Shown here in pieces: positions 1-64,000 of a DNA stretch of 64,000 nt; position 1 is the stretch's first letter, and every line of letters begins with the position of its first letter. Origin of the DNA: Pseudomonadota bacterium. Its GTDB lineage: Bacteria; Desulfobacterota; Binatia; Binatales; Binataceae. The stretch covers positions 74,646-138,645 of the forward strand of contig JAJPHZ010000022.1 in the NCBI GenBank assembly GCA_021325025.1. The letters are read 5' to 3'. The position numbers and the translations under genes are program-made. The notes beneath the pieces are model-generated. The model was not told the DNA's origin. It saw only the letters and a program-made list of their open reading frames with translations, and made no database searches.

Positions 1-9
1 GGTGCCTCG

Positions 10-564
10 ATGACGATCTCGAGCACACCGGGCAAAGGTTCGGTGTTCACCGTCATCTTCCCGCCCTCGATGGAGGTGCATTGGGAACCGCGGCGCGCCG
101 CCCAGGCCGCGGCCTCCGCAGCGCCGCCGGCGCCGCCGGCGGAAGCGGCGGAGCCAATGCGTGCTGGCACGCCGCGCCCGACCGTGCTGGTGGTCGAAGA
201 CCAGCCCGATCAAGCCCTGTTCATGCGCGCGCTGCTGGAAGGTAAGTACCACGTGGAGATCGCGGCCAACGCGCGGGAGGCGATGGCGCTGCTGGAGCAA
301 CTGGATAAAACGAACCTCCTGATCCTGATGGATCTCTCGCTCAGCGGCGGGGAGGACGGACTGAGCCTGACCCGGCGCATCCGGGCTGATGCCCGGCTGC
401 GCCATATCCCGATTGTGGTCGCCACCGCGCATGCCTTCGAACAGGACCGCGAACGCGCGCTCAGCGCCGGATGCAGCGCCTATCTGGTCAAGCCGCTGGA
501 CGCCGGTCAGTTGCTGACCACGCTCCAAGAGCTGGCCGGTCAAGCTCATCAGGTCAGCGGTTAG
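10..564 (+). CDS. 5'-truncated hybrid sensor histidine kinase: C-terminal HATPase end followed by a fused REC receiver domain
   Basis: The ORF runs in from the window edge. It has receiver-domain hallmarks (VLVVEDQPD...LILMDLSLSGGEDGL...IPIVVATAHA...KPLD) preceded by the tail of a kinase ATPase domain (GKGSVFTVIFP). Confidence 0.7.
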   Translation: MTISSTPGKGSVFTVIFPPSMEVHWEPRRAAQAAASAAPPAPPAEAAEPMRAGTPRPTVLVVEDQPDQALFMRALLEGKYHVEIAANAREAMALLEQLDKTNLLILMDLSLSGGEDGLSLTRRIRADARLRHIPIVVATAHAFEQDRERALSAGCSAYLVKPLDAGQLLTTLQELAGQAHQVSG

Positions 565-586
565 CGCGATGCCGGGGAGCAGGACA

Positions 587-1399
587 ATGAGAATGAGCGA
601 AAACTTCGTGGCAGCGTGGGCTGTGGCCGCAGGCCTGATGCTGGCCGGATGCGCGCCGGTTGCCACCAACGAGGGCGCCGAGCAATGGCGGCCGGTCTCC
701 GCCATGGCGGGCACCAGTCCGCAACTGGCGCAAAGCGAAGGCCGCCTGGCAAGGCAATGCGGCGGCGCGAATGGCGCGCGCGAGTACACCAACGCCACGC
801 TCGGCGAAGAGCGCACCGTCTACCGCATCCAGCGCGGCGACAAGCTGCATTTGACTTTCTACCGCAACGGCGAGTTGGACCGTTACGTCGTGGTGCGCCC
901 CGACGGCCGCTTTACGATTGAGCCGTTCGGCGACGTTTTGGCGGCCGGGCTTACGCCGGCGCAACTGGCGCAAAAGCTCGACGCCATCTTCTCCGAGGCG
1001 CTGTATGAGCCGAGCGCGGCAGTCAGCGTCATCGACAGTCCCTTCCGCAAGGTCTTTGTCGGCGGGCAGGTCAATTACCCCGGAGCGGTCAATCTGCGGC
1101 CGGGCATGACCGCCACGCAGGCGATTATCTCTACCGGATGGTTTCGCGATGATGCGCGCTACGACCAGATCGTGCTGATCCGGCGCGACGCCTGCGGAGA
1201 GGCCTACGGCACCTTTATTCAGGTGGCCAAGGCGGTGGCGCAGGCATCGGACAATCACCTGCAGGACGTGGCGCTGCTGCCCAACGACATCATCGTGGTG
1301 CCGCGCACCACGATCGGCAACCTCAACCTGTTCGTCAAGCAATACATCCGGGGCATGCTGCCGATGGAGCCCTATCTGAGCCTGGGGCCGCCGCTGTAA
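587..1399 (+). CDS. Wza-like polysaccharide export outer-membrane lipoprotein (Poly_export + SLBB domains)
   Basis: Lipobox LAGC after a signal peptide. Poly_export-type motifs are present (YRIQRGDKLHLTFY, PDGRFTIEPFGDV) followed by an SLBB-like segment (VFVGGQVNYPGAVNLRPGMTATQAI). A GGGGAG RBS sits 7 nt before ATG 587. Alternative starts are 569 and 593. Confidence 0.8.
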   Translation: MRMSENFVAAWAVAAGLMLAGCAPVATNEGAEQWRPVSAMAGTSPQLAQSEGRLARQCGGANGAREYTNATLGEERTVYRIQRGDKLHLTFYRNGELDRYVVVRPDGRFTIEPFGDVLAAGLTPAQLAQKLDAIFSEALYEPSAAVSVIDSPFRKVFVGGQVNYPGAVNLRPGMTATQAIISTGWFRDDARYDQIVLIRRDACGEAYGTFIQVAKAVAQASDNHLQDVALLPNDIIVVPRTTIGNLNLFVKQYIRGMLPMEPYLSLGPPL

Positions 1400-1423
1400 G
1401 CGCTGCGCTGACAAGGGGGGAAC

Positions 1424-2956
1424 ATGAAACATCACGAGCCCGCGGTTTGGCTGGAGACGATTTGGCGCCGGCGCCGCCCCGCCGCCTGGACGGCGGCGGG
1501 GCTGTTCGCGCTGATCGCGGCCGGCACCTTTGCATATCCGCCGATTTATGAATCCAGCGCGCGGGTTCTGGTCTCGCCCAACCGCGCCCACTATATCGTA
1601 TCGCCCGCCCTGCAATCGGCCAGCGACCCTAACGCGCCGGTGGTCAACGACCGCGAGATCGGCGAGCAGGACCTCAACTCCGAAATGGAGCTGATCACCC
1701 AGCGCCGCCTGATCGAGCAGGCTCTGGCGGATATGGCGGGGCGCGAGCCGGCGCCCAGCCTGCTCGGCCGCGCGCTCAACGCGCTGGCCGGCCTGCCGGT
1801 CGAGCTCAGCGCGATGCTGCACGGCGCGCCGCGGCCGACCGCGCTGCAGCGCCGGGCGCGGGCGGCGGAACGGCGCCTGTCGGCCAGCGTGATTCGCAAG
1901 TCCGATCTGCTGGAAGTCTCCTTCCGCTCGCGCCATCCGCAGTGGAGCCGCGAGTTCCTGTCCGCGCTGCTCAAGCGCTACTTCGAACTGCACGCGCAAA
2001 TCGTGCACGACGCGCGCTCCGAGCGCTTCTTCGAGCAGCAGATCCTGCGCCGCCGCCAGGCCCTGCACGCCGCCGAAGACCATCTGCGCGCCGTGCGCGA
2101 GCAGACCGGCATCCTGAGTCTTGCCGATCAGAGTGAAGCGATTGTCTACCAATTGTCGGGGTTTCAGGCCGAGTATCGCAAAAATCACAGCCGCCTGGAC
2201 GGCGTCAACCGCCAAATCGCGGCGCTGGAGGAAGGACTCAAGCAGTCGCCGATGCGTCTGCTCAAGGAGGTCAAGAGCGCGCCCAACCCGGCTTATGAGG
2301 CGCTCAAACCCAAGGTGCTGGCGCTCCAACTCAATCGCGACGACGTGCTGCGGCGCTATCGCCCCTCCAGCAAGCTGGCGCGCGAGGTAACCCAACAGAC
2401 TGCCAACGCCCAGAGTGTGCTGGAGCAGGAAGATTATCCCAAGGTGATCGAGCGGCTGAGCGACCTCAGTCCGATATGGCTGGGGCTCGCCTCCAATCTG
2501 GCGCAGGCGCGCGTGACCGCGGCGGCGCTGGCGCAAAGCCAGCGCACGCTGGCGGCCGAAATACAGACCTATCAAGCCGAACTGCAGCGTCTGACCAATG
2601 ACGGAGTGGAAGTGGAGCGGGCTGTGCGCGAGGTGGAGGCGGGCAATGAGGCGTATCTCTCCTACCTGCGCAAGGGCGAGCAGGCGCGCGCCGAGCTGCA
2701 ATTGAACGAAAGCCGAATCATGAACGTGGTGTTGGCGATGCCGCCCACCGAACCCATCGAACCGCGGTTTCCCCGTGCCGACCTCAACCTCGCCGCCGGC
2801 CTGGTGTTGGCGCTGTTTGCGGGTCTGGCCGCGGCGTGGTGGGAGGAGCGCCGCGATCCCACCATTTACTCGGCCGCGGCCATTGCAGAATCCGCGCCGG
2901 CGCCGGTTGTCGCGGTGCTGCGCGCGTGCGCGAAACCGGGCGCCGCCGGCGCCTGA
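1424..2956 (+). CDS. Polysaccharide co-polymerase / chain-length determinant (Wzz/GumC-like, PCP family, no kinase domain)
   Basis: N-terminal TM helix, a Wzz-like motif (PPIYESSARVLV), a long coiled-coil periplasmic region and a C-terminal TM helix (LNLAAGLVLALFAGLAAAWWEERRDP). A GGGGGGA RBS precedes the ATG. Confidence 0.75.
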   Translation: MKHHEPAVWLETIWRRRRPAAWTAAGLFALIAAGTFAYPPIYESSARVLVSPNRAHYIVSPALQSASDPNAPVVNDREIGEQDLNSEMELITQRRLIEQALADMAGREPAPSLLGRALNALAGLPVELSAMLHGAPRPTALQRRARAAERRLSASVIRKSDLLEVSFRSRHPQWSREFLSALLKRYFELHAQIVHDARSERFFEQQILRRRQALHAAEDHLRAVREQTGILSLADQSEAIVYQLSGFQAEYRKNHSRLDGVNRQIAALEEGLKQSPMRLLKEVKSAPNPAYEALKPKVLALQLNRDDVLRRYRPSSKLAREVTQQTANAQSVLEQEDYPKVIERLSDLSPIWLGLASNLAQARVTAAALAQSQRTLAAEIQTYQAELQRLTNDGVEVERAVREVEAGNEAYLSYLRKGEQARAELQLNESRIMNVVLAMPPTEPIEPRFPRADLNLAAGLVLALFAGLAAAWWEERRDPTIYSAAAIAESAPAPVVAVLRACAKPGAAGA

Positions 2957-2967
2957 GAAGCAAGGAG

Positions 2968-3687
2968 ATGAAAGTGCCCGACACTGCACAGGTAGCAGGC
3001 GCGCCGCAACCCGCACCGACGGCCGCCGCCATCCAGGGGGCGCCGGTCGCTGAACCGGCAATGCTCATGGTGCGCAGCGCAGGAATCCGGATGCTGACCG
3101 AACCGATCGCGGCGGCGGCCCGCCTGACGGGCCATACACGGGTCCTGATCGCCGCCTGCCGCCCCGGCGACGGCGCATCGACGGTAGCCGGCGCCCTGGC
3201 CCTGGACCTGGCGAGCCGACTCGGCATCGACACGCTGCTGGTTACCGCCGACGGCGCCGGTGCTGAAAGCCCGGCCGCCGGCAATGGCCGTCCGGTGCGG
3301 ACCAACCAAACCGGTGTGCCGCATCTGTGGCTCGCGCGCTGTACCAGATCCGGCGAGCCGGCGCGCGGCGGCGCGGCTGACGGCGAGCGTGCCGAGCGCG
3401 ACGCCGTCGTCGAGGAGCTGCGTGCGATCATCGGGCGTTATCGCGCCGCAATCATCGACCTCGGCGTGGTGCGCCTGGATGCACGCATGCTGGCGCTGGC
3501 GCGTCCCGAAGATCCGGTACTGGTGGTGGCGCGCTACGGATGCACGCAGCGCGAGGAACTGGCCGCCACACTGGCCGTAATCAACGTGGCCAACGCCAAA
3601 AGCGCCGGCGTGATTCTCAACGGCTACGAAAGTCCGGCCGCCGATCGGCTGCCGTGGATTTCGCATCCGGAGCACGAAGGGCGATGA
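2968..3687 (+). CDS. Degenerate BY-kinase/MinD-like P-loop protein (predicted pseudo-kinase partner of the PCP)
   Basis: AAGGAG RBS 2962-2967 then ATG 2968. A Walker-A-like segment (VLIAACRPGDGASTVAGALALDLA) resembles BY-kinase SxxGEGKST but lacks the Lys. The Walker-B-like segment (AAIIDLGVV) lacks the DxPP signature. Confidence 0.55.
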   Translation: MKVPDTAQVAGAPQPAPTAAAIQGAPVAEPAMLMVRSAGIRMLTEPIAAAARLTGHTRVLIAACRPGDGASTVAGALALDLASRLGIDTLLVTADGAGAESPAAGNGRPVRTNQTGVPHLWLARCTRSGEPARGGAADGERAERDAVVEELRAIIGRYRAAIIDLGVVRLDARMLALARPEDPVLVVARYGCTQREELAATLAVINVANAKSAGVILNGYESPAADRLPWISHPEHEGR

Positions 3688-4760
3688 ATCGGTCCGACAT
3701 CGGCGGCGATGGCCCGCCGGTCACAGCGCGCCGGCTGCGCGGAGTAGCAGTGGTGGGACTTGGTTACTGGGGACCCAACTGGGTGCGCAATCTGCAAGCC
3801 AGCGGGGTTTGCGATCGGATCGTAGCCTGCGACCTCGACGCCGCGCGCCGCCGCCACGTGGAACGGCTTTACCCGGGGGTGCGCACCTTCTCCAGTATCG
3901 ATCCGATCCTGGCCGACCCCGAAATCGAAGCGGTTATCATCGCCACTCCGGTGCACACCCATTGGGAGCTGGGGCGCCGATGCCTTGGGGCGGACAAATC
4001 GCTGCTGGTGGAAAAGCCACTGGCCTCCTCGGTCAAGCAGTGTGCGGAGCTGATCGAGATGGCGGCGGCGCGTGGTCTGGTGCTGATGGTCGGCCACACC
4101 TTCGAGTACAGCGCCTCGGTCATCAAGCTGTGCGAAATCGTCAATGCCGGCGAACTGGGCGAGATTTTCTACATCAGCTCCATCCGCACCAACCTGGGTC
4201 TGCTCCAGCAGGACATCAACGTGGTGTGGGACCTGGCGCCGCACGACATCTCGATCATCCTGGCGATTTTGGGCCGCGCCCCCGAATCGGTGAACTGCCA
4301 GGGGCGCAGCCACTACAACCCCGGCATCGAGGACGTCGCGATGCTGACCATGAGCTTTTCGGGCAACGTGATCGCCTTTGTGCATGTCAGTTGGCTGGAT
4401 CCCAACAAGATTCGCCGCATCACCGTGGTCGGTTCGCGCAAGATGCTGATCTACGACGACATCGCCTACCAGGAGCCGATCCGCATTTATGACAAGGGCG
4501 TCAGCGTGCTGCCCTACTACGACACCTTCGGCGAGTTCCGCTTCACCTACCGCTACGGCGACATTCTGGCGCCGCGGGTGGCGGAGGCCGAACCGCTCAA
4601 GGCCGAAACCGAGCACTTTATCGATTGCGTGCTGAACAAGCGCCGGCCGCGCAGCGACGGATTAAGCGGCCTGCGCGTGGTCAGCGTGCTGGAGGGGGCC
4701 GACGCCTCGCTGCGCCGCGACGGCGCGCTGGTGCCGGTCAAATACGCGGTGGCGAAATGA
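3684..4760 (+). CDS. Gfo/Idh/MocA-family NAD-dependent sugar-nucleotide dehydrogenase (WbpB/WlbA-like UDP-GlcNAcA 3-dehydrogenase)
   Basis: Rossmann motif VAVVGLGYWGPNWVRNL and Gfo/Idh/MocA core (EKPLASSVKQCAELIEMAAARGLVLMVGHTFEY). The ATGA start/stop overlaps the upstream gene. Confidence 0.75.
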   Translation: MNRSDIGGDGPPVTARRLRGVAVVGLGYWGPNWVRNLQASGVCDRIVACDLDAARRRHVERLYPGVRTFSSIDPILADPEIEAVIIATPVHTHWELGRRCLGADKSLLVEKPLASSVKQCAELIEMAAARGLVLMVGHTFEYSASVIKLCEIVNAGELGEIFYISSIRTNLGLLQQDINVVWDLAPHDISIILAILGRAPESVNCQGRSHYNPGIEDVAMLTMSFSGNVIAFVHVSWLDPNKIRRITVVGSRKMLIYDDIAYQEPIRIYDKGVSVLPYYDTFGEFRFTYRYGDILAPRVAEAEPLKAETEHFIDCVLNKRRPRSDGLSGLRVVSVLEGADASLRRDGALVPVKYAVAK

Positions 4761-5257
4761 GCAATTCCTCTCTGCCGCCCAATGTCGTGGTGGCGCCCGA
4801 TGTCAAGCTGGGCCGCGGCGTCAGGCTGTCGCCCTTCGTCAACCTCTACGGCTGCTCGATCGGCGAGGAGACCACCATCGGGGCGTTTGTCGAAATCCAG
4901 CGCGGCGCCAGGATCGGGCGGCGCTGCAAGATCTCCAGCCATAGCTTTGTGTGCGACGGCGTGGAAATCGAGGACGAAGTCTTCGTCGGCCACGGCGTGG
5001 TTTTCATCAACGATCGCTATCCGCGCGCCACCAACCCGGACGGCTCGCTCAAAAGCGCGGGGGACTGGGCGATGGAACGGACCGTGGTGCGCCGGCGCGC
5101 GGCGATCGGCAGCGGCGCCGTGATCATGTGCGGAGTTGAAATCGGCGAGGGCGCGTTGGTGGGAGCGGGCGCGCTGGTCACGCGCAACGTCGCGCCCGGA
5201 GCGCTGGTGGCGGGAAATGCCAGCCGTCACTACGCCGGTGTGGCACCCCGGGATTAG
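4757..5257 (+). CDS. Left-handed beta-helix (hexapeptide-repeat) N-acetyltransferase, WbpD-like
   Basis: Repeated hexapeptide [LIV]-G-x-x-x-x units (VKLGRGVRLSPFVNLYGCSIGEETTIGAFVEIQRGARIG...). Its position between the WbpB-like and WbpE-like genes fits. ATGA overlap with the upstream stop. Confidence 0.75.
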   Translation: MSNSSLPPNVVVAPDVKLGRGVRLSPFVNLYGCSIGEETTIGAFVEIQRGARIGRRCKISSHSFVCDGVEIEDEVFVGHGVVFINDRYPRATNPDGSLKSAGDWAMERTVVRRRAAIGSGAVIMCGVEIGEGALVGAGALVTRNVAPGALVAGNASRHYAGVAPRD

Positions 5258-5265
5258 GTCGGCAT

Positions 5266-6396
5266 ATGAGTATCAAATTTCTGGATCTGGCGGCGCAAAA
5301 TCGCGAAATCGCCCAGCGTGCCGCCCGCGAGTTGGAGGCGCTGCACGCCGCGACCAGTTACGTGGGCGGTCCGGCGCTGGCCGCGTTCGAGCGGGAGTTC
5401 GCCGCCTACCTCGGGGTCAAGTACGTCGTCGGCGTCGGCAGCGGCAGCGACGCCCTGCGCCTGGCGCTGCTCGCACTGGGTATCGGCCCGGGCGATGGCG
5501 TGATCACGGTGCCGATGACCTTCATTGCCACCGCGGCGGCCATCGTGCAGGCGGGCGCGGTGCCCGAATTCGTCGACGTCGATCCCTCGACCTGCAACCT
5601 CAGTCCCGACCATCTGTGCCGCTACCTGGAGGCGGGGCGCTTCCGGTCGCCCAACGGACCACGCGCCGTAATCCCGGTGGACCTCTACGGGCTGCCCTGC
5701 GCGATGGACCAGGTCGCCGCGATCGCGCACCAGTATAAACTGCTGGTAGTCGAAGATGCCTGTCAGGCGCATGGTGCGCGGCTGTCAGTAGGGGGCCGAT
5801 GGGTCCGGGCGGGCACGCTCGCCGACGCCGGCTGCTTCAGCTTCTATCCGGCCAAGAACCTGGGCTGCTGGGGCCAGGGCGGTGCGCTTGCCACCAACGA
5901 CGAACGGCTGGCCGCGGTCGCGGCGCGGCTGGCCGACCACGGCCGCACGTCCCATTATGGACACGAGGCTTACGGCTACAACGCCCGGCTCGACACGCTC
6001 CAGGCGGCGGTGCTGCGCGCCAAGCTGGAGCATCTGGAGGACTGGAACCGGCGCCGGCGCGCGATTGCCGCGCGCTACCGCGAACTGCTCAACGGCTGCG
6101 GCGCGCTGCTGCCCGAGGAACCGGCAGGATTGGAATCCTGCTACCATCTGTTCACCATCCGCAGCGCCCGGCGCGACGCCATCCGCGCGGCGCTCAACGC
6201 GGCCGCAATCGGCAACGGCATCCATTATCCGCTCCCGCTCCACCTGCAGCCGGCCTGCGCCGCGCTGGGTTATCGGCCGGGCGATTTTCCCGCCAGCGAA
6301 CGCATCGCCGAAACCACCCTGTCGCTGCCGATGCATCCGCATCTGACCGACGACGAGGTCGCAACCGTCGCCGCAGTGGTACGCGGCGCGTTGTAG
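5266..6396 (+). CDS. DegT/DnrJ/EryC1/StrS-family PLP-dependent sugar aminotransferase (WbpE-like)
   Basis: Family-typical N-terminus (ELEALHAATSYVGGPALAAFEREFAAYLGVKYVVGVGSGSDALRLAL) and length of about 375 aa. Confidence 0.8.
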   Translation: MSIKFLDLAAQNREIAQRAARELEALHAATSYVGGPALAAFEREFAAYLGVKYVVGVGSGSDALRLALLALGIGPGDGVITVPMTFIATAAAIVQAGAVPEFVDVDPSTCNLSPDHLCRYLEAGRFRSPNGPRAVIPVDLYGLPCAMDQVAAIAHQYKLLVVEDACQAHGARLSVGGRWVRAGTLADAGCFSFYPAKNLGCWGQGGALATNDERLAAVAARLADHGRTSHYGHEAYGYNARLDTLQAAVLRAKLEHLEDWNRRRRAIAARYRELLNGCGALLPEEPAGLESCYHLFTIRSARRDAIRAALNAAAIGNGIHYPLPLHLQPACAALGYRPGDFPASERIAETTLSLPMHPHLTDDEVATVAAVVRGAL

Positions 6397-6407
6397 GAGG
6401 GGCGGCG

Positions 6408-7064
6408 ATGGCGGCTAGCGCGACGCGCTCGGACCTGCGCGCCTTTAATCCAGTGCGCAAGCGGGTTCTGGACCTGGTGCTGCTGGTCCCAATCCTGCTG
6501 GTGGCCGGGCCGCTGATGGCGCTGGTGGCGCTGGCGATTTGGCTGTGCGACGGCCGCCCGATTCTGTTTCGCCAGGTGCGCCTGGGAATGGGTGGACGGC
6601 CGTTTGAAATGCTCAAGTTCCGCACCATGCGTCCGGCCAGCGACGCGGCCCATCGCGAGTACGCCGCCCGATGGATCGAACAAGGCCGCCCATTCAGCGA
6701 CGGAGATGGCGCGGTCTACAAAATGGCGGACGATCCGCGCATCACACGCCTGGGCGCCATCCTGCGCCGCTTCAGCCTGGACGAACTGCCCCAGCTCATC
6801 AACGTCGTGCGCGGCGAGATGAGTCTCATCGGGCCGCGGCCGGCGATTCCTTACGAAGTCGAGCATTACCAGCCCTGGCATCGCCGCCGCCTGGAGGCGC
6901 CGCCGGGGCTGACCGGGCTGTGGCAGGTAAGCGGACGCAACCGGCTGTCGTTCGACGAGATGGTACGCCTGGACATCGACTACATCGATCACTGGTCGGT
7001 GGCGCGCGACCTGGCCATCCTGGCGCGAACGCCACGCGCGGTTCTTGCGGGAGAAGGGCGATGA
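6408..7064 (+). CDS. Small bacterial sugar transferase (polyprenyl-phosphate phosphoglycosyltransferase, PglC/EpsL-like)
   Basis: AGGAGGGG RBS then ATG 6408. One N-terminal TM helix followed by the Bac_transf core ([24 protein letters not shown]...[21 protein letters not shown]). Confidence 0.8.
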
Positions 7065-8560
7065 AACGGGAGGCCGCGCATGCTCCTCGCGCCCAGGCCG
7101 ACGACCGCCGGCTGTGGCGGGCATTCGCCCGCAGCGTGCTGTTCAACGTGCAGGCCGAGTTGGTTGCCAACCTGATTCGGGTGGGCGGCGTGATTTTTCT
7201 GGCGCGCGCCCTGGAGCCGCGCGACTTCGGCCTGCTGCGCATCCTGATCGTGCTCGGCGCGATCGCCGCGCTGATCGGCACCGCCGGGTTTCCCGAAGCG
7301 GTCATCCAGCGCAAGGAACTGTCGGGCGAGCATCAGACCACCGCCTGCTACCTGACCGCGGCGTGCGCCGGCGCGGTCGCCGCGATGCTGTTCGCCGCTG
7401 CGCCGCTGATTGAACGGCTGATGGCGATGGGGCATCTGGGTGCGATGATTCGCCTGCTGTGCGTGCCGATCTTTGTCGAAGGCACCTCGGCAATCCCCAA
7501 CGCCATCCTGCAACGCGCGCTTCGCTACGACGCGCTGGCCGCCGCCGACATCATCGCGGAGGGCGGTTTCGTCGCCGCCGCCGTCGCGTTGATTTACCTG
7601 GGGTTGCCCCGCCTCAGCCTGCCCGGCGGTCTGGGTGCACGCGCCCTGCTGCGCGGCGTCGCGATCTGGGCCGCGGCACGATTTGTTCCACGCGGCGCGC
7701 CCAGCCTGGGCGCCGCGCGCGAGCTATGGCCGTTTGCGGTCAGTGTGCTGGGCGGACAGACCCTGGTGATCCTGTCGCAAAACGCGGACTACGTGATGGT
7801 TGGACGGCTGCTGGGCGGCCGCGCGCTGGGCTTCTACGGCATGGCCTGGGACCTGCTGCGTTTCATCCCCGAACGCCTGTACCGGGTGGTAGGCCGCGTC
7901 ACACTGCCCGCCTTCAGCGCCATCTAGGAGCGGCAAAGCGAGCTGGCGCGCAGCTATCGCGCACTGATCGCGATGGTCGGGCGGATGCTGCTGCCGGCGA
8001 TGGCGCTGCTGGCGATCGCGGCTCCCAAACTGATTGTTACGATCTACGGGACAAAGTGGATGCCCGCCGCGCTGCCGCTGCGGCTGCTCACACCCGGACT
8101 GGCGCTGATCGGACTGCGCCTGGCGATCGGCTCCATCTACTATGCGCGCGGCTTTCCCGCCACCGACATTTTCGTCCACGGCCTGCGGTTGATCGCAATC
8201 GTGGCGGCGGTGGGGCTGACGGCGCCGCTGGGATTGGCGGCGGTGTGCGCCGCGATGAGCGCGGTGGAAGGCGCCGTGAGCGTGGCCGGGCAGTGGATCG
8301 TCTGCCGCATGATCAGGCTGGGTGCGTTGACCTTGGCCGCCGCCACCCTGCCGGGATTGTACAGCGCGGTGCTGTGTTCGGTGGTTGCGCTGGCCGGTGC
8401 GGCGCTGGCGGCGTGGCTGGCGGTGGCGGCGTGGCTGGCGCTGCTGGTGATGCTGGCGCCGGCGGGAGCCGCGTGGTGCTGGCGCGAACGCGCCACCGTG
8501 CGCGTGCTGTTGGGCGGCACGGACTTGCTCTCCAGCGCCGCCGAAGCGATGGGAGGATAA
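7061..8560 (+). pseudogene. Wzx-type polysaccharide flippase (MOP superfamily) interrupted by an in-frame TAG at 7925-7927
   Basis: ORFs 7061..7927 and 7973..8560 are in the same frame (both coordinate mod 3 = 2). Together they read as one typical 12-TM Wzx (...LPAFSAI*ERQSELARSYRALIAMVGRMLLPAMALLAIAAPKLIVTIYGTKWMPA...). TAG is used as a genuine stop elsewhere in this window (6394-6396). Confidence 0.55.
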
Positions 8561-8563
8561 CGC

Positions 8564-9427
8564 GTGACGCCACGCTATCTTGCCATCACTCCGGCGCGCG
8601 ATGAGCAACGCTTCCTGCCCGGACTGATCGCCAGCATGCGCGCGCAAACCATCGCACCGCAGCGCTGGATCATCATCGACGACGCCTCCACCGATTGCAC
8701 CGGCGCCATCATCGACGAGGCCGCCCGCACAACGCCGTGGATTGAGCCGCATCATCTGAAATCGGATCGCCCGCGCCAGGCCGGCGGCGAATCGGTAATC
8801 ATGCGCTTTCTTACCCGCGATCGATGGCAGGACATGGACTTCATCTTCCGCCTCGACGCCGACTTGAGTTTCGGTCCCGACCTGGTCGCGTTGCTGCTTG
8901 CCGAATTTGAGCGCGACCCGCGCCTGGGCATCGCCAGCCCGATCCTGGCCGAGCCGGCCGGTGGCGGAAGATGGAAGGATGTTGCGCTGCGTCCGATGCA
9001 CACCCGAGGGGCGGCCAAGATGTACTCGCGCGCGTGCTTTGAAGTGGTGGGAAAGCTCGAACCCGAGCTGGGTTGGGACGTGATTGACGGGGTGCGAGCC
9101 CAGATGGCGGGGTTCAGGACGCGCACCTTTTCTCATATCCGCTGCTTTCACCATCGGCCGCAAGGCTCCGCCGGCGGCCGGCTGCGCGGGCACTACGCGC
9201 TGGGCCGCTCCGCCTGGTACGTGGGCTATTCGCCGCTGTTCCTGCTGGCCGCAGCCCTGCGGCGCATCGCTGAGCCGCCCTTCGCGTTGGGCTCGCTGAT
9301 GATTATCGCCGGATACCTGGAGGGTCTGGTGAAACGCCGTCCGCGCGTGGACGATCCCGACCTGATCAGGTTTGTACGCCGCCAACAGCGCCGGCGCCTG
9401 CTGCTGATGGACTCGCTGTGGAGCTGA
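8564..9427 (+). CDS. Family 2 glycosyltransferase
   Basis: GT-A N-terminus (LAITPARDEQRFLPGLIASMRAQTIAPQRWIIIDDASTD). GGGAGGA RBS then GTG start at 8564. Confidence 0.7.
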   Translation: MTPRYLAITPARDEQRFLPGLIASMRAQTIAPQRWIIIDDASTDCTGAIIDEAARTTPWIEPHHLKSDRPRQAGGESVIMRFLTRDRWQDMDFIFRLDADLSFGPDLVALLLAEFERDPRLGIASPILAEPAGGGRWKDVALRPMHTRGAAKMYSRACFEVVGKLEPELGWDVIDGVRAQMAGFRTRTFSHIRCFHHRPQGSAGGRLRGHYALGRSAWYVGYSPLFLLAAALRRIAEPPFALGSLMIIAGYLEGLVKRRPRVDDPDLIRFVRRQQRRRLLLMDSLWS

Positions 9428-9431
9428 GCTT

Positions 9432-10652
9432 GTGCTGGGGGGACACGAACAGAGCGCCGCACCGGTCAGCGCGCCTCAACCCGTAGCGCGCAGCGCGGCG
9501 ATGCCGGCGCAAAAGCGCGCCATGATGCTGGGGTACCTGACCTACAGCATCGACGCGCGGGTCAAGCGCCAGGTCAAGACGCTGGCCGCGGCCGGCTACG
9601 CCGTGGACGTGATTTGCCTGGCGGACGACATCGGCCAGGCGCGCGACGCCAATCTGATCGGTATCAAGGTGCCGCATTACCGGGGCCTCAGCCGCTGGCG
9701 CTATGTCCGCGCCTACGCAACGTTTTTCATCAAAGCCGCCTGGACCGCGGCGTGCCTGGCGATACGCCATCGCTACGACGTCGCGATCGTCTGCAGCATG
9801 CCCGACTTCATCGTCGCCTGCGCGCTGGGACCCAAGCTGCGCGGCGCGACCATCGTGCTCGACGTGCACGATCCGATGCCGGAACTCTACCGCGTCAAAT
9901 TCGGGCGGCCGGCCGGATGTCTGGGCGAACGGTTGCTGATGCTGGAGGAGCGGGTCAGCGCCTGGATGGCGGACCGGGTCCTGGCCACCCACGACCTGCA
10001 TCTCAGCCGGCTGGTGCAAGCGGGCATTCCGCGCAGCAAGCTGCGCGTCGTGCTCAACGCGCCCAATCCCGAGTTGTTTCCTTACAGCGACCGCCCGCTG
10101 CGGCGCGGCGGCGGTCTGCGCCTGGTCTATCAGGGCACGATGTCGGCGCGGCTGGGGATCGATGTGGCGATCCGCGCAATGCGCCTGCTGCGGGCACGCA
10201 TCCCGGGAATCGAACTGCTGCTGATCGGGAACGGCGAAGCGCTGGAGGATTACAAGCGGCTGGCTGGCGCGCTGGAGGTGGCGGACATCGTGCGCTTCGA
10301 GCCGCCCATCCCCGTGGAGCGCATCGCGCCGGTCCTGCATTCGTGTTCGATTGGCGTGGTCCCCAATCGCGACAATGCCGCCACCCGCCTGATGCTGCCG
10401 GTCAAGCTGATGGAATACGCGATGCTCGGGGTTCCGATCGCGGCGGCGCGGCTTGCGCCAATCCTGCAGTATTTCGACGCGCGTGCGGTGGAATTCTTCG
10501 AGCCGGAGAATCCGGCTGATCTGGCCGCCGCAATCGTGCGGCTTTATGAAAATCCCGACCGCCTTGCGCAAATGGCGGCCGCCGCCAATCGCGTCGCGCT
10601 GCGGCTGAGCTGCGGGTGGAGCGAAAACTACCTGGAGGCGATCGCATCGTGA
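9432..10652 (+). CDS. Family 4 (GT-B) glycosyltransferase
   Basis: C-terminal GT4 core (RLVYQGTMSARLGIDVAIRAMRLL...IELLLIGNGEALEDYKRLAG...LMEYAMLGVPIAAARL). The start is uncertain: GTG 9432 or ATG 9501 / ATG 9522 (MMLGYLTY begins the first beta strand). Confidence 0.7.
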   Translation: MLGGHEQSAAPVSAPQPVARSAAMPAQKRAMMLGYLTYSIDARVKRQVKTLAAAGYAVDVICLADDIGQARDANLIGIKVPHYRGLSRWRYVRAYATFFIKAAWTAACLAIRHRYDVAIVCSMPDFIVACALGPKLRGATIVLDVHDPMPELYRVKFGRPAGCLGERLLMLEERVSAWMADRVLATHDLHLSRLVQAGIPRSKLRVVLNAPNPELFPYSDRPLRRGGGLRLVYQGTMSARLGIDVAIRAMRLLRARIPGIELLLIGNGEALEDYKRLAGALEVADIVRFEPPIPVERIAPVLHSCSIGVVPNRDNAATRLMLPVKLMEYAMLGVPIAAARLAPILQYFDARAVEFFEPENPADLAAAIVRLYENPDRLAQMAAAANRVALRLSCGWSENYLEAIAS

Positions 10653-12574
10653 GCGCACCCACCATTGAGTTCCGCCCCTGGCCGGGCGAGCCGCATTACA
10701 CATCGCTCACCGCTGCCGCGCTCTTCATCGCGGCCCTTTCGATTTGGGCGCTGGCCGTGATGTTGTTCGCACCCGCCGCGATTACGACCCTGGCCCTGTT
10801 CGCCATCGCGCTGCTGTTGGTGTCGGCCGGCCTTGCCTACCAGCGCTCGGACTGGCGCATGCTCGCGTTGCTGCTGGTGGTCGAGGCGCTGCCGTCGGCC
10901 AATCTGCTGCCGATCACCGAAGATCAGCGCCCGCTGGTGCGCTATCCGCTGTACCTGTTCTTCTGCGTTCCAATGCTGCCCAAAGTATGGCGTTCGGGAA
11001 TTCTCTCGCACGGCGGTTTCCGTCTGTATTCGATCTACTTCGCTTGGGCACTGTTGAGCGCTACGTGGTCGCTGGTGCCGATATTCTCCTTCGGCCGCGC
11101 CCTGGCCTCGACCCTGCTGTTCGTGGCGCTGTGCTCGATCGCCCTCGACATCGCCGACAACGACGCGCTGCTGCGCGTCATCCGCTATGTGTTGGCGGCC
11201 TGCGCGATCCTCACCGCAATCATCGCGGTTACCGCCTTCATCCCCGGACTGGAATCCGCCTGGATGTTCGACGCCGAGTTGGGCGCCTATCGCCTGCAAG
11301 GCATCTTCGACTCGCCCAACCAGGTCGGCGAGGTGAACATGATAGCGATCGGCGCGGCGCTGGCCAGTTGGCAGTCCCTGCGTACCCGCACCTACAAGCT
11401 CGGTGCTGCGTTGCTGATCGTGGTCTCGGTGCTGATGATGGTCGCGGCGGACTCGCGCTCGGCGGCGGTTGCGATGATCGTGAGCATGGCGGCGCTGGCG
11501 ATCTGGCGCTTTGGATGGCGCGGCGTGTTCGGGGTGATGGTGGGCGTAGCGGCCGGGGTGTTCGTAGCCGGTCAGTTAAGTCCGCAGGCGCTGCTGTACC
11601 TGACCCGCAGCGACGTCGCAACGCTAACCGGCCGCACCCAGGTGATGCATTTTTCGCTGCATCGAGTGATGGAAAATCCGCTGCTCGGTTATGGTTTCGG
11701 CGCCGAGGGACAAATCTTCCACAACCGCTATTTCCCGTTGTGGGAAGACCTGTGGACGTGGGGACCGCGCATCCCCATCCATAACGGCTATCTCTCGCGT
11801 GCCGTCGGACTGGGCGTGCCCGCCGCGCTGCTGTGGGCGTTTTTGTTTGCGCGCCCGTTCGTGGTGCTGTTCAGCCGGCCCGCGGACCCCTACGGACTGC
11901 GCAAGCCCGTGGTGTTGCTGCTCGTGCTGCCGGTGCTCATTTTGTATCTGAGCGAAACCCTGGGCGGCGATTGCCGCTTCCCGGCCGGAATCGTCAGCAC
12001 GCTGGTGTGGGCGGTGGCAGAAAAGGAACGCCTGCGCGCCACGGGCGCGTTGCCTGCGCGCAATCAGTCGGCCTCAACCCCGGCGCCCGTGGTGCCCCGG
12101 CGCGCAATGTCCCGCCTGTTGTTCCTCGCCGGTTTCATCTTGCCAATAACCATCGCGTCCGCGCGCAGCGCCCACGCCTACCGCCTGCATGTCCCGTGCA
12201 CCAGCAGCCACGATTGCCCGCGCGGCGCGTTTTGCCGCCATAAGACGAATTTCCGCGGCCAGTGCATCGTGCCGCCCCTGATGCCGTTCGGCGTGTTTGA
12301 ACGGCGCCAGATCGAATTTCCCGCCCAGCCCCTTCCTTTCGAGCACGCGCCGGGCTCGATAGCGGTGCTGCGATGCTCGGTCAAAGAGCCCTGTCCGCCC
12401 GGCTTCGTGTGCGCGAAATACGGCACCTCCAGTCTGAAAGAATCGCTGTGTGTGCCTTCCTCCGAACCGTGCTGGTCAACCGCCGACTGCGCTCCGGAGG
12501 ACATCTGTGACAAGGCCAACGATGAATTCAGCCTCACCGGCGTCTGCCGGCCGCGCGAGGAGGTCGGGGAATAG
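10649..12574 (+). CDS. O-antigen polymerase/ligase-family membrane protein (Wzy-like) with a C-terminal Cys-rich extracytoplasmic extension
   Basis: GTG start overlaps the upstream stop (GTGA). Multiple TM helices and a Wzy_C-like loop (VLMMVAADSRSAAVAMIVSMAALAIW...HFSLHRVMENPLLGYGFG). The C-terminal roughly 130 aa carry three Cys-rich units (HDCPRGAFCRH...GQC; EPCPPGFVCAKYG...SLC; EPCWSTADCAPEDICDK...GVC). Confidence 0.7.
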   Translation: MSAPTIEFRPWPGEPHYTSLTAAALFIAALSIWALAVMLFAPAAITTLALFAIALLLVSAGLAYQRSDWRMLALLLVVEALPSANLLPITEDQRPLVRYPLYLFFCVPMLPKVWRSGILSHGGFRLYSIYFAWALLSATWSLVPIFSFGRALASTLLFVALCSIALDIADNDALLRVIRYVLAACAILTAIIAVTAFIPGLESAWMFDAELGAYRLQGIFDSPNQVGEVNMIAIGAALASWQSLRTRTYKLGAALLIVVSVLMMVAADSRSAAVAMIVSMAALAIWRFGWRGVFGVMVGVAAGVFVAGQLSPQALLYLTRSDVATLTGRTQVMHFSLHRVMENPLLGYGFGAEGQIFHNRYFPLWEDLWTWGPRIPIHNGYLSRAVGLGVPAALLWAFLFARPFVVLFSRPADPYGLRKPVVLLLVLPVLILYLSETLGGDCRFPAGIVSTLVWAVAEKERLRATGALPARNQSASTPAPVVPRRAMSRLLFLAGFILPITIASARSAHAYRLHVPCTSSHDCPRGAFCRHKTNFRGQCIVPPLMPFGVFERRQIEFPAQPLPFEHAPGSIAVLRCSVKEPCPPGFVCAKYGTSSLKESLCVPSSEPCWSTADCAPEDICDKANDEFSLTGVCRPREEVGE

Positions 12575-12623
12575 CGGTAACGCGCGCGCCCCGATCTCCA
12601 AACAAGGCGCGCGGAGCGCGGCG

Positions 12624-13487
12624 ATGGGCCTGATTGGCAACACCCCGTTGACCGTGCTGCGCGCCGCCGGCCGGACCTCGCGCTTGATTGCCGGCCTCGG
12701 CGCGCGCTCCGCAGGCGGGCGCTGCCTAATCCTGACCTACCATGACTTCGTCGACCGCGCCGCCGCCGACCTGTTTGCGCGGCAGATGCAATATCTAAGC
12801 GTTGCCGCAAGTGTGGTCACGCTGGACGCGCTGCTTGAGGCGGCGCACCGCGGCGCATCTCACGGCATCCGCTGCGCAATCACCTTCGACGATGGCTACG
12901 AAGCGGTTTACCGCGAGGCCCTCCCGCATCTGCAGGAACATGGCTTTCCGGCGACGCTATACCTCGCGAGCGGTTTCATCCGCGAATCATTGAATTTCGC
13001 CGATTGCAGCGGGCGGTCGGGACTGCGCCCGGGACGCCCGATGCTGTCATGGCGCCAGGTGCGTGAACTGGACCGATGCGGCGTATGCGTCGGCTCGCAC
13101 ATGAGCGAGCATGGCGATCTGTCGGTTTTAGGCAGGCACGAGGCGATGGAGCAGTTGCGCCGCTCGCGCATCGAGATAGAGCAGCGCCTGGGCAAGCGCT
13201 GCGAGCATTTCGCCTATCCCTTCGGCCGCTTCACCGCGCAGGCTGTGCAGTGGGTGCGCGAAGCGGGGTTTCGCACCGCCGCGACCACGGTGCATCGGCC
13301 GCTGCGCGCCAACGACGATCTCTTGAGGCTGCCCAGGGCGGGCATCCAGGAGCGCTATTCGCTGGAGGATTTCAAAAGCATCATCCGCGGCGACTGGGAC
13401 TTCATCGGCCTGCTCCAAACCCTGCGCCGCCCCGCCTTGCGGATGACTTGTGCGCGCGCTACGCGGTCACCTTACCCCGGTTCGTAA
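12624..13487 (+). CDS. Polysaccharide deacetylase (NodB-homology / CE4 family)
   Basis: NodB motifs: TFDDGY (motif 1), H-x4-H-like CVGSHMSEHGDL, and FAYPFG (motif 3-like). Confidence 0.7.
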   Translation: MGLIGNTPLTVLRAAGRTSRLIAGLGARSAGGRCLILTYHDFVDRAAADLFARQMQYLSVAASVVTLDALLEAAHRGASHGIRCAITFDDGYEAVYREALPHLQEHGFPATLYLASGFIRESLNFADCSGRSGLRPGRPMLSWRQVRELDRCGVCVGSHMSEHGDLSVLGRHEAMEQLRRSRIEIEQRLGKRCEHFAYPFGRFTAQAVQWVREAGFRTAATTVHRPLRANDDLLRLPRAGIQERYSLEDFKSIIRGDWDFIGLLQTLRRPALRMTCARATRSPYPGS

Positions 13488-14030
13488 GTAGTGTAGTCTG
13501 ATGTTTTGTCCCTGATTGCGGTAGTCGAGCAAAGGGTTCATCGAAGTTTGGCGCTGTGACTACAGCTGGCCCCGCCCGCGTGCCTTGGAGCGCAAGACTC
13601 TTAGAGCGGCCGTTTCGGCGTATCAGCACGACGGAGGACAGATCCCATCTTGGGACTCGCTGATTCGGCCCACTTTGGCCATGTTCTTACGCGCCCAATT
13701 CGCACCCATCGCCATGCTATAAGAGACTCCCCTCAAGGGGCGAGTTCCAGGCGGGGCGGCGCTCGAATTTCTTTCCGTCCAAGTGCCTATCGAAGGCGAT
13801 AGATATATTTCACTGGCCTTGGTTCATTACACTATCCGTGGCGCGTGACCCTCACGCTGAGAGGATTTTTCGACATGTGTGCCAGATTCGGACCGTGCGC
13901 CGCCGGCGATCCATCGCTTGTCCGCGGTTGGCATCGCCTGCCGGCAGCGCCGCGCACGCGAAAAAAATTTCGGTGGTGGAGCGGGTGTCCGGGGTTATCA
14001 TCTTTGAAGACTTTTGCCTTGGAGCATGCC

Positions 14031-14504
14031 ATGTGCAGACATCTTCTACTTGCCGCCCTGGTGCTGATGCCGGGATGCAGCGCGGTCAACTGGCAGAACT
14101 TCACCAGCTCTGCGCCCCAGCAAACCGTCGAGGCGCACCGCTTTGTGCTGGTTGACGCAAACGGTAAGCCGATCGCGGAATTAGGCGCGGCGCCGGGCGG
14201 TTCGGGACTGGTGCTGATGGATTCCACCGGCAAGCCGCGCGCCGCGCTGGTGCTGACCCGCAGCGGCGAACCGGGCCTGAAACTGTACGATCGCGCCGGC
14301 GTGGTGCGGGCGGCCCTGGTGGTCGCCAATGACGGCCGCTCGGGGGTGGCCCTTTATGATGAGCACAGCCGCAACCGCGCGGCACTAGCTACCAACCCTC
14401 AAGGCGCGGCAGCGCTGATGCTGTTGGACGGCGCCGGCCAACCCACCGCGGTCCTGCCTTCCTCCCCTGCACGCGGCACGCCGGCCAGCGCGCAATCAGG
14501 ATGA
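14031..14504 (+). CDS. Small secreted lipoprotein of unknown function with tandem roughly 17-aa repeats
   Basis: Lipoprotein signal MCRHLLLAALVLMPGC. At least five degenerate repeats of the form [LV]-x-D-x-x-G-K/Q-P-x-A-x-L (VLVDANGKPIAEL, VLMDSTGKPRAAL, KLYDRAGVVRAAL, ALYDEHSRNRAAL, MLLDGAGQPTAVL). Confidence 0.5.
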   Translation: MCRHLLLAALVLMPGCSAVNWQNFTSSAPQQTVEAHRFVLVDANGKPIAELGAAPGGSGLVLMDSTGKPRAALVLTRSGEPGLKLYDRAGVVRAALVVANDGRSGVALYDEHSRNRAALATNPQGAAALMLLDGAGQPTAVLPSSPARGTPASAQSG

Positions 14505-15692
14505 CCAACGCAGATCGGAATGCTTGGCGTGCTGCAAACGCGTGCCGCAGTTGCGGCATCCGGCGCTATGGCGCTCCAACAACGCCGAACACCCCGGGCA
14601 TCGGCGGCTCGTCGCGCGCACGAATCCATAGGCGCTCGCCGCCGACAACATCATCACGATCGCCATCGCCGCCGCGGTTGGAAGCGATGGGTTCGGGATA
14701 TCCGAAAAACTCCCGCTGATGGTCCAGTTCTGAATGTGTTGTCCGGCCGGCCGAATCGCCGGTGGCTCGGGAGCGACCGCGATCGAGGTTAGGAGTGAGT
14801 CGCCGGGATTGACGACCAGCACCGGTGCGGCCTGCTGAATCGCACCGGTCCCGTCGCGGCTGCGCGCCGGCGCCTCGGGCATCCTCTGATCGGGCCGTCT
14901 CACAACAGTTTGATCGGGCCGCTTCACAACAGAGGGAGCACGCGCCGCTTGCGGCATGGCCGGCGGGGCATCAGCAGCCAGAGCAGCGCGCCGTTGGGGC
15001 GGCGGGTCCGAATGCCGCGAACGTACCGGTGCTTCATCGGACTGATCCTGGTCGGTGGAGGTGGAGGGATGGTCCGCTCCGGTGCTGGAGGCGGCATTGG
15101 ATGATACCGACACGGACACGCGCGCGGTCGCATCTACCGCAGCCGTCACGCTGGGCAGCGCGGGCAGGCCGTTGACCGCCGAACTCAAGGCGGCGTCGGC
15201 GGAAGCAGCCACGGCGGCGGCCGCCGCCGCCGTGTAGCCCAACGCCTGCGCCATCCCTCGATCCGGCTGGAATGGCCCGACGCCCATTTGCAGGGCCGCT
15301 CTTTGCGCCGCCAGCGCTGCGCCGTCGGTGGTGCCGCTGACCGAATCCGTCGTTGACAGCGATGCCGTGGTACCACTGCCGCTGACATCGGCGCCGCCGC
15401 CGGCAGAGGTGCTGGCGCCGGCCGCAGCACCGCCGCTGCCAATCGCGGCGCCGCCGCTCGCTCCAACGCTGCCGCCGCCAACCGACAGGCCCGTGCTCGC
15501 ACCTACGCCGCCGCTGCCGCCAGGGGCCACGCCCGCCCCGATTGCAACCCCGGGCGCGCCGACACCCACCGACACGCCGCCCACCGCGACGCTCACGCCG
15601 CCAAATCCCAGGCAGGGCCAAGCGCCGAAGAACAACCCGGCCACACCGAACGACACCGCGGCAACCACCCTGATTATGCGCGCAAAGCTCAT
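14496..15692 (-). CDS. Gly/Ala/Ser-rich low-complexity membrane protein with a C-terminal CxxC-x10-CxxC zinc ribbon (unknown function)
   Basis: GAGGAG RBS 9 nt upstream of the ATG on the minus strand. An N-terminal hydrophobic segment is followed by a long GASV-rich region, a second TM helix (LPTAAAMAIVMMLSAASAYGFV), then CPGCSALLERHSAGCRNC. Only short ORFs lie on the opposite strand. High GC inflates ORF lengths, so confidence is moderate. Confidence 0.4.
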   Translation of the reverse strand: MSFARIIRVVAAVSFGVAGLFFGAWPCLGFGGVSVAVGGVSVGVGAPGVAIGAGVAPGGSGGVGASTGLSVGGGSVGASGGAAIGSGGAAAGASTSAGGGADVSGSGTTASLSTTDSVSGTTDGAALAAQRAALQMGVGPFQPDRGMAQALGYTAAAAAAVAASADAALSSAVNGLPALPSVTAAVDATARVSVSVSSNAASSTGADHPSTSTDQDQSDEAPVRSRHSDPPPQRRAALAADAPPAMPQAARAPSVVKRPDQTVVRRPDQRMPEAPARSRDGTGAIQQAAPVLVVNPGDSLLTSIAVAPEPPAIRPAGQHIQNWTISGSFSDIPNPSLPTAAAMAIVMMLSAASAYGFVRATSRRCPGCSALLERHSAGCRNCGTRLQHAKHSDLRWSS

Positions 15693-15874
15693 CGCCCGTA
15701 GCTCCTCAAAGACGAAAAGAAAGCCATCGCTAAGAGTCTAACCCGCAACGCCACGCAAAGGCGATGAAATTGTTGGGCGTCGAACTGGGCCGATTGCCCC
15801 CTGGCCAATCGCCATGCACGCCGGACAAATGATTGAAGGACAAGCCAAAAAGCTTGACAGCATGCCTTCCAACC

Positions 15875-15889
15875 AATAGATGAGTTAGG
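15875..15889 (+). promoter_or_regulatory. Conserved 15-nt motif TTAGGCAATAGGGTA abutting the rrf2 start, repeated upstream of yezD (16381..16395, TAAGTCAATAGGGTA)
   Basis: The two copies share 13 of 15 positions and both are preceded by short tandem repeats (CCAATAGATGAG / TAAGTCtagTAAGTC). This may be an Rrf2 operator and/or a shared SD context. Confidence 0.35.
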
Positions 15890-15898
15890 CAATAGGGT

Positions 15899-16357
15899 AT
15901 GTTATCAAACAAGACCAAATATGCTCTCAAGGCGCTTCAGGTTTTGGCCAAGGAGTACGGTCAGGGGCCGGTGCTGATTTCGGAAATTGCGCGGCGCGAG
16001 AACATCCCCGCCAAGTTTCTCGAGCTGATCCTGTTGGAGTTGAAAAACCAGGGCATTCTGCAGAGCAAAAAGGGCAAGGGCGGCGGCTATTTTCTTGCTC
16101 GTCCGCCCCAGTCGGTGAGCGTCGGCCAAGTGGTGCGGGTGATGGAGGGGCCACTGGCACCGCTGCCCTGCGTCAGCCGCACCTCGTACATGCGCTGCCG
16201 CGAATGCCGCGATGAACGCAGCTGCGGTATCCGTCTGGTCATGAAAGACGTGCGCGACGCGACCGCGAAAATCCTGGATTCCACCACCTTGGCCGACGTC
16301 TTGAAGCGCGTCGAAGCGGTGGTGGCGGGCCGGGAGGGGCTGCACTACTCGATCTGA
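15899..16357 (+). CDS. Rrf2-family transcriptional regulator (IscR/NsrR/CymR class) with three C-terminal Cys cluster ligands
   Basis: Typical Rrf2 N-terminus (KTKYALKALQVLAKEYGQGPVLISEIARRENIPAKFLELILLELKNQGIL) and Cys ligands in PLPCVSRTSYMRCRECRDERSC. Confidence 0.85.
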   Translation: MLSNKTKYALKALQVLAKEYGQGPVLISEIARRENIPAKFLELILLELKNQGILQSKKGKGGGYFLARPPQSVSVGQVVRVMEGPLAPLPCVSRTSYMRCRECRDERSCGIRLVMKDVRDATAKILDSTTLADVLKRVEAVVAGREGLHYSI

Positions 16358-16401
16358 AATTTTTTTGGCTATAAGTCTAGTAAGTCAATAGGGTAAATCG
16401 T

Positions 16402-16608
16402 ATGCGAGAAGAAGACAGCACCCGGACCGGCAACCAGTTGCCCGACCCCGATCAGAGGCTGGAGGCGGCGATCGCTGAAATCCGCCGCGCGATCAAAAAT
16501 GTCCGCTTCGGCTCAGTGGAGATCACCATCCACGATTCCCGCGTGGTGCAGATCGAGCGCAAGGAGAAGGTCCGCCTGGAGCCGCCCGCGCGGCTCAGAA
16601 CGCAATGA
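16402..16608 (+). CDS. YezD/DUF2292-family small protein
   Basis: The core FGSVEITIHDSRVVQIERKEKVRL fits the DUF2292 pattern (a ...GS[VI]E[IV]..HD.K[IV]VQIE..EK.R motif, recalled from memory). Length about 68 aa. Confidence 0.6.
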   Translation: MREEDSTRTGNQLPDPDQRLEAAIAEIRRAIKNVRFGSVEITIHDSRVVQIERKEKVRLEPPARLRTQ

Positions 16609-16755
16609 AGGGCGAGCCGTAGCCCGGCGAAGGCTCTACTTTTTGTAGATCAAGCATGTCCACCAGGCCGCTGGAGACGCGATGCGCATGGGGTTTGAGG
16701 AATCTGACCGGATCACCGGAAGCCTCCTCGTTGGAAACGAAAGGCAAACGAGGCG

Positions 16756-18204
16756 ATGGCGAGCAATCGGTGGTCATGGCCGCATCTGGCGGCGGCCGCG
16801 TGGCTGTTGGCGGCGGTTTCGCCGGCGTCGGCCCAGTCCACGGCCGCGACGGTGCGCGAACTGCAAAGGCGCATCGAGCAACTGGAGCGGCAGGTCCAGG
16901 CCCTGCAAGCGGCCAACCAGCGCAAGGAGCGCAGTCTTCAGGCGGTCGATCGGCGGGTTGAGGTGCTGGACCGCAAGGTCGAGGTCCAACAGCAGGCCCA
17001 GCGGCACATCACCCAGTCGCTGCCCAAGGTCGATTTCGACTACAAGGACCAGGGCGGTCTAACACTTAAGAGCGCGGACGGCGCCAATCGCTTCACGGTC
17101 GGCGGATGGTTTCAGGCCGACGGCCGCTATTACACGACCCAGTCGCCCGGCGCGGCAAGTACCTTTCTGATCCGCCGCGCGCGCCCCTTTTTGGAGGGGA
17201 CGGTTGACAACTACTACGACTTCCGGATGATGCCGGACTTTGGCCAGGGCACGGTCACGCTGCAGGACGCCTACGCCGACGTCCATTATTTTCCGCAGTT
17301 GCGCCTGCGCGCGGGCAAGTTCAAAGAGCCGGTGGGGCTGGAGCGCTGGCAGGACGACCGCTGGAACGAGTTCGCCGAACGCGCGCTGACCAATCAACTG
17401 GTGCCCGACCGCGACATTGGCCTGCAGTTCCACGGCAAGCTGTGGGACGATCTGCTCGAGTACCATCTGGGCGTGTTCAACGGGTCGACCGACGCGGTGG
17501 TCACGCCCGATTTCGACTTCAACAACGCCAAGGACCTCTTGGGCCGCATCTTCGTGCGTCCCTTTGCCCGCGTCCACAGCGAGGCGCTGTCGGGCCTGGG
17601 GGTCGGATTTGCCGCGACCTACGGCACCTCGGAGAAGAACATCCCGCTGGATACCTACCGGACCGCGGCGCAAAACGTTTTCTTTCAGTACAACAAGAAC
17701 GCGTTCGCGGCCGGCAACCGTTACCGATACTCGCCGCAATTCTATTACTATGCCGGCCCCTTCGGTGTGCTGGGCGAGTTTGTCTACAATTCGCAGGAGG
17801 TCGGGGTGTTCGATCCTGTCCTCGGCGTGCGCACCCGCCAGATTTCCAATTACGCCTGGAACCTTACCGGCAGTTACGTGCTGACCGGCGAACGGGCGTC
17901 CTTTGAGGGGATCAACCCGCGCCACAACTTCGATCCGCGCGCCGGCTATTGGGGCGCGTTCGAGATTGTCGCACGCATCGATCAATTGGTGGTCGACGAG
18001 GACGCCTTCAACGGCGGCTTCGCCAATCCGTCCACCTCGGCGGGATGGGCCCTGGAGTGGGGCGTGGGAGTCAATTGGTGGCTGTCGCGCCGGCTCAAGC
18101 TGCAAACCGACTACGTGCGCACCACCTTCCATAAGGGCGCGCCCAATGGCGGCAGCCGCACGCCAGAGAGCGCCTTTTTGCAGGAACTGCAGATCCTGTT
18201 CTGA
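16756..18204 (+). CDS. OprO/OprP-family anion (phosphate)-selective outer-membrane porin
   Basis: Signal peptide ending ASAQS, an N-terminal coiled-coil (ELQRRIEQLERQVQALQAANQ), then a beta-barrel region with family-like motifs (RFTVGGWFQADGRYY, FLIRRARPFLEG, FRMMPDFG). Confidence 0.7.
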   Translation: MASNRWSWPHLAAAAWLLAAVSPASAQSTAATVRELQRRIEQLERQVQALQAANQRKERSLQAVDRRVEVLDRKVEVQQQAQRHITQSLPKVDFDYKDQGGLTLKSADGANRFTVGGWFQADGRYYTTQSPGAASTFLIRRARPFLEGTVDNYYDFRMMPDFGQGTVTLQDAYADVHYFPQLRLRAGKFKEPVGLERWQDDRWNEFAERALTNQLVPDRDIGLQFHGKLWDDLLEYHLGVFNGSTDAVVTPDFDFNNAKDLLGRIFVRPFARVHSEALSGLGVGFAATYGTSEKNIPLDTYRTAAQNVFFQYNKNAFAAGNRYRYSPQFYYYAGPFGVLGEFVYNSQEVGVFDPVLGVRTRQISNYAWNLTGSYVLTGERASFEGINPRHNFDPRAGYWGAFEIVARIDQLVVDEDAFNGGFANPSTSAGWALEWGVGVNWWLSRRLKLQTDYVRTTFHKGAPNGGSRTPESAFLQELQILF

Positions 18205-18267
18205 GCCTTGGCGACCGGATTATCGCGCCCGAGCCGGCCTGTTTGAATCGCAAGGAGATAAAACCTC

Positions 18268-19161
18268 ATGTTGCACACCGAACCCGGTTTGATGGTCTTG
18301 TTCGCAATCGCGCTGGTAGCCGCTGCGGTCAACGGCGCGCTCGGTTACGGCTTTTCGTCGATCACCGTGCCGGTTGCGTTGTTGTTCTTCTCCAACCGGC
18401 TGCTCTCTCCCGCGCTGGTGTTGATCGAACTGGCGGTCAATTCGTGGATCGTGTACCTCAATCGTGCCAGCCTTTCGGGCGCGCTGCGCCGGGCAATGCC
18501 GATTGTGCTCGGCCTGGTGCCCGGAGTTGTACTGGGCAGCGCGCTGCTCAGCGGGGTCGATCCGGGATGGCTGAAATTGTGCACCTACGCGGTCTTGCTG
18601 CCGTTCATACTGCTTCAGGCGGCAGGGTTTCGCCGGCCGATTCGATCCGAAGCGTTGGTCGCCGTCCCACTGGGCGTCGGGGTCGGAACGCTGTACGCGA
18701 CCACCACCATCTCGGGGCCGCCGCTGGCCTTGATGTTCAACAATCAAGGGCTGGACAAGGACCACTTTCGGGGCGCGCTTGGGATCGTGCGGGTCGCCGA
18801 AACGATGCTGACCGCGGCGGCCTATGGATGGTTGGGACTGTATAGTTCCGCCAGCCTCCGTTTGCTGATCTGGATTGTGCCGGCGGTGCTGATGGGGCTG
18901 CCGCTGGGCGCCTTCATCGTCGGGTACGTGCGGGTCGAAACCTTCCGGCGGGTCTGCATGAGTTTTGACGCGTGGATCGTCGGCTTCGGACTTGCGCGAA
19001 CCATCATCGAACTCAGGCTGCTCGCGCCCCATGCGGCATTCACTGTTTGGTACGCCGCGATCGGGCTCGATCTGTATCTGCTCTATCGCTACTTCCTTGT
19101 TGAGCGCGCGCTGAGCCGGCAGGCGAGGGATAATGAATACTGGCGAATCGCCAATTATTAG
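18268..19161 (+). CDS. TauE/SafE-family (DUF81) sulfite/sulfonate exporter-like membrane protein
   Basis: AGGAGA RBS. An internally duplicated 4+4 TM architecture with family-typical G-rich segments (GALGYGFSSITVPVALLFF ... ISGPPLALMF). Confidence 0.7.
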   Translation: MLHTEPGLMVLFAIALVAAAVNGALGYGFSSITVPVALLFFSNRLLSPALVLIELAVNSWIVYLNRASLSGALRRAMPIVLGLVPGVVLGSALLSGVDPGWLKLCTYAVLLPFILLQAAGFRRPIRSEALVAVPLGVGVGTLYATTTISGPPLALMFNNQGLDKDHFRGALGIVRVAETMLTAAAYGWLGLYSSASLRLLIWIVPAVLMGLPLGAFIVGYVRVETFRRVCMSFDAWIVGFGLARTIIELRLLAPHAAFTVWYAAIGLDLYLLYRYFLVERALSRQARDNEYWRIANY

Positions 19162-19259
19162 CTTGGTTTGCAATTCCCATTGCTGGGAACGATCCGAACC
19201 CGACGTTCTCTGATTTGAGAAAAGGCTTCTTGGTTTGAAGTGTTGCCAGCTTGCGCGCG

Positions 19260-19275
19260 AGGCATCCCATTTGCA
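19260..19275 (+). promoter_or_regulatory. Candidate sigma-54 (-24/-12) promoter upstream of the MMPL transporter
   Basis: aGGCATcccatTTGCA versus the consensus TGGCACG-N4-TTGCA. GG (19261-62) and GC (19273-74) are spaced exactly 12 nt apart, about 140 nt upstream of ATG 19415. An NtrC-type activator is encoded 4 kb downstream. Confidence 0.4.
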
Positions 19276-19414
19276 AGCCGCTGAGCGCTAGCACTCGCGA
19301 AGTTTTTCGATACTCCGCTTGGCTCGGCAAACCGGCAGCGCGCTTTTTCGCCCGGCCAGCCGGATGCTCGGTGTTTTGGTCCGAATCAGAATCTCACGGG
19401 AAGGCAGCGATCAG

Positions 19415-21856
19415 ATGGCGAGCAGAAAAAGGCTGGACATCGGACATATCGTGTTGCGCTACCGGCTGGCGATTGGGCTGATACTTGTACTGGCCACGGC
19501 CTTTATGGCGTACGAGGCCTCGCGGGTCAAAATCGGCACGCGCTTCGTCGATTTCTTTCCGCAAAGCGCGCACAACGTGGAACTCTACCGCCGCTTCCAC
19601 CGCTACGGCGGAGCACAGACGCTGGCGGTGATGGTCCACGTCAAGCGCGGCGACATCTTCAACTACGCGACCCTGAAAAAAATTCAGGACATCAACTCCG
19701 CGGTCGACCGGCTGCCCGGGGTCAACCATCAGGAAGTCTTTTCGCTGGCCTCCTATCGGGTTGCGTATGCTGAGGCGGTGGCGGGCGGGCTGGATACCAA
19801 GCCTTACATGTATCCCAACGTTCCGGACACGCCGGCCGGCATCAACGCCCTGAAAGTCCATGTTTTCGCCCATCGCGATCAGCTCGCCAACCTGATCAGT
19901 CCGGATTACAAGAGCACGCTGGTCACCGCGTCGTTTAACGAGGAAGGGCTGGACTACAAGACGCTGTTCGATGGTATCGAAGACATCGTACACAACTACC
20001 AAGATCCCAACACGGTGATTTACGTGGCGGGCGAACCGGTGGTGCGGGGCTACGGCTACCATTACTTCCCCGTGATCGTAGCCATCTTCTTCGCCGCGAT
20101 CTTTCTCATGATCATCACCCTGTACTGGAATTTGGGTGATTACAGTTCGTGGTGGGCGCCGATTGTCACCGGCACCTGCTCGGCGCTGTGGGGCCTGGGG
20201 TTCGTCGGCCTGATGGGTTACAACTTCGACCCGCTGATGCTGGTGGTGCCCTTCATCCTGACCGCGCGCGACATGAGCCACGGCATCCAGTGGCAGCGCC
20301 GCTACTACTACATGCTCGGCCGGACCCACCATCGGCGCATCGCCTGCATTGCCACCACCAACTTCATGCTGCCCGCCGGGCTGTTGGCGATCCTGGCCGA
20401 TATCGCCGGCATCGTCTTCATCTCCTTCTCCGGCATCACCGTGCTGGACGACATCGCGCGCGCCGGCACGGTATGGCTGGCCGCCAGCCTGCTGATGGTA
20501 TTCATCTTCCAGCCCATCATGATGAGTTACCTGCCGCGGCCCAAGCAGAAGGTTCGCGCCGAGGGCCAGGGGCTGTTCGCGCGCGTACTGTGGCCGGCGG
20601 CGCAGTGGCTGTGCCGGATGCCGGTTACGCCCGGACCGGCCCGGACCGGACTGCTGCTGGGCTCGCTGGTCTTCCTGCTGGCCGGGGTCTTTTCAGGCGT
20701 GCACGCCCAGGTCGGTTACACCCATCCCGGCACGCCCCTGTATCGGCCGGGGTCCAAGGTCAATCGCGACATAGCGGCCATTTCAAAATATTTTCCCACC
20801 GACGAGGGATGGGTGGTTGTGAGCACGCCGGCCTATCCCGATGCGCAGTCGGTGCTGGGTCCGGCCACGCTGCGGATGGCGGATGACATGCGCGCTTACC
20901 TGTTGCGCGATCCGCGGGTGCGCCAGGTCGTCACTTTTGCCTCCAACGTGATTCGCCCCTTCAACCAGATGTTTCACTACGGCCATCCCAAACTGTACGC
21001 AATTCCGCAAAACACCCAGATTGCCGGCAACCTGTGGTATCTGTTTTTGGGCGGCACCGCGCCGGGCGAGATGGAGCATTACATTTCCAGCACCGCCGCC
21101 AATGACACCTGCATCCGCGTGCTGCTCTCCAACCATACCTATCGCACGCTGGACGACATCCAGGCCAAGCTGGCCGACTTCGTCAAAACTCATGTGGCAG
21201 CCAATCCCGGACTTTCCAAGGTCCACGTGCTCTACATGGGCGGCATCGCCGGCCTGTATGCGGCCGCCAACCAGGTGCTGTTCAACCTCGATTTCTACAA
21301 CATCAGCTTCGTGCTGGCGTGCGTTTTTATCTTTTGCGTGGTTGCGTTTCGGTCGCTGGTCGGCGGCATCCTGTTCGTCTTCGCCTGTGTGCTGGCCAAC
21401 TTCGGCGCCTTCATCTACCTGCGTTTGCGCCAGATCGGACTTACGATCGACACGGTGCCGGTGATTTGGCTGGGCATCGGCCTGGGTGTCGACTACGGAA
21501 TATATACCGTTTCGCGAATCTGGGATGAGGTGAAGGGCGGGATGAAGCTTGAGGAAGCGATACCACTGGCGATCTCGAGCACCGGCGGCGCGGTATTCAT
21601 GGTGATGTGCGTAATGATCGGCGGCATCATCCCCTGGGCGTTTTCGCCCGCCCTCTTCCATAACAACATGAGTGTGCTACTCGCCGTGCTGATGTTCCTC
21701 AACGCGGTGGCCGGCGTATTCGTGCTGCCCTCGTTCATCGCCTGGTCGAGGTCCGGATTTATCACCCGCTTTGAACGCGCGGCCGCGCCCGGACCGGTGC
21801 AGGGGGCGGAAGCGCAAGCGCTGGGCGCCCTGGGCCGCGCACATCGCGCAGGCTGA
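19415..21856 (+). CDS. MMPL/RND-superfamily (HAE3/HpnN-like) transporter
   Basis: About 810 aa with two TM bundles (each an N-terminal TM helix then a large periplasmic loop then five TM helices). The MMPL-like conserved region is GYNFDPLMLVVPFILTARDMSHGI. Confidence 0.7.
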   Translation: MASRKRLDIGHIVLRYRLAIGLILVLATAFMAYEASRVKIGTRFVDFFPQSAHNVELYRRFHRYGGAQTLAVMVHVKRGDIFNYATLKKIQDINSAVDRLPGVNHQEVFSLASYRVAYAEAVAGGLDTKPYMYPNVPDTPAGINALKVHVFAHRDQLANLISPDYKSTLVTASFNEEGLDYKTLFDGIEDIVHNYQDPNTVIYVAGEPVVRGYGYHYFPVIVAIFFAAIFLMIITLYWNLGDYSSWWAPIVTGTCSALWGLGFVGLMGYNFDPLMLVVPFILTARDMSHGIQWQRRYYYMLGRTHHRRIACIATTNFMLPAGLLAILADIAGIVFISFSGITVLDDIARAGTVWLAASLLMVFIFQPIMMSYLPRPKQKVRAEGQGLFARVLWPAAQWLCRMPVTPGPARTGLLLGSLVFLLAGVFSGVHAQVGYTHPGTPLYRPGSKVNRDIAAISKYFPTDEGWVVVSTPAYPDAQSVLGPATLRMADDMRAYLLRDPRVRQVVTFASNVIRPFNQMFHYGHPKLYAIPQNTQIAGNLWYLFLGGTAPGEMEHYISSTAANDTCIRVLLSNHTYRTLDDIQAKLADFVKTHVAANPGLSKVHVLYMGGIAGLYAAANQVLFNLDFYNISFVLACVFIFCVVAFRSLVGGILFVFACVLANFGAFIYLRLRQIGLTIDTVPVIWLGIGLGVDYGIYTVSRIWDEVKGGMKLEEAIPLAISSTGGAVFMVMCVMIGGIIPWAFSPALFHNNMSVLLAVLMFLNAVAGVFVLPSFIAWSRSGFITRFERAAAPGPVQGAEAQALGALGRAHRAG

Positions 21857-22243
21857 CACGATGCGCGCAACCGCCGCGAATCCCAACTGTGCCGCAGTCA
21901 GGCCGGCGTGCGACCGCGGCGTGCGATCGATATAGTGTAAGAAGGGCGTCCTCGGCTGGTGGCGGACCAACGGATTTCGTTGGCTGATAATTAGCGCCAC
22001 TGCCTGAACAACAGCCGCCTCTCTCGACCTTCCCTGCTTGAGGTGGCGAAATGAGGGAGCCGGCGGCGGCGTAGACATTGCTTAAGCGGCCGGTTGTGGC
22101 CGACGGCGCCTTGGCCAGGGGTGAAGACGACGTCTAATGGAAATCGGCGCGGCGCGGGGAAGATCGAACCCGGGCCGTCACACGGGCGCAACACCCGCAG
22201 CGCCCGAGCGCCCGAGTTGGACCGCGATTTCGCGCGGCTGCTG

Positions 22244-23347
22244 ATGAGCACCGCGCAGGTCATCATCAAGATCCTGGATCCGCACGGCAGGATCCTGCGC
22301 TTCAATCCCTTCACCGAAGAGCTCTCCGGCTACCGGCTGGAGGAGATGCGCGGGCGTGACTGGTTTACCGCATTTCTGCCCGCTCACGAGCGCGAGCGCA
22401 TGCAGCAGTTGTTCGCGCGCTGCCTCAGAGGACAGGCGGTGGGGGCGTTCACGGGCACGATGCTGACCCGCACTGGTGTGGCGCGCGCAATCGACTGGCG
22501 CGCCACCGCCGTGGCGGACCGCGGCGGCGTGGCGGCGGGTGTGCTGCTCATCGGCAAGGATATCACGCAGCGCGTGCAGGCCGAGCGCGAACTGTACGAA
22601 CTCAACAAGATTGCCCAGCAGCGCGAGCGGCTGGCCGACGTCGGCGCCATCGCGGCCCAGATCGTGCACGACGTCGGCAACCCGCTGGCGGCCTTGTCGA
22701 TGCAGGCTCAGCTCATCCGCCGCCGCGCCCGCGAACATCCTGAGCAGCCGGTGGGGGCGGTGCTCAAGTCGGCGGAGCAGATGGTGTTGGAGCTGCGCCG
22801 CCTGGAGTCGCTGATTCGGGAGTTCATGAATTTCGCCCGCGAGCAGCGCCTGCATTTGCGCACCATCGACCTGGCGCGCTTTTTAACCGAAGTTGCCGCG
22901 TTGTGGCAGCAGGTCGCCTTCGCGCGGCGTATCGATCTGACCTTTGACAGCCCCGGACTGGCGCTGAGCGTGCGCGCCGACGAGGAGAAAATCCATCGCG
23001 TGCTGGACAACCTGATCAAGAACGCGGTGGAGGCGATCGGCGAGGGGCCGGGCCGCATCGGTATCAGCGCTCGCCCCTGTTCCGGGGGCCGGATCAGAAT
23101 TTCCGTGACCGACAGCGGTCCCGGCATCCCCAAGGATGTCGAGGTATTCCGCCTGTTTGAAAGCACCAAGGCGGACGGCTCGGGCCTGGGGTTGGCGGTT
23201 GCCCGACAGATTGTATTGGCCCACGGCGGTTCGATCTTCTTTGAGCCGGCCAGCCCTTGCGGCACCGTCTTCCATATCGAGCTGCCGATGGAGGGGCCCG
23301 CCGCGGCCAACGCCGCTGCGCCATTGCCTGCGGTGACCAACTCATGA
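22244..23347 (+). CDS. PAS-domain sensor histidine kinase
   Basis: PAS-like N-terminus. An H-box-like segment with the candidate phospho-His lies in IAAQIVHDVGNPLAAL. HATPase_c N/G boxes are present (DNLIKNAVEA; DSGPGIP; GSGLGLAV). Confidence 0.8.
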   Translation: MSTAQVIIKILDPHGRILRFNPFTEELSGYRLEEMRGRDWFTAFLPAHERERMQQLFARCLRGQAVGAFTGTMLTRTGVARAIDWRATAVADRGGVAAGVLLIGKDITQRVQAERELYELNKIAQQRERLADVGAIAAQIVHDVGNPLAALSMQAQLIRRRAREHPEQPVGAVLKSAEQMVLELRRLESLIREFMNFAREQRLHLRTIDLARFLTEVAALWQQVAFARRIDLTFDSPGLALSVRADEEKIHRVLDNLIKNAVEAIGEGPGRIGISARPCSGGRIRISVTDSGPGIPKDVEVFRLFESTKADGSGLGLAVARQIVLAHGGSIFFEPASPCGTVFHIELPMEGPAAANAAAPLPAVTNS

Positions 23348-24720
23348 ACCAGCCTCACGGCGTTTCCGGACGCATCCTGATCGCGGACGATGAGGCGTCG
23401 ATCCGCGACGGTCTGGTCGACGTGCTTACCGACGAGGGCTACGACGTGGCCGGCGCCGCCGACGGCGCGGCGGCGATCGCGGCCATCGAGCAATGCAGCT
23501 ACGACGTCGTGGTCACGGACCTGCGCATGCCCGGGGTCGACGGGCTGGAGGTGTTGCGCCGGGTACGCGAGCTGTCACCGCAGACCCTGGTGCTGCTGAT
23601 CACCGCCTATGCGTCGGTGGAAACCGCGGTCGAGGCGCTGCGCAACGGCGCCCACGACTACATCCTCAAGCCGCTGATCGTCGAGGACGTGCTCAGCAAA
23701 ATCCATCGCCTGCTCGAATACCGGCGCCTGGCGTGGGAAACCCAGATGCTGCGCCGCGAGATCGCCTCGCGCTACGACCTGGAGCAGATGGTGATCCGGT
23801 CGCCCGCGATGCGCGAGATCTTCGCGGTGATTCAAAAGGTCGGTCCGACCAACAGTACCGTGCTGATCACCGGTGAAAGCGGGGTGGGCAAGGAGGTGGT
23901 GGCGCGCGCGCTGCACGCCTTCAGCAGCCGGCGCGACAAGCTGTTTCTGCCGGTCAACTGCGGTGCGATCCCGGAAAATCTGCTGGAGAGCGAACTCTTC
24001 GGCCATGCTCGCGGCGCGTTCACCGGCGCCGCCGCGTCGCACGAGGGGCTGTTTCAACGCGCCCGCGGCGGCACCATCTTCCTCGACGAAATCGGCGATC
24101 TGCCCGCCACCGTGCAGGTCAAACTGTTGCGGGCAATCGAGACCCGGGAAATCCTGGCGCTCGGCACCAACACGCCGGTGATGACCGACGTGCGGATTAT
24201 CGACGCCACCAATCGCAATCTGCAGCAGGCCGTCAGCGAGGGGAAATTTCGCGAGGATCTGTTCTACCGTCTCAACGTGGTCGGCATCGAGGTGCCACCC
24301 TTGCGCCATCAGCGCGAGGCGATTCCCGCCCTGGTCGAATATTTAATCCGGCGTCACAACGCGGAACTGAAGAAGAGCTACCGGGGCGTCGACAATGCCA
24401 CGATGCGCATCCTGATCGCGCACTCATGGCCGGGAAATATTCGCGAGCTGGACAACGTCATCGAGCGCGCGATGATTCTGGGCAACGGCGAGTGGATCAC
24501 GCCCGCCGACCTGCCGCCCGCAATCCGCCAGGATGCCGAAAGCCTGCCGGTGGTGGCCGACAATCTCAAGGAAGCGATCCACGCCTACGAGAAAATCCAT
24601 ATCGAGAATGTCCTGCGCCGCGTCAGCGGGGACAAGCGCAAGGCCGCCGCGCTGCTTGGCCTGGGACTTTCTTCGCTCTACCGCAAGATCGAAGAACTCG
24701 AAATCAAGAACAGTTCCTGA
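23344..24720 (+). CDS. Sigma-54-dependent response regulator (NtrC family: REC + AAA+ sigma-54 activator + HTH)
   Basis: REC domain (ILIADDEASIRD...DVVVTDLRMPG), Walker A GESGVGKE, the GAFTGA motif (sigma-54 contact) and a C-terminal Fis-type HTH. The start is ATG 23344 (MNQPH...); the ATGA start/stop overlaps the kinase gene. Confidence 0.9.
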   Translation: MNQPHGVSGRILIADDEASIRDGLVDVLTDEGYDVAGAADGAAAIAAIEQCSYDVVVTDLRMPGVDGLEVLRRVRELSPQTLVLLITAYASVETAVEALRNGAHDYILKPLIVEDVLSKIHRLLEYRRLAWETQMLRREIASRYDLEQMVIRSPAMREIFAVIQKVGPTNSTVLITGESGVGKEVVARALHAFSSRRDKLFLPVNCGAIPENLLESELFGHARGAFTGAAASHEGLFQRARGGTIFLDEIGDLPATVQVKLLRAIETREILALGTNTPVMTDVRIIDATNRNLQQAVSEGKFREDLFYRLNVVGIEVPPLRHQREAIPALVEYLIRRHNAELKKSYRGVDNATMRILIAHSWPGNIRELDNVIERAMILGNGEWITPADLPPAIRQDAESLPVVADNLKEAIHAYEKIHIENVLRRVSGDKRKAAALLGLGLSSLYRKIEELEIKNSS

Positions 24721-24914
24721 CCGTCAATTCCTTTCGCACGAAGACCGTCGTGAATGAGGGCGGCTCCCCGTTTCCCGCCGCCAGTGGCAGTCGGCTCGGC
24801 TCCGACCCATGCCGACTTCTTGATGCTGCGCATCGATTAGGTGGCGCGAGCCAAAAAACGTTCGCGCGTCATGGCCGGCACGCTGGCCCGCCCACTCATC
24901 TTCTTATTCGGAAC

Positions 24915-25943
24915 TTAATAGCAGTGGGTGCGGTCGATCTGATTGATCAATTCGCGGCCCTCCAGCAAACGGCGCAGATTCTCCGCAATCAGTTCACAGC
25001 CCACGTCGTAATACGTCTTGCGCGCACCCGAGCAGTGCGGGGTCAGGATTACGTTTTCCATGTCCCACAGCTCGCTTTCGGGGTTGAGCGGCTCAGGATC
25101 GGTTACATCGAGACCCGCGCCACAAAGCCGCCCGTCCTTGAGCGCCTCGATCATCGCTTCCTGATCGATAATCGGACCGCGTCCGACATTGACCAGGTAT
25201 GCGCCGCGCTTGACCGCCTCGAACTCGCGCCGGCCCAAAAAGTGATGCGTGTCGGGAGTCAGCGGCAGGCTGACCACCACATAGTCGCTTTGCGCCAGCA
25301 GTTCGGCGCGGCTTTCCGGACCGTACCATCGGCTCGGGATAACGCCTTGCGGGTCGCCGATGCCGGGACGGATCCAACTCGTATCGGCGCGATGGCTTGG
25401 ATTGCGCTTGAGCGCCAGCACCTCCATGTTGTGTGCCTGGCATAGCCGTGCGGTCTCCCGCCCGATCGATCCGTAGCCAAGGATTCCCACGGTCTTGCCG
25501 CGCAATCCATCGACTCCCATCATGAACTGACCGAAGCCGAGCCATTCGCGGCGCCGCTGCGCCGCCATCGTGACGTGAAACCGATGGGTGAACAGCAGCA
25601 TCGAGGCAAGCACATACTCCGCGATCCAGGTTGCGGAAACGTCGCTGGCGTTGGTCAGGATGATGCGGTCCTGCGCGAGCAGGTCGGTGAGTTTCAAATG
25701 GTCGATGCCGGCGCCCATAAACTGAATCCACCTGAGCCGGGGCGCGAACTCGAGCAGGCCCGCACGCGCGCGATGCCCAATCAGCACGTCGGCGTCCTTG
25801 ACCAGCGGGTCGAGCACGTCGTGGTCCCACACCACGGGGCTGCGTGGGCGTTGCCCAGGACAGACAATCTCCGCGTCCGGACACGCCGCCTTGATCAGGG
25901 CTTTCTGGTGTTCGCTAAGCATCAAAGCCGAGGCGATTTTCAT
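24915..25943 (-). CDS. D-isomer-specific 2-hydroxyacid dehydrogenase family NAD-binding oxidoreductase
   Basis: NAD-binding fold GKTVGILGYGSIGRETARL. The catalytic region has RGPIIDQEAMIEAL and LDVTDPEP...HCSG. Confidence 0.8.
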   Translation of the reverse strand: MKIASALMLSEHQKALIKAACPDAEIVCPGQRPRSPVVWDHDVLDPLVKDADVLIGHRARAGLLEFAPRLRWIQFMGAGIDHLKLTDLLAQDRIILTNASDVSATWIAEYVLASMLLFTHRFHVTMAAQRRREWLGFGQFMMGVDGLRGKTVGILGYGSIGRETARLCQAHNMEVLALKRNPSHRADTSWIRPGIGDPQGVIPSRWYGPESRAELLAQSDYVVVSLPLTPDTHHFLGRREFEAVKRGAYLVNVGRGPIIDQEAMIEALKDGRLCGAGLDVTDPEPLNPESELWDMENVILTPHCSGARKTYYDVGCELIAENLRRLLEGRELINQIDRTHCY

Positions 25944-26069
25944 AGGGACTACCAATATCCAAAAGCGCAGCGGGCTGAAAAGCCTGGTTTGAGGACAGCC
26001 CACTGGCCGTAAATGCTGCGGCGGTGATACAAGATAAACTTCGCACTAATCCCACCGGGGAGGACAAGG

Positions 26070-26780
26070 GTGGCGGAAACTTTCGTACTGGTTCATGGAG
26101 GGAGCCTGGGCGCATGGAGCTGGGCCGCGGTTGTTGCGCAACTGCAAAAGCTCGGGCATCGGGCGATGGCGGTGGACCTGCCCGGGCGCGGCGAAAATCC
26201 CTACGACCTGGACAAGCTTACGCTGGCGGTGCACGTCGATTGTGTTGCCCGCTACATCGAGGAGCGCGACCTGCGCGAGGTGGTGATGGTCGGGCACAGC
26301 ATGGCCGGGATCATCATGCCCGGCGTGGCGGTGCGCATGCCGCATCGCATCAAGCGCTTGATCTTTGTCTCGGCGCTGATCATGCGCGACGGCGAATCGC
26401 CGATGGAAGTGTTCCGCCGCGGCGGGCTGCGCCAGGGCGAGGTGCGCTCGCGCGAGTCGATGGCCGAGCGCTTTCGCCGCCATCAGCTCAACGACGCCTC
26501 GCGCGACTTGCAGGATTTCGTGATGGCCGCGATCGTGCCCGACCAGATGGCAGTGCTGTCCGAGCCCGTCCCGATGAAGGACTTTTACGCGCTCGACCTG
26601 CCCACCAGCGTTATCGTCCTGGAAGACGACATCGCGATCCATCCGCTGCGCTTCCATCCGATGTTCACCGAGCGGCTGCGCAACCCGACCATCCGCTCGA
26701 TCAAAAGCGGCCACGGGGTGATGTTCACCAAACCGGTGGAATGTGCCCGCGCGATCGTGGAACTGACCGCGCAATCGTGA
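26070..26780 (+). CDS. Alpha/beta-hydrolase fold esterase (methylesterase/SABP2-like)
   Basis: GGGGAGGA RBS then GTG start. Opens FVLVHGGSLGAWSW, with a nucleophile elbow GHSMAG. Confidence 0.65.
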   Translation: MAETFVLVHGGSLGAWSWAAVVAQLQKLGHRAMAVDLPGRGENPYDLDKLTLAVHVDCVARYIEERDLREVVMVGHSMAGIIMPGVAVRMPHRIKRLIFVSALIMRDGESPMEVFRRGGLRQGEVRSRESMAERFRRHQLNDASRDLQDFVMAAIVPDQMAVLSEPVPMKDFYALDLPTSVIVLEDDIAIHPLRFHPMFTERLRNPTIRSIKSGHGVMFTKPVECARAIVELTAQS

Positions 26781-26914
26781 GCAAGGCGCGGCCGCCGGCC
26801 GCAGGCACCGGTCGCCGTGGCCAAAAGAAGGTATCGATTTCCGTGTTCCGGCTCTAGCCATCCGCTCGCTGCCGCTTCAGACGTGCTACAACCGGACCAC
26901 GCAGGAGCAGCATC

Positions 26915-28030
26915 ATGGTTCACTACAGGAAGGGGCGCGTGCCCAGGCAGGCCCATGTGGCGATTCCCGAGGGACTGTTCGAGGAGGAGCATGGCCGGCG
27001 CGGCTTTCACGGCAACGTCAGCCAGCTCTACCATCTGCATCCGCCCACCGAATGGCTTCGTATCGAGGGGCCGATCAGGCCGCGCACCGTCCGCACGCAT
27101 CAACTGGAGCCCGATGACCTGACCGACGCGCGAGGCCTGCCGATGCCGGTCTTTCACAACGACGACCTAGTCATCTCGGTGTCGCGCCGCGGCGCGCCGA
27201 TGCCGTTTTGTTTTCGCAATGGCGACGGCGACGAACTGCATTTCATCCACAAGGGCAGGGGACTCATCCGCACCGATTACGGCCCGCTGCGCTACGAAGA
27301 GGGTGACTACCTGCTGATTCCCAAGGGCACGACCTACCAGCTCATCCCCGACGGCGCCGACAACCTGAGTCTCGTCGTTCAGGCGCGCGGCGAAATCGGT
27401 TTTCCCGAGCGCGGCAACATCGGCCATTATGCGCCGTTTGACTACGGCGTGATCGAAACACCGGAGCCGGAAGCGGTCGCCGGGGACGGCCGCGAATGGG
27501 AACTGTGCATCAAGCGCCGCGGTCAGCTAAGCTCGGTATTCTACGCCTTCTGTCCGTTGGACGTGGTCGGATGGAAGGGCAACCTGACCGTGCTCAAGCT
27601 CAACCTCCGCGACATCCGGCCGCTGATGAGCGAGGGCGTGCATCTGCCGCCCAGTGCCCATTGCAACTTCCAGGCGCCGGGCTTTGCGGTGTGCACGTTC
27701 CTGCCGCGTCCGCTGGAAGGCGATCCAAAGGCGGAGCGCGTACCGTGGTACCATCGCAACATCGATTACGATGAGGTGTTCTTCATCCACGCCGGTCACT
27801 TCTCCTTCACCGGCGAGCCGTCGGGCCCGACGCCCGGAATGATGTTTCTCAATCCGCAGGGGTTGCATCACGGACCCAGCCGCAAGGAGTTGGAGACGGC
27901 GCGCGCCAACTGGCGCAAGGACGCACGGCTTGAACTGAGCGCGGTAAACATCGATTGCGAAAAACCGCTGGAGATGTCGCCCCAGGCGCAAGCCGCACTG
28001 GCGCGGGCGCGCAGGGTGCGCGAGCAATGA
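26915..28030 (+). CDS. Homogentisate 1,2-dioxygenase-like cupin-family protein (short bacterial type)
   Basis: 371 aa. The segments WYHRNIDYDEVFFIH and GDYLLIPKGTTYQL look HGD-like. Assigned by family resemblance only. Confidence 0.4.
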   Translation: MVHYRKGRVPRQAHVAIPEGLFEEEHGRRGFHGNVSQLYHLHPPTEWLRIEGPIRPRTVRTHQLEPDDLTDARGLPMPVFHNDDLVISVSRRGAPMPFCFRNGDGDELHFIHKGRGLIRTDYGPLRYEEGDYLLIPKGTTYQLIPDGADNLSLVVQARGEIGFPERGNIGHYAPFDYGVIETPEPEAVAGDGREWELCIKRRGQLSSVFYAFCPLDVVGWKGNLTVLKLNLRDIRPLMSEGVHLPPSAHCNFQAPGFAVCTFLPRPLEGDPKAERVPWYHRNIDYDEVFFIHAGHFSFTGEPSGPTPGMMFLNPQGLHHGPSRKELETARANWRKDARLELSAVNIDCEKPLEMSPQAQAALARARRVREQ

Positions 28031-28042
28031 GAGGAGCGGACG

Positions 28043-28813
28043 ATGGATCTTCGCCTTCACGGCAAAGTTGCGATCGTAACCGGCGGTAGCAAAGGGATCG
28101 GACGGGCGGTGGCGCTCGGCCTGCTCGCCGAAGGCGCGCGCGTGCTGATCTGTGCGCGGGGGCAGGAGGCGCTCGATGAGACCGTCGCGGCGGCGGGCCC
28201 CGACGGCGCGGCAAGCATCCTTGCCGCAGCCGCCGACCTGACCCGGTCCGAGGCGATCGAAGCGGTCGTCGAGCGCTGCCAAAGCCATTTCGGCGGAGTC
28301 GATATCCTGGTCAACAACGCCGGCAGCACCCGCCCGGGCGAGTTTCTCGAGCTCAGCGACCAGGCCTGGACGGAGGACTTTGCGCTGAAGTTTTTCGGCT
28401 ACGTGCGGATGGCACGCGCGGTCATCCCGATCATGGAGCAGCGCGGCGGAGGCGTGATCGTCAATGTAATTGGCACCGGCGCGCTGCGCCCGGCGGCGGG
28501 CTTCATGATCGGCGGCGCGGTCAATGCGGCGCTCAACCATTTCACCAAGGCGCTGGCCGACGAGGGCGCCAGGCGCGGGGTGCGCGTGGTGGGCGTCAAT
28601 CCGGGCCCAATTATGACCGAGCGCCTGCTGCGCTTCCTGCCGGCCGGCGAGCAACGTAATAGGGCGATGCGGCGCGCGACTCCGCTGGGCCGCGCGGGCC
28701 GGCCCGAAGAAGTCGCCGACCTGGTCGCCTTCCTCGTCTCCGAGCGCGCCTCTTTCATCCACGGCGCCAACATCACCATCGACGGCGGCGCCAACCCCGG
28801 GCTGATGGGTTGA
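28043..28813 (+). CDS. SDR-family oxidoreductase
   Basis: TGGSKGIGRAV Rossmann motif; the NNAG motif is present. Confidence 0.8.
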   Translation: MDLRLHGKVAIVTGGSKGIGRAVALGLLAEGARVLICARGQEALDETVAAAGPDGAASILAAAADLTRSEAIEAVVERCQSHFGGVDILVNNAGSTRPGEFLELSDQAWTEDFALKFFGYVRMARAVIPIMEQRGGGVIVNVIGTGALRPAAGFMIGGAVNAALNHFTKALADEGARRGVRVVGVNPGPIMTERLLRFLPAGEQRNRAMRRATPLGRAGRPEEVADLVAFLVSERASFIHGANITIDGGANPGLMG

Positions 28814-29634
28814 TGGACTCGATACTGGGGCTTGCGCCTCTTATCCAGTTTTTTCTCGTCTTCAGCGTGTTCGGTCTGATCGGCGTGCTGGGTCCCGCCC
28901 TGGTGCGGCGGCGCGCCAAGGGCCTGGCGGCCAAGGAGCATCACGACGTCCTTGGCATCATGTTCTCCGTGGCGGCGGCATTCTATGGCGTCGTGCTCGC
29001 CTTTGTGATCGTCGCCGCCTGGCAGAATTTCCAGGAGGCCACCGCGCGCGAGCGGGCCGAAGCGCTGGCGCTGACCGAGATTTACGTCATCAGCACGCGG
29101 CTACCGCCGCCGATGCAACAGCGGATGTTGGCGGCGCTGCGCGGCTACATTACCGACGCCTTGAACTACGAGTGGTCGGGCAAGCCGAACTTAAGGGCGG
29201 GGCGCCAGGAACTGGTCACCATGTTCAACGAATTGCTGGCGCTGGAGCCGCAAACCACCAAGCAGGCCATCCTTTATGGCAAGGCGATGGATCAGATCTC
29301 GCGCCTGTTCGAGGCACGCCAGGAGCGCCTGTTGTACACGCAAAACAATATTCCGCAGATCGTGTGGACGGTGATCATCTTCGGCGCGGTAGTAACGATC
29401 GCGCTGAGCTTTTTCTTCTTCACGCAGCATCGCGTGCTCCAGGCGGTGATTTCGATGCTGTTCGCGATGCTGGTGGGATTGACGATTATCGCGATTTACG
29501 ACCTCTCCCATCCCTACCAGGGCTTTTCGCGCATCCATCCGGCCGGGTTCAAGGAACTTTTGCGCGAGATCGATCGTCGCACCGCCGCGTTAGCGGGCAG
29601 CCAAGCGCCATCCGTGTTTGCACCGGTGCGCTGA
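28813..29634 (+). CDS. DUF4239-like integral membrane protein (unknown function)
   Basis: The start overlaps the upstream stop (TGATG). Two hydrophobic helices flank a coiled-coil region. Family assignment is tentative. Confidence 0.45.
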   Translation: MDSILGLAPLIQFFLVFSVFGLIGVLGPALVRRRAKGLAAKEHHDVLGIMFSVAAAFYGVVLAFVIVAAWQNFQEATARERAEALALTEIYVISTRLPPPMQQRMLAALRGYITDALNYEWSGKPNLRAGRQELVTMFNELLALEPQTTKQAILYGKAMDQISRLFEARQERLLYTQNNIPQIVWTVIIFGAVVTIALSFFFFTQHRVLQAVISMLFAMLVGLTIIAIYDLSHPYQGFSRIHPAGFKELLREIDRRTAALAGSQAPSVFAPVR

Positions 29635-29648
29635 GGAAAGCCGCGGGT

Positions 29649-30083
29649 TTATTCGGGGCGCAGCGTCAGGACCGGGCAGGGCGACTCGCGCACGACGCGC
29701 TCGGCGACGCTGCCCAAAAAGAAATGGCTGATTCCGGTGCGTCCGTGCGTCGCCATCACGATTAGATCGGCGCCGATTTCCGCCTGGGCCATCAGGATCC
29801 CCGCGGCGGGCTCGCCGCTGCGCGTGATCAGCTCATAATCGTCGATTTTGCCGACCAGCTTTTCCTCCGCCATCAACTCCAGCCGCTTTTTCGCCGTGAC
29901 TTCCCAAAACGGCTCCTTGTCCGCGGTCGAAGTCAGTTCGGCCGCGCCGATCGGGATGGCCGCCACGTACAGGACATACAGCCGCGCGCCGTTTTGCCGC
30001 GCCAGCCTGATGGCGAAATCAAGCGCCTTGAGGGAATGCTCAAGATCAATCGGACAGAGGATCTTGCTGAAGATGCCGGCCAT
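29649..30083 (-). CDS. Universal stress protein (UspA family)
   Basis: Opens [11 protein letters not shown]; the ATP-binding segment is [35 protein letters not shown]. Confidence 0.8.
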
Positions 30084-30180
30084 CGGGGTTGCCAAACGCT
30101 GAACCTCCTGCCGCCTGGACGGTGCGAGAGGGGCGGCGGCCGCCGGCGCGCGGGTCCGGCACCGGCGGCCGCCGTCACTT

Positions 30181-30375
30181 CTAATCCTCGACGATCGAGA
30201 TGGCCTGTTTGGGGCAGACCCGTACCGCTTTCTCGACCTTGGCGCGCAGCGATTCCGGCGGATTTTCATTCAGGATATACAGCCGGTCGTCGGAGCGCAC
30301 CTGGAACACCTCCGGCGCCACTTCCATGCACCGTGCGTTGCTTTCGCACAAATCGTAATTGACCACTACTTTCAT
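30181..30375 (-). CDS. Small single-cluster ferredoxin ([3Fe-4S]/[4Fe-4S] type, P450-redox-partner-like)
   Basis: 64 aa. Cys ligands lie in CESNARC...CP. Confidence 0.75.
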   Translation of the reverse strand: MKVVVNYDLCESNARCMEVAPEVFQVRSDDRLYILNENPPESLRAKVEKAVRVCPKQAISIVED

Positions 30376-30551
30376 CGCTCTCTCCAGTTTCGCCGAAATC
30401 GCTGCCCGGAGGGTAACCGCCCCCGTTTTGTTGTCGCGCGTTCAAGCGTTCGTTTCCGATTTATCTTACAGATTGCAGCCGCTGGCAAGGGCGCCGCACG
30501 TGGCAAGCGTCCGGACCAAGCCTACGCCTTCTTCTGCCGCCCCAAAAGCGG

Positions 30552-30565
30552 CGCTTGCACAAGCG
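30552..30565 (+). promoter_or_regulatory. Perfect 6-2-6 palindrome CGCTTGcaCAAGCG about 60 bp upstream of the epoxide hydrolase gene (candidate operator)
   Basis: A perfect inverted repeat read directly from the sequence. It sits in the divergent ferredoxin/epoxide-hydrolase intergenic region. Confidence 0.25.
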
Positions 30566-30623
30566 ATCGATTGCGGCCTAAACCTGGGTTGGCGGGGCGG
30601 GGCGCCCAGACGGAGAAAAATCG

Positions 30624-31790
30624 ATGGCTCACAAAGAACCGTTCAAGATTGCGATTCCATCCGCGGTGCTGACCGACCTGCGCGCGCGGCTTAAGAAAAC
30701 CCGGTGGGCCGAGGATTTCGGCAATCAGCAATGGGCCTACGGCACCAATTTCGACGCGCTCAGGGAATTGGTCGATTACTGGCAGAAAGGCTTCGATTGG
30801 CGCCGCCAGGAGCGCGAAATCAACCGCTTCGCCCATTACCGGACCACCATCGAAGGTATTCCCATTCACTTCATCCACGAACCCGGCAAGGGCCCGCGTC
30901 CCATCCCGCTGATCCTGAGCCACGGATGGCCCTGGACGTTCTGGGACCTGCACAAAGTGATTCGGCCGCTGGCCGACCCTGCCTCCTTCGGCGGTTCGCC
31001 CGAGGACGCCTTCGACGTGGTGGTGCCGTCGCTGCCCGGCTACGGCTTTTCCACCCCGCTGACCACCACCGGTATCAATTACTGGCGCACCGCCGACCTG
31101 TGGGTCCAACTGATGCGCGACGTGCTCGGCTACGAACGCTTTGCCGCGCAGGGTGGGGATTGGGGCGCGCTCATCACTGCGCAGCTGGGGCACAAGTACG
31201 CCGATCGGATGATCGGTATCCTGGTCACAATGGTGGGCGGCCTGTCTTTGACCGGGGGCAACGGGCCCAAGCCCGAGGACTATGCGCCGGAGGAAGCCGG
31301 CTGGGGCGAGCGCACCGCCAGCTTCTTCCACGGTGAGAGCGGCTACTTCCATCTGCAAACCACCAAGCCCCAGACGCTGGCCTTTGCGCTTAATGACTCG
31401 CCCGTGGGACTATGCTCCTGGATCCTGGAAAAGCGCCGCACCTGGAGCGACTGCGGCGGCCAGGTCGAGCGGCGCTTTACGAAGGACGAACTCCTGACCA
31501 CGATCATGATCTACTGGGCAACGCAGAGTTTCGGCACGTCGGCGCGATACTACTACGAAGCGATACATAACCCGTGGCGTCCGTCGCACGAAGGCGGCTG
31601 CCTGGTCGAGGCGCCCACCGCGGTGTCGGTGTTCCCCAAGGAGGTCGTCCTGATGCCGAGGCGATGGGTGGAGCGCCACTACAATCTACAGCGCTGGACG
31701 GTGCATCAAAGCGGCGGCCATTTCGCCCCGATGGAAGAGCCCGAGGCACTGGTCGAAGATATCCGCGCGTTCTTCCGCACGCTGCGATAA
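30624..31790 (+). CDS. Epoxide hydrolase (microsomal-EH-like N-terminal domain + alpha/beta-hydrolase)
   Basis: EHN-domain opening (FKIAIPSAVLTDLRARLKKTRW). The HGWP oxyanion motif and the nucleophile elbow GGDWG are present. Confidence 0.8.
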   Translation: MAHKEPFKIAIPSAVLTDLRARLKKTRWAEDFGNQQWAYGTNFDALRELVDYWQKGFDWRRQEREINRFAHYRTTIEGIPIHFIHEPGKGPRPIPLILSHGWPWTFWDLHKVIRPLADPASFGGSPEDAFDVVVPSLPGYGFSTPLTTTGINYWRTADLWVQLMRDVLGYERFAAQGGDWGALITAQLGHKYADRMIGILVTMVGGLSLTGGNGPKPEDYAPEEAGWGERTASFFHGESGYFHLQTTKPQTLAFALNDSPVGLCSWILEKRRTWSDCGGQVERRFTKDELLTTIMIYWATQSFGTSARYYYEAIHNPWRPSHEGGCLVEAPTAVSVFPKEVVLMPRRWVERHYNLQRWTVHQSGGHFAPMEEPEALVEDIRAFFRTLR

Positions 31791-31807
31791 ATCATCGAGC
31801 AGCGCGG

Positions 31808-32467
31808 ATGACGATCGGCCAATTGCGAACAGGAGGACTGGCAGTGGCGTCGGCTGACTATCGAATTACAAGCATCGAGCAGTTGCGCGGGCTTGTCGGC
31901 GAGCCCTATCCGATTGTGAAACACAAGCTGCTGACCGCGCTGGACGAGATGGCGATCGATTTTATCCGGCACGCGCCGTTTTTGGTTCTCGGCACCGCGG
32001 ACGCCGACGGCAACCTGGACGTATCGCCCAAGGGCGACGCACCGGGTTTTGTTGCGGTGGAAAACGAAACCACCCTGCTGGTTCCCGATCGCCCCGGCAA
32101 CAAGCTGATCTTCAGTTTGCAGAACATCCTGGCCAATCCGCAGGTCGGGATGATCTTCATGGTGCCGGGCACCGACGAAACCCTGCGTGTCAACGGCACC
32201 GCCCAATTGACCACCGATCCCGCCGTCCTGAACCGGCTGGCCGCGCGGGGCAAAACGCCGCTGCTGGCGATCCGTGTGTCGGTGCGCGAATGCTTTTTCC
32301 ATTGCGCCAAGGCCTTTCGCCGCTCCCAGCTTTGGCATCACGAGAACTGGCCGCCGCCGGTGCGGGTGTCCTTCGGCAAGCTGCTCGCCGCCAAAATGGG
32401 CGGCAACGAAGAGCTGGCCCGGCAAATCGATTTGCAATGCGAAGTGGATTACAAAGACAACCTGTAG
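31808..32467 (+). CDS. Pyridoxamine 5'-phosphate oxidase-family FMN/F420-binding flavoprotein (MSMEG_1061-like)
   Basis: Family-like segments FLVLGTADADGNLDVSPKGD and LRVNGTA. Confidence 0.65.
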   Translation: MTIGQLRTGGLAVASADYRITSIEQLRGLVGEPYPIVKHKLLTALDEMAIDFIRHAPFLVLGTADADGNLDVSPKGDAPGFVAVENETTLLVPDRPGNKLIFSLQNILANPQVGMIFMVPGTDETLRVNGTAQLTTDPAVLNRLAARGKTPLLAIRVSVRECFFHCAKAFRRSQLWHHENWPPPVRVSFGKLLAAKMGGNEELARQIDLQCEVDYKDNL

Positions 32468-32739
32468 CCGAAAAGGTTGGGCCTTTGTCTCAGATTGCGC
32501 GTTCCGAACCCTGGATAGAGGGCTGCTTTCCTGAACTTCTCTCCCTCCGGGAGCGATTAGAGTGAGGGGAGCAGGTTGCGGAAAATCCCTTTTTTCGCAA
32601 GCTGTTAGTTAGCGTTCTGACCGCAACGCAGCGGCGCCGGACCGCCGGATTGCGCCGCAACAACGCCAATCCTATCGGCTCACCGGCGGCGAGAACGACG
32701 TCTTCGGCTCCGCGACGTACTTCTATTGCGCCGACTCCC

Positions 32740-33609
32740 TCAAATCTCGAGCATCTGGCGGGCGTCTTGTGGGGTGGCCACCTCGTGGCCCATCGCCTTT
32801 ACGATCTGCACCGCGCGCTCGACGATTTGCGGATTGCTGAGCTTGCCCTCCCTGCGGTACTGATAGTCCTCCAGCCCCAGCCGGATATGCCCGCCCATCG
32901 CGACCGCCACCGGCGCGATTTGCAGTACGTCGCCGCCAAAGCATGAGGCGAACCAGTAGGCGCGCACGCCTTTGAGCATCTGGTTGTAGGCCTGGATGCT
33001 CTCGACGGTCGGGGGCAGGCCGAAGGGCTGCTCGGGTCCGCCGAAGTAGTATTTCAGCAGCAGCGGTTCTTCCAACAGCCCCTGCTCCAGAAAGATCAGG
33101 CAGGTGCGCAGGAAGGTGGCGTCGAAGATTTGCAGGGTGGGGCGCTTGAGCCCGCATTCCTTCATCAGCTTCAGTGTATCGCGCAGCACGTCAAAGGAGT
33201 TTTGATAGGTGCCGCCGCGCAGGGTTTTGGTCTGCGCGTCCCACACCGCCAGGTTGACCGAGCCCATGTCGGCGGCGCCCAGGTCGGGCCGGGTGGCGGG
33301 GTCCTTGGAAAGCTCCACGAAATGGCTGTAGCGCACGGCGGCGTCCTTGCCGCCGGGGAAGGTCGGCCACAGCAGCGGCGCGCCGGCGCCCATCGCGGAG
33401 CGGACCCGTTTGTAGACCTCCGCATAGTAGGGCACGTCTTGGCACCATTCGCCGTCGGGCTTGCGGACGTGGAAGTGGATCAGCGCGGCGCCCGCCTTGC
33501 AGGTCGCGATCGCGTCGGCGGCGATTTCCTCCGGCGTGTAGCCGATATGGGGATTGGCCTCCTTCATCGCGATGCCGTTGATCGCCGACTCGATCATTAC
33601 TTTCGCCAT
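32740..33609 (-). CDS. 3-keto-5-aminohexanoate cleavage enzyme-like (BKACE/DUF849 family)
   Basis: The opening AINGIAMKEANPHIGYTPEEIAADAIATCKAGAALIHFHVR matches BKACE. Length 289 aa. Confidence 0.75.
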   Translation of the reverse strand: MAKVMIESAINGIAMKEANPHIGYTPEEIAADAIATCKAGAALIHFHVRKPDGEWCQDVPYYAEVYKRVRSAMGAGAPLLWPTFPGGKDAAVRYSHFVELSKDPATRPDLGAADMGSVNLAVWDAQTKTLRGGTYQNSFDVLRDTLKLMKECGLKRPTLQIFDATFLRTCLIFLEQGLLEEPLLLKYYFGGPEQPFGLPPTVESIQAYNQMLKGVRAYWFASCFGGDVLQIAPVAVAMGGHIRLGLEDYQYRREGKLSNPQIVERAVQIVKAMGHEVATPQDARQMLEI

Positions 33610-33830
33610 GGCATCCTCCGCTTGGATGGTTACGTGGGTTGGCTAGCAAAGCGTCGCACGAACATCAAGGCGCCGGAACGTGCGCGCCTTGATTATTGGC
33701 ATCCGAAGGGTTACGCCATGCGTTCGTGGATCGCCGCCGGCGCGCCGCCGTATCAGATCCGGACCGAGCGGCGCAGTTTGCGGCGCACGACAAGAGGATT
33801 TGCATAAGGGGCACTGCCGTGGGGATCACG

Positions 33831-35069
33831 ATGTCGCGACAGATGCGCGGATGGGCGATCGTTGGGGCGTTCTTTCTGGCCGCCGCCTTCATCCAGGGCT
33901 CGGGCTTCGACACCACCGGCGTCTTCATCGCGCCGCTGGTCAAGCATTTCGGATGGAGCCGCACGCAGGTCTCCACGCTGCCCTCCATGATCGCGATCTT
34001 CATCGGCGCCTCCGGTCCGCTGATCGGATGGCTGCTCGACCGGCTTCAGGCGCGATGGATCGCGGCGGCGGGCAGCCTGCTGGCGGCGGCGGCCTTCGTG
34101 ATCGCCGGGTCCGCCAACAGCTTCACCGCGATGGCGCTGGCCTACTGCACGCTGGGCGTGGGCATGGCCGCGGGCGCCGTACTGCCCTGCTATTTCGTGG
34201 TGAGCAACTGGTTCAGCGACCGGCGCGGCCTGGCGCTTAGTGTATCGCAGGTCGGGATCGAAGTCGGGGGCACCGCGATGGCGCTGCTGACCGCCTACCT
34301 CATCCAGGCTCACGGATGGCGTTTGGCCTACTTCGCCCTCGCGGTTCCGATCGTACTTTTGGTCACGCCGCCATTGGCGCTGCTGGTGCGCAACCGCCCG
34401 CCCGATGAGCGGCCGGACGCGGCCGATGGCGCCCAAGCGCAAAACGCCGCCGGACTGGATGTCCGCGCGGCGCTTTGTTCGCGTTCGTTCTGGCTGATCG
34501 CGATGTTCGATTTCTGTGCGGTCGCGGTGGGCACTGGCCTGGTCGTGCACCTGGTGCCCTATCTGATCGGGCTGGGCTTCAGCTCCACGCACGCGACCAC
34601 CGCGTTCAGCATCATGCTGGCCTTTCAACTGCCCGGTAAGCCGGTGCTCGGATGGCTCGCCGACCGCATCGGGATTCGGCTGACGATGACGCTGGACGCG
34701 GTGGCCATCGCCGCCGGCTGCGTGCTGCTGCTGGGCGCCCGCCACATGCTGCCGCTGGCATTGTTCGTGGCGCTTTATGGTTTTACCTTCGGCGCCCCGG
34801 TGCCGCTCATCCCGATGCTGCTGGCCGACGCGGTGGGGCTTAGGCGGTTCGGGTCGCTGATGGGGCTGTTGTCGATTCCGGCGGTGATCGGCAGCGCCCT
34901 GGGACCGATTGTGGCGGGTGCGATCTTCGATCGGACCGGCAGCTATGTCTGGTCGATCGAGCTGTTTGCGGCGATCGTGGCTGCCGCCGCGCTGCTGCCG
35001 CTGCTGTGTGTGCCGTTTGCGGCGGGCGGCGCCAGTCAGGCGCCGCGTCGGGCTGCGGCCGCATCCTGA
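33831..35069 (+). CDS. MFS transporter
   Basis: 12 predicted TM helices. MFS loop motif WLLDRLQARW after TM2. Confidence 0.75.
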   Translation: MSRQMRGWAIVGAFFLAAAFIQGSGFDTTGVFIAPLVKHFGWSRTQVSTLPSMIAIFIGASGPLIGWLLDRLQARWIAAAGSLLAAAAFVIAGSANSFTAMALAYCTLGVGMAAGAVLPCYFVVSNWFSDRRGLALSVSQVGIEVGGTAMALLTAYLIQAHGWRLAYFALAVPIVLLVTPPLALLVRNRPPDERPDAADGAQAQNAAGLDVRAALCSRSFWLIAMFDFCAVAVGTGLVVHLVPYLIGLGFSSTHATTAFSIMLAFQLPGKPVLGWLADRIGIRLTMTLDAVAIAAGCVLLLGARHMLPLALFVALYGFTFGAPVPLIPMLLADAVGLRRFGSLMGLLSIPAVIGSALGPIVAGAIFDRTGSYVWSIELFAAIVAAAALLPLLCVPFAAGGASQAPRRAAAAS

Positions 35070-35134
35070 AACCGCAATCATGTCAATTTTGAGTAGTTTT
35101 CAAAACCGATCAATCAACGCAGGGAGAGTTGGCA

Positions 35135-35887
35135 ATGGCAGGTCGACTGTCGGGCAAGGTGGCATTGATTACGGGCGCCGCCGCGGGAATGGGCGCGGCC
35201 TTTGTGCGCGTATTCGCGGCGGAGGGCGCCCGGGTGGCCGCCGCCGACATCCAGGACGAACTGGGCCGCACGGTGGCCGATGAGGTCAATCGCGCCGGCG
35301 GAGAAGCGATTTATGTGCATCTGGATACCAGCCGGGAATCGGACTGGGCCGAAGCCGTGGCGCACACCGTCAAACGCTTCGGCAGGCTGACCACGCTGTG
35401 CAACGTGGCCGGCATTTACCGCACCGAGGGGGTGGAGGCCGAAACGATGGAAGGCTGGCAGCGGCTGATCGCGGTCGATCAGACCGGTGTATGGCTGGGC
35501 ATGAAGGCGGCGGTGCCGCACATGAAGCAGGCCGGCGGCGGCGCAATCGTCAACATCTCATCGGTGGCGGGGCTGTCCGCCCGCCCGATGGCGATTGCCT
35601 ATCACGCCGCCAAGGCCGCCGTTCACCTGATGAGCAAGGTGGCCGCGCTGGAGTACGCCGAACACAACATCCGCGTCAACTCCATTCATCCCGGCTTTAC
35701 CATGACCTCGACCGCCTCTGTGCTGCCCGAGGAGGTCAAAAAGGCGCTGGCCGATCCGGTGCCGATGCGCCGCGCGGCGACGCCCGAAGAGATCGCCTAT
35801 GGCGCCCTATACCTGTGCTCGGACGAAGCTGCCATCGTCACCGGCACCGAGCTGGTAATCGACGGTGGCCTGTCGGCGCGGCATTGA
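35135..35887 (+). CDS. SDR-family oxidoreductase (3-oxoacyl-ACP reductase-like)
   Basis: AGGGAGAG RBS. TGAAAGMG Rossmann motif, NVAG, and the catalytic S...YHAAK. Confidence 0.85.
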   Translation: MAGRLSGKVALITGAAAGMGAAFVRVFAAEGARVAAADIQDELGRTVADEVNRAGGEAIYVHLDTSRESDWAEAVAHTVKRFGRLTTLCNVAGIYRTEGVEAETMEGWQRLIAVDQTGVWLGMKAAVPHMKQAGGGAIVNISSVAGLSARPMAIAYHAAKAAVHLMSKVAALEYAEHNIRVNSIHPGFTMTSTASVLPEEVKKALADPVPMRRAATPEEIAYGALYLCSDEAAIVTGTELVIDGGLSARH

Positions 35888-36015
35888 GCGGCGTCCTTGC
35901 ATCAGATCAACGCCCCAGCGCGGTCTTGCGAAAGACCGCGCGCGGCGGGTAGGTCCCGAGAGTTGTCCGGTTGCGTGGGGCGGGAGGCGGTGATGGATGA
36001 TCCGGCGAAGAAGCT

Positions 36016-36189
36016 TCAGGACAACTCGACAGTCTGATCGGGTTGCGGTCCCGGAACCATGCCCTCGAGGTCGGGGTCTTTGCCGTCTTCACGCACGCGT
36101 TTCTGACGTTCAGCCGCACGCTCGACGCGCCGTTGTTCCTTTTGTTGTTGCTTCTGTCTGCGCGCACGTTCTCGCTGGCGTTTATCCAT
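36016..36189 (-). CDS. Small highly basic protein of unknown function (57 aa), possibly co-transcribed downstream of the RRM gene
   Basis: On the minus strand a GGAGG RBS sits 6 nt before the ATG. The product (MDKRQRERARRQKQQQKEQRRVERAAERQKRV...) is Arg/Lys/Gln-rich. No homology was recognised. Confidence 0.3.
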   Translation of the reverse strand: MDKRQRERARRQKQQQKEQRRVERAAERQKRVREDGKDPDLEGMVPGPQPDQTVELS

Positions 36190-36335
36190 GCATTTTGCCT
36201 CCGTCAACGGCATTTTCGAGGCTGATGAGAACCGGGCCGTCCGAATTGACGGCCCGGTCCGGCGCTGCTCAAGCGGCGCGCCGGAACCGGCCATCGCGCC
36301 TCAGGGCAAAATACGATCGCGCGCTGGCATCACTT

Positions 36336-36656
36336 TTACCAGCGGTTGCGGCCGCGGCCGGCACCGCCGCCGCTGTTGCGACCACGGTTGCCGGCGCCGA
36401 AGCCCGACTCGCGCGGCTTGGCCTCGTTTACCTTGATGTTGCGGCCCTTGAGTTCGCAATCGTTGAACTGACGAATCGCATCGGCGACTTCTTGCGCGGT
36501 CGCCATTTCGACAAAGCCAAAGCCCTTGGATTGTCCGGAAAACTTATCCGTGATGACCGTGGCGCTTTGCACTTGACCAACTTGCGAGAACAGTTCGTGA
36601 AGGTCGTCGTTGGTGACTGAGTAGGCCAGATTGCCTACGTATAACTTGCTGGGCAT
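36336..36656 (-). CDS. RRM-type glycine-rich RNA-binding protein
   Basis: RNP-2 (LYVGNL) and RNP-1 (KGFGFVEM) motifs. The C-terminal tail is Gly/Arg-rich (GFGAGNRGRNSGGGAGRGRNRW). Confidence 0.9.
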   Translation of the reverse strand: MPSKLYVGNLAYSVTNDDLHELFSQVGQVQSATVITDKFSGQSKGFGFVEMATAQEVADAIRQFNDCELKGRNIKVNEAKPRESGFGAGNRGRNSGGGAGRGRNRW

Positions 36657-37092
36657 TTTGCCCTCCGAGAGTTTGTGCCGGGGCAGCTCCGAACAGAGAA
36701 CCCGAGCTCATTCCCGGGTAGATGTGAAAGGAACGTCCGAACGTTGAGCCTTAACTCTACACCTGCCCGGCTCCTAAAGATACCCCCGTCCTGACCTGAT
36801 CGCTGATTTTTTCGAGCGGGCCGCGATTTTTGTTCGTCCCCTGGATGTACTTCTGCCGCCGCAAAGAATAAGGTGGAGGCTGCTCGACGTCGGATGCGGT
36901 CCTTCCCCGACCACCACGCGTCGCCTGCTGGGGACAATCCGAACCGCTTGAGGCAAGGAGTTCGGTAATGCCCCGCGAGCGCGTTGGAAATCTCGCCAAT
37001 CACAAGCGCCACCTGCGCATTGCTCGCATGCCATTACCAGAAAACATCAACGCAGCGTTCGATCGGTATAATCGATAAAGGCTTGTAAAAGC

Positions 37093-37875
37093 GTGATAGA
37101 AAGCATTCGCAACCAGATGTATCGCGTGTACCTCGATTTCCTTGAGACCGCCGAGAAGAAGCGCCACTGGAACATTTTCAACGATGTGCCGTGGGAGCGG
37201 CTTGAAACCTCAAAAGCGACCGAAAACTGCGCGCAGTGCGTGGAGATCTTCTGTGCCGAGGAGCTTTATGTCCCCGATTACAGCTCCAATGGGCTGGAGC
37301 TGGTACGTTCGCGATTCGGCATGGCCTGGTTCCAGACCTGCTGGGCCTTCGAGGAGTCCAGGCATGGACTGGTTTTCCGCGAGTACCTGACCCGCTCGGG
37401 CCTGCGGTCGGAAGCCCACGTCGAGGCCCTGGAGGCGAGCGTATGTGCCAAGGCCTGGAAGCTGCCGTTCCAAACGCCGCGCCAGATGGCGTGCTACGGA
37501 GCCTTGCAGGAGGGCGCGACCTATGTTGCCTACAGGCGTCAGCGCGACCAGGCGCGCAGCGCGAACGACCGTGTGCTAGAAGCCATCTTCCATCTGGTGG
37601 GCCGGGATGAAGCGGCGCACGGCGGATTTTACCGGGCCATCATCGAGCTGGAACTCGCGCAGGACCGCGCGGCGACAATCGCTGACCTGGCCGAGGTAAT
37701 TTCGAACTTCAAAATGCCCGGCGACGGCCTAATCGCGAACTACCAGCAAAGACTGCGGGCTTGCGGTGCAGGCATAAGTGCTCGCGCATTTGTCGAGCAT
37801 GTGGTGTGGCCGCTTCTGGTCACCCTGCAAATCAGCCGCCAGGAACTCAAAGCAGCCATCAACGCGCGCAGATAA
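37093..37875 (+). CDS. Soluble acyl-ACP desaturase-family di-iron protein (fatty acid desaturase type 2, DesA-like)
   Basis: Two EExxH di-iron motifs (EESRHG and DEAAHG) in a ferritin-like fold. GTG start at 37093 (alternative ATG 37117). Confidence 0.7.
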   Translation: MIESIRNQMYRVYLDFLETAEKKRHWNIFNDVPWERLETSKATENCAQCVEIFCAEELYVPDYSSNGLELVRSRFGMAWFQTCWAFEESRHGLVFREYLTRSGLRSEAHVEALEASVCAKAWKLPFQTPRQMACYGALQEGATYVAYRRQRDQARSANDRVLEAIFHLVGRDEAAHGGFYRAIIELELAQDRAATIADLAEVISNFKMPGDGLIANYQQRLRACGAGISARAFVEHVVWPLLVTLQISRQELKAAINARR

Positions 37876-37988
37876 AAGGCGCGACATGGGCGTGGAGCGC
37901 CGGCACCGATGGAGCCCCCCCTTGATGCGCCCGCCGCCGTTGGTGCGGCATCAGGCCGCGCGCTGCAACACCTTGCCTGGCCGCAAGC

Positions 37989-38873
37989 TCACTTGGCGAT
38001 GTCCAGTTTGAAGACCTCGATCGCGTTGTCCCGCAGGTAGCGGCGCTTGACTTCGTCCTTGAGCGGCACCGCCCATCCTTCCTGCGAGCAGCGCTGCATC
38101 GGCAGAATCGGATAGTCGCTGGACCACAGGATTTTGTTCGCGCCGCGCGTGTTGGCCAGATTCCACAGCTCCTGCGGCACGTGCTTGGGGGCCCAGCCCG
38201 AGGTGATCATGTAGAAGTTGGGAAACTTCTGCAGCAGCGCGACAGTTTCCAGATGCCAGGGGTGGCCGACGTGGGTGCCGACCACGGTCAATTCCGGAAA
38301 GGCCAGCAGCACCTCGTCCAGGTTCATCGGCTGCTGCAATCTGGCCTGGCGCAGCGGACCCGGCACCCCGCAATTGATCTTGACCGTCATGCCGAGCTCC
38401 ACGCACTTGGCATAAACCGGGAAGTAGCAGGCGTGATTGGCGGGCAGGCCAACCAGCGCCGGCATCATCCAAATCGACCGGAAACCATACTCCTTGTAGG
38501 CACGCTCGACCTGCCGCACGGCACGCATCATCCCGGTCGGATCGATCGCGGCGCATCCGTAAAGCCGCCCCGGATAGCGCTTGATGATGTCGGCCACTTC
38601 CTTGCAGGCGGCGTTGAAGGTCTCGTCGGTGATGCGCTGGCCGACGGCATAGGGACCGGCGGGCAGCTCGGGTTGCCCGGTCGCGGTCAGAATCGCGGCC
38701 TCGATCGAGCATTCATCCATGTCGGCCACCATCTGTTCGACCGTCGCCCCTTCCATCAGCGCCTTGGAATTGCGGAACCAGCGCGCGATGTTAGGGTCCT
38801 GTGAAGGATTGGGCGCCTTGGGCGGAAGTCCGATGAAGGGGTCGATCAGTTTGAATTGCTGCGCCATTGCCAA
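37989..38873 (-). CDS. Amidohydrolase-2 family metal-dependent hydrolase/decarboxylase (ACMSD-like)
   Basis: TIM-barrel amidohydrolase-2 features (SIWMMP...HACYFP...VVGTHVGHPW...WSSDYP). Confidence 0.7.
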   Translation of the reverse strand: MAMAQQFKLIDPFIGLPPKAPNPSQDPNIARWFRNSKALMEGATVEQMVADMDECSIEAAILTATGQPELPAGPYAVGQRITDETFNAACKEVADIIKRYPGRLYGCAAIDPTGMMRAVRQVERAYKEYGFRSIWMMPALVGLPANHACYFPVYAKCVELGMTVKINCGVPGPLRQARLQQPMNLDEVLLAFPELTVVGTHVGHPWHLETVALLQKFPNFYMITSGWAPKHVPQELWNLANTRGANKILWSSDYPILPMQRCSQEGWAVPLKDEVKRRYLRDNAIEVFKLDIAK

Positions 38874-38909
38874 CCTCCTGCGGGTTTCAAATCAAAGCGT
38901 TACTCGCGC

Positions 38910-40625
38910 CTAGCGGCCCTTGGCCGGAATCACCGGCAGCACGACGTGAGAAGGATGCTGCGGATCGTGGAAAACGCTCTGCACGGCGGGCCGCGTATGC
39001 CGCGCCAGGGCGGCCGGCTCGCCGGTGTTGGGGTTGCGATCGAACTTGGGGAAATTGCTGCTGGCGATCTCCAGCCGGATCTGATGGCCGGGCAGGAAGA
39101 CGTTTCCGGTGCCGTGCAGATCGATGGTGAATTCGTAGACCTCGCCCGGCGCCATCAGCTCCGCACGCGCCGGCGAGTTGCGGTAACGCGCCCGAATCAG
39201 CCCGTCGCACAGGTTGGCGGCGTAGCCGTTTGGGGCGACGTCGACCAGCTTGGCGCTGAAGTCGGTATCCGGCGCGGAACTGGAGGCATACAGCACCACC
39301 TTGACCGGACCGGTGACTTCGAGCGCTTCGCCCAGCGGCGGCGTCGAGTAGACCAGCACGTCGGAGCGGCCTTCCACGGAGCGCTGATCGTAGATGCCGC
39401 CGGCGCCGACGGTGGGGGTTGGATTCAATGGGTTGTATAAAAACACGTCAGGCGGTTGCGACGACGGTGTGTCGCGGCTCAGCCGGCCGTCGCCGCCGGC
39501 CGAATTGGCGCGTCCGCCGCTGTGCAGGTAAAAGCGCGTCCACTGCGTGCCCTCCAGCGGCCACTCCCGCTCCCGGCGCCATCCCTTGTTCATCACGTAC
39601 ACGCGCACCGGCGCCTCGGAAACGACCCAGTTGTCGGCGTCGCGCAGCCAATGGTCGAACCATCCCAGCTTGGTTTCGCTCAGCGGCACCAGCGAACGCC
39701 ATCCGTAATCGCGCTCTCCGATCGGCGAAAGCTGCGATTGCAGCGAGCCGTGCACCCACGGCCCGAAGATCAGACGCTGGCCGGCGCGGGCGCGCTCGGT
39801 CGCCGCGTGCCGGCGCAGGCCGGTGAAATTGTGCAGCGCGCCGGCCACGAACAGGTCGTACCATCCGCCCATGTGCAGGGCTGGCACGGCGACGCGGTCG
39901 TGATGGGCGATAATGTTGAAGCGCCGCCAGTACTCGCCGTCATCGGGATGCATCAGCCAGTCATAGAAGTAGGGCGCCAGGCCCTCCAGCTTCAGCAGCG
40001 GCAACTCCGCCAGCGGCAAATGCGACAGCGTGCGGCGCAGCCGCTCAAGGCCGTCGAGCAGGCGCTCGCGCTCGGCTTGACGCTGCGTGGGCGAGAGCGG
40101 CAGGCGATCCAGATGCGGGACGGCCAGGAACTGCGCGGCCCAGGCGGCGACGAAGCCGAGCCGGAAGGCGCCGCCCTCGTAGATCCAGCCGTTGTGGAAA
40201 TCGGCGGCGCTGACCACCGGGCAGATCGCCGACAGATGGGGCGGGGCGGCAGTCGCCGCCAGCAACTGGGTAGCGCCCACGTAGGACGTGCCAAACATCC
40301 CGATTCGGGCGTTTGACCACGGCTGGGCGGCGCACCATTCCACGGTGTCATAGCCGTCGTCGATGTCGCACAAAAACGGCACGAATTCGCCCTCGGAGGC
40401 GAAGCGGCCCCGGCAGTCCTGGATCACCACCGCGTAGCCCGCTTCAACCGCGTTGAGCACGTGCACCGTATCCAGCACCATGCGCGGCAGGGTCTTGCCG
40501 TACGGCGTGCGCTCCAGCAGCACCGGGTAGCGGCCGGGTGCGCCGGGCCGATAAAGGTCGGCGCGCAGCACTACGCCGTCGCGCATCGGCACCGGAACGT
40601 TCTTTTCAATCACTATGTCAGCCAC
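38910..40625 (-). CDS. CocE/NonD-family (X-Pro dipeptidyl-peptidase S15) hydrolase
   Basis: N-terminal segments PVPMRDGVVLRADLYRP, RTPYGK, and GMFGTSYVG. Length 571 aa with a C-terminal beta-sandwich. Confidence 0.8.
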   Translation of the reverse strand: MADIVIEKNVPVPMRDGVVLRADLYRPGAPGRYPVLLERTPYGKTLPRMVLDTVHVLNAVEAGYAVVIQDCRGRFASEGEFVPFLCDIDDGYDTVEWCAAQPWSNARIGMFGTSYVGATQLLAATAAPPHLSAICPVVSAADFHNGWIYEGGAFRLGFVAAWAAQFLAVPHLDRLPLSPTQRQAERERLLDGLERLRRTLSHLPLAELPLLKLEGLAPYFYDWLMHPDDGEYWRRFNIIAHHDRVAVPALHMGGWYDLFVAGALHNFTGLRRHAATERARAGQRLIFGPWVHGSLQSQLSPIGERDYGWRSLVPLSETKLGWFDHWLRDADNWVVSEAPVRVYVMNKGWRREREWPLEGTQWTRFYLHSGGRANSAGGDGRLSRDTPSSQPPDVFLYNPLNPTPTVGAGGIYDQRSVEGRSDVLVYSTPPLGEALEVTGPVKVVLYASSSAPDTDFSAKLVDVAPNGYAANLCDGLIRARYRNSPARAELMAPGEVYEFTIDLHGTGNVFLPGHQIRLEIASSNFPKFDRNPNTGEPAALARHTRPAVQSVFHDPQHPSHVVLPVIPAKGR

Positions 40626-40707
40626 CTGCAGTCATCCCTCGTGTCGATAGCCTGCCTGGAAACGGCCTGGCGCAATGGAAGCGGGCACCGGTGGGGGGCA
40701 CGCGGTG

Positions 40708-41826
40708 TCAGAGGCCCAAAGCTCTGGCCACCCGCTCCAAGTGGTCTTCGTTGGTGCCCATCATGACCTCTTCAGAGCGAGCGCGGCGGTAGTAGAACTG
40801 AAGGTCATACTCCTCCATGTAGCCAATGCCGCCATGGAGTTGGACGGCATTGGAAACCGCGAAGGTATAAGCCTGGCCGGCGAAGGCCTTGGCCGCGCCG
40901 ACCTCGAAATTACCTCCCAGCCCGCGGTCCATCGCCCACACCGCCTGGCGCGCGGCCAGTTCCGCGCCGTCGGCCATAATCGCCATGTCCGCGCAGATAT
41001 GCTGGACCGCCTGGAAGGTCGCCAGCGCGCGCCCGAACTGCACGCGCATCTTGGTGTATTCCACCGTCATTTCCAGCACCTGGCGCGTGCCGCCGGCCAT
41101 CTCGGCGGCGCGCAGAGCACAGAGCCGATTGAAGGTTCGCTCCATGATCGGCCATCCGCGGTCGCGCTCCCCGACCAGGTCGCCGGCAGCCGCGAGGACG
41201 CTCTCAAAGCCGAGTTCGGCCGCCGGGTCGCCGCCGGTTGTGGCCAGGCGTCGCCGCGCCAATCCCGGGGCGTCGCCGGCAACCAGCATCAGCGTCACCG
41301 CGTCATCGGAACCGGCCTGGCCGGCGCGGCCCGAGCAGAGCAGCAGATGGGCCGCATCCCCATATTCGACGAAACGTTTGAGGCCGCTCAGCCGGTACCC
41401 GTCGCTCACGGGCGTCATCGCGAGCTTGACCGCCGACGGTATCGGACGCGGGTCGGCTTCGCTGAAAGCGGGCACGACAATCAGGTCGCCGGCGATGATC
41501 TTGGCGACCAGGTCGGTGCGTCCCGCTTCCAGCAGCGTCAAGCCCGCCGCCACCGTATGGATGTAAGGGCTGGGCAGACAGGCGCGCCCCAGTTCCTCCG
41601 CCAGCAAGCCCGCGTCAATCAGGCTGCCGCCCACGCCGCCAACGCTTTCAGGAAAAGGCATGGCCAGCCATCCGAGCGCTGCCATCTGGCGCCACAGCGC
41701 GGGCGAATAACCCAGCGGGTCGGATTCGATCCGCCGAATCACGCTCTTGGGCGCTTCCTTGGCCAAAAAGCCGCGCGCGCTGTCGCGCAACATGGTCTGC
41801 GCTTCACTCCATCCCAGGTCAATCAC
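40708..41826 (-). CDS. Acyl-CoA dehydrogenase-family protein
   Basis: ACAD C-terminal region (QFGRALATFQAVQHICADMA...LHGGIGYMEEY). Confidence 0.8.
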   Translation of the reverse strand: MIDLGWSEAQTMLRDSARGFLAKEAPKSVIRRIESDPLGYSPALWRQMAALGWLAMPFPESVGGVGGSLIDAGLLAEELGRACLPSPYIHTVAAGLTLLEAGRTDLVAKIIAGDLIVVPAFSEADPRPIPSAVKLAMTPVSDGYRLSGLKRFVEYGDAAHLLLCSGRAGQAGSDDAVTLMLVAGDAPGLARRRLATTGGDPAAELGFESVLAAAGDLVGERDRGWPIMERTFNRLCALRAAEMAGGTRQVLEMTVEYTKMRVQFGRALATFQAVQHICADMAIMADGAELAARQAVWAMDRGLGGNFEVGAAKAFAGQAYTFAVSNAVQLHGGIGYMEEYDLQFYYRRARSEEVMMGTNEDHLERVARALGL

Positions 41827-41855
41827 ATCGCTCTCCGAAAATTCGGTCTATCGCC

Positions 41856-43019
41856 CTAGCCCCGCGGCATCCCCAGACCGCGTTGGGCGATGATGTTGCG
41901 CATCACCTCGTTGGTGCCGCCCGCGAACTTGTACAGCGGGAAACTGCGATACAGCTTCTCCAGGCGTCCTTCAATGGGCGCCGCCGGGTCTTCGGCGCGC
42001 AGCGTGGCATAGGGGCCCATGATGTCCTGCGCGGCGACTGCGATACGCTGGTTGAGTTCGCTCATGAAGATCTTGAAGACCGAGGCCTCCACATTGGGCA
42101 CCTGGCCGCACTCGATCATCCAGGCGCTGCGCAGCGAGAACAGGCGCAAGACTTCGACCTCGACCGCCAGCCGGGCCAGTGCGATGCGCACGCGCGGATG
42201 GCGGCTGAGCGGACACCCGTCGACCACCGTGCTTCTGGCGTAATCCATCAGATGCTCCAGGTAGCGGCGAGTCCGGTTGTGGGCCATCAGCCGCTCGAAG
42301 TCCAGTGCCATCGTCACGTAATACCATCCGCGGTTCTCCTCGCCGACCAGGTTGCCGGCAGGGATGCGGACGTCTTCGAAGAACACCTCGTTGCTGCGCT
42401 CGCTGCCCATCGTGGCCAGCGGGCGGACGGTCACGCCGGGCGCGTCGATCGGAACGATGAAGATGGACAGCCCCCGATGCTTGGCCGCCTTGGGATCGGT
42501 GCGTGCCAGCAGCCAGATGTGGGTCGAATGATGGGCGGCGGAGGTGTAGATCTTCTGCCCGTTGATAACGTAGCTGTCACCCTCGCGCACGGCGCGGGTC
42601 TGCAGCGAGGCCAAATCGGAGCCGGCGTTGGGCTCGGTGTAGCCGATTGCGAATTCGATCTCGCCGGTCAGGATGCGCGGCAGATACTCCTGCTTCTGCC
42701 GTTCCGAGCCGACTCGCATCAGGGTCGGCCCGGCGGAGTTGAGCGTCAGTCCGCCGGTGGGCAGGTTCTCCAGCGCCATCTCCTCCAAAAACAGCCATTG
42801 ATCGATGGCGCCGCGCCCCTGCCCGCCGTACTCGCGCGGCCAACCGATGCCGAGCCAGCCCTGCTGGCCCATCAGGCGGACGAATTGTTTCCCCAGCGGT
42901 CCGATTGCGTATTGCTCGCGCTCGACCTCCGCGCGCAGTTCCGGAGTCAGATGTTCGTGGATGAACTGCCTGACCTGCTTTTGAAACGATTCCTGCTCCG
43001 GGGTGAGGGAGAAATCCAC
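41856..43019 (-). CDS. Acyl-CoA dehydrogenase
   Basis: N-terminus MDFSLTPEQESFQKQVRQF. Middle region YTEPNAGSDLASL...YVINGQKIYTS. C-terminus FAGGTNEVMRNIIA. Confidence 0.85.
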   Translation of the reverse strand: MDFSLTPEQESFQKQVRQFIHEHLTPELRAEVEREQYAIGPLGKQFVRLMGQQGWLGIGWPREYGGQGRGAIDQWLFLEEMALENLPTGGLTLNSAGPTLMRVGSERQKQEYLPRILTGEIEFAIGYTEPNAGSDLASLQTRAVREGDSYVINGQKIYTSAAHHSTHIWLLARTDPKAAKHRGLSIFIVPIDAPGVTVRPLATMGSERSNEVFFEDVRIPAGNLVGEENRGWYYVTMALDFERLMAHNRTRRYLEHLMDYARSTVVDGCPLSRHPRVRIALARLAVEVEVLRLFSLRSAWMIECGQVPNVEASVFKIFMSELNQRIAVAAQDIMGPYATLRAEDPAAPIEGRLEKLYRSFPLYKFAGGTNEVMRNIIAQRGLGMPRG

Positions 43020-43040
43020 CGACGCCTCCGTACTCTCGCT

Positions 43041-43895
43041 CTACCAGTTCCAGTAGCGTCCCGAAAAACGCCGGTTGCGCTCTTCGATGCCGCCGCGCAA
43101 TCCCTTTTTGCGCACCTCTTCGCGGAAGTCGAATTCGTCGGGCTTGCGCTTTATCTGCAGGGCCAGCGGATGGATGGTGTAATGGGGCAGGAAGAAGCTC
43201 GGGATGCCCAGCGTGCCGTAGATTTCGTGCTGGAAAGATTTGGCGAAAGCCAGGCTGTCGCGCGGCAGACTGCACAGCGCGTGGATCAACTCGTTGACTT
43301 CGTCGTCGAGCTTTTCCATCGGCACCGCGTGGTTGATGAAGTTAAAGCGCTCGGCTTCCTCGGCGGTGAATTTGCGCCCGGTCATAAGCAATTCGCGCGC
43401 GCGCTTAAGTCCGCATTGCATCACTACGAAGGGAAAACACCAAACCCCTCCCGCGTCGCCGTAGCGCGATTCGGGAAAGCCGAACACGGTGTTGTCCGAA
43501 GCGATGGCAAAGTCGGCGACCAGGGTCAGGAACAGCCCCGCGCCGATACAGTGGCGATGGACGCGGGCGATGGTGGGCTTGAGCACGAACATCATGTCGC
43601 GCATGACTTCGGTGCGAAAGCGCAGGGCGTAGATGCCGTCGCGGACGTTGTTTTCGCCCACATCCGCGCCTTCATAGAAGAGGTCGGGGTCGCGCAGGTC
43701 GAAACCGACGCAAAAGGTGTCGCCCTTGCCCATCAGCTCGATCACCTTGACATCGTCGTCCTGCTCGGCACGGTGGTAGGCCTCGACGATTTGGGTGAAC
43801 ATCGGGTCGGTCAGGGCATTGCGCCGTTCCGGGCGGTTGAGAATCACCTTCGCTACCGGGCCGTCCTTTTCGTATAAAATCGCGTCGTCGCTCAT
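43041..43895 (-). CDS. Enoyl-CoA hydratase/isomerase (crotonase) family protein
   Basis: Crotonase-fold opening ILYEKDGPVAKVILNRPERRNAL, then GKGDTFCVGFDL...HCIGAGL. Confidence 0.8.
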   Translation of the reverse strand: MSDDAILYEKDGPVAKVILNRPERRNALTDPMFTQIVEAYHRAEQDDDVKVIELMGKGDTFCVGFDLRDPDLFYEGADVGENNVRDGIYALRFRTEVMRDMMFVLKPTIARVHRHCIGAGLFLTLVADFAIASDNTVFGFPESRYGDAGGVWCFPFVVMQCGLKRARELLMTGRKFTAEEAERFNFINHAVPMEKLDDEVNELIHALCSLPRDSLAFAKSFQHEIYGTLGIPSFFLPHYTIHPLALQIKRKPDEFDFREEVRKKGLRGGIEERNRRFSGRYWNW

Positions 43896-44434
43896 GGTTT
43901 CCTCCCTGGCCGTTGGCCAATCCGAAAACAGTAGGTACTACGAGCGCGGCCCGCGTGCCAACCAGCAGAGCGCGGCCTGAACCGCGCTGTCGTTCGTAGT
44001 ACCGCGCAAGAATCCCAAGCCGGACGAACAAGTTTCCGCGACCCAAACCGGCTGGTAATAGCTGAGCACCGGAAGAAAAACGCGGTGCTGCACAAAGCTC
44101 TTGGTCCGCAGGCCCCCAAAAGGAGTTGAACGAGAGCTCCGTGGGGTTGCATTTTTTCTGCGGTCAAGGCAAATCTTAGAGTCGCATTGGAAGTCGATGG
44201 CAAGATTGGCGGCATAAAAAAAACGCGCGGCGGAACAGACCCCATTTTCTGCAAATTAACGATGTCCAAGTTTAGCTATTGATTTCAGAATTTACGTCTG
44301 ATAGTTGTTTTGCCGCAAGACGCTGAAACGATGGCGGAGCAGGTTTTTCTCCTTCATTTCTTTTGATGACCCCGTCATCTATGTATCATTGGCGAGGTTA
44401 AGGCAGATTGGAAAAGCGTGACGAGCTTCCGAAC

Positions 44435-44474
44435 GGTTCCTTCGTTTTAAGGAACCCTTGGTCATTTTCCGATC
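44435..44474 (+). other. Strong stem-loop (8-bp stem GGTTCCTT/AAGGAACC, 6-nt loop) followed by a T-rich tract, inside the 1.15-kb intergenic region
   Basis: Perfect complementarity is seen directly in the sequence, followed by cttggtcattttcc. It is terminator-like but has no upstream protein gene on this strand. Confidence 0.3.
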
Positions 44475-45043
44475 TTACTGACGAGGCCAGCATAATGCTG
44501 AAGCCAGAGTGTTCAATTCGCTAGCTTCTTGGGCTCTGGCTGCAGTTGTGGGGGCTCCGGAGTTGCTGACTTGTGGGAAATCCCGAAAGTTTGCGCCAGT
44601 TTGCGGAAAGCTGACCGCAAATCTGTGTGGCTAGCGGCTCCAAGATGCTAGCGGACGGCTCCGGAGGCTGTGGACATCCTCTGGACCGAAAACGGGTTGC
44701 CGATCGAAGGAACGGCCGACCCGGTGGGCTGCATTGACGCGTTAAAGGGGGTTATCGTTAAAAGCAGCACGTTTTTACTGCTGCGCAACAACCGTGTGGG
44801 CTTCCCAGCACGGGATGGCGGACGCGTGTTCAAAAGGCCAAGACCGCCAATCCGAAGGATTTTCGGATCAGATCTTACCTTTTATAACTTGAAAGCTGCT
44901 ATTTGTCCTCTCACCTTTGCGGAATCGGGAGCGAGGCCCGTGATTTGCCCATCCCGGCGAAACGGCTGGTTTCGCCTCGCTCCAACTCCGCCTGTCGGAC
45001 CTAAAGGCTCAATGCGTTTTTGGAGGCCGGAGGGTAGGCTCTG

Positions 45044-48000
45044 ATGGCTCAACATCACACCGTTAAATTTGGCTGGCTCGCGACAGGCGCCATCGCGGCG
45101 GCCGCGATTGCCGCTTTGTCCCTGGCCGCACAGGCACAGGTCAGCGGTGGGGGCGGATTTCCGTACCCGACCGGGGTAACGAATGGGGCACCCGTCGCGC
45201 CTGCATATGGTGCAGGCACAGCCCCACCCTCGACGAACCCGTACGCCAATCCCGCCTATGGAAGTGCGCCGTATGGAACTGCGCCCTCCGCAGCAAACCC
45301 AGGGACTAACCCGTACACGACGCCCCCTTTCGGCAGTATCCCGCCCGGAAATCCGGCCTACGGGAGTTCTGCTTACGGACAAACCGCTCCAGGCTGGCAG
45401 GGTAGCTATTCCGCAACGCAATCCTACCTGTACTGGCGCGCTGCCGCCTGTGCCCGGGACCCTCGTAACTGTAGCAACGCGCCGTACAACGGCTACCTCG
45501 GTCCGAACGATTCCTCGTCGTTGTCGAAGTTCAATCCACCGATAACCGTGCCATACGGATCGGCGCCGATGCTGGGCCCGTATGGTTCGCCCGCGATCAC
45601 AGGGCCTTACGTGCCGCCCCCGGGGGGGACCTACGCTCCTCCGGCGCTTGCCAATACTCCGTATGGGCAGCCCGCTCCCTACGCTCAGCCCGGGGGATTC
45701 GGCGCCAATGGTGTGCCCGCCAACAACTCCTTTGCTCCCACGATGAGCAACCCACCCACGGGTGCACTGACCGGCGGGGCCGCATTCGGGCCTTATGGCC
45801 AACCCCCGATGGGCTATGTGGGACCGTCCTCACCGGGCCTGGCGGCCGGATCAGCCAACCTGGCAAACACCCAGATGCCCTCGCTTAACGGTCCTCCGCC
45901 CGCAGGTGGTTTTCCCTCCTCCGGCGGCTTTCCCAACTCAGGAACCATTGGATCATCGACGTCGGCCGCGAATGGCGGTCTGAACAATGCGTCGGGCGGC
46001 AACGGTGCGGCGGGTGGGTCAGGGATTTCCAACCTGCTCGGTGGAATCGACCAGAACACCCTCAACACCGTAGCCGCACAGCTTGGCGTTTCCACCGACC
46101 AACTCAACAAGCTCAAGACGGATGTCGCGAGCGGCGCGATTGGCTCCGACCAGCTACAGCAACTGAGCGCGCGCTTTGGTGCCCTGAACTTGAGCGACAA
46201 CCAGATGAACGCGATTGGCCGAACCTTGGGATTGAGCGACGCACAGATGGGCATGATCAAGCAGACGCTTGCGTCGGCCAGAGGTTCTCAACCCGGTATG
46301 CCAAACCCGGGCTTTGGCCCACCGCCCGCCGGGATAGCGCCGATGATGCCAGCGGTAAACGCAATGCCGCTACAGGTTCCGCCCTCGCCGATCGAGGTCA
46401 AGTTCCAACAAATCGACAATCCTTTGGACCTGCCCCAACCGCCGACAACCGACAATCTGACCCAGTTTGGCTACAACTTTTTTGTCTCAGGGGTTTCAAC
46501 CTTCGCGCCGGTGGCCAATGTGCCGGTGGGCAATGACTACGTCATCGGTCCGGGCGACGAAATCGATATCCTGCTGTGGGGGCGCGTCAACACCGTCTTG
46601 AACCCGGTCGTTGATCGCCAGGGAATGATCCAGGTGACGGAAATCGGACCGTTACAGGTCGCCGGCCTCACCTTTCAGCAAGCCAAAAAGCTGATCGAAG
46701 CCAAAGCCTCCAAAATGACCGGGGTTCAGGTCGACGTGACGATGGGCCAGTTGCGCACCATCAACGTGACCGTGGCCGGCGACGTCGTTCAGCCCGGCAG
46801 CTACCAGATCAGCGCTCTGTCGCGGGTTTCCAATGCGCTGGTGGCGGCGGGCGGGGTCAGCAAGGTCGGCAGCCTGCGCAACATCGAGGTGCGTCATGGC
46901 AATCAACTGGTCGATGTGATTGACATGTACGACATCCTGTTGCACGGCAACAATTCCGCCGACCGGCGCCTGGAAGAGGGCGACGTAATCTTCGTGCCGG
47001 TGATCGGTAGCGTGGTCGGGATTGCCGGCGACGTCAAGCGTCCGGCCATCTACGAGCTCAAGAAGGACCATCCCGAGACGCTGGATGCGGCATTAAGATT
47101 GGCAGGCGGAATTACCGGCTTCGGATTCGGCGACCATCTGCAGGTCGAGCGTATCCAGGACCACAAACGCATGGTGGCGATCAACGTCAGTCTCAGACGC
47201 CTGACCAATCAGAATTTCACGATTCGCGACGGCGATGTCATCAAGGTCTACCCGGTCATGATCGGGCCGGTCAACATGGTGATGCTGTCCGGAAACGTGC
47301 GCCGGCCGGGAAATTATCCGTGGTACAAAGGCATGCGTCTGTCTGACCTGATCAAAAAGGGCGACGGTGTATTGCCTAATACCTATTTGAAATACGCACT
47401 TGTTCGGCGGCTTTCCGGTCCGGGAAAGACCACTCATTTCCTCCAGGCCGATCTGGGCGATGCCCTGGCCAACCCCAGGATCGGGCAGGGTGACATTGCC
47501 CTGCAGCCCAAGGATGAAGTCGATATCTACAACGTTGAGGACGTCCGCGACCTGCCCTCCGTCGCGGTCAATGGAGAAGTGCGCCAGCCGGGCCGTTACG
47601 TCTTCAGCCCCGATATGAAGGTCAGCGACCTGGTCTTCATGGCCGGGGGATTGAAGGATGACGCCTACCAGGATCGCGTCGTGCTGGTGCGAACCGAAGT
47701 CGGCCCCGGTGGCAAGGCACAACGCAAACATTTCGATATCGATCTGCGCTCCATCATGCAGGGCAACTACAGTCTCGACACGCCGCTTAAGGCCAATGAC
47801 GAGTTATTCATAAGGTCGGTCGTGGACTGGCAGCGTCCGCCCCAGTTCGTTGAGATCACCGGCGAAGTCCGCATACCGGGTATCTATGACTACTATCCCG
47901 GCATGCGGGTCGGTGATCTGGTAGCTCTTGCCGGGGGAACACAGGATGATGCCTTTTTGAAGCGCGCGGAGCTGGCCCGCACTGAAGTTGTAAACGGTTC

Positions 48001-48949
48001 GCTGACGCGTCATACCTACATCGACATCGACCTGCGTCCGCAAGCCCAGGGCCCCAACGACAAGGCAACTCTGCTCAAACCCAATGACGAACTGTTGGTG
48101 AAGGCCGCGTCCAATTATCATCTGCCCTTTACCGTTACAGTCAGCGGCAAGGTGATGCGTCCGGGGGTTTACACAATCCGGGAAGGCGAACGGCTGCATT
48201 CGGTGCTTGAGCGATGCGGCGGCTTTTTGCCCGACGCCTTCGTGCAGGGCATCGTCTTCCGGCGGGTGTCAGTCCAGCAGATGGAGCAGGAGCGGCTCAA
48301 TGAAGCCCGCGAGCGGCTGAGCAAGGAAGCGGCGAACGTCGCGTTGACGCAGGCGCAGTTGGCGTCCTTCAACACCACCCCGGGCTCCGGGGCAAGCTCA
48401 GGCAACGCCACCGCCGCCATGATGGTATTGCAAAACGTGCTGTCGGCCTCCACCCGGCAGGCCGAAGGCCGCATGGTTATCCACGTCAATGCCGCGCTCG
48501 ACGGCAAGCCGGGTCCCGATGATGTCGTGCTGGAAGACGGCGACGAGATCGATGTCCCGGTCGTGCCGTCGTCAGTGATGGTGATGGGCGAGGTCAATCA
48601 TCCCAGTTCCTTCCTGAGACTGGGTTCCAAGACCGTGCGCGATTACATCAACGACGCCGGCGGTTTCACCCGTTATGCCGACAAAAAACAGGTCATCGTC
48701 ATCAAGGCGGACGGCTCGGTCCTGACCGCTGACGGCTACGATCAGAGCCGGCGCTCCAGGCTGTTTCCGGCCCTGCCGCTTATCTCGGGCGGCTTGATGG
48801 AGTCCAAACTGGAGGTCGGAGATACCGTTTTCGTTCCTGAAGATCTGTCCGGTTTCCAGAACATACAGATGACCAAGGATATAACGCAGATTGTAGCCAA
48901 CAGCGCCCAGAGCATAGCGATGATGGCGCTGCTCGCGACGCAACTGTAG
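45044..48949 (+). CDS. Giant multi-SLBB Wza/KpsD-like polysaccharide export protein fused to a roughly 450-aa Pro/Tyr/Gly/Ala-rich low-complexity N-terminal region
   Basis: GGAGG-rich RBS then ATG 45044. Signal peptide; residues roughly 30-460 are low-complexity (NPYANPAYGSAPYGTAP..., Gly/Ser-rich, LSDxQM helical repeats). A Poly_export-like domain follows (VIGPGDEIDILLWGR), then at least four beta-grasp SLBB repeats (each ...GEV..PG.Y......V.DL...AGG...). Confidence 0.8.
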   Translation: MAQHHTVKFGWLATGAIAAAAIAALSLAAQAQVSGGGGFPYPTGVTNGAPVAPAYGAGTAPPSTNPYANPAYGSAPYGTAPSAANPGTNPYTTPPFGSIPPGNPAYGSSAYGQTAPGWQGSYSATQSYLYWRAAACARDPRNCSNAPYNGYLGPNDSSSLSKFNPPITVPYGSAPMLGPYGSPAITGPYVPPPGGTYAPPALANTPYGQPAPYAQPGGFGANGVPANNSFAPTMSNPPTGALTGGAAFGPYGQPPMGYVGPSSPGLAAGSANLANTQMPSLNGPPPAGGFPSSGGFPNSGTIGSSTSAANGGLNNASGGNGAAGGSGISNLLGGIDQNTLNTVAAQLGVSTDQLNKLKTDVASGAIGSDQLQQLSARFGALNLSDNQMNAIGRTLGLSDAQMGMIKQTLASARGSQPGMPNPGFGPPPAGIAPMMPAVNAMPLQVPPSPIEVKFQQIDNPLDLPQPPTTDNLTQFGYNFFVSGVSTFAPVANVPVGNDYVIGPGDEIDILLWGRVNTVLNPVVDRQGMIQVTEIGPLQVAGLTFQQAKKLIEAKASKMTGVQVDVTMGQLRTINVTVAGDVVQPGSYQISALSRVSNALVAAGGVSKVGSLRNIEVRHGNQLVDVIDMYDILLHGNNSADRRLEEGDVIFVPVIGSVVGIAGDVKRPAIYELKKDHPETLDAALRLAGGITGFGFGDHLQVERIQDHKRMVAINVSLRRLTNQNFTIRDGDVIKVYPVMIGPVNMVMLSGNVRRPGNYPWYKGMRLSDLIKKGDGVLPNTYLKYALVRRLSGPGKTTHFLQADLGDALANPRIGQGDIALQPKDEVDIYNVEDVRDLPSVAVNGEVRQPGRYVFSPDMKVSDLVFMAGGLKDDAYQDRVVLVRTEVGPGGKAQRKHFDIDLRSIMQGNYSLDTPLKANDELFIRSVVDWQRPPQFVEITGEVRIPGIYDYYPGMRVGDLVALAGGTQDDAFLKRAELARTEVVNGSLTRHTYIDIDLRPQAQGPNDKATLLKPNDELLVKAASNYHLPFTVTVSGKVMRPGVYTIREGERLHSVLERCGGFLPDAFVQGIVFRRVSVQQMEQERLNEARERLSKEAANVALTQAQLASFNTTPGSGASSGNATAAMMVLQNVLSASTRQAEGRMVIHVNAALDGKPGPDDVVLEDGDEIDVPVVPSSVMVMGEVNHPSSFLRLGSKTVRDYINDAGGFTRYADKKQVIVIKADGSVLTADGYDQSRRSRLFPALPLISGGLMESKLEVGDTVFVPEDLSGFQNIQMTKDITQIVANSAQSIAMMALLATQL

Positions 48950-49176
48950 ACGGGCAGGATGACGCGGCTGCGACCTTTCAGACCGCTTGCAGCACGCGCT
49001 CGGCTGATATGCGTGCGGGCTGCACAGCGATCGCCGGCGTCACGTCCTTGCGCCTGGGCCGGGGACGCGAATCTAAAGGGCCGGCCAGGCAACGCGACTG
49101 GGACGTGGACAAGCGTGTGTTCATCACGATTCTCCCGTCACTGTGGTCTTCGGGATGCTGCAGGGAGAAGTAGACA

Positions 49177-51012
49177 ATGCAAGCCAAGCTTACCCTGCTT
49201 CCGGATCGGCAAACCGTTGTGAGCGCGAAAGCTGCGCACCCTGCGCCGGCCCATTATCTACTTGCGTGGACTGGCGCCGTGATCGCGGCTGTAGCCGCGC
49301 TCCTGACTGCATGCTGTGCCGTGCGCGCCTCAACCTATGTGGTGTATATCGCACTGGATGACCCGGCTTACGACGAACTCGACAAACTAAACGGGATGGG
49401 CCTGCTCGACGACTATCTGTCCGAAATCAGGCCCATCGCCCGCGTCGAGGCGGCACGTCTGACCCTGGAGGCGCAGCGCAATCTGGACGAAGCCGAACAG
49501 CCCGATGCGCTGGCGGGCGTGCTAATCCGGTCGCTGCGCGAGGAGTTCCACGAAGAAATCCAGTGGCTGGAAAACGATCACGAAGACAATCCGCCCACCA
49601 TGATTCATCCGCTGGAACGGGTGGAAGCGCAATACATTTATTCAAGCGGCACGCGCCGGCGGTTTGCGCTCTTTAGCTCCAATCCGCTTGAGTATCAGGC
49701 CCAGGAAGCCACTCCGCTGCTGGCCAACAACGATGGTTTACCCACTTCGCCGGGCAGCAACGAGATCTTGCGCATTTCGAACTGGGCAGGCGTGGGCGGC
49801 TTTCTGACTGCGTACGGCGAAACCTCGGTCGCCGGCCCAATCGTTCACAGCCCTGCGCTCTTTGAGCAGGCTTGGCCGCCTGGCGCGCTCTACAACGGCT
49901 CTCCCGCCGTCACCCAAACCTCGGATACCAACCGGCTGCGTCTGCTGCGCGGGGGCGTGGTGGCAAGCATCGGCAATCAGGCGCTGGCCTTTGGCTACCA
50001 GGAAATGGGCTGGGGCACAGGGTACTTCGCTCCGCTATCGCAGGGCAACAATGCGCGTGCGTTTCCGGCCTTGACCTTTCAAAGCGTTCATCCCAGGCTG
50101 CTGCCGGGCTTCTTGCGCTACCTGGGACCGTTTCGGCATCAGATCTTCGTCGGGCGCCTTAATAACGGCCGCTATGCGGAAGATCTGCGGTTAACCCCCC
50201 CGTTGCTCAAGAACTACAATTACCCCTGGATTTCGGGGCAGGTCATCGCGTTCAAACCGCTGCCGACCTTCGAGTTCGGCCTGGATCACGTAATCATGTT
50301 CGGCGGGGCCGGCAACTCAAATTACGGATGGACCGGATGGCTGGGACGCGCCACCGGCCTGAACACCGGAAATACCAGTCAGGGAAATACCAACTCACGC
50401 GGCGGCGTGTTCCTGAAGATATATCTCCCGAGCCTGCGTAACACGGAGATTTACCAGGAGATCCTCGGCGAAGATAATCTGAGCACCGAATTCCGGCCGG
50501 TGGGAGGAGCGCTGCCGTTCCTGTCCGTTTCCTACCAGGGGGGAGTATATATCCCGCGCGTGACCGCCGACGGTTTGACCGATGCCCGCTTCGAATATGC
50601 GCTCATCGAACCGAACTATTCCAGGCACGACGACTCGCTGTACTGGGCCTATTACGGTCAGTTGATGGCGGATCCGATCGGTCCTGACGCCACCGAAATC
50701 GATTTGAGTGTCGGCCGCTGGTTCAATTACCGTTACCGGGGAGACGCCGACGTCTTCTATACCGAACGCGCCCCGAACTTCGAGATTGCCGGGCTCAGCA
50801 AGGAGCGCAGCGGCGGTATCGCGATCGATGTGATGCAGATCCCGGGCAGATTCGACGTCCAAAACTTCTCCCTTCTCGGTTCGCTCAGAGTACGGGCCGC
50901 ATGTGAGTATGTGCATGACATCAACTGGATGCGCGGAACCGACTCGGTGCGGACGATGGTGCTGATATCGGGATCCCTGTGGCCGGCTTGGGGAAGCTGG
51001 ATCTGGCACTAA
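49177..51012 (+). CDS. Putative outer-membrane beta-barrel protein, possibly capsule-assembly Wzi-family
   Basis: After an N-terminal signal/TM, a helical segment (DDPAYDELDKLNGMGLLDDYLSEIRPIARVEAARL) resembles the Wzi N-domain pattern Y..L..L...G......RP..R.E.A.L. The remainder is aromatic/Gly-rich and the protein ends in an aromatic-rich tail (WGSWIWH). Position next to wza fits. Family assignment is from memory only. Confidence 0.45.
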   Translation: MQAKLTLLPDRQTVVSAKAAHPAPAHYLLAWTGAVIAAVAALLTACCAVRASTYVVYIALDDPAYDELDKLNGMGLLDDYLSEIRPIARVEAARLTLEAQRNLDEAEQPDALAGVLIRSLREEFHEEIQWLENDHEDNPPTMIHPLERVEAQYIYSSGTRRRFALFSSNPLEYQAQEATPLLANNDGLPTSPGSNEILRISNWAGVGGFLTAYGETSVAGPIVHSPALFEQAWPPGALYNGSPAVTQTSDTNRLRLLRGGVVASIGNQALAFGYQEMGWGTGYFAPLSQGNNARAFPALTFQSVHPRLLPGFLRYLGPFRHQIFVGRLNNGRYAEDLRLTPPLLKNYNYPWISGQVIAFKPLPTFEFGLDHVIMFGGAGNSNYGWTGWLGRATGLNTGNTSQGNTNSRGGVFLKIYLPSLRNTEIYQEILGEDNLSTEFRPVGGALPFLSVSYQGGVYIPRVTADGLTDARFEYALIEPNYSRHDDSLYWAYYGQLMADPIGPDATEIDLSVGRWFNYRYRGDADVFYTERAPNFEIAGLSKERSGGIAIDVMQIPGRFDVQNFSLLGSLRVRAACEYVHDINWMRGTDSVRTMVLISGSLWPAWGSWIWH

Positions 51013-51027
51013 GGAGGCCGTTGGCGC

Positions 51028-52098
51028 ATGGCGAATAACGAAGAGTTCAACGGGTCCAGGCAGACCCCTGCACAAAGCGGCAATGGCATCTTCGAGCTCG
51101 ACGGTGCGGCCGGAGAGGAAAGCAGCGGCATTCTGCGTTCCTACCTGGCGCTGGTCGCCCTGCGTCACCGCCGTCTGCTGATTGCCGCCACGGTGTCTTC
51201 AATGGTCCTGGTCTTCTGTCTGACCAAGTTCGTGATGAATCCCAAGTACCTGTCGACCGCGATCATCCGGCCGATCGGCCAAAGCACCAGCGGCATCGGC
51301 GGCCTGCTGCAGAGTACCGGGTTGTCCAACATGGCCAACATGAGCGGCACCGGAATTGACAGCGACATCGGCACCAATGTGCACGATCCGGAGGAATTGG
51401 TAGCCATCTTGAAAAGCTACACCTTCACCTCCAACCTCATCGAGAGCGAAAAACTCGGCCCCAGGCTTGGTGGAGGACACAGCATCTGGTCGCTGGTGCC
51501 CGCTTTTTTACGTCCCAAAGGCGGCGGCGGGTCGCCGCTGTGGGACTACTATCAGACGGTGAGTTCGCGTTTTGATTGTGAAAACAGCATGCGCACCGGC
51601 AATATCACCTTAACCTACATCGACAAGGATCCTGAACTGGCCAACTACGTCCTGCGCCTTTATATCGACCACCTGCGCGACCAGCTTCGCGCCCACGATG
51701 TAGCTTATGACAAGGCGGCGGCCAGATCGCTACAGCAGCAGGCGGCCACGGTCAGCGATCCGATGCTGCGCGACGACCTCTACGATCTCGCCGCCCGGCA
51801 AATAAAAAAGATTGGAACCGCGCAGGCCAACGCCGACTTCGCCTTCACCGTCCTGGAGAGACCCTACACCCCGCCTTATCCCGACCGGCCCTGGGTGGTG
51901 CTCGATACGCTGGCCGCCGGCATCGTGGTGCCGCTGTTTGTTTTTCTGGGCTTGGTGGTGCGCGACTGGGCGCCGCGTGTGAAGCACGATCTCGCTGAGG
52001 CTGCCTATGTGTCGGAGCGCACTCCCGACAGCATTGCGCTGTCGAGGAGACCTCGGCGTGCTCCGAGCCCCGAACAGGACCGGCCGTACACCGGATGA
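51028..52098 (+). CDS. Wzz-like polysaccharide co-polymerase (PCP-1 type, two TM helices)
   Basis: An N-terminal TM (LLIAATVSSMVLVFCLTKFV) directly precedes a Wzz-like motif (NPKYLSTAIIRP). A periplasmic coiled-coil follows, then a C-terminal TM (VVLDTLAAGIVVPLFVFLGLVV). Confidence 0.65.
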   Translation: MANNEEFNGSRQTPAQSGNGIFELDGAAGEESSGILRSYLALVALRHRRLLIAATVSSMVLVFCLTKFVMNPKYLSTAIIRPIGQSTSGIGGLLQSTGLSNMANMSGTGIDSDIGTNVHDPEELVAILKSYTFTSNLIESEKLGPRLGGGHSIWSLVPAFLRPKGGGGSPLWDYYQTVSSRFDCENSMRTGNITLTYIDKDPELANYVLRLYIDHLRDQLRAHDVAYDKAAARSLQQQAATVSDPMLRDDLYDLAARQIKKIGTAQANADFAFTVLERPYTPPYPDRPWVVLDTLAAGIVVPLFVFLGLVVRDWAPRVKHDLAEAAYVSERTPDSIALSRRPRRAPSPEQDRPYTG

Positions 52099-52143
52099 AG
52101 GTAAGTTCCGCGGTTGGCGTGCCGGTATAGTTCCCTGATTCTC

Positions 52144-52818
52144 ATGACGCTCGACCCATATCTGATCAAAAGGGTACCGAAATGGCATTGGAAACGCTTG
52201 ACCTTTACTGCGTGGGCAAAACTGTCGGACCTGCATAGCCGGCTCTTCTTCCAGGAATACGAGATTCCCATGATCGATCGCGTCGGTGAACCCGGCGCCG
52301 CGCCCGATGCCTGTTGGGATGAAACTCAGGTCACACCGCAGCAAGCGGCCTACTTGTTAAAGGCCCTCGCCTTGGCTGACAATTGCGGGGAGTGCGTCGT
52401 CGAGGTCGGCGCCTGGCGCGGGGTCACGACGGAATATCTCGCCGCGGCCACCGACTCTCCCGTAGTTGCGATCGACCCGTTTATCGGTTCGGCAAACGAG
52501 ACCAACTTGCGCCGCTTCATGGAGCGGACCGCCGCCCTGGGGAATGTCACGTTGAGGCGCGAGACTTTTGGCCAGGCAGTGCGCAACTGGAATCTTGGTC
52601 CGGCGCGATTCATTTTCATCGACGCCGCTCATGACTACGTCAACGTGAGCCATGATCTTGCCGCGGCGATGCGTATCACGAAGCCGGGAGCGATTTTGGC
52701 ACTACACGATGTTGACGATCGGCGCTATGCTGGATGCCGAAGGGCGGTCTACGAGCGGTTAGAACGGTTCGAGCTTATCGCGCACATTCCGAACCTCGTC
52801 ATAGTGCGGCGATCTTAA
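52144..52818 (+). CDS. Class I SAM-dependent methyltransferase (Methyltransf_24/TylF-related O-methyltransferase)
   Basis: Motif I VVEVGAWRG and post-I IFIDAAHDY...ILALHDV. The start is uncertain (ATG 52144 preferred; TTG 52114 and ATG 52270 are alternatives). Confidence 0.6.
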   Translation: MTLDPYLIKRVPKWHWKRLTFTAWAKLSDLHSRLFFQEYEIPMIDRVGEPGAAPDACWDETQVTPQQAAYLLKALALADNCGECVVEVGAWRGVTTEYLAAATDSPVVAIDPFIGSANETNLRRFMERTAALGNVTLRRETFGQAVRNWNLGPARFIFIDAAHDYVNVSHDLAAAMRITKPGAILALHDVDDRRYAGCRRAVYERLERFELIAHIPNLVIVRRS

Positions 52819-52828
52819 GTAATCGGCG

Positions 52829-53623
52829 GTGAAGAATATACTTAAATCCTTTCTGCGTAGCTATCTTCTGGAAAGAGGATGGCGGCCGGCGGCTGCGATA
52901 CCGATCGAGGCCGCATGCCTTAACACCACGTTTCATTACGATGAAGAGCAAGATATAAGGCGTGCCATAGCAATTGTTCGCGGTCATACAATGATGTCTT
53001 TCGAGCGAGCTGCGACGCTTTGGCAACAGATGCGCTATCTTGACCGCCATCAGATCGAGGGTGCCATGGTGGAATGTGGTGTTTGGAAAGGCGGTGCCGT
53101 GGGACTGAGCGCCCTGGCGCACCTGGCGTCAGCAGCTCCTCCCCGCCGCCACCTCCATCTGTTCGACAGTTTCAACGGTCTTCCGGAGCCCGATGAGGAA
53201 CTGGACGGTCACAAAGCCGTACAGCTGAGCAATGGCAGGGCTTCGGGACGTCTCCAATCAACAAATGTGCTGGTGGCCGGAATCGAGGATAGCAAGACTC
53301 TTCTTGAGAGCATCATCGGCTATCCAAAAGAGCTGATTCATTACCATCGGGGCTGGTTTCAAGATACCATACCGCGTGATGCCAATACGATTGGTGCAAT
53401 CGCACTCCTCAGAATGGACGGCGACTGGTACGAGTCAACCGCGATCTGCATCAAGTATCTGTATCCGAAGGTCGCAAAGAACGGTATTGTCGTGATCGAC
53501 GACTATGGTCACTTCGAAGGGTGCCGCCGTGCGATAGACGAGTTTCTAGCCAAAGAAGCGTGTCCCATATTCTTAAACCATGTCGATTATGCCTGCCGGT
53601 ACTTTATCAAGCCTGAACGATGA
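52829..53623 (+). CDS. TylF/MycF-family macrocin-type sugar O-methyltransferase
   Basis: Family motifs ECGVWKGGA, LFDSFNGLP, and MDGDWYEST...VIDDYGHFEGCRRAIDEF. Confidence 0.8.
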   Translation: MKNILKSFLRSYLLERGWRPAAAIPIEAACLNTTFHYDEEQDIRRAIAIVRGHTMMSFERAATLWQQMRYLDRHQIEGAMVECGVWKGGAVGLSALAHLASAAPPRRHLHLFDSFNGLPEPDEELDGHKAVQLSNGRASGRLQSTNVLVAGIEDSKTLLESIIGYPKELIHYHRGWFQDTIPRDANTIGAIALLRMDGDWYESTAICIKYLYPKVAKNGIVVIDDYGHFEGCRRAIDEFLAKEACPIFLNHVDYACRYFIKPER

Positions 53624-53718
53624 CTAGACTATTAGCGCGCGAGCTGCCCAGCGCCTGGAACGTGGACGGGTGCTGAGAGAGTCGCTAATCCCAGGCTGGC
53701 CAGCAAACAGAGGAGGAG

Positions 53719-54843
53719 GTGCGGTCGATCGGACCAAGCAAGGCCCATCCCACGGTTGCAGTGTTTTTTCCGTTGCTCGCCGGAGGCGGATTGGAGCGGG
53801 TAATGTTGAACCTGGCCCGCGGTTTGGCGCTGAAGGGCACGCGTGTCGACCTGGTACTTGCGTGCGCGCAGGGGCCTTACCTCCAGGCCGTGCCTCCGGG
53901 CGTCAATCTGGTCGATTTCCGTTCGCTCAGGGTAAGCAGGTCGATCCTGCGCCTGGCGAGTTATCTCCGGCACAGGCGGCCCGATGCGGTTATTTCGGCT
54001 TCCACCCACGCCAATGTGGCCACCATTTGCGCCAGAGCGATTGCGCGCGGCGCCACGCGCGTGATCGTCACCGAACATAACCCGCCGACCACGGTTGCTG
54101 AGTACAACCAGGACTGGCGTACGTGGTTGCTGCATAGGACCATGAAGTCGGCCTACCGCTTCGCCGACTCAGTGGTGGCCGTGTCCCGGGGTCTGGCCGA
54201 CGATATGGCACGCCGCCTTCAGTTTGACCGCGACAGCATAAATGTCATCTACAATCCGGTGGTGACACCTGCGCTTCTTGCCAACGCCGCCGAACCCCTG
54301 GACCATCCATGGTTCGGACCGGGGCAACCCCCAGTTGTTCTAGCCGTGGGCCGGCTTGAGCCGCGTAAGGACTTTTCCACCCTGCTGAGAGCGTTCACCC
54401 GGCTCAGGCGCGCGCGGCCGGCGCGTATTATGATTCTGGGCGAAGGCCCGGACCGACCGCGGCTGGAATCAATTGTCCGAGAGCTGAGGATTGAGGAAAA
54501 CGCAGCACTTCCCGGCTTTGTGGATAATCCCTACAAATATATGAAGCGGGCAAAGGTTCTGGTTCTTTCTTCCCGATCGGAAGGACTGCCGACGGTTCTG
54601 ATCGAGGCGATGGCTCTGGGAACGCAAGTGGTGAGCACGGATTGCCTGAGCGGACCAGACGAGATTCTCGAATGGGGAAAATGGGGAAAATTGGTGCCGG
54701 TTGGTGATGACCTTCAAATGGCCTCCGCCATCTGCGATATTCTCGACGGTCGAGCTCGCTACAACGTCGAAGACCGAGCATCGGCTTTCTCACTGGATAA
54801 TATCGTTGATTCCTACCTCGATGTGGTATTGGCCGGCAGTTGA
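53719..54843 (+). CDS. Family 4 (GT-B) glycosyltransferase
   Basis: AGGAGGAGG RBS then GTG 53719. N-terminus FFPLLAGGGLERVMLNLARGL. C-terminal GT4 core PVVLAVGRLEPRKDFSTLLRAF...SRSEGLPTVLIEAMALGTQVVSTD. Confidence 0.85.
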   Translation: MRSIGPSKAHPTVAVFFPLLAGGGLERVMLNLARGLALKGTRVDLVLACAQGPYLQAVPPGVNLVDFRSLRVSRSILRLASYLRHRRPDAVISASTHANVATICARAIARGATRVIVTEHNPPTTVAEYNQDWRTWLLHRTMKSAYRFADSVVAVSRGLADDMARRLQFDRDSINVIYNPVVTPALLANAAEPLDHPWFGPGQPPVVLAVGRLEPRKDFSTLLRAFTRLRRARPARIMILGEGPDRPRLESIVRELRIEENAALPGFVDNPYKYMKRAKVLVLSSRSEGLPTVLIEAMALGTQVVSTDCLSGPDEILEWGKWGKLVPVGDDLQMASAICDILDGRARYNVEDRASAFSLDNIVDSYLDVVLAGS

Positions 54844-55050
54844 TGCGTTCCTGCAGGATCGAGTAGCAGCGCTCCGGAGAAGTAGACTTGCGGAACCTAC
54901 GCGTAACGCCTGCAAGCAAGCATCTACGGCCGGGCTGGTCTCAATTGCCCTGTATCAGTCCGGACGGAGGCCGATGCGCTTTTCTATGAAAGGGTCCGCG
55001 TTACCTTTGGGACAGCAAGCCGCGCGAGTTGCGAAAGACGCTTTTGACCG

Positions 55051-56412
55051 ATGAACCCGGCTGGCATCTGGCTGTCACTGCAAAAACGCAGCGCCTTCGG
55101 AGCTAATGTTGCTCTGACGGCTGCGACTAACCTTGCCATCGGAGTGCTTGGTCTGGTCACCGGAGTTCTCGCGGCGCGCCTTTTGGGCCCGCGCGGGCGA
55201 GGGGAGCTGGCGGCCATCCAAACCTACCCGATGCTACTCGCAAACCTGGCTATGCTGGGAACCGGTCCGTCGGTGGTCTATTTTTCGGCGCGTGATCCCG
55301 AACGCGCCGGGCGCTACCTTGGCTGCGCGGCTGTGATCGCGCTGCTTGCCTCCGCGCCTTTGATAACCGGCGGCTACCTGGCGATGCCGCTGTTGCTATC
55401 GGCCCAGTCGCCCCAAATCGTGACTGCGGCATGCTGGTACCTGATCAACGTACCCGTAGTCGCGATCATGTCGCTGTGGCTCTTTGTGCTGCGCGGCCGC
55501 AGTGATTTCCTGCCCTGGAACGCACTGCGGATTTTGCCGACCCTGGCTTGGCTGGCGGTGCTGGCTTCGGCCTGGTTGTGCGGAATCAGAGACCCGCGTC
55601 GCGTCGCGGCGGTTTACCTTGCCGCTCTATTCGCACTGTTAATCCCGTTCGAATTGATAGTCAAAAGGAACGTGCCGGGACGATTCACGCCCGAGGCGCG
55701 TCAATTCAGGCCGATGCTCGCCTATGGATTGCCTTGCGTGGCTTCCAGCTTGCCAGTGGTACTCAACCTGCGTCTGGATCAGATGTTGATGGCAGGCCTG
55801 CTGGCGCCCAGCGAACTCGGCCTGTACGTAGCGGCCGTTGCTTGGAGCGGCGCGATTAATCCTCTGATGAACGCCTTAAGTTCGGTGTTGTTTCCGAAGA
55901 TTGCTGCGCACAGGGCGGAAGCGGACCGCTTCCGCAGTTTCTTGCACGGCAGCCGCCTCGCGGTTGTGGTCGCCTTGATCACGGCGCCAATACTGGCTGC
56001 AGCCACTCCATGGGGCGTGGTTCTATTGTTCGGGGCCAAATTCCGCGGCGCGATCAAGGCGGCGCTGATACTGGTCCCGGCCGGGGCGGTGTCGGCACTC
56101 AACAGCGTGATCGAAGAGGGTTTTCGCGGCCTCGGCAAGCCGGCCGCGGTATTGTACGCCGAACTGGCCGGGCTGTTGATGACGATTGTCAGCTTGTATC
56201 TGCTGCTGCGCCCCATGGGGATCATCGGCGCGTCGATCGCTTCTTTGGCGGGTTATTCGACCGTAATGATGTCGCTGCTGCTTCAGGCCCGCTGGCTGAC
56301 GCACAAGTCGCCGGCTGAATTGCTGCTTCCGAGTCCGGAGGATGTTGTCGAAGGGCTTAAGCGCTTAGCCACATTGGCGCGGAGCATGGTTTTGGTGATA
56401 TCGCGCGCCTGA
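55051..56412 (+). CDS. Wzx-type polysaccharide flippase (MOP superfamily), second copy in the window
   Basis: 453 aa, about 12-14 TM helices, with Wzx-typical loop motifs (LGPRGRGELAAIQTY; LPCVASSLPVVLNLRLDQMLMAGL). Confidence 0.8.
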   Translation: MNPAGIWLSLQKRSAFGANVALTAATNLAIGVLGLVTGVLAARLLGPRGRGELAAIQTYPMLLANLAMLGTGPSVVYFSARDPERAGRYLGCAAVIALLASAPLITGGYLAMPLLLSAQSPQIVTAACWYLINVPVVAIMSLWLFVLRGRSDFLPWNALRILPTLAWLAVLASAWLCGIRDPRRVAAVYLAALFALLIPFELIVKRNVPGRFTPEARQFRPMLAYGLPCVASSLPVVLNLRLDQMLMAGLLAPSELGLYVAAVAWSGAINPLMNALSSVLFPKIAAHRAEADRFRSFLHGSRLAVVVALITAPILAAATPWGVVLLFGAKFRGAIKAALILVPAGAVSALNSVIEEGFRGLGKPAAVLYAELAGLLMTIVSLYLLLRPMGIIGASIASLAGYSTVMMSLLLQARWLTHKSPAELLLPSPEDVVEGLKRLATLARSMVLVISRA

Positions 56413-56512
56413 AAGAGGTTGCAGCGATTTGCTGCCTGGCACGCCGCAACAAGCGCCTGGCCTGCTTGCGGCATTACGTCGGCGCGGATGACTTGTTGCT
56501 TTTACGAAATCG

Positions 56513-57400
56513 ATGGCGCGTAAACCGAATTTCTTCATAATTGGCGCTCCCAAGTGCGGCACGACTTCTCTGGCTACCTATCTCCGTGAACACCCAAAAA
56601 TATTCTTCCCGGCTCGAAAGGAACTGCTCTTTTTCAACACCGATATGGCGTCCCGGGCGGTCCGGTCCGAGGCCGATTACTATGGATATTTCAGTGATGC
56701 CCAGCCGCAGCATATTGCAGTCGGTGAAGGCTCAGTAACGTATCTATATTCCGACGCAGCGGTACCCAATATCCTGAAAGCAATTCCCGACGCCAAGTTT
56801 ATCGTGATGGCGCGCAATCCGATCGACATGGCGGTCTCCTTGCACGCGCAGCTTCACCGCCAGGGAGACGAAAATTTGAAAGACTTCGCGACCGCCTGGC
56901 ATGTGCAGGAAAAGAGAAAAAAGGGAAAGCGGATTCCGCCGCTTTGCACCGATCCGAGCCTTTTACTGTATGGCAATGTCTGCAGCGTCGGATGGCAGTT
57001 GAAGCGGCTTTACACTAGAGTTGCCCGGCACCGTGTGCTCGTCCTCTTCCAAGACGACCTCAAGCGCGACACCAGGTCGGTGTATCTGCAGACACTGGAG
57101 TTTCTTGGCGTGCCGGACGACGGCCGAACGGCCTTCGGCGTCCACAATACTCGCCAGCCCCGGCTCCGCTCGCAACTTTTTCAGGCCGTACTCCGCTCCA
57201 TCGGCGTTCTAAAACTGAGACTGGGTGTGAAACGTTCATTCCGCATCCTGCCTCTGATCGAGCGACTCAATGTTACGTCCGTCCGAGAGAGCGTGATCGA
57301 CCGGGAATTCAAGGTGGAGTTGGCGCAATACTTCCGCAACGACGTGGAAGAGATGTCCACCCTTGTAGACCGTGATCTGTCAGCGTGGCTGCGAGTCTGA
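56513..57400 (+). CDS. PAPS-dependent sulfotransferase (carbohydrate sulfotransferase-like)
   Basis: 5'-PSB motif FFIIGAPKCGTTSL at the N-terminus. A 3'-PB-like region (RNPIDMAVSLHAQ). Confidence 0.8.
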   Translation: MARKPNFFIIGAPKCGTTSLATYLREHPKIFFPARKELLFFNTDMASRAVRSEADYYGYFSDAQPQHIAVGEGSVTYLYSDAAVPNILKAIPDAKFIVMARNPIDMAVSLHAQLHRQGDENLKDFATAWHVQEKRKKGKRIPPLCTDPSLLLYGNVCSVGWQLKRLYTRVARHRVLVLFQDDLKRDTRSVYLQTLEFLGVPDDGRTAFGVHNTRQPRLRSQLFQAVLRSIGVLKLRLGVKRSFRILPLIERLNVTSVRESVIDREFKVELAQYFRNDVEEMSTLVDRDLSAWLRV

Positions 57401-57526
57401 CGCGGACGGTTGCACGGGTCGAAATGCCGCCGGAATCGGGCGGCGTGTACGCGGGCGCCAATAGCGGGCACGCCGCGCAAGTCCATGCGCAATGCCGCGT
57501 TTGTGCACTGAAGCGTGGGGCGTTAG

Positions 57527-58945
57527 ATGAGTGTCCAATTCGTTATTTATGGCGCAATCGTGCTGGTCGCCTCGCTGATCGCCTTGATCGTGGTCAAGCC
57601 GCGCAATGCGTTCGACCTCAGCCGCTGCGTGGGCTGGTACATCCTGCTCTTTGCGACGACCTATGTGGTGCGGCCGGCATTGTCGGAGTTGGTCGGCGAC
57701 TATTCGATGTACCAGTGGTTGCAAGCCGGCTATCTCGAGGATCACTGGGAACTAATGGCGGTCGCCGGCTCGCTGGCGATTGTCTGCTTCGGAATCGGCT
57801 ATGCATCAGGGCGCCCATCGCGCCGGCTCGCGGCCGTCGCCGAAAATCCGGCGCCAGAGCCGACAGTAAATCCGCGTCTGGTCCGAAGACTTATTGTTTG
57901 TCTTCTCTTCATTGGCTACCTGTCCGCATTGTTTGTTCTAAAATACGGCGGCGGGGACGAAACGCTTCACGCCAGGACTGCCACGATGGGGACCTACGAG
58001 CACGGCACGGCCTGGTTCTCGCAGGATGATCTGCTTATTTCGTGCGCCACGGTCCTTTACTATATAGCGACCGGACGTCTTGGCATAAGTCTCTTGCTAG
58101 CCGGTCCATGGCTTGGGTTAAGAGTACTAAGCGGGTGGGGCAGGACGAACCTGATTGGGCACTTTTTTGCGCTGATGTCCGTGTATTTTCTCAAGCGCCG
58201 CAAGAGGGAACGTGTTGCCGGGAAAACTCGTCAGGCTCTTGTCATCGGTTGCGGGGTTGTGTCGGTGCTTGTTCTGTTTCCGTTGATGGGGATGCTGCGG
58301 GGTTTGAGAAGTGAGTTGGGTGGCAGCGCAAAGGATGCCATCATGATGGTACGATCGACCACCGATCCGGGAGACGTGGCGCAGACCTATTTCGGCACCA
58401 ACAGCCCGGTCTCCGGATTTGAACTGACGCTGTCGCATCTGGTTAACGACAAACGTTCCGAACTGGGTACACAGTATCTATACTATTTTTTCTTCCAGCC
58501 AATCCCGCGCATTATCTGGCCTGGCAAAGGCAGCCCATACAGTTGGCCGGAAAAGCTGCGGGGCATCGAGGTCGACCCCTTATTGGGAATAATCGGTGCT
58601 GCTCCGGGCTCGATCGGGATGGCATTCGAGCAATGGGGCTGGCTCGGGATTCCGCTGGAATTCATCCTTACCGGGCTGATAATTCGCAGGTGGGAGGAAG
58701 CCGCACGCCGGCGCCCGAAGGCGCTTCATGTGCAGTTAAGTTATGCAGGACTTTGCAGCCTCGTGCCGCAGCTCGGTCGAGACAGTTTATTTTATATGAT
58801 CTCGCAGTTCTGGCTGTTTAAGTTCGGCATCGCAGTTTTCATCCTGTGGATTATGTACCGAAGTGAGCTCGCACGAAGCGGATTGCGAACGACTTCAGCA
58901 CGTGTGTTTCCGGTGCCGCCGGCCCCAGCCGCTGCCAAGGCGTAG
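57527..58945 (+). CDS. Wzy-type oligosaccharide repeat-unit polymerase (membrane protein), second copy
   Basis: 472 aa, about 10-12 TM helices with a large central loop. No conserved enzymatic motif; it sits between the wzx and GT genes. Confidence 0.6.
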   Translation: MSVQFVIYGAIVLVASLIALIVVKPRNAFDLSRCVGWYILLFATTYVVRPALSELVGDYSMYQWLQAGYLEDHWELMAVAGSLAIVCFGIGYASGRPSRRLAAVAENPAPEPTVNPRLVRRLIVCLLFIGYLSALFVLKYGGGDETLHARTATMGTYEHGTAWFSQDDLLISCATVLYYIATGRLGISLLLAGPWLGLRVLSGWGRTNLIGHFFALMSVYFLKRRKRERVAGKTRQALVIGCGVVSVLVLFPLMGMLRGLRSELGGSAKDAIMMVRSTTDPGDVAQTYFGTNSPVSGFELTLSHLVNDKRSELGTQYLYYFFFQPIPRIIWPGKGSPYSWPEKLRGIEVDPLLGIIGAAPGSIGMAFEQWGWLGIPLEFILTGLIIRRWEEAARRRPKALHVQLSYAGLCSLVPQLGRDSLFYMISQFWLFKFGIAVFILWIMYRSELARSGLRTTSARVFPVPPAPAAAKA

Positions 58946-59117
58946 TGCTCAAGGCTCGAGCTGGTGACGCAAAACCAACGCCAGGCCCTCGAAGTGCGCA
59001 AAAATAGCAGTTTTTGCACCGAACCTCGACGGTGGTGCTGCGGGTCGCATCGCCGCCCGATTGGATACGCTACGGGGCAGTCCGGGCTTGCTGTGCGGTG
59101 CAAAGCTTCGGCTTTAG

Positions 59118-60356
59118 ATGATCCGTGCAAGGTCTGTGGGGGCGACAAAAGATAATAGTATTCGCACCGATATAGCTCCGGAAGCCCGGCCGGTGCCGCT
59201 GCGCGTAGCGCTGCTCGTTGCCAATTATGGAAACTACCATCTGGCAAGAGCGCGGGCGCTGACCCACATCGGGGACATCGAACCCAGCTTCATCGAGTTG
59301 GCGGCGGGAGTGAAAAGATCGCCGTGGTGGACCGGGGAGCGGGAGTTCGATCGCCGCATTATCAGGTTGAGCGATTCATCGTACGAGGAAGCGCCGATGC
59401 GGCAGTTGAGCCGCCAAGTGCTGGCAGTGCTGTCGCAGCTTGAGCCAGCCGTGGTCGTTATCGCGGGATACAGCGACCCGCCGATGCGTAGCGCGGCGCG
59501 CTGGGCGCGGCGCAACTCGCGCGGCGTGGTGCTGATGGGAGAAACCACCGAGTGGGATCTCAGGCGGCACTGGTGGAAGGAATTCCTCAAGCGGGCATGG
59601 ATAAGACGCTATGTTGACGCGGCGGTCGTCGGCGGCCAGCCCCACCGTAGCTACATCGTCAAGCTCGGCATCGATCCCAAACGCGTCTGGGATCGTTACG
59701 ACGTCGTCGATAATGAGTATTTCTCTTCGCACGCCGATGCACTACGGGCCGCGGGTTCCAAGGCGCGGATCGAGGCGGGATTGCCTGAAGATTACTTTCT
59801 GTTTGTGGGCCGCTTCGCGCCGGAAAAGGGCCTGCAGACGCTGCTGCGCGCCTATCGCCGCTATCGTCAACAGGATGTGCGCCCCTGGAGTCTGGTTCTG
59901 GTGGGCGATGGACCGCTGCGCGCCGCTCTGATGAAAGTCGAGCGCGAAGAGGGGATTGAGGGCGTGGTCTGGGCCGGCCCAAAGCTGGGAGAGGAATTGC
60001 CGCGCTTTTACGGTTTCGCGGGATGTTTCATCCTGCCCAGCATCCTCGAGCCGTGGGGCCTGGTGGTAAACGAAGCGATGGCCAGTGGACTGCCGGTAAT
60101 CGTGTCTAATCGATGCGGCAGCGCGGCGGACCTTGTCGTCCCCGGAGTTAACGGGTTTGTGTTTGATGCCGCCGACGTCGATCAACTCGGCGCGCTGATG
60201 TCGCAGATGGCGGCGAAATCACGGGAACAGCGGCACGCGATGGGCATGGCGTCCAGAAAAATCATCGCCTCATGGTCGCCGGAACGATGGGCTGCTCAGG
60301 TGGCATGTGCGGTGCGGGTCGCGGCCCGATGGGCGCCGGCCGGGCGCAACTCCTGA
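59118..60356 (+). CDS. Family 4 glycosyltransferase
   Basis: N-terminus RVALLVANYGNYH. GT4 core FLFVGRFAPEKGLQTLLRAY...LPSILEPWGLVVNEAMASGLPVIVSN...NGFVFD. Confidence 0.8.
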   Translation: MIRARSVGATKDNSIRTDIAPEARPVPLRVALLVANYGNYHLARARALTHIGDIEPSFIELAAGVKRSPWWTGEREFDRRIIRLSDSSYEEAPMRQLSRQVLAVLSQLEPAVVVIAGYSDPPMRSAARWARRNSRGVVLMGETTEWDLRRHWWKEFLKRAWIRRYVDAAVVGGQPHRSYIVKLGIDPKRVWDRYDVVDNEYFSSHADALRAAGSKARIEAGLPEDYFLFVGRFAPEKGLQTLLRAYRRYRQQDVRPWSLVLVGDGPLRAALMKVEREEGIEGVVWAGPKLGEELPRFYGFAGCFILPSILEPWGLVVNEAMASGLPVIVSNRCGSAADLVVPGVNGFVFDAADVDQLGALMSQMAAKSREQRHAMGMASRKIIASWSPERWAAQVACAVRVAARWAPAGRNS

Positions 60357-60370
60357 ACCGCCGGCGACCA

Positions 60371-61561
60371 ATGCGTGTGCTCGCGATTAGCCATTACGCG
60401 ACCTGGGGCGGCCCGATCAATCGTGCCTCTTGTCTGGCGCCGCTTCTGCGCGAACGTGGGATCGAGACTATGGTGCTCGTGCCCGCCGAGAAGGGCGATG
60501 CCCCTGAACGGTTGAACGAGGCCGGCGTAAAAACGATTCAGATGCCGCTGCATAGGATGCGCCGCACCATCCATCCCGTCGAGCATGCAAGGTATTTTAG
60601 AGCGTTCCCCGGCGAAATTCGTTCGCTGCGCAAGGTGCTGCGTGAGCACAGCGTCGACCTGGTGCAGATTTACGGGCTTAACCTGCAAGGCGGAATCGCG
60701 GGAAAACTGGAAGGGATACCGGTTGTCTGGCAACTGGTCGATGTTGGCAACCCGTTTCTGCTGCGCCGGCTGACGATGCCAATTGTGCTGCGGCTTGCCG
60801 ATGTGCTGATGACCACCGGTCGAGCGGTTGCTCAAGCGCATCCGGGCGCAACCAGTTTCAACGATCGTCTGTTCGTTTTCTTTCCACCGGTGGATCTCAA
60901 CCGTTTCAGGTCCGACGCCGCGTTGCGAGCGGCGGCGCGCCTGGAGCTCGGCGTCAGACCCGGGGAGTTGGTGATCGGAACCGTGGGCAATATCAGTCCC
61001 CAGAAAGACCATTTTACATTTGTAGAGGCGGCTGCGGCGCTGAAGAAAAGATTTGCCGCGCTGCGCTTTGTCATCCTGGGCACCACGCTGGCGACCCGGC
61101 GCGAGTTCGCCGCGCACCTTTTGCAACGCGCGCAAGAGCTGGGCTTGAGCCCGGAGCGCGATATCACGATCAGAAACCCGGGAACCAGGGTGCCTCAACT
61201 GGCCCAAGCGTTCGATATTTTCTGGCTGACGTCGCTATGGGAAGGACTTCCAACCGCTGTGGAAGAGGCAATGGCGTTGCAAATTCCCGTTGTTGCCACC
61301 GACGTTGGTTCCGTGCGCGAAGCCATCCACGACGGCGTAAATGGATGCCTCGTGCCCGCCCGCGACCCCGACGCCCTGGTTCACGCGACTCTGCCTCTAC
61401 TGCACAGTGAGCAACTCCGCAAGCGCATCGGAGCCGAAGCGTATTCATTTGCAGCCAAGCATTTTGACTCCCGAATTTGCGCGGAGGTGCATGCGCTGGC
61501 GTTCGAGCGGGCCGTCGCCAACCATAATGCCGCACATCACAACGGCTGGACGCATCCATAG
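60371..61561 (+). CDS. Family 4 glycosyltransferase
   Basis: N-terminus MRVLAISHYATWGGP. GT4 core LVIGTVGNISPQKDHFTFVEAA...LWEGLPTAVEEAMALQIPVVATDVGSVRE. Confidence 0.8.
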   Translation: MRVLAISHYATWGGPINRASCLAPLLRERGIETMVLVPAEKGDAPERLNEAGVKTIQMPLHRMRRTIHPVEHARYFRAFPGEIRSLRKVLREHSVDLVQIYGLNLQGGIAGKLEGIPVVWQLVDVGNPFLLRRLTMPIVLRLADVLMTTGRAVAQAHPGATSFNDRLFVFFPPVDLNRFRSDAALRAAARLELGVRPGELVIGTVGNISPQKDHFTFVEAAAALKKRFAALRFVILGTTLATRREFAAHLLQRAQELGLSPERDITIRNPGTRVPQLAQAFDIFWLTSLWEGLPTAVEEAMALQIPVVATDVGSVREAIHDGVNGCLVPARDPDALVHATLPLLHSEQLRKRIGAEAYSFAAKHFDSRICAEVHALAFERAVANHNAAHHNGWTHP

Positions 61562-61767
61562 CAGGGTGTTGAGAAAGTATATCTCTCCCAGAGGGACAGA
61601 AGATTAAGGAAGGAAGCCATTTTTTATGCAGGTATTGTGCACAACCTGCTTGGTGAACTCCACAATCCCGAAGTCGCATTCATTGAGCTTTCCTTTACGC
61701 GAAATTGAAGTGGCGGTGAGAGCGAGCCGCGGGAATACCTCGGGTCGCCGCCAGAGCTAGCGTTACG

Positions 61768-63678
61768 ATGTGCGGTATAGCTGGCTATCTGGGGCCGCGT
61801 CACGAGGCTTTGGGCGGCATGGCCGCCCGGATGGCACAGTGCTTGTACCATCGCGGACCTGACGACGGCGGAGAGGTAATCCTAAACGCTCGATCCGATC
61901 GGATGCTCATGTTGGTACATCGCCGCCTGGCCATAGTCGACCTGTCTGTTTTGGGGCGTCAACCGATGCACGACCCCCAGAGCGGCAACTGGCTGGTGTT
62001 CAACGGCGAAATCTACAACTTCAGGGAACTGAGGCGAGTGCTGGAGCAGCACGGCGTCGCTTTTCGTTCTCACAGCGATACGGAAGTTCTGCTCAAGGGA
62101 CTCGCCACCCGCGGTCGAGCCCTGCTGGACGAGCTGTGCGGTATGTTCGCTTTTGCCAACTGGGATGCCGCGCGCCATGAACTGATGCTCGCCGTTGATC
62201 CGTTGGGAATCAAGCCTTTGTATTACTGGCAGGGGCCTGGCGGGGAGTTCGTTTTCGCTTCGGAGCTGAGGACCATTCTTTCTACCGGCCTGATTCCGCG
62301 CCGCATCGATCCGGTTGGCCTGGAGACTTATTTGACTTTCGGCGCGGTGCAAGGACCGGGCACCATAATTGAAGGTGTGCGTGTACTTCTGCCCGGTACG
62401 TTTATGGTGATATCGGCAGACGGCGCGACCGGCACTCCTCAAGCATATTGGACGCCGCCCTTTCCCACCGCGCAATCCGAACCGGTAAGGAAGGATTTTG
62501 ACGATCAGCTGCGCGCGGTGCTGGATGAAGTGATCCAACAGCATTTGATTAGCGACGTGCCACTGGGTGCTTTTCTAAGCGGCGGAATCGACTCGAGTGC
62601 GATCGTCGCGCTGGCCAGCCCGTGCGCTTCGAGCCTGCGCACCTTTTCAGTAACCTTTGATGAGAAGGAGTTTTCCGAAGCGCCATACTCACGCCAGGTG
62701 GCGGCCGCTTTCGGCACCCAACACACGGAGCTGCGCCTGACCGAGAGCGACATGCTGAATATGCTGCCCGGCGCACTTGAGGCGCTGGATCAACCGAGCT
62801 TCGACGGCACCAACGTATACGTGATATCCAAAGCGGTACGCGAAGCGGGATTGACGGTTGCTTTGTCGGGACAAGGCGGCGACGAGGTTTTCGGTGGCTA
62901 CTCGACATTCCGCCGGGGCCCTGCTCTGCGCGCGTGGTGCAACCGGCTGAGCATGGTTCCGCGGTCTATTCGCCGTGGCGCTGCCGCGTTGTGCGCTTGT
63001 GTCCCGGTGCGAAGTGCAGCCGCCGAAAAATTGGCCGAGTCGTTCAGTGGCGAACCGAACCTGTTTGCCGCCTATTCGGTCCTGCGGCAGAACTTTCTGC
63101 CGCGCACCCGCCGCGCCCTGTTTCCCGCCGGCGCCGGATTGACCAGCGCCGAAGGATTGCCCAATGAACTGGCCGCAGAGCTGCATCAGTGCGCGGACGG
63201 ACTGGATGAGATCAATCAGGTGTCGCTGCTCGAATTACGCACCTATCTGGCCAACATGCTGTTGCGCGACGGCGACGTGATGAGCATGGCCCACGCGCTG
63301 GAAATTCGAGTGCCATTCCTCGACCGAAGGGTTGTCGAGATGGTGGCTCGGCTTTGCGGCACAGCCAAGATGAATCCCAGGCTGCCCAAGCCCTTGCTGC
63401 TCGGTGCGCTGAAGGGCGCGCTTCCGCCGGCAATCTACCGCAGACCCAAGCAGGGCTTTCATCTGCCCTGGTTCCACTGGCTGCGCAATCAGTTGCGGCC
63501 GATGGCTGAGGAAGCGCTGCATGACACTGGCACGTTCGCTTACATGGGTATCGATCCGCTGACGGTCAAACGGCTGTGGAACGATTTTCTGAGCGGACGC
63601 CCGCGGATTGGATGGGCCCGTATCTGGTCGCTGATTGTATTGCGAGAGTGGTCGCGGCGAAACCTGCTAGCTAACTGA
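61768..63678 (+). CDS. Asparagine synthetase B-type glutamine amidotransferase (WbpS-like polysaccharide amidotransferase candidate)
   Basis: MCGIAGY N-terminal nucleophile Cys, a GAT-II domain, and a PP-loop SGGIDSS. Length 636 aa. Confidence 0.85.
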   Translation: MCGIAGYLGPRHEALGGMAARMAQCLYHRGPDDGGEVILNARSDRMLMLVHRRLAIVDLSVLGRQPMHDPQSGNWLVFNGEIYNFRELRRVLEQHGVAFRSHSDTEVLLKGLATRGRALLDELCGMFAFANWDAARHELMLAVDPLGIKPLYYWQGPGGEFVFASELRTILSTGLIPRRIDPVGLETYLTFGAVQGPGTIIEGVRVLLPGTFMVISADGATGTPQAYWTPPFPTAQSEPVRKDFDDQLRAVLDEVIQQHLISDVPLGAFLSGGIDSSAIVALASPCASSLRTFSVTFDEKEFSEAPYSRQVAAAFGTQHTELRLTESDMLNMLPGALEALDQPSFDGTNVYVISKAVREAGLTVALSGQGGDEVFGGYSTFRRGPALRAWCNRLSMVPRSIRRGAAALCACVPVRSAAAEKLAESFSGEPNLFAAYSVLRQNFLPRTRRALFPAGAGLTSAEGLPNELAAELHQCADGLDEINQVSLLELRTYLANMLLRDGDVMSMAHALEIRVPFLDRRVVEMVARLCGTAKMNPRLPKPLLLGALKGALPPAIYRRPKQGFHLPWFHWLRNQLRPMAEEALHDTGTFAYMGIDPLTVKRLWNDFLSGRPRIGWARIWSLIVLREWSRRNLLAN

Positions 63679-63700
63679 AGGATTGTGCATTTACAGGAGT

Positions 63701-64000
63701 ATGCAGTCAAAGCCGCAGATGATTGTTGAATCCGCGCAGCCGGATCGCTGCGAAGACCCGAGCAGCAAAGTGAGAGGCGGCAAGACGCAGGTTGCCAGTT
63801 TCTGGAGCTCCAATCCGTGCGGGTCAGGCCTCGCCGGCGGCCTTGAGCCGGGAACGCCGGAGTTTTTCGAAGTGACAGAGGCGATACGTTATCGCCGCGA
63901 ACCGTTTGTCAGGGATTTTGCACAGTTTGAAAAGTGGAAAGGCCAATGGGTACTCGAGGTCGGCTGCGGGATGGGGGCCGACCTTTCGATGTTTGCACGT
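63701..64000 (+). CDS. Class I SAM-dependent methyltransferase, 3'-truncated at the window edge
   Basis: Motif I VLEVGCGMG appears just before the window ends. ATG at 63701. Confidence 0.5.
   Translation, partial: MQSKPQMIVESAQPDRCEDPSSKVRGGKTQVASFWSSNPCGSGLAGGLEPGTPEFFEVTEAIRYRREPFVRDFAQFEKWKGQWVLEVGCGMGADLSMFAR

Follow-up and report, generated by a model that had tools for sequence, protein, structure and literature searches.

A predicted Wzx/Wzy-type capsule/EPS locus encoding a heparan-sulfate-type sulfotransferase and sugar methyltransferases, with a probably sulfated and methylated product

Introduction

The xss cluster of Synechocystis sp. PCC 6803 (XssA-XssS, on pSYSM) is a Wzx/Wzy-dependent EPS locus with sulfotransferases (STs) among its glycosyltransferase, flippase and polymerase genes; XssA is an ST needed for synechan production, and decoration in the cytoplasm before flipping was proposed as the model for this polymer (PMC8205485). 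Rhizobia are known to produce sulfated LPS and KPS, and a non-cyanobacterial Wzx/Wzy-type cluster on pSymB of Sinorhizobium meliloti carries three STs (SMb21237, SMb21243 and SMb21249; Clr regulon) together with the PAPS-synthesis genes nodP2Q2 (PMC5498481). A sulfated, modified EPS was also predicted, from sequence and mutant phenotype, for the Wzx/Wzy locus wps-1 of Actinoplanes missouriensis (PMC13390465).

The locus described here (locus B, from 45044 to beyond the window end at 64000) lies in a 64 kb window, i.e. the whole stretch of DNA analyzed, taken here to come from a soil acidobacterium (Terriglobales, Acidobacteriota), and appears to be a further case of this type of sulfated-EPS cluster already known in bacteria. 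The protein families, conserved motifs, folds, gene order and retained linkage make it likely that this is a Wzx/Wzy-dependent capsule/EPS locus whose repeat unit would be decorated in the cytoplasm before export. Since a heparan-sulfate-type ST is clustered with several sugar methyltransferases, the product is probably a sulfated, methylated surface sugar polymer.

XssA (L089:5412-6317) and the window ST were 30% identical over 202 aa, and share the PKxxT loop and the KEPxFF Glu motif (KEPNFF). The xss cluster is cyanobacterial and plasmid-borne, and its two STs belong to different subfamilies (XssE showed only 24% local identity to the window ST). It lacks the TylF and Methyltransf_24 methyltransferases and the AsnB found in the window locus; its regulators XssQ/R/S have no counterpart here; its OPX gene is unlinked, whereas the window locus is headed by Wza and Wzi; and the sulfation of synechan is chemically proven, whereas that of the window polymer is predicted from sequence. 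The pSymB ST that has a Wzx-like gene, a GT4 gene and a member of the O-antigen ligase family as neighbors aligned with the window ST at 27.8% identity over its full length (E 3e-15), but the window locus has a single ST, with no PAPS-synthesis gene in 64 kb, and no TylF-type methyltransferase is annotated in the stretch of pSymB examined. The wps-1 locus, likened here by description and by a similar inference, encodes two STs (one of heparan-sulfate type), one SAM methyltransferase of unspecified family, a GH26 gene and a kinase-like gene, and lacks Wza and Wzi because A. missouriensis is Gram-positive.

Gene content of the locus

The locus has the co-directional gene order Wza-Wzi-PCP-MT-MT-GT4-Wzx-ST-Wzy-GT4-GT4-AsnB (12 of 12 genes on one strand, intergenic gaps of 227 nt or less), followed by a gene that leaves the window:

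45044..48949, + strand: Wza/OPX-like outer-membrane polysaccharide export protein, 1301 aa (Pfam Poly_export 6e-16; SLBB 2e-61, 7 stretches; SLBB_2 8e-42)
49177..51012, + strand: Wzi-family capsule assembly outer-membrane protein, 611 aa (Pfam Caps_assemb_Wzi 9.7e-51, 173 bits, cut-off 30)
51028..52098, + strand: probable polysaccharide co-polymerase (PCP, Wzz-like), 356 aa (Pfam Wzz 8e-4, 20.1 bits, below the cut-off of 25.5)
52144..52818, + strand: methyltransferase 1, Methyltransf_24 family, 224 aa from ATG (Pfam 2.6e-15)
52829..53623, + strand: methyltransferase 2, TylF/MycF/NovP-family sugar O-methyltransferase, 264 aa, GTG start (Pfam TylF PF05711 2.3e-42)
53719..54843, + strand: GT4 glycosyltransferase a (Pfam Glycos_transf_1 5e-31, Glyco_transf_4 7e-25)
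55051..56412, + strand: Wzx-type flippase, MOP family, 453 aa (Pfam Polysacc_synt PF01943 7.5e-17, 62 bits; Polysacc_synt_3 8e-10)
56513..57400, + strand: PAPS-type carbohydrate sulfotransferase (ST), 295 aa, soluble (Pfam Sulfotransfer_3 1.2e-13, Sulfotransfer_1 8.5e-11)
57527..58945, + strand: Wzy-type repeat-unit polymerase, 472 aa (Pfam O-ag_pol_Wzy PF14296 8.5e-8, 31.7 bits, cut-off 26.6; NCBIfam TIGR04370 44.2, cut-off 40)
59118..60356, + strand: GT4 glycosyltransferase b (Pfam Glycos_transf_1 1.3e-33)
60371..61561, + strand: GT4 glycosyltransferase c (Pfam Glycos_transf_1 2.9e-31)
61768..63678, + strand: AsnB-type glutamine-dependent amidotransferase, 636 aa (Pfam Asn_synthase 1e-83, GATase_7 3.5e-40; TIGR01536 415 bits, cut-off 267)
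63719..64000, + strand: third methyltransferase (Methyltransf_11 type), 5' part (gene calls on the identical contigs L001, L002, L097 and L098)

The Wza-like protein starts with ~480 aa rich in G, A and P (15%, 14% and 14%), followed by Poly_export and multiple SLBB domains. The putative PCP has two hydrophobic segments (residues 48-70 and 288-316) and no kinase domain, and its slot is taken by Wzz-like genes in related loci. At least 7 merged hydrophobic blocks were present in Wzx, and none in the ST, methyltransferases, glycosyltransferases or AsnB. Public annotations place the start of GT4 a at 53761 or 53803 as well; for GT4 c, the NCBI call (396 aa) begins at 60371 rather than at 60272, where the longest ORF opens, and this removes the seeming overlap with GT4 b. 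The AsnB gene, already proposed in the initial annotation, scored 395 bits against TIGR03108 (below the cut-off of 817). In the identical public contigs, the third methyltransferase is followed by an NAD-dependent epimerase, a Methyltransf_23 methyltransferase and a second AsnB (gene calls; Pfam on L002). No priming phosphoglycosyl transferase was detected in the window or in ~5 kb downstream on these contigs, and a promoter scan gave nothing above chance. A second polysaccharide locus (locus A) is located in the window at 569-13487.

The Wzx/Wzy machinery is common to O-antigen and capsule pathways, and the Pfam and NCBIfam search detected no Wzc-type tyrosine kinase; the locus might thus specify an LPS O-antigen, with the decorations as O-antigen modifications and the sulfated LPS of S. 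meliloti as a precedent (PMC5498481). This is very unlikely given the head of the locus, with Wza (Poly_export and SLBB) and Wzi. Both are markers of group-1-type capsule/EPS export, and an O-antigen needs neither. In addition, no WaaL-type ligase was found in locus B, the only Wzy_C match of the window being in locus A, and Terriglobia isolates have been described with capsules and EPS (PMC11354219). A capsule/EPS product is consequently the reading followed below.

The sulfotransferase

The ST lies between Wzx and Wzy, separated from them by 100 and 126 nt, as the initial annotation had placed it; the motifs and coordinates quoted there were all recovered, FFIIGAPKCGTTSL corresponding to residues 7-20 of the ORF. 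Sulfotransfer_3 and Sulfotransfer_1 were both over their cut-offs, and the PKxGTT loop, Glu37 (aligned with the catalytic Glu of heparan-sulfate STs) and the 3'-PB motif RNPxxxxxS were present. Among PDB sequences, 3rnl was matched over the full length (3.9e-29), and NDST and 3-OST at 2e-4 to 1.5e-3; K14, E37 and the 3'-PB motif align with NDST1 and 3-OST-5. In 60 aligned homologues, K14, K36, E37 and H111 were at least 90% conserved and R101 was invariant; K14, E37 and the 3'-PB motif were also conserved in a 16-sequence alignment, with S109 of the 3'-PB replaced by Ala in 4 of 16. The AlphaFold (AF2) model (pLDDT 94.7) was closest in Foldseek to 3rnl (1e-17), then to NDST1 and 3-OST-1/3/5 (~1e-9) and to cytosolic and tyrosyl-protein STs (~1e-5). 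Motifs and model support a soluble PAPS-type enzyme that folds like carbohydrate STs and has its predicted motifs for PAPS binding and catalysis intact.

The fold, 5'-PSB, 3'-PB and Glu general base are common to the window ST, the heparan-sulfate STs (NDST N-sulfotransferase domain, 3-OST-1/3/5) and 3RNL, a bacterial (Alicyclobacillus) structure with no assigned substrate, which is its closest solved relative. Identity to the animal enzymes was 14-22%. These work in the Golgi lumen, on completed glycosaminoglycan chains, unlike the window ST, which has no hydrophobic segment and is predicted to be cytoplasmic.

The 64 kb contained no PAPS-synthesis genes (cysC, cysN/cysD, nodPQ) and no PAP phosphatase gene. 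Together with the silent promoter scan, this would fit an idle ST, either lacking PAPS (APS-only assimilation) or not expressed, and a polymer methylated but unsulfated. Such a scenario is highly improbable: catalytic and cofactor-binding residues are conserved as selection would predict, the identical protein was found on 11 contigs from several independent metagenomes, and PAPS genes are normally unlinked to polysaccharide loci of this kind. An active ST, with PAPS presumably available, remains the preferred reading.

Three further genes of the window had been tentatively tied to sulfur supply in the initial annotation, and all were confirmed as genes:

15899-16357: Rrf2
16402-16608: YezD/DUF2292
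18268-19161: TauE

The tie itself was not supported: what these genes share with the sulfation system is the window, they lie ~26 kb upstream of the locus, beyond ~20 unrelated genes on both strands, including metabolism genes, and TauE is an exporter family with no role in sulfate activation.

The methyltransferases

Methyltransferase 2 contains the motifs ECGVWKGGA (residue 82), LFDSFNG (111), MDGDWYEST (196) and VIDDYG (222) and scored 145.5 bits against TylF PF05711 (cut-off 23). It matched NovP (1.8e-23) and MycF (1.5e-16) in the PDB, its GTG start is backed by full-length homologues of 264 aa, and its conserved acidic motifs MDGD (197, 199) and DD (224, 225) align with Asp residues of NovP and MycF which we take to be metal-binding and catalytic. 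By sequence it is a genuine TylF/NovP/MycF-family O-methyltransferase. Characterized members of the family transfer methyl groups to the deoxysugars of macrolide or aminocoumarin antibiotics, or to a TDP-sugar (CalS11); unlike these, methyltransferase 2 and its relatives (52-58% identity) are located in polysaccharide loci (Wza-Wzi-Wzz-Wzx-GT4 in 3 of 3 sampled, 2 of them with a Methyltransf_24 gene nearby), and its acceptor is therefore presumably a repeat-unit sugar.

For methyltransferase 1, Methyltransf_24 was the sole Pfam match and TylF was not matched; the longest ORF starts from TTG at 52114, and homologues begin at the equivalent of 52144. Profile comparison with the neighboring TylF protein (hhalign E 1.5e-4, 24% identity over 147 columns, common motif order) identifies it as a remote relative, so the initial description of two TylF-class enzymes holds for 52829-53623 and only loosely for 52144-52818. 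Its AF2 model (pLDDT 94.2) has the fold of a cation-dependent-type O-methyltransferase, the Foldseek matches not separating MeT1 (6g80, best, 6e-9, TM ~0.6) from the COMT-like, catechol-type enzymes that came next (1e-8). MeT1, the 1-O-methyltransferase of mycobacterial methylmannose polysaccharide (PDB 6G7D/6G80), was also the only sequence-level PDB match (E 0.043). The two are alike in being small, of the cation-dependent O-methyltransferase type and linked to polysaccharides, but identity is just 18-22% and methyltransferase 1 has its own conserved 60-residue N-terminal extension. Of its two sampled homologues, one was in an NDP-deoxysugar cluster and the other in a GT-rich exosortase-linked locus.

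Proposed assembly pathway

From these assignments we infer an acceptor, positions of sulfation and methylation and an order of steps. The GT4 glycosyltransferases would build an oligosaccharide on undecaprenyl diphosphate and, while this unit still faces the cytoplasm, the ST would sulfate a sugar hydroxyl at the expense of PAPS (N-sulfation being less likely) through K14 (5'-PSB), E37 (base) and R101-S109 (3'-PB), as typical of heparan-sulfate STs. The TylF-family and Methyltransf_24 enzymes would O-methylate sugars with SAM as donor, although the latter may act on an NDP-sugar precursor, and a contribution is also likely from the two methyltransferases just past the window. Amidation of uronic-acid carboxylates would probably fall to the AsnB homologues, the AsnB of the window being a plausible candidate for this role. 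Wzx would then flip the decorated unit, Wzy polymerize it under control of the probable PCP, and the giant Wza export the polymer, which Wzi may tether as a capsule rather than leave as free EPS.

Conservation and distribution

Loci with an ST at 63-71% identity have Wzx, Wzy, GT4 b, AsnB, epimerase and methyltransferases in common, and the ST-Wzy-Wzx-GT4 b association is preserved in three of these relatives despite rearrangement. Orthologues of Wzx were detected in L007 and L009 (E ~1e-190), and those of Wzy (~1e-190 to 1e-200) and GT4 b (1e-130 to 1e-154) in L007, L008 and L009. More widely, the 113 immediate-neighbor ORFs of ST homologues across phyla had GT4 (18), Wzx-type (9), GT2 (7), Wzy_C (6), further STs (4), AsnB (3) and Bac_transf (2) as top families, and homologues of the ST and both methyltransferases were located in polysaccharide loci wherever sampled.

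These data bear on the acceptor. The ST, the methyltransferases or both might modify something other than the Wzx/Wzy polymer of this locus (LPS core or an O-antigen made elsewhere, a glycolipid, a secreted oligosaccharide, a protein), their placement reflecting co-regulation or chance: substrates are not readable from sequence, locus A is in the same window, and bacterial STs include Nod-factor and LPS enzymes, the LpsS gene lying apart from the polysaccharide cluster (PMC5498481). This is unlikely, since the ST is wedged on the same strand between wzx and wzy, the linkage is retained in the three rearranged relatives, and the neighbors of distant homologues are overwhelmingly polysaccharide-assembly genes. 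With ST motifs intact, methyltransferase homologues in polysaccharide or NDP-sugar loci, Sulfotransfer_1/3 and TylF matches above cut-offs and Wzx/Wzy/GT4/AsnB surroundings kept in the closest ST relatives, motifs, predicted ST fold and linkage agree with the core of the initial annotation, a Wzx/Wzy polysaccharide with predicted sulfation and O-methylation.

The rarity initially ascribed to such loci is contradicted by the size of the ST family (2,076 clusters at 50% identity, E<=1e-30, in many phyla, mostly with polysaccharide-assembly neighbors), to which XssA and the pSymB ST also belong; by sequence, ST-bearing capsule/EPS clusters are widespread in bacterial genomes. A TylF gene seldom accompanies this ST family, the two occurring together in 2 of 82 sampled loci.

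Gene content of the polysaccharide locus

The ORF listing contained an unbroken run of plus-strand genes from 45044 to the end of the window (locus B), with intergenic gaps of no more than 227 nt. Most of the window had a G+C content of 62-69%, falling to 57-60% from approximately 43 kb to the end, where locus B sits.

Genes of locus B, with the profile matches (Pfam or NCBIfam) on which each assignment was based
45044-48949, +, Wza-like outer-membrane polysaccharide export (OPX) protein (Poly_export and SLBB, Pfam)
49177-51012, +, Wzi (Caps_assemb_Wzi, 173 bits, Pfam)
51028-52098, +, weak Wzz-like polysaccharide co-polymerase (PCP) (Wzz, 20.1 bits, below the 25.5 cut-off; two TM segments)
52144-52818, +, Methyltransf_24 protein (E 2.6e-15, 57.6 bits, Pfam)
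52829-53623, +, TylF-family protein (PF05711, E 2.3e-42, 145.5 bits vs. 23)
53719-54843, +, GT4 glycosyltransferase (Pfam)
55051-56412, +, Wzx (PF01943, 62 bits)
56513-57400, +, sulfotransferase (Sulfotransfer_3, 1.2e-13; Sulfotransfer_1, 8.5e-11)
57527-58945, +, Wzy (PF14296, 31.7 vs. 26.6; TIGR04370, 44.2 vs. 40; both above cut-off)
59118-60356, +, GT4 glycosyltransferase (Pfam)
60371-61561, +, GT4 glycosyltransferase (Pfam)
61768-63678, +, AsnB (Pfam/NCBIfam)

Identical public contigs extended the locus beyond 64000, with a Methyltransf_11 methyltransferase (starting at approximately 63719), then an epimerase of the NAD-dependent type, a methyltransferase of the Methyltransf_23 type and another AsnB, of 640 aa; the contigs ended after one partial ORF without assignment. 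These downstream genes bring the decoration set to one sulfotransferase, four methyltransferases and two AsnB proteins, against three visible GT4 genes.

Wzx and Wzy were both present with Pfam/NCBIfam scores above cut-off. The putative PCP was below threshold for Wzz (20.1 bits vs. 25.5), and its two-TM topology and gene position were compatible with a PCP. The OPX and Wzi proteins of group-1-type capsule export were both identified by Pfam, but neither the Wzc kinase nor the Wzb phosphatase was found, so that membership of this export type is partial. The missing Wzc leaves some room for an O-antigen instead of a capsule as the product, a reading that we consider quite improbable beside Wza and Wzi, and under which the glycan would be sulfated all the same. 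No priming phosphoglycosyl transferase (WbaP/Bac_transf or WecA type) was detected among the scanned window ORFs or in the approximately 5 kb that public contigs add downstream; its gene may lie elsewhere. Bac_transf genes were present in one related locus (L093).

The AsnB encoded at 61768-63678 was above the cut-off for generic AsnB (TIGR01536, 415 bits vs. 267) and far below that of the XrtA/PEP-CTERM amidotransferase (TIGR03108, 395 bits vs. 816.9). AsnB homologues of O-antigen loci offer an analogy for uronic-acid amidation, and by that analogy the amidation of a uronic acid by this AsnB is a reasonable guess.

The Wza-like protein was unusually long (1301 aa), with a signal-like hydrophobic segment followed by approximately 480 N-terminal low-complexity G/A/P/S/N-rich residues, the Poly_export domain and about seven SLBB repeats; the version in the related locus L092 had 920 aa. 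Its gene was preceded by a 1.15-kb non-coding leader (43896-45043) where 2-kb windows reached the lowest G+C of the whole window (approximately 57-59%), and in which neither a sigma-70-like nor a sigma-54-like consensus stood out. The window had no tRNA and no Rfam match to a structured RNA. The sigma-54 -24/-12 pattern had fewer matches than expected by chance, none of them in the leader.

The sulfotransferase

The sulfotransferase proposed in the initial annotation was supported by the Pfam HMM search, with scores well above the curated thresholds (Sulfotransfer_3, 52.2 bits vs. 27; Sulfotransfer_1, 42.2 bits vs. 22), and its PAPS-binding motifs were intact. The 5'-phosphosulfate-binding loop (PKxGTT/S) was located near the N-terminus as 13-PKCGTTS-19, aligned to QKTGTT of NDST1, with K14 at the position of the 5'-PSB lysine of NDST1 and 3-OST-5. 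Among 60 homologues (44-71% identity), G11, A12 and T17 were invariant in the loop, and P13, K14, G16 and T18 were at least 90% conserved. The 3'-phosphate-binding motif, 101-RNPIDMAVS-109, aligned to REPTTRAIS of 3-OST-5; R101 and P103 were invariant (R101 in the same 60 homologues), and in a smaller alignment of 16 homologues position 109 was occupied by Ser in 12 and by Ala in four. K36, E37 and H111 were also at least 90% conserved. E37, in KELLFFN, aligned with EEIQFFN (NDST1) and QEIHFFD (3-OST-5), at the position of the Glu that is the catalytic base of the NDST1 and 3-OST heparan-sulfate enzymes; cytosolic SULTs use a His as general base, in contrast to the Glu of heparan-sulfate-type sulfotransferases, which belongs to a K-E-x-x-F-F motif.

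Compared with solved structures, the protein matched the uncharacterised Alicyclobacillus protein 3RNL over its full length (3.9e-29); for the NDST1 N-sulfotransferase domain and 3-OST-5, the match was to their N-terminal halves (2e-4 to 1.5e-3). The AlphaFold2 model was of high confidence (pLDDT 94.7, pTM 0.91), and its matches in the PDB by Foldseek were led by 3RNL (1e-17), then NDST1 and 3-O-sulfotransferases (7e-10 to 1e-7), with cytosolic (SULT), tyrosyl-protein (TPST) and polyketide (CurM-type) sulfotransferases at 5e-6 or weaker. The predicted fold is thus nearer to polysaccharide sulfotransferases than to small-molecule or protein sulfotransferases. NCBIfam had no specific family for it, the NoeE match being below threshold (18 bits). 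The protein had no hydrophobic segment and should therefore act in the cytoplasm, where PAPS is synthesized.

An idle enzyme, for want of PAPS or of expression, was also weighed. No PAPS-synthesis gene was annotated among the ORFs of the 64-kb window, and promoters and terminators in locus B were no more numerous than in shuffles; the binding motifs are nevertheless intact and conserved, and we regard an idle enzyme as very improbable.

The same protein (100% identity) was deposited at NCBI as [quoted passage not shown], Terriglobales being an order of Acidobacteriota, and was recovered from JGI, ENA and NCBI metagenomes, on 11 public contigs that include GCA_035294445.1.

The methyltransferases

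All the peptide motifs quoted in the initial annotation were found in the genes to which they had been assigned, but its description of two TylF-class methyltransferases held for only one. The protein encoded at 52829-53623 is of the TylF family (PF05711, 145.5 bits), whereas that encoded at 52144-52818 matched Methyltransf_24 only, with no PF05711 match at E<=0.01. NCBIfam had no family for either.

In the PDB, the TylF-family protein matched NovP (1.8e-23) and MycF (1.5e-16), with a weak match (1e-3) to CalS11, a TDP-rhamnose O-methyltransferase. Its D197/D199 (MDGD) and D224/D225 (DD) aligned with RMDGDLYES...VDDY of NovP, whose equivalent residues are the metal-binding and catalytic aspartates.

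Profile alignment related the first methyltransferase (52144-52818) remotely to the adjacent TylF-family protein (hhalign probability 52%, E 1.5e-4), the two having a common order of motifs: VEVGxWRG/VECGVWKG, IDPFIG/FDSFNG, FIDAAHDY/RMDGDWYES and HDxD..AGCRRAV/IDDY..EGCRRAI, respectively. Its subfamily was small (44 matches in a word-indexed search), with VEVG..G.TT, D111, D160, H163, H188, D189 and D191 invariant. The nearest fold to its model (pLDDT 94.2) was MeT1, the 1-O-methyltransferase of mycobacterial methylmannose polysaccharide (6e-9), almost level with cation-dependent catechol-type O-methyltransferases (1e-8) and followed by MycF and CalS11. These matches indicate a metal-dependent-type O-methyltransferase; a sugar acceptor is suggested by the genomic context rather than by the fold.

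Conservation of the locus in relatives

The closest relatives of the sulfotransferase were encoded in three loci on other contigs (L007, L008 and L009; 71, 63 and 67% identity), which kept orthologous Wzx, Wzy, AsnB, epimerase and the glycosyltransferase of 59118-60356 (E 1e-100 to 1e-200) and varied in their methyltransferases: L007 had TylF, Methyltransf_24, CmcI-type and at least five other methyltransferase genes. Homologues of the TylF-family protein (52-58% identity) were in Wza-Wzi-Wzz-Wzx-...-GT4 loci in all three contigs examined, two of which had a Methyltransf_24 gene nearby. For the first methyltransferase, one homologue in Thiocapsa was within an NDP-deoxysugar cluster and another, 4 kb from a TylF gene, in a glycosyltransferase-rich locus that adjoins an exosortase gene. 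The comparison of synteny recommended in the initial annotation showed that the linkage of the sulfotransferase and methyltransferases to polysaccharide loci is kept in the loci examined, and this linkage counts against the contrary outcome it had named, methyltransferases with no conserved tie to such loci. The observation of a sulfotransferase with methyltransferases inside a Wzx/Wzy locus was essentially correct, and its main interpretation is well supported by computation.

The reading that we consider likely is that an Und-PP-linked repeat unit would be decorated in the cytoplasm by sulfation, O-methylation and probably amidation, then flipped by Wzx and polymerised by Wzy, and finally exported and attached to the surface through Wza and Wzi. 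Beside the conserved linkage, we judge action of the sulfotransferase or the methyltransferases on another acceptor unlikely.

In L007 (1-20885; ENA ERZ25039593 contig_37027), the methyltransferase genes number at least eight within 20 kb and fall into five Pfam types (CmcI, TylF, Methyltransf_24 and several Methyltransf_11/23), implying an exceptionally heavily methylated glycan. A protein of approximately 540 aa without Pfam match, absent from the window locus, was encoded in L007 (14265-15884) and L008 (5647-7296), after a large Wzy-like or unassigned membrane-protein gene.

Distribution of the sulfotransferase family and comparison with known systems

Exhaustive HMMER searching of 1.84 billion representatives (clusters at 50% identity) put the number of relatives at 2,076 when the threshold was E<=1e-30, at 11,664 with E<=1e-10 and at 27,778 with E<=1e-3. 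A single peptide pattern, scanned against one genome for each GTDB species, led to 215 confirmed sulfotransferase loci, and the 80 kept spanned Alpha-, Gamma- and Deltaproteobacteria, Bacteroidota, Verrucomicrobiota, Chloroflexota, Planctomycetota, Nitrospirales, Saccharibacteria and Acidobacteriota. Single-sequence phmmer searches of these 80 loci with the Wzx, Wzy, Wzi and PCP of the window were too insensitive (0-2 matches each), and the longest ORF on each side of the sulfotransferase was scanned with Pfam instead (113 ORFs from 57 of the kept loci). The commonest neighbours were GT4 (18), Wzx-type flippases (9), GT2 (7) and Wzy_C (6), followed by further sulfotransferases (4), AsnB (3), epimerases (3) and Bac_transf (2). 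A TylF gene was within 10 kb of the sulfotransferase in only 2 of 82 loci (HMM from 120 TylF homologues), and the combination is uncommon.

Some members of the family were fusions in which the sulfotransferase domain followed an N-terminal part of approximately 450 residues without known identity (P0338, P0366, P0395, P0415, P0417 and P0419, approximately 700-750 aa; P0286, 573 aa); one fusion protein had two sulfotransferase-like stretches.

The family was also present on 220 plasmid records, including S. meliloti pSymB, many Phaeobacter plasmids and Synechocystis pSYSM. The pSymB homologue was 27.8% identical to the window sulfotransferase and had Wzx-like, GT4, O-antigen-ligase-family and Wzz genes as neighbours and two further sulfotransferases close by; this Clr-regulated cluster has already been proposed to make a sulfated surface polysaccharide (PMC5498481), and sulfated LPS and KPS are documented in rhizobia, as cited in the same source. 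One such stretch (L090; CP140934.1 898890-917699) had three annotated sulfotransferase genes within 16 kb, neighboured by Wzx-like, GT4, O-antigen-ligase-family, Wzz, OPX, sugar-transferase, DegT and PIG-L deacetylase genes; many pSymB records had no annotated gene at all in the homologous stretch. On pSYSM, the synechan sulfotransferase XssA was 30% identical over 202 aa, the Glu motif included, and XssE was marginally similar. No STAND/NACHT regulator or adjacent two-component pair, as in the synechan-type XssQ/XssR/XssS module, was found in locus B.

Two papers, of 2021 and 2026, restrict bacterial sulfated polysaccharides entirely or almost entirely to cyanobacteria (PMC8205485, PMC13390465); in the latter, an Actinoplanes Wzx/Wzy cluster with two sulfotransferases and a methyltransferase is the subject of a sequence-based prediction of the same kind. 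Locus B and the family survey run counter to those statements: intact carbohydrate-type sulfotransferases are built into Wzx/Wzy loci of Acidobacteria and many other phyla, and a family this large (over 2,000 clusters at 50% identity), with most of its members in polysaccharide loci, would contradict cyanobacterial exclusivity, if true. No report of sulfated EPS in Acidobacteria, nor anything relevant on TylF in polysaccharide loci, was found in the literature.

As a genome-based prediction, locus B would be a known type of system in a new phylum, with no new mechanism, and its interest hinges on chemical confirmation. If the polymer is truly sulfated, sulfated EPS would extend to a dominant soil phylum, the sulfotransferase and methyltransferases would be parts for engineering sulfated polysaccharides, and part of the soil ester sulfate would, as we infer, be microbial in origin: Terriglobales are among the most abundant soil bacteria, and soil organic sulfur holds a large ester-sulfate pool. 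Only tentatively, at somewhat less than an even chance, do we propose all of the following together: a Terriglobales capsule that is sulfated, multiply O-methylated (four methyltransferases) and amidated (two AsnB), sulfated polysaccharides common in non-cyanobacterial bacteria, and such polymers possibly a significant source of soil ester sulfate.

Other regions of the window

A possible sulfur supply for locus B had been seen in a group of genes at 15899-19161. These form a separate, small, co-directional cluster, which also includes a phosphate-selective-type porin gene (annotation of 15.9-43.9 kb):
15899-16357, Rrf2
16402-16608, YezD/DUF2292 (68 aa, E 1.7e-17)
18268-19161, TauE/SafE permease

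The cluster may be a sulfur-anion module. Nothing tied it to locus B, and it was rejected as part of that system: it is approximately 26 kb upstream of wza, with some 20 unrelated genes, of either strand, in between (MMPL, HK/sigma-54 regulator, dehydrogenase, hydrolase, MFS, acyl-CoA).

A PAS histidine kinase was paired at 22094-24720 with a response regulator of the sigma-54-dependent type. The pair is 20 kb upstream of locus B, and neither polysaccharide locus had a sigma-54 promoter motif nearby. The second of these loci (locus A, 569-13487) is separate and encoded a short Wza, a Wzz-like PCP, a GFO/IDH/MocA oxidoreductase, a DegT aminotransferase, Wzx, GT2 and GT4 glycosyltransferases, a large Wzy_C/O-antigen-ligase-family protein and a polysaccharide deacetylase, a gene content suggesting that its glycan contains an amino sugar.
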